Source: Mobula hypostoma (lineage: Eukaryota). Taken from it: DNA of 64,000 nt. The notes beneath the pieces are model-generated. The model saw nothing but the letters and a program-made list of their open reading frames with translations. It made no database searches and was not told the DNA's origin. A program made the position numbers and the translations under genes. The stretch lies in assembly GCF_963921235.1 (NCBI RefSeq), contig NC_086108.1:66900001-66964000 (forward strand). The letters run 5' to 3'. Shown piece after piece: positions 1 through 64,000 of this stretch. The first letter of the stretch is position 1, and every line of letters begins with the position of its first letter.

Positions 1-1159
1 CAATTTACCAGCTTGTTGAACAATTTTTCAGAAAAAGATCTATCACACAGGAGCCTCTGTAGTACCACCATATGGATGTGAGGATTAATTTTGAAATGAC
101 CATCTGAGGTATCAACCCATTTGTTTCACCATCAACTAAACGTTTTATCAAAGTTTTTCCTACACATTTTCATGGGGTTGTCAGCATAAATTACTTTTGG
201 TTTGTGCTCTTTAGGTTGCACTTGCTTATCTGTAGTCCCTCCAGTTTTCATTCACACACCAATAAATGTCCATTTATCACAATGATTTGGCTGCTCCAAA
301 ATCAGAGTTCTAACAACTCATTCCCTCACTGTTACCATTTAAAAGTTTCCATTTTTCTTGGAAAGCCCCACAATTCCAAATTCCAGGGATAATTAAATCA
401 AAGCAGTTAGTTTGCTGAAGTCTTTCCAAATGCTTCTCAATTTTAAATTATTACCCATTGTAACATCAAAGCATAGGGTTGAAGGCTAGTAGGTCCAGAG
501 ACATACCGGTCGGTAGGTTAATTAAGCATTGTAAATTGTCTTGTGATTAGGCTAGTATTAAATAGAAATTGCCAGGTGACACGGTTCAAAGGGCCAGAAG
601 GTCCCATTTTGTGCTGAATCTCAATAATTTTTTTTTAAAAAATATTTATTTATTTGTGACTACCTAACTGAAGCAGCAACTGGGTGCTTGTGTTGGCTTT
701 TCTGTTTTAGAAGTAAATTGGGGTCATCAACCTCCAGGTTCTTTCTCCTTATACAAGGTAGGAATGAGGTGAGGTTAACAAGACAGAATGGAGTTTTATG
801 GTAACAAATCATTTTCTATTTACTTTCTTGATCAAATTTATAATTAAAGGGAAATTGCTTAGAAAGTGAACTGTGTAACACCTCTTTTTTTCCAAAAGCA
901 GTATAACTAAGTCAATTTAATCCAAGTAAACCTAACTTGAGGTCATTTCTGAACTAAATTTTGCTAAATGTAAAATTTGACCAGGTATGTCCTTTTCTCA
1001 ATAACCAATACAATCCCAAGGCAACTTATCCACCAGGAATATAGCAAATATGTCATTCCTCATGCAGTGATCCTTTGTGGATCTTTGCAGGGAACATGGA
1101 AAATGATGTTCTGAAGGTATCCAGGGACAATCTGATTGCAATCTCTCAGCTAAATCCTC

Positions 1160-1400
1160 AAGCTACCAGACTCCTACATTGCATTGTTTCCTCCGAAGCC
1201 TATAACCTGCAATCTCTCCTCTAATTGCAGCTTTCCCATCTCTTCCTGCTGCTAGTGACCAACCTCCCCCACCCCTACTCACATTTCGATGATGGCCTCC
1301 ATTTCTGATCACTACCTCCATTCCTCTCCCTTTCAATGATGCCCTCACCTCTATTCCTCCCACAGCTCTCCCACTGACCTCACTTCTCTGGGCACTGCTG
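1160..1400 (+). mobile_element. Highly decayed Penelope-like element fragment (probable)
   Basis: Pyrimidine-rich sequence resembling the PLE body at 45960-46290 (e.g. aatgatgccctcacctctattcctccc vs aatgctgccctcacctgcatctcctcc); no intact ORF. Confidence 0.35.
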
Positions 1401-3079
1401 ACCTTCCAGAGCAAGTAAAAGCCAAAGTAATGCTAATTAAAGTATCTTTTTTCATCTGCTTGTATTTAGAATAATTACATATCAGAAGGTAAATTGAGTA
1501 AATCCTAATTTTGAAGTTTAGTTTCAGTGGGCTGGAGAAAAATACTATCATTTCAAACTCCAGGACTCTTAGCACAATTACCATCATTAAAAGGCACGTG
1601 GGAATATTGTTGTTTACTTTGCAAAAGAAAATTACGCAAAAGAATCAGGAAATAGTGCGCAGAGCAAGTGGTCGTGGGCATTGACCACATTATCAGGGAC
1701 ACAGTATCTTTTTTTTAAGACTACTCCCACAGGGCTGTCAGAATACATGTGTCAGTCAACAGCCCTGGTCCTGCCCACCTATCTTTGGTGCCTTCTATAC
1801 TTCATCAGACCGAAAACCAGAGCATGTAATATGGACACATCAAACATCACACAGGATGGCTATTTTGGAGGATTATGCCAGTGGATGTTCTTTGAAAGAA
1901 CTGTAAAAATTGTTTCCACCAGCCCTGGTCTCTTCTGGTTAAGTTCCTTTACAAAAATGCAAGCAGTTTCCTTTTGAGCATTACAGTTACACCTTTTTTA
2001 AGTTCACGGTGAATCATTCCAGATCATAACATCCTACGGCAGAATAAAATGTGTTGCAAATGGCTCCTTCCTGTGTGGAAATCTAATCAGGTAAATGAAA
2101 CTATTAGTGCAACAGTGAGACAACCAGTCAAAAGGTTCATTTCTATGTGCACATTCAACTTTCAGTGCATGTACACTCTCTGTAACATATATAGTTATGT
2201 GGAATTAAGTGAAGAGAGACTTGCTCCTCATCCTTGGCTGAAGGGTGTGGGAAGTATATTTTAAGGATGATGTACCCCTTTTATTCTTTTCTTTGGTTCA
2301 TCGCAACTAAATAGCCAATAGAAAACTGATGTGCTGATAAAGTTTTTTCAAAATATTACTAATCAGCTAGCATTAACAGTTCATGTCTTAAGAAAATATT
2401 TTTTCTTTAACTTTGCAGAGAAAGAAAGAACGTTTATTCAATATCTTATGTCATCATTTCTCAGAAGAGCTATGTAATCACAGAATACTTCTAATGTGCA
2501 GTTATCATGATACTGGCGCACAAGAAGCCATCTTCCGTGCAACAAGCTCCAAACATCTAATGAATGCATGCACGAAGTTACCTGTTTTACTTTGCGACCA
2601 ATGTGTAGGTAGGTGGTGGAATCCATATGGGAGTTAGGGATTGGACGATGGGTTGATGAGAATGTAGAGAGAACAAAAGGGGATTAATGTACAATTCTTA
2701 TAAATGAGTGGTTGATAGTCAAGTCCAAGCTGATTGAAGGGCTGTATGACTCTGATTCCATGACTACAATCACACCAATAATGGCTGACATACTCAATTG
2801 TTTCAGGGTCTTTTAACCACCTGGATTACCAGGCTGAAGTTAGCAAATTCTTTGTGTAACAGGAGTCTCTCTTCAAATGCCTTCTGCCTCCTATCATCTA
2901 ACCAACTTTGGATCTAGTTTACCAATGCGCCTCTGATCCCTTGTGCCTTAACCTTCTAAACCAGCCTACATCAGCGGTGCAAAGGCCAATCTCATGATAT
3001 CCTTGAGTCAGTACCAACACCCATCTGCATGACTCTTCTGTGAATACAGATTTGGTTCAATGATGCTTGACTTTATAAT

Positions 3080-3340
3080 GTATTTGTTTATATTTAGAGA
3101 CTCAGCAGAGGAACAGAACATTCCAGCCCAATGAGCCCGTACTGTAATTTACATCAACGTGACCAAATAACTTTCCATACCATACGTCTTTGGAACATGG
3201 GAGGAAACCGGAGCACCTGGAATTAACCCACACAGACATGGAGAGAAGGTACAAACTCATTACAGACAGCGGTGGGAATTGAACCCGGTTCACTGGCGCT
3301 GTAAAGGCATTAAGCTAACAGCTATGCTACCTGGCTGCCC
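3080..3340 (-). mobile_element. tRNA-derived V-SINE (HE1-like)
   Basis: Minus strand shows a tRNA-like head with B-box GGTTCAATTCC, then a V-domain-like core (…GGTGCTCCGGTTTCCTCCCATGTTCCAAAGACG…) and an A-rich tail. Confidence 0.8.
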
Positions 3341-5039
3341 CTGACAGTGCCTTCCGATCAGTATCACTTTGTGAGAAGAATGGCGTTTTGCAAAAGTATC
3401 AGGCAGCAGACAGTTTTGGAACTGAACCCTTGCATTTAGCAGTGTCCTTCACAGACAGTGGTAAAATGAGAAGGGGGACCTTAAAAGTAAAGTCCACAGT
3501 AATACCACAAAACAATCAATCAGTAACTCCAATTGACAGAAAAACCCAAGAAAAACACTGGTGATTGAAATATATTAAAACGCTAATTAAATAGTTGAAA
3601 CTGTAATATTAAATTAATCATTGCTGACAACAAAACGACTGAATGGTTCACAATTCACTTTTCCATTTAAGCCTTATCTCATGAACTGATTGATAAACGA
3701 TGACATAAGAGAAATTCAGGGAAAATGCACTGTGACTGCCATTCCACCCTATGGACACTTTCCAAATTTGAGCTGGCTCAGGATTACATGTAACTCAAGC
3801 TGATATTGACATAGACTTAAAATCTCAGGAATGAACAATAGGCCACTGGAACAATATGGAACTTGAGAAACTAAATATTCCAAACACACACCTTCACCAT
3901 TCATTAGTTGTTACGGAGCACTTCTAACTTGGTAAATAACTGCTGAAATATAAAATACTATTAACAAACACTCAAAAATCACAGCTACTTTTCATCCTTC
4001 TTGATAAGAAGCTCTTTACACTGCAGTCAACTATTCTGACCAAAGTATCAGTAGTTTCTGTTAAACTGAAGAAAATCTGACTACAGTGCAAGAGCAATTG
4101 GCAACATTAAAAACATGAAAACATGAAAGAGCTGCCAGAAAGATTCAAGAGGCGGGCTTTTAATTACAATATTCAATGTAGATATCCTTTCAGAAATGAG
4201 GCTGTGACTAGTAGTTCTTTTAAAGAACTGTATCAGCAAGAATTTTGTATAAAGTGCGCTGCGTAACTGGAGCAGAAATATATTCCCGGCACATTCTCCA
4301 ACTACTGTACTGAGCTTACAAAATATCCTGATCCATCATACAACTTACAATTTATACATGAGTATTCAAACAATATTTTACATTTGGCAAGTTTCATTTT
4401 GTGGATAATACACTTAGACTGAATAATCCTTAATCTCATCAGAAATATTCCTGCTTTTTAATGATTTAGTATCTAACCATACAAATTTTGTTACCAACAG
4501 ATCAGCAGTGCACTAATGATAGTGTCAGATCCTCAGAATGCCATGCATAACGTACACGTACTCAGTGAATTCTTAACCTCTGGATAAGTGTACAGACTGA
4601 TATGAGAGACACGAGGAGATCAAACAAATGGTGTAGAAATTATTCAAGTGCTCTTCACAGACCAGCTCTAGAATTTTCTCCATACATCGCTGAAGTTTGG
4701 AGAGCAGCTAGTCACATGTCTAAATCCCTAATGGAGTGACGGCCTAAAAGCAGGAGTTAACTGTGAATGCTTCCCTTTCTAAAATAACCATATTTAACTG
4801 ATTGAAATATGTTATAAACTTACTAAGTCATACAAGTTTGTCTGTTTCCATGAATCTTCCATTCGCAGTAAATGACCTATATGGACTTTCCTGCATTTTC
4901 CACCAACTGTCACATGGTAATTTGCATACTTCTGGTAATTTGCTGATATCCCATCTTCTAAGCTATAGGAGGTCTTAATAATATTTAATACTTATACCAC
5001 ACACTTTCTGAGCCTCCTCTTAAGCTATAATTGAAAATC

Positions 5040-5310
5040 AAAACACTACAAATATGAGGATGAAAACTTAGCTGATCAGGCAGCATCTTTGTAAAAAGAA
5101 ACAGATTTCACATTTCACATCTGTTCTGGTGAAGGGACTTTGACTTGGAACATTACCTTTTTCCAAAAGTGCTGCCTGATTGGCTGCAGTTATGAGCTGG
5201 AAAGACTCAGCCAATCAGGCAGCATCTTTGGAAAAAGTTAACATTTCACGTCCTGTCATCAGAACAGTTGAGAAATGTTGACCATTTCTCTTTCCACAAA
5301 TGCCACCCCA
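5040..5310. mobile_element. Old PLE terminal-repeat-derived fold-back fragments
   Basis: Repeated caggcagcatct / gctgcctg motifs in both orientations, an inverted pair at about 5157-5187 and 5208-5237, and a degenerate hammerhead-like string ctggtgaagggactttgacttggaac. Confidence 0.55.
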
Positions 5311-6040
5311 TCAGTGGGGTTTTATATACAGTATCTATCTTTGTATTGTGTTCAAAGGCTTAAGATTCAAAGGTTAATTTATTATCAAAGTATACAACTC
5401 TGAAATTCTTCTTCTCCAGATAGCCATGAAACAAAGAAAAGAACGGCAGCATTTGTGATGTGAAACTTACTCTGTTTGAACTGCCTTTCCTCCTTTCATT
5501 CGGAATTAGGCTAAACAGGACACAGCCGCACCCCAGTCTCCTGTACATCAACAGTTCTGCTGTGATGTATTCTGTTGTGAAGTGTGGCACTGTTCTACAG
5601 CTTGGAAGTAATGCTGTAAGTTAGTGATTTATTGTGACTCATTTCATCGTATAGCCACTCTACTGCCTAGCATAGGATGCATATCAGACCTTGGGTTACT
5701 TTTCTTCTCACAATTACTGTCATCTCCTGCGAATATCCAATTCTTTGTTGTTCTCTTTATTTTCAGCAGCATTGGATTAGGGAATAAAGTTTGACATTTT
5801 TATAGGAGTTTAACTTTCCTGTACTTGTGTACACTTTTTATATTATCACCAATATATGTGTAATTGTTCAGTGAATTTTCTAGTAATAGTAATAGTTCAT
5901 TTTGTATTTTCTAGATGCTTCTAATTTTTTATGCAGCAGGTGTCACGTCACTTGATCTGTCTATTTTATAGGTTACATCTTATCAATGGAATACACTTTT
6001 TATAGAAGAGTATGAGAAGACTACAACTTCTTTCTCTTTG

Positions 6041-7291
6041 TGTAACGGACTGTAAGGTTTCATTGTTAAAGTGGAGGGAGGAGAAGATGGCAGCGCAACA
6101 CAGCGCGCGCAGCCGTTCTGAATGAATATCGATTATTTGTAACTAGGGGCCGTGCACAATCCGGACTTGATGGAGACAGCCGTGAGAAGCGCAGAGGAAC
6201 ATCTGGAGTAACTTCTGAAATGCCTGCTTCGCTGCCACTGCTACTGTGCGATCGAGAATCTCTGGAGATGAAGGCCCCAAATCCTCAGCTTTGGGTATTG
6301 CCTGTTGCCAGGGCTGGGGTCAAAGCGCTCGGCAGAGATGGTGCTCGGTGTCGGGAGGTGGTCGGAGGCTTGGAGCTTTGAGTCCATCCAAAAAGCTCCA
6401 AGCCTCCGACCACCTCCCGACCACCTCACCTCCCGAGTCGGACTACGGTCGGATGCTTCCAGGATGCTTCACCGGCAAGTTGGTGGCGCTGGAGGTTCAC
6501 CGTCTGCGTGAGATGATGGGACTTGCAAGAGACTTTGAGACTTTTACTCTGCTATGGTCTGTTCTTATCAAATTATGGTATTGCTTTGCACTGTTGTAAC
6601 TATATGTTATAATTATGTGGTTTTTGTTAGTTTTTGAGTTGGTTTGTCATGTGTTTTCATGATATCATTCTGGAAAACCATTTTATCATTTTTTAATGCA
6701 TGCATTACTAAATGACGATAAAAGGGGACCTTGTGTCCTCATAATCATAAATAAATATATATATATTAATAGTTTCCCTGTAGCAGCAATGTTTGGGTTA
6801 TGACTAGAGATAACAGGGCTTTGGAATGTGGGCTATCCAATGAGAGGGATGTTGTTCTTAATTATGGGTCTGGGAGCAGGGATTTTTCGCCATCTTTTGC
6901 CGGGGAGAGATGATGAAAGGAGACACGAATGGAGAGAGTTGATAGACCGCCGGACGGAGTGGACTTGGAGCAAGGGTCTGAGGGTCAGCTACGTTTGGAG
7001 GAGGTCAACGGGAAACCAGTGGACTGAACTGTGAGCTCCAACATTGCGCATTAGACTGTTTCATGAGAATGGGCCTTTTTTTTTTGTTTCTTTACTTACC
7101 ATATAGTCAAATTAAGAATTATAAAGCTCAATCATTTAATCGCATATTGCGTACTGTTTGATATTTCATGGTACCGATTTGTAACAGGGAACACACATCG
7201 TGCAGCATCCACCCATCAATATTTCTTAAGTTTGGCCGGGCTGAGGGCTGCCTTCCCCTAGATTAAGCCACTAGCCAAACCAAGAGTTACA
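6041..7291. mobile_element. Solo LTR (TG...CA), interrupted by a nested non-LTR-type insertion
   Basis: Termini TGTAAC (6041) and GTTACA (7286-7291) are inverted; 4-bp flanks TTTG/TATG differ by one base; no internal coding sequence. Confidence 0.6.
6072..6750 (+). mobile_element. Non-autonomous LINE-derived element with GC-rich 5' end and Rex-like 3' tail, nested in the LTR
   Basis: CpG-rich start (aagatggcagcg…), AT-rich 3' part resembling the Rex 3' UTRs in this window, ending in cataatcataa; boundaries approximate. Confidence 0.5.
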
Positions 7292-8382
7292 TATGCTCAT
7301 TCTTTGTCCTCGTAACACTTAATAAAACGACCAGAACCACCAAGTTTTATGTCTCATTCTTGACTGCCAAAAAATCTCTGGATCAAAATCACCAGATCCA
7401 ACAGCAGCATTGATGCCCTTTCATATATTTTGCTGCATAACTAACAAGTCTACAGTTGTTACTACAGGGAAAGGAGGGAGACAAACAGTGCGACCAGGGT
7501 CTAGCTGCTTTCTCCACTAGCTCTTATAGAACGTAAATGTGGCTCTTGCCCAAATCACGACTCTGTGATGCTGAAATAGTTTGGTATGCAGTAGCAGTCT
7601 AGCGTGCCGCATTAGTGTGGGTAACTTTATGCTTCTGAAGTGATGAAGTTGTTTCATATTCTTCAGGGTTATGAGGGTCTGAAGCAATATGATGAAGTTT
7701 ATGGGTCTGGGGACCTTCAGAAGCCTGTAGTGCCTCACTGATTTTAAGTGTTGAATTCTTTTGATACTCTTTAATGGTGAAAGGTGCTGCATTAGTTTAG
7801 GCTTAGTTGTGGATATAAGGTTCTATAAACTGGGTAGTGTTTTATGGATCTGAGGAGCTGTATTAATTTAAGTTGTTTTAAAGATCTAGTGCACTGAATT
7901 AACTTGGAAGCCTGCAATGCTTCATTAGATTTAATTGCTTGATGTATTTCAGGTGGGCTGAGGGTCTAATAATTTGAGCTACTTTCTGAATGTACAGTGA
8001 TTTATTTCTAAATAGCTTTGAAAACACTAAAACACACCCTTCAGCATATCATGTCCATGTCAATCATCAGGTACCCACCCATACTATTCCCCGTTACGGT
8101 CTGTAGTGCATTTCTAAATACTTCTTAAATGTTGTGAGTGACTCTGCTTTCACCACCCATTCAGGCAATGGGTTCCAGATTCTAACCACTATGAGTGAAA
8201 TAAATTCCTCCTTTAATATTTTCTACGAATCTTTCCACTTATTCTCTAGTTCTAAACTTCTCTGCTATGGGATATAGTTTCCTATTATGCGATCTATGCC
8301 ACTTATAATTTTGTATGCATCTATCAGACCCCTCTCAGCCTCCTCCACTCCAAGGAAAACAAATGTACACTGTACAATCTCC

Positions 8383-8952
8383 TATAGTCATAGTCATACT
8401 TTATTGATCCCGGGGGGAAATTGGTTTTCGTTACAGTTGCACCATAAATAATTAAATAGTAATTTGTACATTATGCCAGGAAATAAGTCCAGGACCAGCC
8501 TATTGGCTCAGGGTGTCTGACCCTCCAAGGGAGGAGTTGTAAAGTTTGATGGCCACAGGCAGGAATGACTTCCTATGACGCTCTGTGTTGCATCTCGGTG
8601 GAATGAGTCTCTGGCTGAATGTACTCCTGTGCCCAACCAATACATTATGTAGTGGATGGGAGACATTGTCCAAGATGGCATGCAACTTGGACAGCATCTT
8701 CTTTTCAGACACCACCGTCAGAGAGTCCAGTTCCAACCCCATCACATTACTGGCCTTACGAATGAGTTTGTTGCTTCTGTTGGTGTCTGCTACCCTCAGC
8801 CTGCTGCCCCAACACACAACAGCAAACATGATAGCACTGGCCACCACAGACTCGTAGAACATCCTCAGCATCGTCCGGCAGATGTTAAAGGACCTCAGTC
8901 TCCTCAGGAAATAGAGACGGCTCTGATCCTTCTTGTAGACAGCCTCAGTGAT
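8383..8952 (-). mobile_element. Rex1/Babar-type LINE, 3' end (C-terminal ORF region, 3' UTR, tandem tail)
   Basis: ORF 8500-8871 (FYESVVASAIMFAVVCWG…RCNTERHRKSFLPVAIKLYN) is typical of the Rex1/Babar C-terminus; minus-strand AATAAA followed by (TATGAC)n. Confidence 0.85.
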
Positions 8953-8996
8953 TTATAATGAGAGAGGCACTCTATTGCAGCCAGCATCCAGGAGAA

Positions 8997-9278
8997 TTTA
9001 TTTATTTGTTGAGATACAGTGTGGAATAAGCCATTCTGGCCCTTTGAGCCACGCCGTCCAGCAATCCCCCGATTTAATCTGAGAATAATCTCAGGGCAAT
9101 TAATGACCAATTAATTTCACAACTGGTACATCTTTAAACTGTGGGAGAACACTGGACCACCGAGAGGAAACCCACATGGTCACAGGGAGAATGTACAAAC
9201 TCCTGACAGGCACGGTGAGAATTGAACCCAGGTCATCTGCCCCGTAAAGCGCTGTGCTAACCACTATGCTACTGTGCC
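8997..9278 (-). mobile_element. tRNA-derived V-SINE
   Basis: Minus-strand A-box TAGTGGTTAG, B-box GGTTCAATTC, V-domain-like GGGTTTCCTCTCGGTGGTCC…, (AAAT)n tail. Confidence 0.8.
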
Positions 9279-9608
9279 AGAATCTCCTCTGCACCCTCTC
9301 TCTTGCAATGTCCCTAATGTTTCCAATGTTTTGTATTGATTTGAACTGCTTCCTAGCTTTGATATTTTAGAAACTTAGTGATGATGTATAATTCCGAGAA
9401 ACCTATGAGTTCTTGAAGTGCTTGTTCTGATGTACAGGATGTGAGGTGCTTGGTGGTTTTGAAATAATGCAAGTGAACATTCCTCTTGTAAATCATTGCA
9501 TGTTAAATATAATTATGTTCAGCCTCAAGCATTGTCTGCAAGGCTTCTGGTAGGGTGACGAAAAACTTTGAGACAATAGCCTGTGTCCAACCAAAGGTAC
9601 AATTGTTT

Positions 9609-10437
9609 ACATAGAAATATAGAAAACATAGAAACATAGAAAATAGGTGCAGGAGTAGGCCATTCGGCCCTTCAAGCCTGCACCGACATTCAGTATGATC
9701 ATGGCTGATCATCCAACTCAGAACCCTGTACCAGACTTCCCTCCATACCCCCTGATCCCTTTAGCCACAAGGGCCATATCTAACTCCCTCTTAAATATAG
9801 CAAATGAACTGGCCTCAACTGTTTCCTGTGGCAGAGAATTCCACAGATTCACCACTCTCTGTGTGAAGAAGTTTTTCCTAATCTCGATCCTAAAAGGCTT
9901 CCCCTTAATCCTCAAACTGTGACCCGTCGTTCTGGACTTCCCCAACATCGGGAACAATCTTCCTGTATCTAGCCTGTCCAATCCCTTTAGGATTTTATAC
10001 GTTTCAATAAGATCCCCCCTCAATCTTCTAAATTCCAACGAGTATAAGCCTAGTTGATCCAGTCTTTCATCATATGAAAGTCCTGCCATCCCAGGAATCA
10101 ATCTGGTGAACCTTCTTTGTACTCCCTCTATGGCAAGGATGTCTTTCCTCAGATTAGGGGACCAAAACTGCACACAATACTCCAGGTGTGGTCTCACCAA
10201 GGTCTTGTACAACTGCAGTAGTACCTCCCTGCTCCTGTACTCGAATCCTCTCGCTATAAATGCCAGCATACCATTCGCCTTTTTCACCGCCTGCTGTACC
10301 TACATGCCCACTTTCAATGACTGGTGTACAATGACACCCAGGTCTCGTTGCACCTCCCCTTTTCCTAATTGGCCACCATTCAGATAATAATCTGTTTTCC
10401 TGTTTTTGCCACCAACGTGGATAACCTCACATTTCAC
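9609..10437 (-). mobile_element. CR1 LINE, 5'-truncated, relatively young
   Basis: Open 189-aa ORF 9718-10287 (LYKTLVRPHLEYCVQFWSP…RRLRGDLIETYKIL…FFTQRVVNLWNSLP) matches the CR1 ORF2 C-terminus; (TTTCTATG)n-like tail at 9609-9640. Confidence 0.95.
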
Positions 10438-10439
10438 CT

Positions 10440-11150
10440 GTTTGTCCTTTATGTCTTTGACAAGATCACTGGACACTGCTGGTGTCAAGAACATCAAGCA
10501 CTGCAGACTAAGCCCACTAGTGAGTTGCTCAATAGCAGCGGAGCTTGTGGATACTGTTCTGCAACCTGCCTCCACCACCCAGGGAAGAAGGCACCATCAA
10601 CACATGGTGATTGTCTTGGACATTTTTACTGCAACTGCAAGACCGTGTCTGGACACTGGTACTGTAGGATATTTCGAGTCCAATTCATTGAGACTGATGG
10701 CAGGGAAGCTGTGTGGTCTCAACTGTAGCGGAGACCAGGCCTCATTCATGCCTTCGGGTTGCCTGCTACGGCTGCTGAGGAAGGAGACGATGAAGTTGGA
10801 CTCCATGCTGGGTTGGTGGCTGGTTCCTCCCATTGATGCTGCCCTCCAGTGTTCGCTCGGTGGGAGACAAGCTGGATTACATTAGTCTGCAACTGCATTA
10901 CACAACACAGTATAAAGAACTGCTACTTGCTGTTCTTGCAGGAAGGCCATGACGCTCAGGAACTTGGGCTTTCTCATTGGTTTTAATTTTTTTTTGTAAC
11001 TATGTTTTTCTGCTATCATGATTACAATATATGTGCTGTGTGCGGTGCATGGAATTGCTTCTGTGTTTTGCACTTTTGCCCAAAGGAACACTGCTTCACT
11101 TGGATGCATTCATGTGTATGGTTGAATGACAATTAAAATTGAATTTGAAA
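10440..11150 (+). mobile_element. Probable non-autonomous LINE-derived element with Rex-like 3' UTR
   Basis: 3' part resembles other Rex 3' UTRs and ends in gacaattaaaattgaatttgaa; 5' part non-coding and unrecognised. Confidence 0.4.
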
Positions 11151-11289
11151 GCTTACTTCACTTGCTGCACAATATATACCAACAAGCTTTAATTACAGGA
11201 AGAATTATTGCATGTGCAATTCAAAGGTATTGATGAGACTGGCATATCATATTGTGTAATGGGGTGAAGAACATAAGAAATAATAAGAA

Positions 11290-13520
11290 AATTTGAGAAG
11301 AAGAAACTAAATTCCAATGTGTCGGTAATTCACTGGAAATTACGATGGCATAAGAGGGGAACTAGCCAAGGTTGACTGGAAAGGGACACTAGCAGAAATG
11401 ACAGCAGAGTAGCAATGGCTGGAGTTTCTGAAAAAATGAGGGAAGTGTAAGACAAATATATTCAAAATAAGAAGAAATTTCTGAATGGAAGAAGGATACT
11501 ACCGTGGCTGACAAGTGAAGTCAGAGCCAAAGTAAAAGCAAAAGAGAGGGCGTACAAGGAAGCCAAAGATAGTGCGAAGATACAGGATTGAGAAGCTTTT
11601 AAGAACTTTCAGAAGGAAACTAAGAAGGTCATTAGGAAGAAGATGAATTATGCAAGGAAGCTGGCAACTAATATCAAAGAAGATAACAAAGCTTTTTTAA
11701 GTATATAAAGGGTAAAAGACAGTTGAGGATAGATATAAGACCAATAGAAAATGACGCTGGAGGTATTGTAATGAGAGACACAGAGATGACAGAGGAACTG
11801 AATGCGTATTTTGCATCAGTCTTCACAGTGGAAGACATCTGCAGTATACCGGACATTCAAGAGTGTCAGGGAAGTGAAGTATTTGCAGTAAAAATTATGA
11901 CTGAGAAGGTGCTCAGGAAACTTAATGGTCTGAGGGTGGATAAGTCTTCTGGACCTGATGGAATGCACCCTTGGGTTCTGAAGGAAGTATCCGGAGAGAT
12001 TGCGGAGGCATTAACAACTATCTTTCAAGAATTGATAGATTCTGGCATTGTACCGGATGACTGGAAAATTGCAAATGTTACTCCACTATTTAAGAAGGGT
12101 GGGAGGCAGCAGAAAAGAAACTATAGACCAGTTAGCCTGACACCAGTGGTTGGGAAGTAGTTGGAATTGATTGTTAGGGATGAGATTACGGAATACCTGG
12201 ATGCATATGACAAGATAGGCCAAAGCCAGCATGGTTTCCTAAAAGGAAAATCCTGCCTGACTTACTGCAATTTTTTGAGGAAATACAAGCAGGGTAGGCA
12301 AAGGAGATGCAGTAGATGTGCTGTACTTGGATTTTCAGAAGGCCTTTGACAAGGTGCCGCACATGAGGCAACTTAGAAAGATAAGAGCCCATGGAAATAC
12401 AGGAGTTACTAGGATGGATGGAGCATTGGCTGATCGGCAGAAAACAGAGAGTGGGAATAAAGGGATCATATTCTGGTTGGCTGCTGGTTACCAGCGGAGT
12501 TCCACAGGGGCTGGTGTTGGGACCATTGCTTTTTATAATATATGTCAATGATTTGGACTACCGGATTAATGGATTTGTGGCTAAATTTGCTGATGATACA
12601 AAGATAGGTGGAGGAGCGGGTAGTGTTGAGGAAACAGAGAGCCTGCAGAGAGACTTAGATAGTTTAGGGGAATGGGCAAAGAAGTGGCAAATGAAATACA
12701 ATGCTGGAAATTCATGCACTTTGGTGGAAGAAATAAACGAGCAGACTATTATTTAGGTGGGGAGAGTATTCAAAATGCAGAGATGCAAAGGGGCTTGGGA
12801 GTCCTTGTGCAGGATACCCTAAAGGTTAACCTCCAGGCTGAGTCAATGGTGAAGAAAGCGAATGCTATGCTGGCATTCATTTCTAGAGGTATAGAATATA
12901 AGTGTAGGGGTGTAATGTTGAGACTCTATAAGAAACTCATGAGACCACACTTGGAGTATAGTGTGCAGTTTTGGGTTCCTTACTTTAGAAAGGAATACTG
13001 ACATTGGAGAGGGTTCAAAGGAGATTCACGAGAATGATTCCAGGAATGAAAGGGTTACCATATGAGGAATGTCTGGTAGCTCTTGGGCTGTACTCCCTGG
13101 AGTTCAGGAGAATGGGGTGGGGGGGGGGAATCTCATAGAAACATTCCAAATGTTAAAAGGCCTGAACAGATTAGATATGGCAAAGTTATTTCCCATCGTA
13201 GGGGAGTCTAGGACAAGAGGGCATGACTTCAGGATTGAAGGACATCCATCTAAAATAGAAATGCAGAGAAATTACTTTTGTCAGGACGGTGGTAAATCTT
13301 GGAATTTGTTGCCATGAGTGGCTGTGGAGACCAAGTCATTGGATGCATCTAAGGCAGAGATAGATAGGTTCTTGATTAGCCAGGGCATCAAAGCATATGG
13401 GGAGGAGGCAGGGGAGTGGGAATGACTGGAAGAATTGGATCAGCCCATGATTTAATGGTGGAGCAGACTTGATGGGCCAAATGGCCAAATACTTCTGCTC
13501 CTATATCTTATGCTCTTAAA
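11290..13520 (+). mobile_element. CR1 LINE ORF2 fragment (RT) with 3' UTR, frameshifted
   Basis: Fragments KSSGPDGMHPWVLKE, WKIANVTPLFKKG, YLDFQKAFDKVPH, SGVPQGLVLGP, KFADDTK; tail ctatatcttatgctctta. Confidence 0.95.
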
Positions 13521-15906
13521 TAAATGCAAGAGCAGGCCATATTGTCCATCAAGCAGTTCCTCCATTGGTTAATCTCTCACCTTTGTGCCTCTTCTCAACA
13601 ATGCTCCCATAATTCTTGGTTTCCATAATGTCCAAAAACTTATTCAGTCTCTGTTTTAAATATATTGAAGAACTGCTCTTCCATTTAGAGAATTCCAAAG
13701 GTTCACACTCTCTGAGTGAAGAAATTTCTCCTCATCTTAATCATGAGCAGCATACTTGCATCCCCATAGCATTTCTACCTTCTACAAAGCACAAATCAAG
13801 AGTGCCATGGCATATCCTTTACTTCCCTGAATGAGCGTGAATCTGAAAATTCTTATGTTTAGCATTCTAAAGTGCCACTCTCTCCAACAGACGTGGCAGC
13901 AATCAAACCGCAGCAACTCATCAAGGGTTTTATGGCTAGACTTCAAAGGCCCTCACAGGGTTAAGGCTGGGCTTCCTGGTTGCCTGTCTATCAACTGGTG
14001 GAGGCAGAGAATGGACACTACAAACCCAGCTACTGAGGTCGTGCTCCAAAACCATCTGGCATTTTGTCTACTGACGGTTATAAATCTCTTTTCACTTGTT
14101 TTTTTTTTCAGTGCCACAGGGCTGATCTACCAGTTCCTTGGTGTACCATAGGACTTTTTCAACTATTACTTGATGTACCACAGTACCATTCTGATGTAGG
14201 GGAAGGACTGTTTGAATGTATGAGGGATCCATTTGATCACATTCTATGAGGGTGTCTGACTTTTGGTGCAAAACTTCTATGAGTGTATATATGGATAGTG
14301 CACGGGATTCATTGCCCAGTTCATCAATCCAGAAACTACCGTTTGGATTGCTGTGGTGTTTCAAATGTGGACTCCACAGACTAAAAACACAATGATTACA
14401 AGCCATGCATAAGGCTTCTGCATAATTCTCTTTTAGCTGTTTTTTCCTGCTCTGGCCTCCCTCTGCTCATTGCTTAATCATCCTGCATTTCTTTGGAAAT
14501 ATTTACTAATGCACCTACGTTTGAGACGAAGCAGGCTGTGTAGAAACAAAAACAGAAAAGCTGCAGGAACTTGGGTAGAGAGGCAGTAACTGGTTTCTCT
14601 TTCCACAGATAATGGATCAAATTGAAGACCTTTCCATCGGCTGACTTGAGAGCTTCTAGCATTTCTGTCTCTGTTTCGTATTCCAGCATATTCGGTTTCA
14701 TTTGATTTCCATCGAAGGCTCGCCAAAGCTACTTAGCTCCTGACTCAGAGATTGGAGCTGAAGATCAGAAAACACCAGTCTAGCATGCTGATATAGCAAC
14801 AGCCAGGAGGCATCAGTTAGCAACAACCCTGCAGGTACTTGATAATTATTTTAAATAGTGCCTGTGGAGTGTTCTTTTTGCTACTGTCCAAGTCTTCATG
14901 CTGAAGCCCAATACAATTACATTGGCATCAATCAACATTAATCACAGACAGATGCTACAATCCACTCACTCAGCCTGCAGAATTCCAGCTGGGCACAAGG
15001 TAATGCTCCCACTGTGCTGTTCACCCAGCGGTTCACCACATAGGAAGCAACTTGATAAATATTGGCATTGTGAATCTTGCACTTTGTGCTTTCTTTTAAT
15101 GACTAATTCAAGTTTAAAGCACTGTAAGTTCAAGTTCCCTTGTATCATTGCAAATACATAGTGAGGGATAGAAAATAGCTTTCACCTTCTGGTTGTAATT
15201 ATTCTTCAACAGCTGCTCCTGTATATTCAATTGCCTCAACATATCTTCCTTAAGGCGATCACGATCTTTTACACACACTATGCCATTAAACAAATATAGA
15301 AGGACACATGCCAAATACACCAATGAAAATCAATTAGATGGTTGGTTGGGATAGTATCCAACAGGATAGAGGAGGCTGAGGGAAGACATAATTGAAGAGT
15401 ACAAGATTATGAGGGGCCAAGACAAAGCGAGAGAGGAAAGATCTCATAGTTGGGGGGGTGGGGTGAATTGAAAGACAGGGACCACATATTTGAAGCAATC
15501 GATAAAAAGGCTAGGGTGAAGAAGAGGCTAAATGTTTTCAATCAGCCAATAGAAAGGGTCTGGATCTCCCTGTCTGTAGTGAAAAAGAGGTGGAAACAAT
15601 CAGCATGTTTAGAACAGATTTGAATGGGAGATTGAGGTATAATCTGCAGGGCTGGGATTTTGTACTGGGGGGTGGTATGAAACTGAGCAACACTTTCCTG
15701 ACTGGCCCAGACATTGTGGGCTAAATTATGCCCTTCGGTGCTGTTAATATTTCATAATTCAAAAATTCCTAGAATTTAAAGCAAAATTATGGTGATCACA
15801 CCATAACCATTTTGATCCTCAACCACCCAACAATTTTCCTCCAAGCAACACACATCAAAGTTGCTGATGAACGCAGCAGGCCAGGCAGCATCTCTAGGAA
15901 GAGGTA

Positions 15907-15944
15907 CAGTCGACGTTTCAGGCCGAGACCCTTCATCAGGACTA
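15907..15944 (-). ncRNA. Minimal type I hammerhead ribozyme motif, intact core
   Basis: Minus strand reads TAGTC-CTGATGA-AGG(GTCTCGG)CCT-GAAAC-GTC^GACTG: stem I TAGTC/GACTG, stem II AGG/CCT, palindromic ACGT stem III. Confidence 0.85.
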
Positions 15945-16019
15945 ACTGAAGGAAGAGTTAGTAAGAGATTTGAAAGTGAGATTTGAGATTTCAAATCTCT
16001 TACTAACTCTTCCTTCAGT

Positions 16020-16057
16020 TAGTCTTGACGAAGGGTCTCGGCCTGAAACATCGACTG
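16020..16057 (+). ncRNA. Hammerhead motif, mutated copy
   Basis: TAGTC-TTGACGA-AGGGTCTCGGCCT-GAAAC-ATC-GACTG; C3U change and broken ACGT palindrome. Confidence 0.6.
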
Positions 16058-16599
16058 TACCTCTTCCTAGAGATGCTGCCTGGCCTGCTGTGTTCACCAG
16101 CAATTTTGATGTGTGTTGTTTGAATTTCCAGCATCTGCAGAATTCCTGTTGTTTGCGAATTTTCCTCCAAGATCCTTTTTGGGAATTCATTATTAATATC
16201 CAAAATACTTTGATATAAAATCACATCTCAATTGCCTCTGTTCAAAACTTAAAAAGCGTAATTCATTCACTTCTGATAATAATATTTGCATTCATAAGCT
16301 CCTGCACCCTATCATAAGTAATTTTTACCTTTTTGATCAATAAAAAATATTTCATTCCATTCATTGCAAATGGTTTTGCTGTGCTTAAATATTCCACACA
16401 GAAAAATCCCTGTGACCTTCATTCCACCCACAGAGGTATCATTAAATTTTAAAAGTTCTGTTTTTCAATCTGAAAATTTATTCCCCACTTTCTACCTACG
16501 GGACCCTAGACTCTGCACAGTTTTTTGGCTGCTATTTATCTTACCTGGCTTCTGATACAAAGCCTCCTTGTTTTTTTCCACAAATTTGATAACTTGTTT

Positions 16600-17260
16600 T
16601 AATGTTTTACTCTTCAGACATTGACATAGGCCTATTTTCAGAATGTAAATCCTCTGAGCAGCTTGTGGTTACATAATATAAGGAATAAGTTTATTATCAG
16701 TGTAGAAACAGTGTCTGTAATTTGAATTTGACTGACCTCTAATGGTAGCTGCTCTACATGTGGTCCATCTCTCAGGAGTCCTGCAAGGATCCTATGTTAG
16801 GATTCCTGCTGCAACTAACTTTTTCTACAGATTGAGGAAAGGCAAATCTTAAGTTTTCTGAGGACACAAAGATGTGTGTTGAACTGAGATGAAGAAAACA
16901 GGCTCAGGCTGATTTCAGTACATTGAACAAACAGATTCAGGGATAGCCAACATTCTTGAATGTGGATAAAAGCAATGTGTGAGATAAACACTTTACACTG
17001 CAAGTTACAAGAGGTATGAGGATTACAGTTCACAAAATACTGGAAATAAGAACCAGTGCTGCACACTGCAGTGAAAGCAGTCACTGTGTTAAGGTGTGCC
17101 AGGTGAATGTTAAATCACAGATACTCATTTCTGTTTAGCAGAAGATCTTGATGCAGCCATAGCTAGAACGCTATGCCACATTTTGCTGCCCTTGTTTTGG
17201 AGAGGAAGGCTCTGAGGAAAGCTTGAAGAGTACCACCAGATTGATTTTTGGAACCGCAGG
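16600..17260 (+). mobile_element. Ancient CR1 RT remnant
   Basis: Residual motifs tcaggagtcctgcaagga (SGVPQG-like) and aagttttctgaggacacaaag (KFADDTK-like) in the correct order. Confidence 0.45.
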
Positions 17261-18527
17261 AATTTACAGGTCTTCATATTTAGGCTAATACTTTGCTGAA
17301 ACAATACAGAATAATCCCATTGACCTACATTCTACACACAGCCTTGTACCATTTACTGCTTCAACAAAGTTTGTTATTTTCTTGAAAAATGCCTCAACCA
17401 TTTACTGTCAGATCATTTCATGCTCTCAACTACATTTTATGCCTGACTATCTAACTCACCAGAGAACCTTTCCCGATTCACCTTATAAAAAGTCTATATC
17501 ACTAAAGGAAAAAAATGATTTAAAATCTCTTAGCCTCCTCTGCAGTGAAGTCATCATGCAATTTCACTTCTCACTTCATAACCAGTTTCTTATTCAGGTA
17601 TGCTTTCAACAGCTTTAGTGTATTAATATAAAAGAATGACAGATACATACAATAATCTGAGGTAAACCTATGCAATGTTTACACTAATTATTAATTTTAA
17701 TTATTACACTCTGCTTCCATATTTAGAAATTACATCTGATCAGAGGAAAAGCATCTTCCCCACTGAAAACATGCAAACTTTGAGATAATAAAAATATATT
17801 CACTAAAATGATGAAAGCAATAGACTATATTTGAGCTAATACGGCTATATGAGAACAGAGACATAAAAGATCAAGTTAGTTTAGATATCAAGAAGTATTT
17901 ATCTTTGAAGCTTATCACTAAAATCAGATTTCAGATGACTATCAGAACGTGTGATGAATTCAGATTTGTATCCGGTTTCTAAGAGGAAGCTTCTGATAGT
18001 TAAAACCATCTTGAATTGTAGGACATAGTGGAGAATTAGATGGAATTTTGTTCGTAGTACCATTTACTGCCTGAAACATGTTTTCTTGGCTGCAGAGATT
18101 GGGAGGCATTTCCTATCGGTTACTCCCTAATCTGGTTTGCATTTTGTCGTATCTTATCACCATCTCATCAGGGAGGAAAGATACAATAAAGATTCCAGGG
18201 CTCAGTTTAGGAAAGTATTCAGGAAGGTCTATGTAGAGGGTGGCTCACTGCTGAATATAGACTGCACAATGTCTGCATGAGACAGGGTATAGGGACCACT
18301 CATTATTTCCTTGCTTTCTTCTATGCCAGAAGGGATTCATTGTTTACTAATTGCAGAGCTATCAATGGGGCTATCAGTTTCAAATAACTAGATCAGAAAT
18401 CACTACCTTTAGCACTATTCATCTGATATACAACCACTTTATTCTCCTGACACTCTAACGCAATATTTAGAGTGTGAGTAAGCAGCAGACATTTTCCTTC
18501 TGTTTGTTCATTCCAAGTCTGAGTCCA

Positions 18528-18730
18528 AGGGTGCGTAGTGGTTAGCAGAATCACTTTACAGCCCCAACTATCAGCAATTGGGGTTCGATTCAAGCCGCTG
18601 CATATCAGAAGTTTGTATGTTCTCCCCATGACTGTGTGGGTTTCCTCTGGGTTCTCTGGTTTCCTCCCACATTCCAAAGACATACAGTTAGGGTTAGTGA
18701 GTTGTGGGCATGCTATGTTGGCATCAGAAG
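18528..18730 (+). mobile_element. tRNA-derived V-SINE
   Basis: A-box TAGTGGTTAG, B-box GGTTCGATTC, V-domain tgttctccccatgactgtgtgggtttcctctgggttctctggtttcctcccacattccaaagac. Confidence 0.85.
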
Positions 18731-18734
18731 CATG

Positions 18735-19722
18735 GTGACAGTACCTCCTTGTACAACTGGATTCTCAATTTCCTCACAGACCCCAATGAGTTTGGATTGG
18801 CAACGATAATCGCCTCCACAATCTCCATCAGCACAGGTGCATCACAAGGCATTGTGCTTAGCCCCCTGTTCTATTCACTTTATACTTATGACTGTGAAGC
18901 TAAGCATAGCTCCAGTGCAATTTTTATGTTTGCTGATGACACCACTCTCGCTGGCCGAATTAGAGGTGAGGCATCAGTATATAGGAGGCAGATTGAAAAT
19001 CTTACTGAGTGGTGCCACAACAACAACCTCTCACTCAATGTCAGCAGGACCAAGGAGCTGATTATTGTTTTAGCTGGAGGGGACCAGAGGTCCATGAGCC
19101 AGTCCTCATAGGGGGCTCAGAGATGGAGCTGGTCAGCAACTTTAAATTCTTCAGTGTTATCATCTCAGAGGAACTGTTCCGGGTCCAGCACACAAGAACC
19201 ATTACAAAGAAAGCATGGCAACACCTCTACTTTCTTAAAGTTTGTGGAGATTTAGTAAGTCATCTAGGACTTTGACAGACTTCTATAGATGTGTGGTATA
19301 TTGACTGGTTGCATCACAGCCTTGTATGGAAACTCCGATGTCCTTGAACGGAAAAGCTGACAAAAAGTACTGTATATGACCCAGTCCATCATGGGTAAAG
19401 CCCTCTCCACCACCGAGCCTAGCTACATGGAGCACTGTTGCAGGAAAGCAGCATCCATCATCATGGACCCACACCATCCAGGTCATGCTCTCTTCTTGCT
19501 GCTGCCATCAGGAAGAAGGTGCAGGAGCCTCAGGACTGACGCCACCAATTGATTCTTTTTGTATTGTGCAGTTTGTAGTCTTAGTCCATCCTACTGAGTG
19601 TGGTCCCTCATTGGTTCTATTGTGCTATTTCTATTTACTGTGAATGCCCACAAGAAAATGGATCTCAGGGTTGTATATGGTGACATATGTATACTTGGAT
19701 AATAAAATTACTTTGAATTTTG
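18735..19722 (+). mobile_element. Rex1/Babar-type LINE 3' fragment
   Basis: TGASQGIVLSPLFYSLYTYDC…FADDTT…WCHNNNLSLNVSRTKELI; 3' UTR ends aataaaattactttgaattttga. Confidence 0.9.
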
Positions 19723-20689
19723 AACAGTTGCATGCTACCCAATATAGTCTTCAGACTGTCTTGATCATTGATGTAAAACAACACATTTCACTATATGTTT
19801 TGATGTTTCAATGTACATGTGACAAATAAAGCTAATCTTTTTTTTCTTTTCTACCTGTGTGACCATTAATTGTCAACCAGCTATTCAGCTGATGAGGCAT
19901 CAATACTGATGCCAATCTGGAGCAGAATTCCTAGCAAATGCACTTCAGTCCATTTTTTGAGCTTCCTGGATTTCTGCAGCCCTGAACTACAAGTTTAGTT
20001 AACTGCATAGAAGTCACAGTCACATAAAGCTTACTGATCTGCTGCCCTATTGAACAATGCATTCAATCCCTATGGCATACAGTTGCTGAATATTAGTTAT
20101 TAAAAAATTAACCAAAGTCATGCAGAGAATCTTAAATTGCTTAAATTATAATACAGTCCAAAATGGAATAAATAAGACATTGTCTAGATTTTTGTCTTGC
20201 TCAGTGGCTCCTCCAGTTATTACCTCAAAGGGTTAAGGTTCAAAACACCTTTAGTCCTTGATTTTTTCCATATATCATTAAGGCTCAGTTCCAGGCTTTG
20301 GTTCATTAAGCACACTTAAATGTTATAATGTAAAAGCTCTAGAAGGTATAGTGACAACATCCGCCACTTATACAACCACAACCACTGGCACGCAAGTGAA
20401 AGGCCATTAATCAAAATGCTATAGCCAGAACTAACCAAAATAATGCAATCCACTTAGCTGAAACTATTCAGTAGTTTCAAGACACTGCATAGGGACCTCA
20501 CAGGGGAATAAATTCTATTGACCAATAATATCATGAAAGTCACACCAGACATGTTTACTTTCTAATATTATTAATCATTTTTAAAAAAAACCTACACATT
20601 TTTCACCCCTGTTGATGCACATTCAAGGCCATTTTATTCAAACGTGAGCAAGTTCCTGCTAATTCTGTAGGCATCCGTTTCGATTTTGC

Positions 20690-21332
20690 AAGAAGCTTGG
20701 AGCCTCAGGTATAATGGATTATAAACATTACTCGGTCATAGACTGGAGCTTCATTGAGACCCACAGAAATGTGTATATACATGCAAATATTGTCGTATGA
20801 AGGATCAAACACCCGACTGAACACCCCTCATACCCCCCAACACCAATTATTTATAATTTTCAGCCATTCACATTATGTACAGACACTTCTATGCCTAGCA
20901 TCACTTTATGGACATACAATCTATGTATGTAATCTATCTTATGTATTTTTATTTATTAGGTTTTTATTATTGTCTTCTTTATCTTATTCTGTTTTTTTTG
21001 TGCCATATCAGAACCAGATTAACAATTATTTTGTTCTCCTTTAGACTTGTGTACTGGAAAAGACATTAAAAAACCTTGCTTATTTATTTATTATTATTGC
21101 TTATTTATTGTTTATTATTGTTAAATAATTTTTCTTTTATATTTGCAGAGTTTGTTGTCTTTTGCACCACATTTGGATTGCTTGTGCATTGCGTTCGGTG
21201 CTGTCTTTCATTAATTCTATTATGATTCTTGGATTTACTGAGTATGCCCACAAGGAAATGAACCTTAGGGTTGTATATGGTGACATATATGAGCTTTGAT
21301 AATAAATTTACTTTGAACTTTGAGCCTTGAAC
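20690..21332 (+). mobile_element. Two adjacent Rex-type LINE 3' UTR fragments
   Basis: Ends gataataaatttactttgaactttga, the same 3' end seen at about 19700 and 54380. Confidence 0.6.
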
Positions 21333-22738
21333 CTGTGAATCACAGCATAAAAATGTCCATCATTATCACATTCTATGTAATGACAAGGAAGTATTAATGA
21401 GATGAATAAACTAAATATATTCCCAAAAAAAAATCCAATCGTCAGTGAAACACTTTTTAAAGAATGAAACATTTATGATGTCAAATCAACCCCTATGCAG
21501 GGTGCAGGATTCCATTCTGTCTTCTTTGCTTTTCTTTCTGTGTCTAAAATGAATTCAAGTGAGTACTACCTAAAGGCAGACTATTTTCTTCCTGCAGGCA
21601 AGTGCCCAGCCTGCACTTAGCAGAAATCAGAAACTTGGCAAAATATTTCCTGAGGCAAAATGCTGGTTGATAATGTGACCATTAACTAAATGTTAAGTGA
21701 AGAATACAACTGAAAAAGATTGTTGAGACTCTCAGCTCAGGCATTGTGAGATAAAGCCCCAGTCTTTATGTTCAAGCAAACCTGACTGTGATCAATTTAT
21801 GAAGTTTTGCCCAAAACACTGCCAAAGTAACTGGGTTGGGACAGATCACAGACATACCTATTCAGGCCTCAAGGTAAAAAAGGGTGGTAACTAACGGAGG
21901 GAGATTAAGAGGTGTGTAACTCTTATTACAAGCAATAGTCCGACTCAAAATAGAACAAATGCAACAGAAGCCCCAACTGGATTGAATTTTGTAATTTAGA
22001 ACCTATAACATTCTTTCCAGTGAATTCATTAGTCCAGTCTTTCAAATGTCTACATAAGTTTTTACTTTACCTTTCCTTTATCTCGAGGCATTTAGGATCC
22101 TTATTGCATTACTTTGAATGAACCTATGTTAGATCAGTGAACACAGACACGTTAAAATAGTGGAAAGGGAGTCGTTTATTTAGTCCCTTAAGCCCGTTCT
22201 ACCATTAAATGAGATCATGGTTGTTCAGCGATCTAATTCCTTTTACCTGCTGTTTCCCCATATCACTTAATCACCTATGGTTAACAAAGGTCGGCTAATC
22301 CCAGATTTAAAATTAGCAATTGTTCAAGTACCATTTGCTCTTTGTGGAAGAAAGTTTCATATTTCTAGCTTTAGTACGTCTAAGAACACGATTAAGATTA
22401 TTAAGAAGTATTGTCAAACCTAAAGCCAGTACTTTCAAAATGAAAGTAAATTATTTTTTTAAATTAACCTTAATTTACATTTCCCTTCAATACGGGAGAG
22501 ACAACTTCTTTTTGTGCAATTTCTCCTATACATTACAGTTAAACATACTGAGGTATACATGGGGATTAGAGAACAATGTAGCTGGTAGGGAGAATATAAA
22601 ACTATAAGATCAAAAGAAATGATCAGAAGTAATTTCTGTGGAAAGCGGCCAGTGAAGGAGTGGAGCTTTGAGGCTTTGACTCGAGAGGCTTCGACGAGAA
22701 GAGGCGGAGGACAAGCTAGCTCGCAGTTAGTCTTTACA

Positions 22739-23664
22739 ATGCTTCCTGAGACGGTGATGTGCCTCTCATGTAAGATGTGGTAGTCTTGGGGGAATGCCCC
22801 TCTCCCACAGAGTCACATCTACCAGAAGTGCATACGGCTGGGCGATCTGGAAGACCGTGTAAGGAATCTGGAGCAGCAGCTTGATGACCTTCGACTCATA
22901 AGGGAGAATGAGGCATTCATAGATGAGAGCTACACCTAGGCTGCCGGAAGCAGGTCATTGGGTGACAGCCAGGGGGGGAAAGCGAGGGTGAGCAGGCAGG
23001 TAGTGCAGAGCACCCCTGTAGCCATTCCCCGAATAATAAGTTTACTGTCCTGGATACTGTTGGTGGGGACGACTGACCAGGTGTGAGCCACGGTGGCAGG
23101 GCCTCTGGCACTGAGTCTGACCCTGTGGTGCAGAAGGGTGGGATGGAGAAGAGGAGAGCTGTCGTCATTGGAGACTCTATAGTCAGCGGAGCAGACAGGA
23201 GATTTTGTGGACGTGAGAAGAACACCCGCATGGTTTGTTGCCTCCTGGGTGCCAGGGTCCAGGATGTCTCTGACCGGATGCATGACATCCTGGTATGAGA
23301 GGGAAAGCAACCAGAAGTCATGATATATGTTGGTACCAACGACATAGGCAGGAAGAGGGATGAGGTCCTGAAGTGTGAGATTCGGGAACTAGGCAGAAGG
23401 CTGAAGAACAGGACCTCAAGGGTGGCCTTCTCAGGATTGCTGCCAGTGCTATGTGATAGTGATGGTAAGAATTGGAGGAGCTGGCAGTTGAATGCGTGGC
23501 TGAGGAGTTGGTGCAGGGAGCAGGGTTTTAGATTTTTAGATCATTGGGATCTCTTCTGGGGAAGGTGGGATCTGTACAGATTGGATGGGTTGCACCTGAA
23601 CTCGAGGGGGAGCAATATCCTTGCAGGTACGTTTGCTAGCATAGTTTGGGAGGGTTTAAACTAA
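22739..23664 (+). pseudogene. CR1 ORF1 (CxxC zinc-finger/leucine-zipper region + SGNH esterase), with stops
   Basis: MLPETVMCLSCKMW* start; VVIGDSIV, YVGTNDIG and DGLHLN esterase blocks; several in-frame stops. Confidence 0.9.
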
Positions 23665-23789
23665 TTTGCAAGGGGGATGGGACCCAGGGCGATAGGGCAG
23701 TGAAAGAAGTGCATGGAGTAAAGCCAGATCTAACATATAGAGAGGCTTTGAGGGAAGAGAAGCAGAATTAAGGGTGTAAAGGTAGTAAG

Positions 23790-26568
23790 GTAGAAGGGCT
23801 AAAGTGTGTGTACTTCAATGCAAGAAGAATCAGGAACAAAGGTGATGAACTGAGAGCTTGGATACATACATGGAATTATGATGTAGTGGCCATTACAGAG
23901 ACTTGGCTGGCACCAGGGCAGGAATGGATTCTCAATATTCCTGGATTTCAGTGCTTTAAAAGGGGTAGAGAGTGGGGGAAAGGGGAGGAGGGGTGGCATT
24001 ACTGCTCAGGGATACCATTACAGCTACAGAAAGGGTGGGTAATGTAGCAGGATCCTCTTCTGAGTCAGTATGGGTGGAAGTCAGGAACAGGAAGGGAGCA
24101 GTTAGTATACTGGGAGTATTCTATAGGCCCCCTGGGAACAGCAGATTGGGAGACAGATTTTAGAAAGGTACAAAAATAACAGGGTTGTTATCATGGGTGA
24201 CTTTAACTTCCCTAATATTGATTGGCATCTGATTAGTTCCAAGGGTTTAAATGGGGCAGAGTTTGTTAAGTGTGTCCAGGACGGATTCCTGTCACAGTAT
24301 GCTGACAGGACGACTGGGGGAATGCCATACTAGATCTAATATTAGGTAACGAACCAGGTCAGGACACAGATCTCTCAGTAGGTGAGCATCTGGGGGACAG
24401 TGACCACCGCTCCCTGGCCTTTAGCATTATCATGGAAAAGGATAGAATCAGAGAGGTCAGGAAAATTTTTAACTGGGGAAGGGCAAATTATGAGGCTATA
24501 AGGCTAGAACTTGCGGGTGTGAATTGGGATGATGTTTTTGCAGGGAAATGTACTATGCACATGTGGTCGATGTTTATGGATCTCTTGCAGGATGTTAGGG
24601 ATAAATTTGTCCTGGTGAGGAAGATAAAGAATGGTAAGGTGAAGGAACCATGGGTGACAAGTGAGGTGGAAAATCTGGTCAGGTGGAAGAAGGCAGCATA
24701 CATGAGGTTTAGGAAGCAAGGATCAGATGGGTCTATTGAGGAATATAGGGTAGCAAGTAAAGAGCTTAAGAAGGGGCTGAGAAGAGCAAGTAGGGGGTAT
24801 GAGAAGGCCTTGGTGAGTAGGGTAAAGGAAAACCCCAAGGCATTCTTCAATTATGTGAAGAAAAAAGGGATGACAGGAATGAAGGTAGGACCGATTAGAG
24901 ATAAAGGTGGGAATATTGGAGGCTGTGGAAGTGAGCGAGGTCCTCAATGAATACTTTTCTTCAGTATTCACCAATGAGAGGGAACTTGATGATGGTGAGG
25001 ACAATATGAGTGAGGTTGATGTTTTGGAGCATGTAGATATTAAGGGAGAGTAGGTGTTGGAGTTGTTAAAATACATTAGGACGGATAAGTCCCCGGGGCC
25101 TGATGGAATATTCCCCAGGCTGCTCCACGAGGTGAGGGAAGAGATTGCTGTGCCTCTTGCAAGGATCTTTATGTCCTCGTTGTCCCCGGGAATGGTACCG
25201 GAGGATTGGAGAGAGGCGAATGTTGTCCCCTTGTTCAAAAAAGGTAGTAGGGATAGTCCGGGTAATTATAGAAGAGTGAGCCTTACGTCTGTGGTGGGAA
25301 AGCTGTTGGAAAAGGTTCTTAGAGATAGGATCTATGGGCATTTAGAGAATCGTGGTCTGATCAGCGACAGTCAGCATGGCTTTGTGAAGGGCAGATCGTG
25401 TCTAACAAGCCTGATAGAGTTCTTTGAGGAGGTGACCAGGCATATAGATGAGGGTAGTGCAGTGGATGTGATCTACATGGATTTTAGTAAGGCATTTGAC
25501 AACGTTCCACATGGTAGGTTTATTCAGAAAGTCAGAAGGCATGGAATCCAGGGAAGTTTGGCCAGGTGGATTCAGAATTGGCTTGCCTGCAGAAGGCAGT
25601 GGGTCATGATGGAGGGAGTACATTCAGATTGGAGGGATGTGACTAGTGGGGTCCCACAAGGATCTGTTCTGGGACCTCTACTCTTCGTGATTTTTAGTAA
25701 TGCCCTGGATGTGGGGGTAGAAGGGTGGGTTGGAAAGTTTGCAGATGACACAAAGGTTGGTGGTGTTGTAGATAGTGTAGAGGATCATCAAAGATTGCAG
25801 AGAGATATTGATAGGATGCAGAAGTGAGCTGAGAAGTGGCAGATGGAGTTCAACCCAGAGAAATGTGAGGTGGTACACTTTGGAAGGACAAACTCCAAGG
25901 CAGAGTACAAAGTAAATGGCAGGATACTTGGTAGTGTGGAGGAGCAGAGGGATCTGGGGGTACATGTCCACAGATCCCTGAAAGTTGCCTCACAGGTAGA
26001 TAGGGTAGTTAAGAAAGTTTATGGGGTGTTAGCTTTCATAAATCAAGGGACAGAGTTTAAGAGTCGCGATGTAATGATGCAGCTCTATAAAACTCTGGTT
26101 AGGCCACACTTGGAGTACTGTGTTCAGTTCTGGTCGCCTGACTATAGGAAGGATGTGGAAGCATTGGAAAGGGTACAGAGGAGAATTACCAAGCTGTTGC
26201 CTGGTTTAGAGAGTATGCATTATGATCAGAGATTAAGGGAGCTAGGGCTTTACTCTTTGGAGAGAAGGAAGTTGAGAGGAGACATGATAGAGGTGTACAA
26301 GATATTAAGAGGAATAGATAGAGTGGACAGCCAGCGCCTCTTCCCCAGGGCACCACTGCTCAATACAAGAGGACATGGCTTTAAAATAAGGGGTGGGAAT
26401 TTCAAGGGGGATATTAGAGGAAGGTTTTTTACTCAAAGAGTGGTTCGTGCGTGGAATGCACTCCCTGAGTCAGTGGTGGAGGCAGATACACTAGTGAAGT
26501 TTAAGAGACTACTAGACAGGTATATGGAGGAATTTAAGGTGGGGGGTTATATGGGAGGCAGGGTTTGA
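23790..26568 (+). pseudogene. CR1 ORF2 (AP endonuclease + reverse transcriptase), frameshifted
   Basis: YFNARRIRNK, AITETWL, FYRPP, GDFNFP and SDH endonuclease motifs; DFSKAFD, GVPQGSVLGP, KFADDTK RT motifs. Confidence 0.95.
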
Positions 26569-26797
26569 GGGTCGGCACAACGTTGTGGGCTGAAAGGCCT
26601 GTACTGTGCTGTACTGTTCTATGTTCTATAAGTAGAAAATTTGGCCCCCTCTGCTCTTCTATTCAAAGAGCGGTGGGGGCATCCCTGGCCTCAGTTATTC
26701 AGAGATATTCCTTTTGTCCTATCCATCTATCCCCCACTCCTTTTACAATTTGATACTAACCTATTTTTCCTCCTTCTGAATTCTAACAAGTGGTCAG

Positions 26798-27387
26798 AAG
26801 AGGGCTTGAATACAAGAGCATGGCTTTATAAGGCACTGCTGAGGTCTCACCTTGAATATTGTGAACAGGTTATGGCTCCTCATCTGAGAAAAGATGTGCT
26901 GGCATTGAAAGGGTCCAGAGACGATCATAAGGATGATTCTGGGAATGAAAGGGTTATCATATGAGGAACATTTAATGGCTCTGGGTCTGTACTTGAAGGA
27001 TGAGGAGGGATCTCACTGAAACCCTTTGAACGTTGAAAGGCCCAGACAGAGTAGAGGTGGAAAGGATGTTTCCCATGGTGGGAAAGTCTAGGAAAGAGGG
27101 CACAGCCTTAGGATAGAGGGGCATCCATTTAAAACAGAGATGTGGAGAAACTTCTTTAGTCAGAGGGTGGTGAATTTGTTACCAGTGCAGCTGTGGAGAC
27201 CAGGTTGTTGGGTGTATTTAAGGAAGTGATTGATATGTTCTTGATTGGACATGGCCTCAAAGGTTATGAGGAGAAGGTTGCGGAATGGGGTTGAGGAAGG
27301 GAAAAAATGATCAGCTCTGATTGAAAGGTACAGCAGACCCGCCGGGCCAAATGCCCAATTCTGCTCCTATGTCTTATGATCTTATGG
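26798..27387 (+). mobile_element. CR1 3' fragment
   Basis: LYKALLRSHLEYCEQ…; tail ctcctatgtcttatgatcttatg. Confidence 0.85.
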
Positions 27388-27862
27388 AGTCTTTTACGTG
27401 AAATGTGATCTCAGTTTCTCTTTTTCCAGTAGCCATCAGACCTGCTGAAAGTTTCCAGCATTTTCCCTTTTTATTTCAGTTTCGCAGTGTCTGTAATTTT
27501 TTTCAGGTTTATCACTGATGGACAACTTACAGCAGAGCACTCAGTTCAGATAAAGACAGAAAATTAGACTTTTGTTTTTAAGAGGAAAATAGAATTATTG
27601 CAGAGCGAAATAGGTTGTCTGAATTGCCTACATTTGCCCCAATATCTTATGGAATCATGGAATCAGCAGCACAAAAAAAATTAACATACAAGTACCTCAA
27701 GAAGCTAGTTAGGCAAATGATATGTTACTCTTTTTTTAAACAGGATTGTTGTACAAATGTCCTCCTACAATTGTAAAGTGTTTGACTGAGAATGTATTGA
27801 GTATTGTGTGCAGTATTGTTCTCTTTAATCAAAAGAACTTAAGGTTCCTTAAGGTTGTTATA

Positions 27863-28014
27863 GCTGGGAGTGGTGATGGGGACAAGCTCCCATTACCAAT
27901 TAAACGCTCCCAATGGCATGTACCTCAACTAGCCTCCGTCAACCAAGTCCAGCTCCTGGTCTTCACATGTGGCTTAGCTACTAATCCTGGCGGAACCATT
28001 TCTACTGACAGAAG
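27863..28014 (+). ncRNA. Candidate HDV-like ribozyme (family B)
   Basis: P1 GCTGGGA/TCCTGGC, P2 CTCCTG/CAGAAG (1 mismatch), P3 GTC/GGC, L3 TTCACATGT, GG directly after P1', CTGA before P2'; folded by hand. Confidence 0.5.
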
Positions 28015-28102
28015 GAGCAAAGGCAGGTTACTGTGAATTTAAAACCAGTCACTTTGGGCAGATGGGGCTCATCATCTGTGGTCAGCAGCTCATCAAGGAG
28101 AA
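27863..28102 (+). mobile_element. Short non-coding repeat (RTE-5'-UTR-like) beginning with an HDV-like fold; copy 1
   Basis: Homologous to 34799-35004; both copies share the start GCTGGG; cut off by the adjacent PLE. RTE affinity is inferred. Confidence 0.65.
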
Positions 28103-28128
28103 CCAGGCAGCAACCAACGTAAAAAGTA

Positions 28129-28166
28129 CAGTCGACGTTTCGGGCCAAGACCCTTCGGCAGGACTG
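28129..28166 (-). ncRNA. Hammerhead motif with A6C core variant
   Basis: CAGTC-CTGCCGA-AGGGTCTTGGCCC-GAAAC-GTC^GACTG. Confidence 0.7.
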
Positions 28167-29570
28167 GAGAAAAAAATAGGTGTGGAGTAGATTTAAAAGG
28201 TGGGGGAAGGAAGAGAGAAACTCAAGCTGATAGGTGAAACTGGGAAAGGGAGGGATGAAGTAAAGAGCTGGGAAGTTGATTAGTGAAAGAGTTGCAGGGC
28301 TGGAGAAGGGGGAATCCAATAGGAGAGAACAGAAGGCCGTGGAAGAAAGAAAACGTGTTGTGGAGCACCAGAGCGAGGCGATGGGCAGGCAAGAAGATAA
28401 GGTGAGAGAGGGAAAAGGGGATGGGGAATGGTGAAGGGGGGGGGGCATTACTAGCAGTTTGAGATATAGATGTCCATACAGGCAAGTCAGAGGCTACCCA
28501 GACAGGATATAAGGTGTTGTTCCTTCAGTCGAAGTGTTGCCTCATTGCAACAGTAGAGGAGGCCATGGATTGACATATCGGAATGGGAATGGGAAGTGGA
28601 ATTAAAATGGGTGGCCACTGGGAGATCCCGCTTGTTCTGGCAGACAGAGCATAGGTGTTCGGGGAAATGGTCTCCTAATCTACTTTGGGTCTCACCGATA
28701 TACAGGAGGCTACACTGGGAGCACTGAATACAGTATATGACCCCAACAGATTCACAGGTGAAGTGTTGCCTCACCTGGAAGGACTGCTTGGGGCCCTGAA
28801 TGGTAGTGAGATTAGGTGTAGGGGCAGGTGTAACACTTGTTCCGCTTGCAAGGATAAGTGCCAGGAGGGAGATAAGTGGGGAGGAACGAATGGACCAGGG
28901 AGTTGCATAGGTAGCAATCCCTGTGGAAAGCTGAAAGTGGGGAGTGAGGGAAAGAAGTGGGATCCTGTTGGAGATGGCAGAAGTTCTGGAGAATTCTGTG
29001 CTGGATATGGAGGCTGATGGTGTGGCAGGTGAGGGCAAGAGGAACCCTATCCCTGGTAAGGCTGGTGGGAGGATGGGGTAAGAGCAGAGGTGTGTGAAAT
29101 GGAAGAGATGCGGTTGAGGGCAGCGTTTATGGTGAAGGAAGGAAAGTCCCTTTCTTTGAAAAAGGAGGACATCTCCTTCATTCTTGAATGAAAAGCCTCA
29201 TCCTGACAGCAGATGCAGCGGAGACAGAGGAATTGAGAGAAGGGGGTGATGTTTTTACAAGTAACAGAGTAGGAAGAGGTATTATACTTCTAGTAATGCC
29301 CCCCCCTTCATCATCCCCATCCCCTTTTCCCTCTTTCACCATATCTCCTTGCCTGCCCATCGCCTCCCTCTGGTGCTCCTCCCCCCTTTTCTTTCTTCCA
29401 TGACCTTCTGTTCTCTCTTATCGAACTCCCCCTTCTTCAGCCCTGTACAGTATCTCTTTCACCAATCAATTTCCCAGCTCTTTAATTCATCCCTCCCCCT
29501 CCCAGTTTCAACTATCACCTTGTTCTCTCCACTCCCCCTGCCTTTAAATCTACTCTCATATTTTTTCCTC

Positions 29571-29608
29571 CAGTCCTGCCAAAAGGTCTCGGCCCAAAAC
29601 GTAGACTG
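29571..29608 (+). ncRNA. Degenerate hammerhead motif
   Basis: CAGTC-CTGCCAA-AAGGTCTCGGCCC-AAAAC-GTA-GACTG; G8 and G12 lost, consistent with CpG decay. Confidence 0.5.
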
Positions 29609-31064
29609 TACTTTTTTCCATAGATGCTGCCTGGCCTGCTGAGTTTATCCAGCCTTTTGTGTGTATTGCTTGGATTTTCAGCATCTGCAGATTTTCTCTT
29701 GTTGGTTATCTGCCACAGAAGGTTCTTTTAATTTATTGGGAATAAGATCATTAGTCTATGAAGAGAGGCTGAATACATTATTTCATGTAGATTAGATGAA
29801 TTTACAATGAACTCTGTGAAACATACAAAACCAATAGTATAGGGTTATCTTTGGGGAATGTTTTCTCTGGCTGAGGATTCTCAAACAATAGGCCAGAATA
29901 GTCCAAGAAATGAATCCTTACTCAACAAGCTTGCAAGTACAGAATTAGAATTTTTTTTCAAAATGGGAGACTATGAACAAAAGTCACATATTCAAGGCTG
30001 AAATGGATAGATTTTTGGACACTGAAAGAATCAGGGGACGTAGCATAGCATATGAAGGTGGCATTGATATCATTCGATAGCAGTCACAAGCTTACTGCAT
30101 GGCAGAGCAGGCTCAAAAAGCAAACACACTTACTTATGCTTCTGTTTTTCAAATTGGTATTAGTCTCCACGGATAAAATGTCACACGATATTGCACATCT
30201 AGAATATTTTAAAGGCAGCCCAGCAGCACACCAATTCTTTTGTCTGTACTTGTACAATAAAATGTAACTATATTACAACATCAGAAAGACATTAAATGAT
30301 AACCACACAGAAGCAACCCAACCTATTATTAAAGCAGTAATTCTTAAACTGATACAGATGTTATTAGTTGATAAGTATAAACTCACTGGATTAAAAAAAG
30401 GAGCAATGTCTGACATATGGTTTGAAATGAGTCACAGACCAGATGACGGTTCTCAGGGTTAAATCACATATACACCATTCTGCATCATTAACAGGCAATA
30501 AAGTTGTAAACTGGTTTAAACTACTGCTCAATTAGCACCAGTTTGAGGCATTTAACACTATAATCCCCTTTAAACAATGCTGACAAGAAAATCTAGCAAC
30601 AGAGGGGAAGGTTACTAAAATAATGGGGTGAAATCACCTGACTGCAGTTTTATATCTCCCCTGTCATATCAGACTTTGCCCATTGGCACACCAGCAAACA
30701 ACATTTTCCCCACAGAGACACAAACAAAAAGAAATCAGTATTTGTAGGGGAAAGTTGGTATTAACAGTCCAACATTACTTAGTCTGTCCCATCCTGTGGG
30801 ACGTCACTTCAGTTACACTGAAGCATCATGGGTCATGGGAAAATCATGTTCCTTCTGTTCCCACCTTCCTTCACCGCACCTTTACCTCCACAGGCTGAAA
30901 CAATTCTAATGGCACAATTCTTTAATCCCTTAGACCGCTGCAAAGGACAGAACATTAGTTCAGGCTTTAGTATCCTGGATCCTGTCTGTGTCCACTTTAG
31001 GATACTGACCAGGTATGAGCTCAGTTGCATTAATTTCATGGTATTTTTAAGAGAAGCCCTGAAT

Positions 31065-31430
31065 ACAGAACATGTAACAGTACAGCAAATGAACAGGCCC
31101 TTTGGTCCATTGACTGTGCCTATCGTGATGCCAATCTAAACTAATCCAAGCTGATATGGTCCATATCCCTCTATTCTCTGTCTGTTCATTTGCCTGTCTA
31201 AATGCCTCTTAAATATTGATATCATATCTGCTTCTACCACCATCACTGGTAATGTGTTTCAGACATCTATCACTCTCTGTGAAAAAAAACTTGCCTTGCA
31301 AATCTCTTAAATTTTCACCCTCTCACCTTAAAGCCATGCTCCCTTGTATTCACCATTTTCCATCTGGGACAGGGAGAGAGATTGACTACCTCCCCTGCCT
31401 ATGCCTGTCATAATTTTACATACCTCTATG
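31065..31430 (-). mobile_element. Old CR1 3' fragment
   Basis: Reverse complement of a CR1 end (…ttttttcacagagagtg…; aacaggcccttt 3' UTR). Confidence 0.65.
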
Positions 31431-31957
31431 GTTTCTCATCAGCATCTGACAAGATTGTCTGGGGTGACAAAAGTCTTATTGGTGCAGTGGTAGCATGGGG
31501 CTGTGCTTTTAAAATTGGAATTGATCTAAGTAACTTGTGAGGGCAAGGATGTTAGCTTGGTTACAACCATAGGGCAGTTCTTTTATCATCACCTTAATGG
31601 ATCAGATTATCAACATTATCCAAATCCATCTTTCATTCTTTTATATATTCCTTACATTTTCAACGCTGGAACTGTACAGTACGAATCTAACTCTTTCAGG
31701 CTCCTCCTAGGTGACTTAAAAAGAGAATCTCACACACATACACTCCAGCACACAACAAGAAAAGAACAGCTAATATTGATCCTAGCTTTATTTGTATTCA
31801 AGATACTTCAGCATAACTTCCAGATGATCTTTTTTATTTGCATCTTATCATTAAGTAGGTGACATATTATCAGTACTGCACCCGATTTTTGTTAATATCT
31901 TGCTAGGTTTCTTTTGGGCAGCTATCCTGTCCTAAGTTCCTGATCTTTATTTATTAC

Positions 31958-34133
31958 AGCTCGACATCTCAACACCATCATCCCCTCAAAACTAATCAGT
32001 GAACTCCAAGACCTGGGCCTCAATACTACTTGTGCAATTAGATCCTGGATTTTCTCACTTGTAGACTCCAGTGAGTTTGGATTGGCAAAAACATCTCCTC
32101 CACACTCTCCATCAGCACAGAAGCAGTGCCGGGATGTGTACTTAGCCCCCTGCTCTACACCTACAGATCCAACACCACATACAGGTTTACTGACAACACC
32201 ATTCTTGTGGGCTGTATTAAAGGGGGTGATGAATCAGCACACAGGAGGAACACTGAAAACTTGGCTTAGTGGTGCATTAACAACAACCTCTTGGTCTTGC
32301 AGAACCCTGGGCCTCTATACCTCCCTCTGCAGTTGGATCCTTGACTTCCTAACCGGAAGACCACAGTCTGTGCGGATTAGTGATAACACATCCTCCTCGC
32401 TGACGATCAACACTGGCACACCTCAGGGGTGTGTGCTTAGCCCACTGCTCTACTCTCTATATACACTTGACTGAGTAGCTAGGCATAGCTCCAATACCAT
32501 CTATAAATTTGCTGATGATACAACCATTGTTGGTAGAATCTCAAGTGGTGACGAAAGGGCGTACAGGAGTGAGATATGCCAACTAGTGGAATGGAGCTGC
32601 AGCAACAACCTGGCACTCAACATCAGTAAGATGAAAGAGCTGATTGTGGACTTCAGGAAGGGTAAGACAAAGGAACACATACCAATCCTCATAGAGGGAT
32701 CAGAAGTGGAGAGAGTGAGCAGTTTCAAGTTCCTAGGTGTCAAGATCTCTGAGGATCTAACCTGGTCCCAACATATCGATATCGTTATAAAGAAGGCAAG
32801 ACAGCAGCTATACTTCATTAGGAGTTTAAAGCGATTTGGCATGTCAACAAATACACTCAAAAACTTCTATAGATGTACTGTGGAGAGCATTCTGACAGGC
32901 TGCATCACCGTCTGGTATGGAGGGGCTACTGCACAAGACTGAGAGAAGCTGCAGAGCTGTAAATTTAGTCGGCTCCATCTTGGGTATTAGCCTACAAAAT
33001 ACCCAGGACATCTTCAAGGAGCGGTATTTCAGAAAGGCAGTGTTCATTATTAAGGACCTCCAGCACCCAGGGCATGCCCTTTTCTCACTGTTACCATCAG
33101 GTAGGAGGTACAGAAGCCTGAAGGCACACACTCAGCGATTCAGGAACAGCTTCTTCCCCTCTGCCATCCGATTCCAAAATGGACATTGAATCTTTGGACA
33201 CTACTTCACTTTTTCTAATATACAGTATTCCTGTTTTTTCACATTTTTAAAAATCTATTCAAGATATGTATACTGTAATTTATTTATTTATTTATTATTA
33301 TTTCATTTATCATTTTTTTCTATATTATGTATTGTATTGAACTGCTGCTGCTAAGTTAACAAATTTCACGTCACATGCCAGTGATAATAAACCTGATTCT
33401 GATTCAATGTCAATAAGACCGAGGAACTGAGTGTTGACTCAGGTGAGGGAAATCAGAGGTCCATGAGCCAGTAATCATCAGAGGATCAGAGGTGGAGAGG
33501 GACGGTAACTTTAAATTCCTGGGTGTCACTATCTCAGAGGACCTGTCCTGGACCCATCATATAAATATTATTGTGAAGAAAGCACAACAGTGCCTTTACT
33601 TCCTCAAGAGTCTGCAGAAGTTTGGCATGTCATTGAAAACCTTGGCAAACTACTATAGATGTGTGGTGGAAAGTGTGCTGACTGGCTGCATTACGGCCTG
33701 GTATGGGGGCAACAATGCCTTTGAGTGGAAAATCCTACGAAAGGTAATGGATTTGACCCACTACATCACAGGTAAAACCCTCCCAACTACTGAGCACACC
33801 TAGATGAAACATTGCCATAGAAAAGCAGCCTCCATCATCAAAGATCCTCACCACCCAGGCCATGCTCTTTTCTCACTGCTACCATCAGGTAAAAGGTATA
33901 TGTACCTCAAGAACAGTTATTACCCCTCAACCATCAGGCTCTTGAACAAAAGGGATAATTACATTCATTTAAGGACTCTGTTATATTGTTATTTCATGCT
34001 CATTATTATTTATATCTTCATTTGCACTGTTTGTTTACAGTTTCTGATGTTTATTGATTACAGTTACTGTTCTACAGATTTGCTAAGTATGCCCACAGAA
34101 AAAGAATCTCAGGGTTGTATGTATGTACTCTGA
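31958..34133 (+). mobile_element. Rex1/Babar-type LINE fragment split by a younger Rex insertion
   Basis: The RT region stops at …aacaacaacctc (about 32290) and resumes at caatgtcaataagacc (33405), rejoining the NNNL-LNVNKT motif. Confidence 0.85.
32297..33404 (+). mobile_element. Younger Rex1/Babar-type LINE 3' fragment (nested)
   Basis: [55 protein letters not shown]; tail aataaacctgattctgatt. Confidence 0.92.
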
Positions 34134-34489
34134 TCTGTGTCAAGTCCTGACACTAACAGCTAAACTGCCACCCCCACAAAAGTTAGTCTGGGTGAGGAAG
34201 ATGTGTGGGCACCTGAAGCGTCCCGACAATGGTAGTGAAAGCTCCATGGCAAGTTAATGTTTATCCACAGCTGGAGGGAAATGAGTGTTATCTGGTCACT
34301 GACTATGGAATCACCTTTGGTGTGAAACACCTCAACTAACCTATCAGATCACTGAAGCATGATATGTTAGAAAACATTTGATTGTTTGCAGTTCAATGTG
34401 AAGCCCTGTAAATCCTGCTTTGAATGAACAAAGTCTAGAATGATAAGTGTACATGAAAAATTATTCCTTTACAGTGTGGGATAAAAACA

Positions 34490-35100
34490 GCTCAGCCAGC
34501 TCCACCATGGAAACAACCTTCCCCACCACAGAGGACTTCTTCAACAGGCAGTGCCTGCAGAAGGCAGCATTCATCATTATGGTCACTCACCATCTGCAAC
34601 TTGCCCTCTTCTCATTATTAACATCAGGGAGGTGGGTACAGCAGCCTGAAGGCCACACTCAATGTTTCAGGGACAGTTTCTTCCCCTCTGCCATCAGATT
34701 TCTGAATGGTCCATGAACCCAAGAATACAGCCTCATTGTTCATCTTTTTGCACTATGTTTTCATTATAACTTATTGTAATTTGGTTCCTATATATATAGC
34801 TGGGGGGGGGTGAATTAGTGGGGATAAGCTCCCACTAATTATTAAATGCTCCCAATGGCATGCATCTTAAATAGCCTCTGGCAACCATCTAGCTTCCAGA
34901 CTTCAAGAGCGGCCTAGATACTAAGCCCGGCAGAACCATTACAGAAGAAGGGGCAAATATGGGAACTGCTACCTTAAAACCATTCACTTCAGGCAGATGG
35001 GGCCTTATAGTAATTTGTATGTCTTGCATTGTACTGTTGCTACAAAAAAACACATTTCACAATACGCGTCAGTTATAATAAATTTGATTCTGATTCCGAC
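34490..35100 (+). mobile_element. Rex-type 3' fragment interrupted by the family-B repeat
   Basis: CFRDSFFPSAIRFLNG; 3' UTR resumes after 35004 and ends aataaatttgattctgattc. Confidence 0.75.
34784..35004 (+). mobile_element. Short non-coding repeat, family B, copy 2
   Basis: Homologous to 27863-28070; flanked by near-identical 13-mers TTATTGTAATTTG (34771-34783) and TTATAGTAATTTG (35005-35017). Confidence 0.7.
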
Positions 35101-35599
35101 TCCAATATTGTACGCAGCAGCATTTTAACACACAGTGTGGTCTAACAATAAAAGATACAATTAAATAATGCCAGAAATTGTGATGCCTCAAACCCAGCTG
35201 ATGAGTCGGAGTGGATAGGGGCATGAATACAACATAATCAGCAACAGTCCAAAGCATTGAGCCAGTAATTCTTCTTGAAAAAGAGTTTGATGTAAACAAA
35301 ATCTTCACAGGAACAAGAGTTACAAAGGGTTACATGGCATGATAGTAGTCAGTCAGTTTGCTGCTTGTGCAGATCTGTGAGCCTCGTGTACGAAAGGCTC
35401 ACTGGTTAGATGGTCCAACTGTTGTGGTATGGAGCTATGTGGGTCAGGAAAATCTCAGAGTTTGCTGTCAATCGGTTAATTAATCTAATTGTGTATTCAT
35501 GGGGTATTTGTTGGCCAGGCTTGGATGACAAATTTTAAATTAGCCAGAAATGATTTCTACAAACAAAATGGTTATTATTAGTTTATCTATAAATTGGCC

Positions 35600-36160
35600 A
35601 GGGAGTATGGGGTGTCAGGGAGGGGTAGCACCTCTGGTGGGGGAACATGTCGCGTCCTTTTCAAGGCAGTTAGTCCACCTTTGGTCCCCACCTGGTACTC
35701 AGCTCTCACCTGTGGCTCCTTGTAGCCGTTTGCATGCGATAGCGGCCACACCCCGGGCAACAGCTTCAACAAGCCGACTAAACCAGGTGAGGGGAGCCGA
35801 TGGGTCTCAAACCCTCGGTGAGATAGGGAGTTGTCTATCCCAGCATGTGAAGACAGACTCCGGTGGATTGAGCGGATGAGACCAACAGAAGGTCCAACGG
35901 TCAAGGAGGCGGTCTCTTCAAGCCTCGTGGAACGTGTAGAGCAGGACAAGACACAGGAGACATCCTGGTCATCCACTGTGCCTAGTCCCATCTCCAGCCG
36001 TCTCGACTCTGTCTTGCCACTGGATCCAGATGGGAATTGGGAAGAGAGAGTGAGGCTGACGCTGTGCAACTCTCCCCCACTTAAATCCAAATCACGTGTT
36101 AGTCTCAACACCATCAAATTGTGTTGAGGTCCTCATTGATGTCGACAATGGACGAACACA
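35600..36160 (+). mobile_element. 561-bp non-coding retroelement (RTE-5'-UTR-like) with 11-bp TSD
   Basis: GC-rich insert bounded by ATAAATTGGCC at 35589-35599 and 36161-36171; no terminal inverted repeats and no recognisable protein domain. Confidence 0.8.
35609..35793 (+). ncRNA. Candidate HDV-like self-cleaving ribozyme (family A)
   Basis: P1 GGGGTGT/ACACCCC; P2 CTCTCACCTGT/ACCAGGTGAGGG (one bulge); P3 GGC/GCC; L3 TCCTTGT; P1.1 CC/GG followed by GCAAC; P4 GCTT-CAAC-AAGC; J4/2 CTAA with C at 35778. Confidence 0.7.
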
Positions 36161-37514
36161 ATAAATTGGCCTCTAATTACCTTGGAATACATCTGCTCCG
36201 AGAGGGACAACAATATTTATAGTGGGGCTGTGTTTCTAGCTACATCACAGAAAGGAGCTTTTGAATCAGAATGACTTTTCTAATAAACTCTTTTTGTATT
36301 TTCTCCATGTCTGTCTTAAATAATAACACACAGAATTAGACACAACATACAATAGTGCAAAGAAGAAATTAAATTTGATCCCTGTGCACCATTCTATTAA
36401 ATTTATTTTACTTGTCAGACTATGCAGCTTTTCCAAATATTTTACACAAGTTATCAAACTAGACAAGTTGCTAAAAAACTCCAAAATTGAGTGATGATTT
36501 CTCAATGCCAGAGAATATGGTCTTGAATCAGGGACAGCAAGTGAACACTTCAATTAAAGTTTGAAGTGGATCCATTGATACCTCCTCAGAAATAACCATG
36601 GAAGATTCACTATAACTGATATTCTAAGCTAGTTTTATTTAATGTTTTCACCCTTGTGGTAGGATAGTTTACAGTGAATCTACCTTACTCAAGATTGTAG
36701 AACAAAGTTTTAAACATTTTACAAATTGAAGAAGAAATTATCTTGAAAATGAAATTAATATATGTAAACTTTATCTTTATTCCAAAAAACTCTAGTAGAT
36801 TATTGAATATCTGGAAAAATACAAAAATTTTATTTGCTATTTTCTCCCTGCTGTTCTTTTCAGATACTTACAGCTGATAGGATTCAACACATTGGCATCT
36901 GGACAAAATTATAGAAATTTCCAACATATTTAGTGGCAGCATGTGAAAAATATTTCAGACATTTCTCCTTCTGAGAATAATAGAGTTATATTACAGGTGG
37001 AAGAAAAAATACGTTTGGTCCCAGCATTAACACCATAAACATAACAGTAACTGCCTGGATAAGAGATTTGCCAGATGACAGCTAGTTGCATCTGGAGAAT
37101 AGTGAGACCAGTTTACATGACACAATGGGAGTGTTAAAGTTTAATGTCCTCCATTAAGACTAAAAAAAAACTCAAACGTAATCTCAGCAGTTTTGTGACA
37201 TGTTATGCTATAAGGTGACACATTGTGCACATGTGCTAAAGATATTTCACCAGCAGTGAGGTGCTGATGTCAGTGATGTTAGGTGGAAATGACATTGAGT
37301 GAAAGTGAGGTATGGTCCCTATAGAATCCATAAAAGGTAAACAACAGCAACATCTGAAAGCAGGTTGCACAGCTGTTTGTTGTTTGCAACAGGGAACCTT
37401 TGTTCAAACAGCATCAAACTCATTATCTATCATCAACTTCATTATTACACAATGCTCTAACAATATCAGAGGGTGCTTGTAACATATATTATCAAAAGAT
37501 ATTACTTACAAATA

Positions 37515-38262
37515 GCAGAACATAAAACATAGCACAGTACAGACCACTTGGCCATGATGTTGTGCCAACCTTTTAACCTAATCTAAAATCAAATTAACCC
37601 TTCCCACCCCATGGTCCTCCATTTATCTTTCATTCATGTGCCTATCTGAGTCTCTTAAATAGCCCTAATGTATCCGCCTCTACTATCACTCCTAGCAGAG
37701 CTTTCCACACACCCAGTATTTTCTGTGTAAGCAAACTATCTCCCTATACTTTCCACCAATCATCTTAAAATGATGCCCCTCATCTGATCCATTTCCATCG
37801 TGGGAAAAGGACTCTGGGTGCCCACTCTTTTAATGCCTCTAATCATATTGTACACCTCCACCAACTCAACTCTCATCCTCCTTCGTTCCAAAGAGAAGAG
37901 CCCCAGCTCATTAAACCTATCCCCATGAGACACGCTCTCCAATCCAGGCAGAATCCTGGTAAATCTCCACTGCACCCTCTCTAAAGCTTCCACATCCTTT
38001 ATATAAAACTGAACACAACATTCCAAATATAGTCAAACCGGAGCTTCATAGAGCTGCAACATTACCTCATGGCTCTTGAATGCAATGCCCTGACTAGTGA
38101 AGGCCAACGCGCCATACGCCTTCTTAATCACCCCATCAACTTGTACATCTTTGAGGAATTTATGCACATGGATCACAAGATCACTCTGTTCCTCCACATT
38201 GCTAAGAACCCTGCTATTAATCGTATACTCTGCATCCAAGTTTGACTTTCCAAAGTGAATCA
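37515..38262 (-). mobile_element. CR1 3' fragment
   Basis: IHFGKSN…EEQSDLVIHVH…DVEALERVQWRFTRILPG on the minus strand. Confidence 0.9.
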
Positions 38263-39351
38263 AAAAAATTTATTTACTGGAAATTAAACTTGGAACCCAA
38301 GTGCCCAAAAGCTGTTATCTATGTAACTGTGAGGCCAACAATTGTCGCCATTACTGATAAAATAAGCATCTGAGCTCAAGTGAACAATTAAGCATGCAAG
38401 TTACAAAATGGTGTTGGAGATACCAGACTCTCTTTTTGGTTTCAAGAAAACAATATCTCATTGTCTGGTACCCTGCTTAAATACAACAAGCAATATAAAT
38501 TCCAGTAACTGCAGAAGTAAAATAAATGCAAATTAGCCACTGAAAGTCAATATAGATTACAAGTCAACATCACTAATACTGCAAGTTAACTATTAAATGT
38601 ATGGCATGCCAATCTTCCAGATTTTAATGTTGAAGATTTTTTTAAAATGAAGTATTTTTGACTTTTGTATTTTTTCACACTGAATCCAATTTTTCTTTCA
38701 GTCACTTTGTTTCTTCCTGCACCTGATTAAACCTTATATTCATCCACCGCACCTTACACTTGGTTGTCTAGATCCTGGTCAGGTCATTTCACAATCCTTT
38801 AGTCCGACGGGTTATAAAGAAACAGGGCTGCTTTTCCAGTTCACTCAGCTTCAGCAGGGCCACGTAGAGGCAGCAACATTATGCACATCGTGATCTTACC
38901 TCAGCAATTTGCTTTGCAAAAATATTGTAAAGAATTAAGTAGCAAAGCCAGGTCTAACATCGTAAGTTGTTGGTTGGCTCAAGGTTTCCTGGGTCAATAT
39001 CTGACAATTATCTTTGCAGATCAGGGGCAATGGAGGATGTTACATTCATGTCCTTTATACTGAGTCAATGGATTGAAGATGGGCCAGTAGTTGGGCTGTC
39101 AGAGTAGGTAATCAAGAGGCTAAAAGGAAAAATGAAATCTATGAAATTGCTGTATTTGGAAAAAGTACACATATCTGCAATTGAGGTGAGAGACAAATTG
39201 AAGTTGGTTGCAGTGTAGTCTGCATGGCAGCAAAGCCACAACTATTTGCTACCCAAATTTATATATGAGAAGTGTTTACAACAGTCCAAAACACACTTTT
39301 TCTTTTTGTTCAACTACATTTTCTTTTGCATACCTTGGAATATTTCAAATA

Positions 39352-39540
39352 CATTCAGTGGCCACTTTATTAGGCACATCTGTACACCTGCTTGTTAGTG
39401 CAAAATATCTAATCAGGCAAACATTTGGCAGCAACTTGATGCATAAGATCATGCAGACATGGTCAAGAGGTTCAGTTGCTATTCAAACCAGACATTAGAA
39501 TAGGGAAGAAATGTGATGTAAGTGACTTTGACCGTGGATT
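39352..39540 (+). mobile_element. Tc1/mariner DNA transposon, left end fragment
   Basis: TA followed by CATTCAGTGGCCACTTTATTAGG (Tc1-type TIR), then a decayed transposase start GKKCDVSDFDRG. Confidence 0.75.
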
Positions 39541-39569
39541 ATTGATTCATTACATACAGTTTGCAAGCC

Positions 39570-42235
39570 CATGAGACCATAAGACATAGGAACACAATTA
39601 GGCCATTTGGCCCATTGAATCTGCTCCACCATTCAATCATGGTTGATCCTTTTCTCCCCATCCTCAGACCCCCTCCCTGGCCTTTACCCCATAACCCTAA
39701 ATGCTGAGGCTAATCAAGCAGCTACCAATCTCCACCTAAATACACCCAACAACCTGGCCTCCACAGCTGCCTATGGTAACAAGTTCCACAAATTCCACCA
39801 CCCTCTGGCTAAAGAAATTTCTCCGCATTCCTGTTTTAAATGGACATCCCCTCTAACCTAAGGCTAGGACCTTTTGTCCTAGACTCCCCCACCGTGGGAA
39901 AAATCTTTTCCACATCTACTCTGTCTAGGTCTTTCAACATTTGAAAGTTTTCACTGAGATCCCCCCTCATCCCAGCGAGTACAAGGTCAGAGCCATCAAA
40001 CATTCGTCATATGATAACCTTTTCATTCCCAGAATCATCCTTGTGAACCTCCTCTGGACCCTTTCCAATGCCAGCACATCTCTTCTCAGATAAAGAGTCC
40101 AACACTGTTCATAATACTCAAGCCAAGGCCTCACTAGTGCCTTCTAAAGCCTTAGCATCACATCCCTGCTTTTTTATTCTAGACCTCTTGAAATGAATGC
40201 TAACATTGCTTTTGCCTTCCTCACCACTGACTCTACCTGCAAGTTAACCTTTAGCATGTTCTGCACAAGGACTCCCAAGTCCCTTTGCATTTCAAATTTT
40301 TGGATTTTCTCCCTGTTTAGAAAATAGCTTGCACATTTAATTCTTCTAACAAAGTACATGACCATGTATTTTCCAACACTGTTTCATTTGCCACTTTCTT
40401 GCCCATTGTCCTAATCTGTCTAAATCCTTCTGCAGCCTTCCTGTTTCCTTAACACTACTTGCCCCTCCACCAATCTTCATATCTTCCGCAAGCTTGGCAA
40501 CAAAGCCATCTATTCTATTATCTAAATCATTGATAAAAGAAGCAGTCCCAACACTGACCCCTGCAGAACACCACAAGTCACTTGCAGCCAGCCAGAAAAC
40601 GATCCTTTTATTCCCACTTGCTGCCTCCTACCAATCAGCCAATGCTCTAACCATGCTAGTAACTTTCCTGTAATACAATGGGCTCTTAACTTAGTAAGCA
40701 GCCTCAGGTGTTGCACCTTGTCAAAGACCTTCTGAAAGTCCAAATATACAACATCTATTGCATCCCCTTTATCTACCATACTTGTAATCTCCTCAAAGAA
40801 ATCCAATGATTTGTCAAGCAAGATCCATCTGGCAACCTCGTCCTTAACAATTTACACCAACTTCATCCCAACCACTGAGGTTAGGCTAACTGTTCTATAC
40901 TTTCCTTTCTGTTGCCATCCTACTTTCTTAAAGAGTGGAGTGACATTTGCAATTTTCCATGCCAGTGACAAATGATTCTTGAAAGATCATTACTATTGCT
41001 ACCACAATCTCTACCACTATTTCTTTCAGAACCCTAGGGTGCAGTTCATCTGGTCCAGATAACTTATGTAGCTTTAGGTCTTTTAGCTTTTTGGCCACCT
41101 TCATCCTTGAAATTGTAACTGAACTGACTTTTCTTCTCTTACATCTTTCAACACATGGCACACTGCTAGTGTCTTCCACCTGATGCAAAATACTCATTTA
41201 GTTCACCTGCCATGTCCTTGTCCCCTGTTATTATTTCTCCGGCCTCATTTTCTAGCAGTCCTATATCCACTCTAATCTCTCTTATTATATCACATACTTG
41301 AAAAAGCTTTTTCTATACACCTTGATATGTTAGCAAGCTTGCTTTCATATTTCACTTTTTCCCTCCTGATGATTCTCTTAGTTGCTTTCTGTAGGTTTTT
41401 GAAAACTTCCCAATCCTCTACCTTCCTGCTAATTTTTGCTTTGTTGTATGCCCTCCCTTTTGCCTTTACATTAGCTTTGACTTCCCTTGTCAACCACAGT
41501 TGTACTATGTTGAGTTTTTCTTTGTTTTTGGAATACACCTATCCTGCACCTTCCTCATTTTCCCCAGAAACCCACCCCATTGCTACTCCGATGTCATCAC
41601 TGCCAGCTTCTCCTTCCAATTTACTTTGGCCAACTCCTCTCTCATACCACTGTCATTTCCCTTATTCCACTGAAATACTGCTATGTCAGACTTTACTTTC
41701 TCCCTATCAAATTTCAAGTTGAACTCAATCTTATTGTGATCACTGCCTCCTAAGGGATCCTTTATCTTAAGCTCCCGAATCGCCTCTGATCATTACCTGA
41801 CACCCAATCCAGTATAGCTGCTCTCCTAGTAGGCGCAATGACAAACTGCTCTTAAAAGCTACCTCATAGGCATTCAACAAATTCACTCTCTTGGGATCTA
41901 TTACCAATCTGCTTTTCCTTTATCTTCCTGTATGTTAAAATCTCCCATGACTATCATAACATTGCCCAATTGACACAACTTTTCTATTTCCCATTGAAAT
42001 CTGTAGTCCACATCCCAGCTGCTGTTTGAAAGCCTGTATATAACTGCCAACAGGGTCTACTTACCCTTGTCACATCTTTCTAATGATTTGATGCCATCCT
42101 TGACCGGTAGAGCCATGCCACCCCTTCTGCCTACCTTCCTATCTCTCTGATACAATGTGTAAACCTTGGACATTCAGCTCCCATCTACAGCCATTCTTCA
42201 GCCATGACTCAGTGACGGCCACAACATCATACCCA
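39570..42235 (-). mobile_element. CR1 ORF2 fragment (endonuclease remnant + RT + 3' UTR), decayed
   Basis: YDVVAVTESWL, SGPDELHPRVLKE, YLDFQKVFDKV, GVLQGSVLG on the minus strand; (TCTTATGG)-type tail at about 39570-39590. Confidence 0.92.
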
Positions 42236-45200
42236 AAGGATGGTGAAAATTGGCAAAAGCACAATGCAGCAATATTAGTCCAGATTTTAATACCAAAATA
42301 ACATTGTTTTATATGTAAATCATTCATCATTTGGAAGATATCCCATGAGTATGTGTGTGGCACTGCTCTTCTTCTCATGAAATTGGCAGCATACTTGCAA
42401 ACTTGTCCTGTGGGTTTAATAAGTTTCTAGCACTTGCAGATTAATTACACGTTAAACTTACTGCTGCAGTGGAACACATTTTCCCATTGAAATCTGTCAT
42501 TCTGCATTGCCAATGGAGCCCAAAAAGGAAATAACAAAAGCATCACGGACACATTCTTACAATTAGTAAATTGTTATTGGAAATATCAATTTTTTATATT
42601 TTTTTCTCTTTTTTTCTTCATCCCCTTTTCTCCTTGTTGAAATCTTTCTTGCCCTCTCATTTTCCTATATTAATTTCATTTCATTACTTTTTCAGTCATT
42701 AAATTTTGTTCGTTTAGGACACAGACATTGTCTTACAAAATTAATGTGACCTACTTCAAGATGTCTATTGCAGCAAAATATGGGCCATTATGTTGTCAAA
42801 GTAGGAAAAACTATAAAGATGAAGTAGGACTTGAGATAAGTTATAAATTGAAATATATGTGTTGCTAATTTAACAAACTCTTAGAAGGTTTTAGATCATT
42901 CCACTATTTAGAAGAACTGCATATCCACTCTGACAACTTTCTTACTTATTCTTTCATAACATGTGACCATTGCTGCCCTAGTGTAATTGCCCTTTCATCC
43001 TAAAGGATTGCTCGGGCATTTCAGAAGATGATTAAGAGCGAACACCACTTAAAATAAATGTACTAATGCTAGTTTTATCATGAATGGCAAAGTTCATAAA
43101 CAAATCACTTTTCATCTGCTAACAACATGAATTGCAATTTCCCAGCAAATGTTTAATTGTTTTTTTTTCAAAGTGGAAAATTGAAAAAATCCATAGCTTA
43201 GTTTATAGGCTCATACAAGGACTTGAAGTTTGCATTTGTGATTTAACCTCGGCAAATGCCATTCATTGGGAAGACTTACTATTATCTGAATTCGTAGTGT
43301 CAGCGGCCATAGCAATTCTCCCTGAACATTTGATCTGAAACATAGACTCCATTGTAAACTAGCTTTCCACTTTTCTGTGAATGTGACTTTAACATCACTT
43401 GCACATCATAGTCATCCCATTTTGACTTAGTTTTTATTATAGTACTTGCTCTTACCACTATTTTCATTTCCTAATTGGATAAATAGGAGTTATTTTGCCA
43501 AATTAACACATTTTCCCAGTCAGTTTTACTTACAAGCACTCTTTTGTAGGTATACTTGCAAATTTGCCTTGAATTTCAAATGCCAACAATTTTTATAACA
43601 CTTGTAATGGTAATGAATATTAATAAGAGCCTATTAAAAATTTTAAATTCTGTGAGAAGTTAAAAGATCACATTGATTAGCTGAATTATCAAAACACTAC
43701 CCTGGTCAGAGCCAAGTATTTTCCTTTGCCATTTCTATAGTTTTCTTTAAATTAAAGGCACACTCTGTTTATTTTGAGCACATGAACAGGATGGACAGAA
43801 ACTGTTTCTACATTTTACGTAAGCTGAAAATTATCACAATAAAGTAAGGCATAACAGACGCTATGCAAAAAAAAGATGTGTGACAGTGTCACATGTCTGA
43901 ATTGTCTCGCAGGTGAAGGTGGTGGCATGCACCAGTGCACACCCTAGCAGCTGCAAGGTACTCTGATGCCTTATTCATGTTGCATTTCTGGCATAAACTT
44001 GAGCTTGGGATATATCAACCAGACAATGGCTCAAGTCCCACTATCAACGTCCTATGCTCACACTTAGTTTGATGATAGGGTGAGCCATATGATCAGCTTT
44101 CACATAACACCAACTAATACAATACCTTTCTCAGAGAAACATGCTTCAGTATTTCTAATGAGATGCCCAGCCTGAACATTATTCATTCAGTTTCTTCCAA
44201 GCAGGGTTAGTTTGACTTGCTTTAAATCTAGTTCAATATATTCACATCATGATCAGAAATCTGAATCACTGCTGAATTTACATAAGTTTAAAGCTGTGTG
44301 TGCAACTTCAACAGATGTTCCAGTACAAGAAAGGGGAATCGAGCCACACAGATTAGGGCTAGCAGGCCAAGTTTATGTATTTATGCTGGGTTGGTAGCAG
44401 AACTGTGACCATTTTCTTTGACACTGCCCTCTGAAGCAATATGACTAAAATAACCAAGGTTTCTATCCTTGTTTTGATATCCAGTGGTCCTAGCTGCCAA
44501 ATGCATACAATGATCTCTCACATGAACAAAAGTCAGGCTTAACTGTGAGGCTCCCTGTTGTCATATAGTCAGTCAACATTCATTTTCCAAATCCATTAAA
44601 AGAATATTAAAGACAAACAGTTCTGTAATGCATATGACATTTTATCATTACTGAGTACAGAACGTTGGGAATGAAGCTACTTCAACCAACACCAAATATC
44701 TGTTATATGTTCTTCTGTAAGTTCATTCAATTTAGTTGAGCACATTTGCATTGAAGGGAGATTATGGGGAGTTTAGTGATTCAATAGACAAGTGTATGGG
44801 GGCATTTCATAAAGTCAGTAAGTTCCAATTTATATTTATTCCAGTATCTCAGTAGAATCAACCCGGTGCCCAGGAAGAGAGGCCAGTACCTGACCATCAA
44901 CTAACAGCCAGTCTTCAGGATCAAACATTCTCCATGACATTTGGTAATGCAGAGTCTGATATGCTGACAGTCACCAGACTGTTTCCTTCCCTCAGCTTCC
45001 CTCTTCACTTTCCTATTCATGAACCTATCCAAAGACTAATGCCAGTTCACCAATACGTTTAAGAAAACAATGAGTAGACAGTGGCTGACATGCATGAGTA
45101 CACTGTAGATACTGTATGTTAGATGTGGACAAATAATACTGAAAAAATACATTCTTGTCTCTTTTAATCTGCAGACAAGCCTATTCCAAACATCTTGAAC

Positions 45201-45407
45201 TAAGCAACAGTTCCTGTGGCTTTGAAAGCCATTCCAGAACCTGGTTAACAATTCTTCCATGTCCTCCTCAAACAAAGTTTTAAAATTAAGGAAAGACTTT
45301 TTCTACTTATACATTAATTTATAGTTTAGAAATCATTATCTTGGAACAGGATTGAAAATAAAATGCTGCAAATAATTAAAGCTTCACTAAAGAATGATGG
45401 ACAGCTG

Positions 45408-46300
45408 ATGTCTATGGATGTCCAGTGCCTATGCACTTCTAACCCTCATCGAGAAGGCCTTAAAGCACTCTGCTTCTTTCTTGACAATACGCCCTCCCAG
45501 TTCCCCTACACTACCTCCCTCCTCTGCCTGGCAGAACTGGTCCTCGCATTCAACAATTTCTCTTTCAGCTCCTCTCAAATTCCCCATAATGTAGCCATGG
45601 CCCAGGTACATATGTCTTTTTGTCAGCAACGTGAACATGTTCTAAGCCTTCACTGGTAATGCTTCCCAATTCATTCTGCACAACTTTGACAACCGTACTG
45701 ATGCTGCTTCATACACCCTGCTGAGCTGTCAATTTCATCAAATTTCCCTGCCAATCTTCCACCCTGCCCTTAAATCCACTTGGTCCATTTCTGACATCAA
45801 TCTCCCCTTTCTCAATCTCTCTGGGCACAAACTGTCTACCAATAAATTTTATAAACCTGCCAGCTCTCACAGCTATATTGACTATACTTCTTCGCACTCT
45901 GACCCATAAAAATCCCATTCCCTTTTCTCAATTCCTTCATCTCTGCCACTCCTGTTCACAGGATGAGACTTTCCTTTCCAGGAGAGATGTCTTCCTTCAT
46001 CAAAGAACAGGGTTTCCCTTCCTCCACTATTAATGCTGCCCTCACCTGCATCTCCTCCATTTCACGGACATCTACCTCCGCCCCCCATCTTCCCACTGCC
46101 ATAACAGAGATAGAATTCCTCTTAACCCTACCTACCAGCCCATGAGCCTCCACGTCCAGCACATCATTCTTCACAACTTCCACCATCTTCAGTGGGTCCC
46201 TACCACCAAACACATCTTTATCTCCACCCCACTCTCCGCTATCCACAGGGCTTCCGTTGTCTAATCTCCCTCCTGGCACTTATCCCTGAAAGTGGAAGAA
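45408..46300 (+). mobile_element. Penelope-like element RT/thumb fragment, decayed
   Basis: MDVQCLCTSNPHREGLKALCFFL…LAELVLAFNNFSFSS (PLE RT), FYKP, EMSSFIKEQGFPSSTINAAL; ends at PGTYP. Confidence 0.85.
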
Positions 46301-46511
46301 ATGAATATTGCAAATCTCATGTTCATTGCCAGGTCTGAAAATAGCCGCACCTGTTGGTTTAGTTCACACTAGGACTCACATTATTTGTAAGACAATTTGT
46401 TATTACTGCTTAAGATGTTATCCATAATTTATAACATAGTCACCAACTTCTTTATTATCCCCTTCAGTTTATTTTATATACAATATATATGCATATGATA
46501 GTATACCTAAA

Positions 46512-46700
46512 CAACACACACAAAATGCTGGAGGAAACCAGCAGGCCAGGCAGCATCGATGGAAAAGAGATCCTTCAGGTCTTAGCCCAAAACGTCAGCT
46601 GTTTACTCTTTTCCATCCATGCTGCCTAGCTAGCTGAGCTCCTTCAGCATTTTGTCTGTGTTGCTTGGACTTCCAGCATCTGCAGATTTTCTTATGTTTG
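46512..46700. mobile_element. Short fold-back PLE-derived element with 16-bp TSD (1 mismatch)
   Basis: Inverted arms caacacacacaaaatgctgg…/…cagcattttgtctgtgttg; TSD TGATA(G/T)TATACCTAAA at 46496-46511 and 46701-46716. Confidence 0.8.
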
Positions 46701-47090
46701 TGATATTATACCTAAAAGCTGGTTTCACTCGAGCTATTGATTTAATCTACCACTTGCCGTAACTTTCTGAACTCCAGCAGACATATTGAATGCAATTATC
46801 CCAGGAAACTTTTCAATGTAAACTGCACATTATGTCGATATGCTTGTTGATTAATGTAATTTTGTCCACATTCCGGATCTTTCACTTGTATGATGACGAG
46901 GAAGGTGGAGTGAACTTTGGCGATAATCCGGCACGTCTCACAGTCTATGCAAGTAATGAAGATAACCACAACAACACTCCTAAGGACACAGTTAAGTTAA
47001 AGCTAGTTATTTTACAGGATTATTCTGCCTTGCTTAGTCCGTTGTAACTATTGAATGACCACCATTCCCAAAAGTGGGTATCATTAATGA

Positions 47091-50000
47091 GTCTGTTTCA
47101 ATCTAACTGAATTCCTCGGGACCAGTGGTCTGTTTCAATCAAACTGTGCACCACAAGTTCAGTGATCCGTTTCAGTCTAACTGTGTCCACAGGACCAGTG
47201 ATCCCTTTCAGTCTAACTGTATACTGCAGGACCAGTGATCCATTTCAACTTGTGTACCGCAGGACCAGTGATCTGTTTCAGTCTAACCGTATCCACAGGA
47301 CCATTGATCCGTTTCAGTCTAACTGTATACTGCAGGACCAGTGATCCATTTCAACTTGTGTACCGCAGGACCAGTGATCCGTTTCAGTCTAACTGTGTAC
47401 CGCAGGACCAGTGATCCGTTTCAGTCTAACTGTGTACTGCAGCACCAGTGATCCGTTTCAACTTGTGTACCGCAGGACCAGTGATCCGTTTCAGTCTAAC
47501 TGTATACTGCAGGACCAGTGATCCGTTTCAGTCTAACTGTATACTGCAGGACCAGTGATCCGTTTCAGTCTAACTGTGTCCACAGGACCAGTGATCCATT
47601 TCAACTTGTGTACCGCAGGACCAGTGATCTGTTTCAGTCTAACTGTGTCTACAGGACCAGTGATCCGTTTCAGTCTAACTGTGTACTGCAGGACCAGTGA
47701 TCCATTTCAACTTGTGTACCGCAGGACCAGTGATCCATTTCAGTCTAACTGTATACTGCAGGACCAGTGATCTGTTTCAGTCTAACTGTGTACCGCAGGA
47801 CCAGTGATCCGATTCAGTCTAACTGTGTACCACAGGACCAGTGATCCGTTTCAGTCTGACTGTGTACTACAGTACCAGTGATCCGTTTCAGTCTAACTGT
47901 GTACCGCAGGACCAGTGATCCATTTCAACTTGCGTAACGCAGGACCAGTGATCCGTTTCAGTCTAACTGTGTACTGCAGGACCAGTGATCCGTTTCAACT
48001 TGTGTACTGCAGGACCAGTGATCCATTTCAACTTGTGTACCGCAGGACCAGTGATCCGTTTCAGTCTAACTGTATACTGCAGGACCAGTGATCCGTTTCA
48101 TTCTAACTGTGTACTGCAGGACCAGTGATCTGTTTCAGTCTAACTGTGTACCGCAGTACCAGTGATCCGTTTCAGTCTAACTGTGTACCGCAGGACCAGT
48201 GATCCGTTTCAACTTGTGTACTGCAGGACCAGTGATCCATTTCAACTTGTGTATCGCAGGACCAGTGATCCGTTTCAGTCTAACTGTGTACTGCAGGACC
48301 AGCGATCCGTTTCAGTCTAACTGTGTCCACAGGACCAGTGATCCGTTTCAGTCTAACTGTGTCCACAGGACCAGTGATCCATTTCAACTTGTGTACCGCA
48401 GGACCAGTGATCCGTTTCAGTCTAACTGTGTACCGCAGGACCAGTGATCCATTTCAACTTGTGTACCGCAACACCAGGGATCCGTTTCAGTCTAACTGTA
48501 TACTGCAGGACCAGTGATCAGTTTCAGTCTAACTGTGTACCACAGGACCAGTGATCCGTTTCAACTTGTGTACTACAGGACCAGTGATCCATTTCAACTT
48601 GTGTACAGCAGGACCAGTGATCTGTTTCAGTCTAACTGTGTACCGCAGGACCAGTGATCCGTTTCAGTCTAACTGTGTACCGCAGGACCAGTGATCCGTT
48701 TCAACTTGTGTACCGCAGGACCAGTGATCCGTTTCAGTCTAACTGTGTCCACAGGACCAGTGATCCATTTCAACTTGTGTACCGCAGGACCAGTGATCCG
48801 TTTCAGTCTAACTGTGTCCACAGGACCAGTGATCCATTTCAACTTGTGTACTGCAGGACCAGTGATCCGTTTCAGTCTAACTGTGTACTGCAGGACCAGT
48901 GATCCATTTCAACTTGTGTACCGCAGGACCAGTGATCCGTTTCAACTTGTGTACTGCAGGACCAGTGATCCATTTCAACTTGTGTACCGCAGGACCAGTG
49001 ATCTGTTTCAGTCTAACTGTGTCCACAGGACCAGTGATCCATTTCAACTTGTGTATCGAAGGACCAGTGATCCGTTTCAGTCTAACTGTATACTGCAGGA
49101 CCAGTGATCCATTTCAACTTGTGTACCGCAGGACCAGTGATCCATTTCAACTTGTGTACTGCAGGACCAGTGATCTGTTTCAGTCTAAATGTGTACTGCA
49201 GGACCAGTGATCCATTTCAACTTGTGTACCGCAGGACCAGTGATCCGTTTCGGTCTAACTGTATACTGCAGGACCAGTGATCCGTTTCAGTCTAACTGTG
49301 TACTGCAGGACCAGTGATCCATTTCAACTTGTGTACCGCAGGACCAGTGATCCATTTCAGTCTAACTGTATACTGCAGGACCAGTGATCTGTTTCAGTCT
49401 AACTGTGTACCGCAGGACCAGTGATCCGATTCAGTCTAACAGTGTACCACAGGACCAGTGATCCGTTTCAGTCTAACTGTGTACTGCAGGACCAGTGATC
49501 CATTTCAACTTGCGTAACGCAGGACCAGTGATCCGTTTCAGTCTAACTGTGTACTGCAGGACCAGTGATCCGTTTCAACTTGTGTACTGCAGGACCAGTG
49601 ATCCATTTCAACTTGTGTACCGCAGGACCAGTGATCCGTTTCAGTCTAACTGTATACTGCAGGACCAGTGATCCGTTTCATTCTAACTGTGTACTGCAGG
49701 ACCAGTGATCTGTTTCAGTCTAACTGTGTACCGCAGGACCAGTGATCCGTTTCAGTCTAACTGTGTACCGCAGGACCAGTGATCCGTTTCAACTTGTGTA
49801 CTGCAGGACCAGTGATCCATTTCAACTTGTGTATCGCAGGACCAGTGATCCGTTTCAGTCTAACTGTGTACTGCAGGACCAGCGATCCGTTTCAGTCTAA
49901 CTGTGTCCACAGGACCAGTGATCCGTTTCAGTCTAACTGTGTCCACAGGACCAGTGATCCATTTCAACTTGTGTACCGCAGGACCAGTGATCCGTTTCAG

Positions 50001-50966
50001 TCTAACTGTGTACCGCAGGACCAGTGATCCATTTCAACTTGTGTACCGCAACACCAGGGATCCGTTTCAGTCTAACTGTATACTGCAGGACCAGTGATCA
50101 GTTTCAGTCTAACTGTGTACCACAGGACCAGTGATCCGTTTCAACTTGTGTACTACAGGACCAGTGATCCATTTCAACTTGTGTACCGCAGGACCAGTGA
50201 TCTGTTTCAGTCTAACTGTGTACCGCAGGACCAGTGATCCGTTTCAGTCTAACTGTGTACCGCAGGACCAGTGATCCGTTTCAACTTGTGTACCGCAGGA
50301 CCAGTGATCCGTTTCAGTCTAACTGTGTCCACAGGACCAGTGATCCATTTCAACTTGTGTACCGCAGGACCAGTGATCCGTTTCAGTCTAACTGTGTCCA
50401 CAGGACCAGTGATCCATTTCAACTTGTGTACTGCAGGACCAGTGATCCGTTTCAGTCTAACTGTGTACTGCAGGACCAGTGATCCATTTCAACTTGTGTA
50501 CCGCAGGACCAGTGATCCGTTTCAACTTGTGTACTGCAGGACCAGTGATCCATTTCAACTTGTGTACCGCAGGACCAGTGATCTGTTTCAGTCTAACTGT
50601 GTCCACAGGACCAGTGATCCATTTCAACTTGTGTATCGAAGGACCAGTGATCCGTTTCAGTCTAACTGTATACTGCAGGACCAGTGATCCATTTCAACTT
50701 GTGTACCGCAGGACCAGTGATCCATTTCAACTTGTGTACTGCAGGACCAGTGATCTGTTTCAGTCTAAATGTGTACTGCAGGACCAGTGATCCATTTCAA
50801 CTTGTGTACCGCAGGACCAGTGATCCGTTTCGGTCTAACTGTATACTGCAGGACCAGTGATCCGTTTCAGTCTAACTGTGTACTGCAGGACCAGTGATCT
50901 GTTTCAGTCTAACTGTGTACCGCAGGACCAGTGATCCGTTTCAGTCTAACTGTGTCCACAGGACCA
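47091..50966. repeat. Minisatellite of interspersed 37-bp and 33-bp units with a 1580-bp higher-order duplication
   Basis: Units GCAGGACCAGTGATCCGTTTCAGTCTAACTGTGTACC (37) and GCAGGACCAGTGATCCATTTCAACTTGTGTACC (33); rare variants recur at +1580. Confidence 0.98.
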
Positions 50967-51094
50967 ATATGAAGATGAAGTTTTTAAGATCAAGCCAAGT
51001 GATAATCTGATCGTGGCAGGGAAAGTAGAAGAGGACTGCAGCATGCCTGAGATATATGGTAGGATCTCAAGTAGGCTAATAACATGGTCAGTAG

Positions 51095-51418
51095 AACTTG
51101 AACTTGGCCTTTTCTCCTTGGAGAGATGGAAGATGAGAGGTGACCTGACAGAGGTGTATACGATGAGACAAGGGGGTGTCAGAGGTAAGTTTTTCACACA
51201 GAGAGTGGTGGGTAAATGGAATGCACTGTCAGTGAAGGTGGTAGAGACAGATACAACAGGTTCTTTTAAGAGACTCTTAGATAGGTACATGGAACTTAGA
51301 AAAATCAAAGGCTATCCGGTCAGGAGATTCTAGGCAGCTTCTAGAGTAGGTTACATGGTCGGCACAACATTCTGGCTGAAGGGCCTGTAATGTGCTGTAG
51401 ACTTCTATGTTTCCATGT
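51095..51418 (+). mobile_element. CR1 3' fragment
   Basis: ELGLFSLERWKMRGDLTEVY…FFTQRVVGKWNAL; tail ttctatgtttccatg. Confidence 0.88.
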
Positions 51419-51909
51419 TATAGTTAAACTTGTTGTACCTGCCATTGAGATTTTAACTCTCTTAATCATTTTCTTGGTGGTTGTTTCTGATTGTTACATT
51501 GTTGCTATTGCAACATGATTCAAAATTCCACAAGGAAGTTGATTAACAGAGAACTTGTGGCTGGTGGAAGCAGACTTGAAGCATACATTGAGCCAGTCTG
51601 GAAGACATTTAGCAACAAATATCCATGAATCAAGAGCCAAAGAAATCAACACATCATTTAACTGAACTGTTAACAGAATTGAAAAGTTCATTTAATTCCC
51701 ACTTACACCTTGGGGATTTTGACAAAAGGCAAAAATAGTTGCAATACATCCACAGAGATTCTGCAAGTCTGTTGATACCTCACCATTAACTGCATTGTTG
51801 TACACATAGCCTCTGCAGTCATCATACCACCATCATCCATTGATCTAACCCAGCGAAGAAGTTAAAGTATTTATCAGACACCTTCTGTCATATTCATTGC
51901 ACATGAACT

Positions 51910-54041
51910 CAGGACACCTTTCAATGTGCTGTTCTTGGACTACAGTTCAGCATTCAACACCATTGTTCCATCCAAGCTCAACAAGAAGATCAGAGACCTC
52001 GGCCTTGACCCTGTCTTGTGCAGATGGATCCTGGACTTCCTGTCAGATCGCCAGCAAGAGTGGGCTCCCTCACCTGTAACCCTCTGACTCTAAATACGAG
52101 AGCCCCTCAGGGCTGTGTACTGAGTCCCCTCCTTTACTCCCTGTATACCCATGACTGAATCGCCACCCACAGCTCCAATCTGCTAATGAAATTTGCCAAC
52201 GACACTACATTGATTGGCCTTATCTTAAACAAAAAATCAAGGTGGCTAATAGGGAAGAAGTCATCCCTCTGACACAGTGGTGTTAAGATAACAACCTCTC
52301 CCTCAATGTCACAAAAACAAAGGAGCTGGTTGTGGATTACAGGAGGAATGGAGACAGGCTAACCCCTATTGGCATCAATGGATCTGGGGCTGACAGGGTA
52401 AACAGCTTCAAGTTCCTCGGCATCCACATCACCGAGGACCTCACGTGGTCTGTACACACCAGCCGTGTGATGAAAATGGCGGTTGAGGAAGTTTCGTATG
52501 GGCCCCTAAATCCTAAGAACTTTTTACAGGGGCACAATTGAGAGCATCCTGACTGGCTGCATCATTGCCTGGTATGGGAACTGTACCTTCCTTAATCACA
52601 GGATTCCGCACAGAGTGGTGCGGGCAGCGCAGCGCAACTGTAGTTGTGAACTTCCTGTGATTCAGGACATTTACAAGGACAGGTGTGTAAAAAGTGCTTG
52701 TAGGATCATTGGGGACCCAAGTCCTCCCAACCACAATGTATTCCAGCTGCTACCATTTGAGAAGTGGTACCGCAGTATAAAAGCCAGGATCAACAGGCTC
52801 CAGGACAGTTTCTTCCACCAGGCCATCAGACTGATGAACTCAAGCTGACTTGAGGCTACATCTACACTACACCAGATAATTTTGAAAACGTCGGTTTTGA
52901 GTAAAAACAACAGGCGTCCACACTAAGCGTTTTTCAAAATATCTCCGTCCACATTAGGCGGATATTTGGGTGAATCTCCTCCTACTGGGCATGCTCAGGA
53001 CACACAGAAAACAAGCGAAGAGAAAACGATACACTTAGTGCGCATTTGTCCAGTTACAGAGTAGAAAAACTTTAAAGGAATTGCTCTTGGCTCTTGCGCA
53101 GGAGGACTTAAAACTAAAAAAAAACAAATACTGGAGCGTATGGAGGCAACCGACAGGGAGTTCACGGACAGTATGACCCAGCTGATGGCGAACATTGAAA
53201 AACTGACCAACTCTGTTGCATTAATAAAGCACCTTGTTAAATGTATAAAACATGTCTGCATCAGTGTTATCTTGTATTTCCATACAATGTTACATTAGGC
53301 TGTTACGCATCTATTGTCAGAGAAATACTGAAGGCAAACCACCTTCATACAAGCAAGGACAGAAAACGGGGCAAAGTGAGTATACTTATTTATTCAGTAA
53401 GCAATGGGTCAAAGTATTTGGTGAGTACATTTCTAACTCTTCTGGCTCCAGTCTCATTGCCGTCTGTTCTGAAATTGTTGGGTTATGCGGGGGGTTGCGT
53501 TCAAGAAAACAATGAAATGCCGCACTGCGGCCATCTGTTCCAGCACATCATGACAGCGTTTTTAAATAGTCAAAAAAGCTCACTTTACAATTTAACTCTC
53601 ACGCCGTTCACACCGACTGCGCGTTATAACAGCCGTACGGCAGTGCTTGCGCAGCACCAAGCGGAAGCAGAAAAAGCATTGTTGTTGTGCTGTTGTCATG
53701 ACAGCATTTTTAAATCTCTCCGTTTACCCCGTACACACTACAACGGATATTAGGCGTTTTCAGATTTATTCACTCTGGAGACCGTTTCTGAAAATCTGCA
53801 TTTTCGGGGGATGAAAACGCCGTTTTAGTGTGGACAGAGGGTCAAAACGAAGAGAAAAAGCTTCCTTTTCAAAATTATCCGGTGTAGTGTGGACGTAGCC
53901 TGACCTCTATATTACATTGACTGTTCTATTTATTATAAGTTACTATGATTGCACATGGCACAATTAGATGGAGATGTAACATAAAGATTTTTACTCCTCA
54001 TGTATGTGAAGGACATAAGAAATAAAGTCAATTCAATTCAA
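51910..54041 (+). mobile_element. Rex1/Babar-type LINE 3' fragment, interrupted by a Harbinger element
   Basis: [49 protein letters not shown]; 3' UTR resumes at 53904 and ends aataaagtcaattcaattcaa. Confidence 0.9.
52854..53900. mobile_element. PIF/Harbinger non-autonomous DNA transposon
   Basis: About 35-bp imperfect TIRs GGCTACATCTACACTACACCAGATAATTTTGAAAA / TTTTCAAAATTATCCGGTGTAGTGTGGACGTAGCC; 3-bp TSD TGA (52851-52853 / 53901-53903). Confidence 0.9.
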
Positions 54042-57000
54042 TGTTGTAATCTGTCTGGTTAAACAAGTTACTTATGTGACATCACAAAGCCTGGAGGAAC
54101 ATTGGTAGCATTAGGATGGGGGGGGTGGGGTAGGGGTCAAGTGGCTTAATTGGGTGTGGGAAAAAATCACCAATGGAGAAATGAATCAGCTCATGTTCTC
54201 GATATTTACTGCCTTTTTTTCTTTTGTATTTGCACAATTTTTTGTCTTTTGCACATTGGTTGTCTGACTGCTCTGTTGGGTGTGTTTTTAATTGATTCTA
54301 TTATGTTTCTGGATTCACTGTGTATGCCCGCAAGAAAACGAATCTCAGGGTTGTACATGGTGACGTACGAGTACCTTAATAAATTTACTTTGAACATTGA
54401 AGAGCTAATTATCTGCGTATGACTTCAGGAATCCTTTTAAAATGATTGGAAGTGTGCAGGAGATGAAGGTTTATGTGTTTTCCCTCTCAGCAGCTTTTGC
54501 AATGCTTTCTTCCAGCCCTCAGTTAACCCAGACACAAATGTACTAATTTTAATAGTAATGAGCCAACAGAACTGCGGCTCCTGCTCTATTTCTCAGGCTG
54601 ACATTAATTGGTTTCAAGTAAAGCTGAATACCAAGAACACAATTTATTTTTTCTCTTTTATACAAATAATAGTTCCTCTCAAATTAGTACTGTTCTCCCT
54701 TGCCAGCTGTAGTACGATGAGTTCTTGTCCTTACTGTGGAATATAACAAAGCCACTTGGCTTGCAGCATCAAGGGATTTGTCTTTATTGTGGCATTTGAC
54801 TCTCTAAATTGAACGAAGATACATACAATGATACTGAATTCACACATGATACACTTAACACAGCTTAAGGTAGCAGTGAAACCACCAACCTTGAGGTAAC
54901 AATTATACTTCGTCGTTAGTCTACATGAGCCAAGAAACAGTATACACACAGCACACCTTCATTGTTCCTCCAGCATTTTGTGTGTGTTGCTTAAGATTTC
55001 CAGCATCTGCAGAGTGTCTTGTGTATTCATTGTTTCTCCACTCAGCATGCTTACTCCCCAGCTTCCTTCCTCGCGGAGTTAAATTGCTTCTATTTTACTC
55101 TTCACTCTTTCATCCTTTTGCCTGCCTTTTCTGTTTAATTCAGTCAAATAAATTATATACAGATCTCAATAGTATGATTGTTTTCAGATGAGTGAGCATT
55201 GAAATGCCAATTCCTACCACTGTTCAACTGCCCAGGAAAAGTCTGATGCTATCTCCACAGTGAAAGTAACGCTGGGGATCTATGGACAACGCAAGACTCT
55301 ACTTTCGTAGTAAACTTGTGCCTGATTCAGCTGCATGCCTGAGCTGCTCTGCAGTCAGCCCTGAGAAGCTAAAAGCAACACAGTGACTTTGGGACAGTCA
55401 CCATTCTGCTTCTGCCTAGGTAGCAAGTTAAGGCAGTCATATTACTTGATAAGCCGTGTGAGGGCATCACTAGCCTTTATTAAGCAGAGACAACTACCAC
55501 TTCCATAAATGAATTCTCAGAACGCTGAAAGTGCATGGAAATACTCAAACATAGCTTTGCTTGCACTGAACATAGTTGCTTTCTAAACCTGTATTTTACT
55601 GAAATATATATCATATCCTAGGGCATATTTGGCCCTATACAATTTTAATATATGAATTTAACATACAGCAGTTTCCCCTTTTTAAGTACTTTTATCATCT
55701 GGTTAACCATTTATAAAGTAATATACCTGGCTTCTTTTTGTAAAAAAAAACATGATATATTAGAGTCGTCTACTGGTCTGTGCAATGAGGAGCTCATTAA
55801 AAAAAGCCTTCACCCCCATTGTGACAACATCAGATTACAAGAGTTATTTCAGAACCCCACTGACTAAATGATCATAAATAATTATATTACTCATGGATAG
55901 GAGTGGGAAATCAAGTTGTGACTATAAATTTTCAGCCCCCAGTGGCTTTTCCTTCTGCTGCTACTGTTCATGGTAATGCGAAAATAAAATCAGATGTAGC
56001 AACGAGAGACTCTGAGTAAAGACCCACTGAATATTACAATTCAGGTCACTTTTTATGGCACTTATAACATTTACAATGTGAAATAAGAGCCAAATTACAC
56101 ATTCACTGAGCTACTGTTTGTTATTATGAGTGGACTATGCTGCTCATTGCCTGGGCTTAATGGACTGAGACTCTAAGGACTAAACATAACTCAAGTTATT
56201 TAAAATATAAGAAAAAGCTGCAGATGCAGGAAATCTGAAATAAAAACAGAAAATGCTGGAAACACTCATACTGCCTAACCCACTAAAAGGTTCCAGTATT
56301 TTCTATTATAATTATTTAAGCTAAAATCTCCAAGTAATAGAGGAAGCATGAAAGATTAATTGGAAGTTAAACCAGAGGTTAGTAGCTTGGATGACATGGT
56401 CACATGGGTGTAATTGAGCAGCAGGAGATTTTTGGGCCAGAATGGCTGCACCTTTAAATAAAGACACAAGAGATTCTGCAGATGCTGAACACCCACACAA
56501 AATGCTGGCAGCATCTGTGGAAGGGAAGAAAGAGTTGATGTTTCAGGCCAAGACCCACTCCTGATGAAGGATAAATTAGTAGTTTAATTAAGATTTTCAA
56601 TACTTTGGCAGAAACTGGGGCTAGATTAAAATAAAAATTCTAGGACCTATCAAGACTTTTGTAACTTCAAATAAATTACACGGTGTCACTTACATTTGAC
56701 TCCATTAATCTCCAGCTAAAATATTTCTGTAGTTTACAAACACAGTAAGGTGTTTTAGGTCACAAAATTGATGACACATGTATAATCTTAAAATCCTAGT
56801 AATTATAGACCTGTGAATAAACAGAATTTATCCACCTGTTGGTTTGCATAAGGTTAGGTAGAACTTTTTTTTCCCCCACAGTTCTGCCTGTGAAAGTCTG
56901 GAAGCAGAATTAGGACTTGCTGCAGATGAACAGCAAATTGAAGGCATTCCCATGGCTCCATTGCTAAAATCATCGCAGGTGCACTGCTGGACCACACAGA

Positions 57001-57734
57001 CTAAAAAACAGCCTTCATACAACTCATCTATATACAAGCTGAGGCATGAATAGTATAATTGTTCAGGGTTGCTGAATACACATCATCCAGCAACCCTGTG
57101 ATCACTGTCTCGGGGGCCGATGTCCTTTAAGGTTGTGAACCCTTGCAAGGTGTCAGGCTCTGACGGCATAAATGGCAGGTTACTAAAACCCTATGCTGAC
57201 CAACTGGCTGGAGTGATTAAAGACATCCTCATTCTCTCACTGCTGCAGCCTGAAGTTTCCATCTGCTTTCAAAAGGACAGCAATCATATCAGTGCCCAAG
57301 AAGAGCAGAGTGAGCTGCCTCAGTGACTGTCAACTGGCAGGATCCACATCTGTGATAAAGTGCTTTGAGAGAGTGAAAACGGCCAGAATTTACACTTGTC
57401 TGAGCAAGGACCTGGTCCCATTGCTAATTGCCTCCTGTCACACCAGCTCTTCAGCAAACACAATCTCGCTGTCTCTCCACTAGGCTTTGGAGCACCTAGG
57501 CAACAGCAAAGCATATGTCAGGCTGTTCTTTATTGATTACAGCTTGGTGTCAATGCCATCATACCCTGAGTATTAATAACCAATTTTTTAATATTGTGTC
57601 TCTTAACTCCATCTGTAACTGAAATCCTAGACTTCCTCACCAGGAGACCGCAGTTAGTATGGATCAGTGATAACATCTCCACCCTGCTAACAATCAACAC
57701 ATGTGCATCTCAAGTATGCATGCTTAGCCAGGAA

Positions 57735-58381
57735 TTTCTGAATGGTGGATCTGTGGAATTCTTTGCCACTGGCAGCTGTGGATGCCAAGTCTTCATGTAC
57801 ATTTAAGGCAGAGGTTAATAGATTCTTAGCAAGTCGGGCAGCATCCATGGAAATGATGAGTCAACATTTCGAGCCCGAACCCTTCGTCAGGACTGTAGAG
57901 GGAAGGGGCAGAGACCCTATAAAGAAGGTGGGGGGAGGGCGGGAAGGAGAAGGCTGGTAGGTTCCAGGTGAAAAACCAGTAAGGGGAAAGACAAAGGGTA
58001 GGGGAGGGGAAGCAGGGAGGTGATAGGCTGGAAAGGTGAAAAAGGAATAGGGGAAAACATAATGGGTAGTAGAAGGAGGCAGAACCAGGGCCTCTGCCCC
58101 TTCCCTCTACAGTCCTAATGAAGGGTTCCGGCCCGAAATGTCGACTCATCGTTTCCACGGATGCTGCCCGACCTACTGAATTCCTCCAGCGTGTTGTGAG
58201 TGTTGCTTTGATCCCAGCATCTGCAGATTATTTTGTGTTAATAGATTCTTGATTGGTCAGGGTATGAAGGGATACAGGGAGAAGGCAGGAAATTGGGGCT
58301 GAGAGAGAAATTGGATCAGCCATGATGAAATAGCAGATGAGCCAAATGGCCTAATTCTGCTCCTATATCTCATGGTCTTAG
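57735..58381 (+). mobile_element. CR1 3' end, split by a PLE-derived insertion
   Basis: MVDLWNSLPLAAVDAKSSCTFKAEVNRFL continues after 58250; tail ctatatctcatggtctta. Confidence 0.85.
57828..58236. mobile_element. Fold-back PLE-derived element with 14-bp TSD and two hammerhead motifs
   Basis: TSD GTTAATAGATTCTT at 57814-57827 and 58237-58250; motifs at 57858-57895 (-) and 58110-58147 (+), both partly mutated. Confidence 0.88.
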
Positions 58382-61300
58382 CAAACTGTTTTACGCTACA
58401 CTCTTGTTATTGTGGCTAAGCACAGCTAAAACACCATGTTTAAATTTGCAGTTGACATCACTGTTGTTGGTAAAATCTCAAGTGATGACAAGGAGGCATA
58501 AAGAAGTGAAAAGGATCCGCTGGTTGAGTGGCCAGTGTCTCTGCTTTGTTCGGAGCGTTTTAGATTTGGTGTGTGATCAGAGAGGCTTCAGAGTGTTGTA
58601 GAGTCCGACAGCCCCATTATGGGACAACACCCCCCACCGTCAGAGAAACCTCCAGGAAAATGTTCTTCAAGAAGCAGCATCCACATACCCTCTTCTCACT
58701 ATTACAATCAGGGAGAAGGTACTGGAGTCTGAAGTCCCACACTCAGTGATTCAGTACAGCTTCTTCCTCCCCACCATCAAATTTCTGAATGGCTAATGAA
58801 TAGTGCATCATTATTCCTCTATTTGTACTATTTATTTATATTGTATTTTATTATGATTTTATCTCTTTGACGATTTATTGAAAACAACACATTCCATGTC
58901 ATAAATTGTATGTCAGCGAAAATGAAACTGATTCTTATTCTGACATGTAGAGGTAACACAAGAGTGTGAGTAATTCTGGAATCTAAATCCTCTGGATTTG
59001 TGAGGCATCAGCTTCACTTCCAGCAGTACCATGCAGAGATGACCAGCTAAGGATGTTACTGTGCTCAACTGTTGTGCAGTGTGTATATTCATTCTCTTTT
59101 CTGTCAGAATATTCGCCCCATTCACTCCAGAAATGCTGGGCTGAACTAGCTGTACCCGAAGATGAACCTTTTCATAATCTGTGTAATATTCTGTGTGTTA
59201 CACACCTGGAATTTTACTGATCAGACAAAGTTACAGGTTCAAAACCCAGTGTGTGTCATGCTTACTGACTGTATGTAGGGTGGCATTAGAATTGGTAAAA
59301 CTGACCTCTCTGCGGAGGCTGGGGAGAAATATTAAATATGCTCCCAATTTCTTCAACAAAATGGGCTACAGCAACATTGTGTGTAATAAATATGTTTGAG
59401 TTCAGAAGAATTGTATATCTTTATGTTCAAATGCTCTTACAGCTCAAATGAAGAACAGTGTTTTCTTCACGTGACATAGGCAGTCAACATTTGTGGAATC
59501 AAACAGGGCAGGCTTCATTAGAGAGAAATTATACAGAAAGTGAGAGGTTTTCTAAAAATAATAAGATCAGTAGAAAGTCCACAGTAGAAGTACTGTGGTT
59601 GTCATACTAGGCTTTTCATCTTTAGGATTTAATCATGGCACTCTGATATTGGTTGGCTTATTCACTTCCTACTTTCAACATTTGTACTGGTTTCAGCTTT
59701 ACACTGAATATCACTGTGATATTATTCACATTGCTATTCTCAAGGCAGCAGTCTCTTTCTGCTTTATGTCATGGTGGCTACTTCAAATAACATAGTTCAT
59801 CTTGATGATGCAGTAATAGATTATATAAATTCAAACGAAGGATACCTTTAAGCACAACATGGCCTCATTTAAGTCATTCGCAATTATCAGATCTGGATGT
59901 GAAAAATAGGAAGTCTAGATTGTTCGGTTCAAAAAGTGTTGTATTATCATACAAGAGCAAAGTCTTAATAATTAAATCGTTTCCTTCACCAGATCCACAG
60001 GGAGCAGTTATAACCTCATACTCCAATGAGCTCATCCATTGGATATATCACTTTGTCATGTGGCATCCCTTATATTGTTAAGTATGACCACACAAGTGGG
60101 CTCTCTGAAACTCTCAGAGTGAGGATTGGCCAGCTTCATGAAATCTTTCAGTATGGATTCTAAATTAATTCCAGATTAAAAAATAGAGCCAAGATTGTAG
60201 ATCCATTTAAGGTCAAAAGGAACTTTAACTTTAAGTTCAAAGTTTCATATGGTCCTTGGGAAGAAATATCACACATGAAGTTCAAAGAAACATGTTTAAT
60301 AATTTAAGAATTAATGGTGGTAGAAGGCAGATGATGTGACTTGATTCAATTTAACATGCTTAAGGGGACAGGAATTTAAGCTATCCTGATAGACACTTGT
60401 ATATTTAACATTTCTAAGATGAATTTCAATTAGATTATTTAAATGATTTCCTGTGCTATAGTGACTCATGTTCATTTTTTCAATTAGCTGGCATATTTAA
60501 CAGATCCATTAAATACACTTTGCTGCAAGCTTCAATTTTACATGGATCTGTTCAACTTTAATGAAGAAAGAGTCAGGCAACTGCCTGGAATAATTTTATC
60601 AGAAAGGAAATAATTGTATTTGGACCGCAGTGGCATTGAGCACTAAATTCAAAATTTAGATTTAAAACTAGAACAATACTGGCATCCTATTTAAAACATT
60701 TCTTGCTTCAATAAATATTGTTCTCTTTTTAAAACATTCTTCTGCTTCAGCAAGTGAGATGCACAGAAGGACAATTTGCAACTTCTTGAGCTAGCTCTGT
60801 CAGCATCTATGTTAACATGCAAAATTGGAGACTGCGAATGGAATTTCCTACATTCGTACACACACACATATGCCCAAACCTCACCCATAGACTCAGTGAC
60901 ACATGCAGCATCCATAATATTTTCTATTCAATCCATTTCTGTCTCTCCCATAACTATTGCCCAAATTACTGTTATTCAGATTTCAAAACTTCAGGCTTAA
61001 TCAAACTCTCTTGAGACTACCACCAAATTGTAGAATCACAACAGTGCATTTTGCTTTCATTTTTATTGCAATTTTCTATACATTTAAGAAACACCTATCC
61101 TGATTGAGACCTGCTTTGTACTTTTTGTTTCTTGTCATCTTAAAAAATCTAAATGCTTTACTGTAAGAGTCATTAATCATGATGTGCCCAGTAACATAAG
61201 CCATGATTGAAATTAGTTGGTATTTCCATTCTTAACCCCCAAAAAGAAATGCATTTCATGCATCTGGTACTTTTGTCTTGAGTCTTTATCCCAATTTCTA

Positions 61301-62119
61301 TATTTGCATGGCTAAATTCTAATCAGATTAATACAGCAAATATCCTGTCCTTGAACAACCTTCTGTGTGAAGGTTGCACATTGTCCCTATGACCCAGGTA
61401 ATCCAGTTTCCTCCAATATTCCAAAGACATGCTGGTTTGTGTTGATGGGTGGCAAGAACATCAAAAGGAATTGATGGCTTCATGACGGAGAATAAGTTAC
61501 TGGGAAAGAAATGGGGGAATTAAACTGATCAGCAAGCTCTGAAAGAGCCAATGGACACTTCAACATCAAAAGAATAGACAAGGAGATATAGGAATATGAG
61601 AAATTTGCAGCAAATGTGAGCATAACCTGACATAAGAATGGGTGCAAATTTGGGGTCATCTTCTAGGATGAATATCTGTAGAAATTCCAGTCTATGGCTT
61701 CTAACAATATGTTTTTACAGACTGAACATATTCAAGCAATATGTTTTTACAGATTTCCTAACAGATATTACTTTTGAAAACATCCATCAAGAAATTTCAG
61801 GAATATTTTTTTAAAACTTGGATATTGGAATGACATCACATTCAATGCTTCAATTTAGTTATCAATGTGAGTAAAATCAGGGTTCACTAAACCAGGTATT
61901 AAAATAAGCATTTGTAAATTTGGAAGATTAGTATGAGAAATGCTGTTCTGTGTTCGTTGTTGCAATAAAGCCTACATCGAACTGAACTACATAGACCAGA
62001 AACCAAGATGATCAATTCTTGGCTCGATGATATCATGAACAGCAAAAATCCATTCCTGATTCTCACATAATACTCTCAGCCCAGATTGTATTGAAGGTCA
62101 AAAAATTGTAATTCCCAAG

Positions 62120-62330
62120 TTTATTTTTAGAGATTGTAACAGGCACTTCCAGCCCTACGAGCTCATGCTGCCCAATTATACCTATGTGACCTATTGACCT
62201 ACTAACCTGTACATCTTTCGAATGTATGAGGAACATGGAGCATCCGGAGGAAACCGTACAAACAGGCAGCAGTGGGAATTGAAACTGAGTTGCTGGCCCT
62301 CATGCTAACCACTACACTACCATGCCACCC
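62120..62330 (-). mobile_element. V-SINE, decayed
   Basis: Minus-strand GTAGTGTAGTGGTTAGC head and GTTTCCTCCGGATGCTCC core. Confidence 0.7.
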
Positions 62331-64000
62331 AGGGTTCAGGTTGACCATGACAGTTTAATTTTGAGTCATCTTTTAGTTTTATAAAGCATGTTTAGCATGA
62401 GCAATAAAAAACTCAAACAAATTCGATGGCACTAAGGTGAGTGCACATGGATCAGAAAAAAAGTGGAAAAAAGGCCCAAAGAAAATTTTGCTTTCTTTTT
62501 GTAATCATGAGCAAGCATTTTAAATTGAGCTATTGAAATTTGCTGCAGAGTCTGGAATGAATACTTACCATAGCTGTCACTCATTGAACTTCTGTGTGAA
62601 ACTAAAACATTAAAATTGAAGTGTGCAGTCAGGAAAGATCAACATCTTCTATTGGAATTTGCCAGTGAATGTTGTGACAAAGCATTACTGTTCATGGAGA
62701 TCCTTGCCTGGGTTGTGACTGCAATTCACAGTAAAGTTTTGGAACGAGATCAATTCCATCTATTCTGCTACTGAAGCCCAGAAAGGTGAGAAGCAGTCAG
62801 CGCTATTGGTTAATGGTGCATGATTTAAGTCATTCAATAGAAATGAGTAATGATGTCTACACGTAGAATTAAGTAATTATAAACTGTAACATCAAATTTT
62901 CTGTTCAATATGATGAGGGGTGACAAGTTAAGGGATACAGATTTTTGCTTTTGCTGATGTTTGCATTATGATTCGTATTGTACTGTCAAATCAAATAAAG
63001 CACAATTCGAGCTCGCGTCGTACATCTGTGCTAATGATGGTCAAACTGTGCACCAAGTTAAAGGTAATCTTTATGGTGCAGGCCTGGAAAAACTGGGGAG
63101 GGAACTGTTACCCAAAGTGATTCCAAGTGAGGTGCTGACAGCACGAAGAATGACTTTCACATCACCAGCCTGTACTGAAATCAAAGCCAGGTCACCAAAC
63201 TTTTGCAGGAATTCTCTACTCTACTTAGCCACTCATAAATAAAGATTATTACAAAATAAATACAATTCTGCAATGAACGAATAAGGTATAGATGCCAGCA
63301 TGCATGCTTCAAGGAAAAGAATGAGTACAAAACCATAAACCAACATGCTGAATTTACTCCATAAACACAGCATTTTGAGACTGATCCTAGAAAACACTGC
63401 ACGTTTGATTTTCATGATCAGATTTTCCGTGTCAGTTCTCTGAAATATGTTTGAATTTCTGAAATAGTAGTGTCAAGCAAAACCCCTCAAATGATGAACA
63501 AGCAAGATGATGGATGCATGAATGAACAACATTACAAGAATCAATCACCCAGCATGGAGTGCAGAAAAGAATCAGTACTGTAAATGTTTCGAACAGAAGT
63601 ACGCTCTGTGACTCAGATCATCAAATGAATGCCGGACACCAAGGCAGTAAAGTAAATGCATTTAATTAGAAATCTTTTGCTAATGAGTCTGCATGACTAC
63701 ACAACCAATCACAGGAACAAAGACCTGAAAGCTCTGAGTTGACTATCAAGTATCAAATGTGCTGGTAAATACGGGCCTTTAGCAGTCATGAATCTTCAGC
63801 TGAAACAAAGTTTTGTTCATATTTTATTTCATTGTTTAGCCCCCGTCATGCTGTATGCAATAATACAATCTCTACACAATGAATACAAAAGAACCTTAAT
63901 GCAAGGAACATCTGTGTTTGAGCAGATACTGCATGGACTTATTAAACAAACAGCTGACACAGCCTGCAGGATCGGGATCCTCATAATGTGCACCATGTGT

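Follow-up and report, generated by a model that had tools for sequence, protein, structure and literature searches.

The stretch from 35600 to 36160 of the window (the whole 64,000-nucleotide piece of Mobula hypostoma DNA analysed here, the element and its parts lying on its forward strand) raises the question of whether a short non-coding retroelement begins with an HDV-like ribozyme that carries an extra hairpin, and, if so, at which base it would be cut and from where the element obtained it. HDV-like ribozymes at the 5′ ends of non-LTR retrotransposons were reportedly described by Ruminski et al. in 2011, and it is already known in principle that non-LTR elements can carry a ribozyme at the head and have internally deleted parasites. 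In the accounts given by PMC5786205 and PMC6765202, such ribozymes stand at the 5′ ends of six LINE clades (R2, R4, RTE, Ingi/L1Tc, R1 and LOA), and bipartite non-autonomous LINEs are reported from RTE, Ingi, Vingi and R2.

The element, its copies and its parent LINE

The element (35600..36160) occurs once in the window and lies between two 11-bp target-site duplications (TSDs), ATAAATTGGCC at 35589..35599 and the same ATAAATTGGCC at 36161..36171. A DNA search of the 3.48-Gb assembly with the element returned 4,924 first-look candidates, a number that includes related families and is not usable as a copy number. All 40 of the candidates that were scored are near full length, with 92–94% identity for the 39 besides the window copy. 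The 30 copies that we fetched have both ends in common and unrelated flanks, with TSDs of about 7–15 bp where these are detectable and 3′ ends made of short CA, CAA or ACCA repeats. Compared to the majority of 30 aligned copies, the window copy has 38 differences, 16 of them owing to CpG decay, and the other 29 have 9–23 each. The window element is one decayed copy of a high-copy family.

The initial annotation had described a non-autonomous, TSD-bounded non-LTR retroelement, and this description holds: there are 561 bp between the 11-bp TSDs, the ends of a LINE are retained, and there is no ORF. Frames noted for coding potential are a 91-codon stop-free stretch in copy L003 and a 181-codon antisense frame in the window; protein P0001 had no Pfam match above cut-off, and two protein searches with stop-free frames found two singletons only, which look like translated UTR. 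A Pol III SINE with a tRNA, 5S or 7SL head was considered and rejected, the head being the LINE's own 5′ end and A and B boxes being absent (neither box pattern matched in L008, and there is no tRNA gene in the window). A solo LTR was likewise set aside, as the ends read GGGG...ACA(ACA)n rather than TG...CA and the TSDs vary from 7 to 15 bp instead of having a fixed 4–6 bp. Among the sequencing runs listed for the stretch, 20 of 24 rows hold part of it, including seven coded organisms. Four runs were aligned, of which a raw-read run gave 0 reads, two contig sets guessed to be RNA gave 955 and 602 records, and one RNA run gave 2; since contigs cannot show 5′ ends, strand or level, the run data are no evidence for cleavage or expression.

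The parent was reached through a stop-free frame of one copy that matched a database protein (source name Elysia marginata) running into an endonuclease-like stretch. A genome search with the endonuclease-linked protein returned LINE loci, and the regions upstream match the element in 20 of 30. Eight loci of the closest family were fetched, half of them complete (L268, L269, L270 and L273; 4,083–4,095 bp). These four share head and tail with the element, their EN-RT homology begins at about nt 830, and three have a detectable TSD. Pfam RVT_1 and Exo_endo_phos domains were found in L065 and the related L066. Positions 1–521 and 518–560 of the short element match the two ends of these 4.09-kb LINEs: 35600..36116 corresponds to part of the parent 5′ UTR (87–95% identity over positions 1–521), and 36117..36160 to the LINE 3′ end followed by the short CA/CAA/ACCA microsatellite tail (80–93%). 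Judged from these matches to both ends of complete LINEs, the element is an internal deletion derivative of a 4.09-kb EN+RT LINE, from which it has roughly 517 nt of 5′ UTR together with the final 44 nt, and its ribozyme-like head is, on the same alignments, inherited from the autonomous LINE.

The deletion junction (36104..36128, read by eye) is an inverted repeat that links the end of the UTR-derived part with the beginning of the 3′ tail, of 11 bp in the majority line (by eye) and 8 bp in the window copy. As the junction joins two inverted-repeat arms, it suggests as the origin of the deletion a template jump, made where 5′ UTR and 3′ tail were paired over a long range. The hairpin repeat at the junction is common to the 5′ UTR and 3′ tail of the LINE, a hint at pairing of the LINE RNA ends.

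The parent has one EN+RT ORF and no ORF1, the longest stop-free stretch in the first 900 nt being 81–125 aa, and we take its endonuclease motifs to be of RTE type. We assign it to RTE by these motifs and by its architecture (a single ORF, a length near 4 kb, the microsatellite tail and the TSD length), not by a tree; the architectural traits are those described in PMC6007223. By sequence, the element is a member of the bipartite non-autonomous RTE kind, resembling RTESINE1/2, WALLSI3, Bov-A and RTE-N2_Lch as described by Kojima 2018 (PMC5786205) in having LINE 5′ and 3′ ends only, no ORF, a microsatellite tail and 7–15-bp TSDs. Four motifs of the family are absent from the supplements of PMC5786205, PMC7846101 and PMC7245038, and we found no paper holding three of them; the family may already be in Repbase or Dfam. 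R2 SIDEs (PMC3414825) and trypanosome NARTc/SIDER (PMC4035085) are similar in being short, internally deleted, dependent on a parent protein and in keeping the ribozyme head, but they belong to other LINE clades, SIDEs are rDNA-specific, and the descriptions compared contain no L3 insert.

Other repeats lie elsewhere in the window. These are a 3.8-kb minisatellite with 37- and 70-bp periods (47119-50966), three palindromic inverted-repeat elements of 240–340 bp seen by self-comparison (15842-16122, 5072-5314 and 57833-58172), and many decayed reverse-transcriptase fragments of other LINE types, recognised by eye from translations (8500-13500, 18700-19700, 24300-27400, 31900-34000 and 37500-41700).

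A predicted HDV-type fold with a hairpin in L3

All of the HDV-type segments that had been listed for the window copy are present, in order and where they had been placed, including GGGGTGT (35609-35615) and its complement ACACCCC (35748-35754). P2 is formed by 35703..35712 and 35784..35793, ten contiguous pairs with an additional U35713-A35782 pair across a bulged C, and P3 by GGC (35714..35716) and GCC (35745-35747). The 3′ strand of P1 follows at once and is itself followed by the GG of P1.1 (together 35748..35756, with GG at 35755-35756). P4 (35761..35776) is a 6-bp hairpin with compensatory changes between families, one pair of which is broken in the window copy (A35762), and J4/2 (35777..35783) holds the putative catalytic C35778 in a CNRA context, where the window copy has A in place of G35777 and TAA after the C. 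J1/2 (35607..35702), rightly described at the outset as long and structured, is a 96-nt hairpin domain closed by a predicted helix, with a GGGG-UAGC bulge-ACC ... GGU-CCCC motif and double-sided changes between lineages.

The same head occurs in three other lineages of the genome, which we call B, C and D, and in a metagenome-contig record, L128, making five with the family of the window element (A). P1, for which 6–7 bp and a G at the cut site are usual, has 7 bp in A, B, D and L128, and 6 bp plus a C-A mismatch, at position 7, in C. G1 pairs with C, in keeping with the G1-Y rule, J4/2 reads CUAA or CCAA after the P4 hairpin, in keeping with CNRA, and P1.1 (CC in L3 with the GG after P1′) is paired in 91–93% of cells across alignments. 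When the consensus is folded free of pseudoknots, a longer P3 (GUGGCU/GGCCAC) is in competition with P1′ and P2. The window copy itself is damaged, having lost G1 and with it a P1 pair in the first of two registers discussed below, a pair each in P4 and in the L3 hairpin, and the G that precedes the catalytic C, and in view of these mutations it probably cleaves poorly or not at all.

L3 (35717..35744) is 28 nt long in the window copy and begins with UCCNNG, the equivalents of U20, C21, C22 and G25 in HDV numbering, followed by the insert. The extra hairpin (35725..35743) is weakened in the window copy; in families A, C and D its stem has 6 bp and its loop 7 nt, and in B and L128 the stem is down to 5 bp, one pair being absent on both sides. 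The start reads UCCCCG in A, UCCUCG in C, UCCAAG in B and D and UCCUUG in the window copy, so that A and C fit the published TYYHCG, and B, D and the window copy are without its C at position 24. The proposal of an extra hairpin within L3 stands, and the insert is retained in five diverged lineages. The alternative raised alongside it, that GCC at 35725-35727 might be P3′, fares badly: GCC occurs in 1/30 and 1/36 family-A loci and the rest have GCT, and because it rests on a private T-to-C mutation we place the insert, from the aligned copies, within L3. A kissing interaction through a palindromic GCAUGC loop was rejected as a general feature, the family B majority reading GCACGC.

Published RNArobo descriptors (PMC4870747 supplement) give 7–8 nt for L3, about 50 nt for J1/2 and CNRA for J4/2. 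Family A agrees with their sequence rules but departs from them in the lengths of J1/2 and L3, the latter being 26–28 nt across families. Long J1/2 segments are known from R2 ribozymes, and both the long structured J1/2 and the long P2 recall drz-Agam-2-1 (PMC4908430). Compared to the HDV-like ribozymes of other LINEs, the double pseudoknot at the first base, G1, the UCC..G start of L3, P1.1 and CNRA are alike, whereas the 26–28-nt L3 with its hairpin, the doubled 5′ strand of P1 and a G1-C instead of a G1-U pair set the present fold apart, and cleavage here is predicted. By structure the fold would work in the manner of an HDV ribozyme, but its L3 exceeds the canonical length, which makes it a candidate variant rather than a canonical member. 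We found no HDV-like ribozyme with an L3 hairpin in the literature searched, and one may be described in Ruminski 2011, Webb 2009, Webb and Luptak 2011 or one review. The suggestion of an undescribed variant survives for the L3 insert, which we did not find in print, but not for ribozyme-headed RTEs and bipartite derivatives, which are already known.

We searched with a permissive HDV descriptor, which encodes only the rules common to HDV folds, allows L3 to reach 33 nt and was composed after the structure was seen; its P4 spacing was relaxed after a stricter version missed the window copy, owing to the one broken P4 pair there. This relaxed descriptor, which answers an earlier call for a search allowing an L3 insert, finds exactly one site in the 64-kb window (G1 = 35609, L3 = 28 nt, C = 35778), none in 10,000 dinucleotide shuffles of the 231-nt head (35580-35810) and no core in 100 shuffles of the whole window on both strands. 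With L3 limited to 7–8 nt the window yields no match, and neither does any of the 180 loci tested. Rfam gave no match in the window at gathering thresholds, and for 35400-36400 it reported no ribozyme family even at E<=10, with HDV, CPEB3 and related models unmatched. The pseudoknot-free folding energy is ordinary (z = 0.14 for 35600-35800, and a second z of -0.27).

Conservation, 5′ ends and the register of P1

Among representatives of the five lineages, the core from P2 to P2 is 82–96% identical, compared to 49–83% for J1/2 and 46–69% for the next 230 nt. Considering 176 cores, U20 is kept in 175, C21 and C22 in 173 each, G25 in 165 and the catalytic C in 170, and positions 23 and 24 of the L3 start vary by family. 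Conservation within a family reflects its source copy, not selection on each copy. A search for distant relatives gave one metagenome match (L128), none in viral contigs and one irrelevant match in a prokaryote contig, and a further genome search returned only known families. A core covariance model, run on the fetched loci, scored 44 sites in 60 sources and none in eight head loci of the related family E.

In an alignment of 11 sequences 97.6% of cells pair. Double-sided changes occur at 7 of 49 pairs (five of them in J1/2, the other two in P4), compared to 2.8 expected; only 2 of 500 shuffles reach as high, a figure that relatedness can inflate. A 22-sequence core alignment has double-sided changes at three P4 pairs, and a change in P1.1 that comes from a single old copy only. 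The nested P2 (10 bp) and P3 (3 bp) are paired in 100% of cells of the 11 sequences. Neither alignment has a double-sided change in P1, P2 or P3, which are essentially invariant across the five lineages, and this leaves the pseudoknot itself without covariation support. The check for covariation proposed earlier succeeds for P4 and J1/2 and gives no signal for P1, P2 and P3. The GGGG-UAGC bulge-ACC / GGU-CCCC motif of J1/2 (35622-35632 and 35683-35689) is nearly invariant in the five lineages as its surroundings diverge; it has compensatory changes in L128 and is a candidate protein or tertiary contact.

Families B (L068-L097) and D (L145-L168) are mostly short, about 510–530 bp, with tails of their own and an endonuclease downstream in 1/30 and 0/23, which points to ribozyme-headed short derivatives having arisen several times. 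Family E (L036-L038, L040, L042 and L047-L049) consists of LINEs with long ORFs, up to 1,047 codons in L066; it shares UTR positions 232–505 and has a GC-rich, partly tandem-repeat head without a match to the ribozyme model, a swap of the 5′ end. There are also composites, which carry a tRNA-like SINE head behind the 5′ UTR with its ribozyme, about 400–420 nt after the start of P2; they are L200, L210, L211 and L220 of family A, which end in the RTE tail, and 9/30 family C loci. The usual SINE order is reversed in these composites, the ribozyme preceding a head of Pol III type, and the arrangement recurs in two lineages.

The family begins with a doubled heptamer, GGGGTGT-AT-GGGGTGT, a 9-nt tandem that offers two registers for P1. 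The first unit (35600..35606, AGGGAGT in the window copy compared to GGGGTGT in the family) starts at base 1 of the element, as does its complementarity to P1′. The second, with the CAGG that follows it (35609..35619), is the alternative register, and 35610-35619 is also predicted to pair with 35691-35700 (P1.2) and so to close J1/2. Folding of both L008 and the window copy puts the second heptamer in a paired state inside J1/2, with a predicted probability of 0.91–1.0 at 6 of 7 bases, and the duplex energies in L008 are -18.3 kcal/mol for the second unit in the closing helix and -11.8 kcal/mol for P1, which is identical for both registers in intact copies. The closing helix, 10 bp, is kept by one-sided changes across lineages.

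The mapping of 5′ ends that had been proposed was done on two sets of copies chosen independently of their 5′ ends, and the starts cluster at positions 1–3 of the element. A core-only query gave 40 matches, of which 36 were fetched, the window copy and three loci already sampled being left out; two more were dropped as overlapping the list from the full-element search, leaving 34 core-selected copies. These begin at positions 1–3 in 20 cases, 4–8 in 8, 9–11 in 2 and further in 4. Among 30 LINE loci found with LINE-specific UTR, the core is absent in 8, and 13 of the 22 that hold it begin at positions 1–3. Taken together with the pairing of the second unit in the closing helix, these ends make the first unit the most likely P1 strand at the element boundary in our model, with the cut predicted at 35599/35600. 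The initial annotation had put the cut at 35609, 9 nt downstream of the one predicted here; the complementarity that it saw at 35609-35615 is present, but its assignment as P1 is not supported, and the first-unit register removes the puzzle of a cut 9 nt inside the element.

In family C, 8/30 copies start at the second unit, and one copy has three heptamer units. Second-unit starts number 3/46 in the two A sets without such a bias (p = 0.02), but the difference weakens to p = 0.08 when the core-selected A set is used alone, and the sets come from different queries. Family B has no second-unit starts among 30 copies and a closing helix as weak as that of family C (-10.3 and -13.8 compared to -9.9 to -11.8 kcal/mol). 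That the 5′ ends of family C fit cleavage in either register is only suggestive. A T stands at position -1 in 42 of 61 copies with intact heads, compared to a background of 34% (p = 2e-8). Genomic HDV is described as cleaving fastest with U at -1 (PMC1874588), but the T mostly belongs to the TSD where one is seen (by eye), and an integration preference explains the bias equally well.

Mechanism, competing readings and significance

We infer a nested double pseudoknot of HDV type at the start of both the LINE and its derivative, and we think it likely that this family head is an HDV-like ribozyme cleaving at base 1. Target-primed reverse transcription by a LINE EN-RT protein on a 3′ tail leaves TSDs. 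Source copies would be read through from host transcripts, and the ribozyme would cut 5′ of the first G of the first heptamer, giving the RNA an exact 5′ end; the parent EN-RT protein would then bind the retained 3′ tail and insert a copy of the RNA by such priming, with TSDs of 7–15 bp. The second heptamer would normally be sequestered in the closing helix of J1/2 and could act as a spare P1 strand, and the closing helix would bring P1 and P2 close to each other, in the way of P1.2 in drz-Agam-2-1, where this role of J1/2 is described as measured (PMC4908430). The extra hairpin would project from the 3′ side of L3 after UCCNNG, as a tolerated or useful peripheral domain.

The placement of 5′ ends at base 1 is equally expected from an internal promoter. 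In an unlikely reading that nonetheless needs weighing, the fold is real but weakly or no longer catalytic, serving in 5′ protection, as a site for the LINE protein or as a translation element, with the 5′ end set by an internal Pol II promoter or by fall-off of the reverse transcriptase. The large L3 insert adjoins the active site, family C has its P1 mismatch, short 5′ truncations are common, the related family E carries a GC-rich head instead, and for the Pr77 signature of trypanosomes both a promoter and a ribozyme role are described (PMC3383444). Such a loss of function sits poorly, however, with P1 starting exactly at base 1, and with the catalytic-C equivalent, U20/G25 and P1.1 being kept in five lineages as the flanking UTR fell to 46–69%. 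It is improbable that the main cut precedes the second heptamer (35609), the first 9 nt being an upstream relic. That register is the only one to pass the descriptor in the window copy, it matches the first in P1 energy, 8/30 family C copies start there, and R2 elements are described as able to use either of two duplicated P1 strands (Eickbush 2013, PMC3774820), with likewise two possible cut sites. However, such a cut would erase the first unit from progeny, and this unit is kept in all five lineages; only 2/34 core-selected copies start at positions 9–11, and the second unit is predicted to be sequestered. As described there, the R2 duplicate comes from the 28S target and decays, whereas here it is element-owned, kept across lineages and part of the closing helix.

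For the insert, we regard as very improbable an arrangement in which L3 is canonical (8 nt), GCU or GCC directly after it is P3′, and the insert falls between P3′ and P1′. It would preserve an 8-nt L3, GGC pairing with GCU through one G-U, but besides the private nature of GCC, the GUU of L128 leaves two G-U pairs, the triplet itself forms the upstream arm of the hairpin, both arms of which lose one pair together in B and L128, and it is the downstream GCC that adjoins P1′ as in HDV. We give hardly any credence to a chance resemblance to HDV in a GC-rich LINE UTR, for which the absence of an Rfam match and the ordinary folding energy might speak, since neither the 10,000 shuffles of the head nor the 100 shuffled windows reproduced the core, which moreover lies at base 1 of the element, with covariation in P4 and J1/2. 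Going beyond the likely cleavage at base 1, it is possible, though we hold this with some doubt, that an active HDV-like subclass with a fixed L3 hairpin and a doubled P1 heads several RTE lineages and thousands of vertebrate insertions, and that the L3 hairpin or the J1/2 bulge motif couples cleavage to loading of the LINE protein through a tertiary or protein contact. Being invisible to Rfam and to published descriptors, such a subclass would make HDV-like ribozymes far commoner in vertebrates than catalogued.

If the head does cleave, the HDV core would tolerate a structured L3 insert of 18–20 nt, where published descriptors fix the loop at 7–8 nt, and this would widen ribozyme searches and offer a new site for engineering in L3. 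RTE UTRs are used as templates for gene writing, and R2 templates are described as being protected by a 5′ fold of delta type (PMC13708176). For dispersed vertebrate RTE LINEs and their short derivatives, in which the ribozyme is so far only predicted, cleavage at the head would provide a testable origin of their precise 5′ ends.
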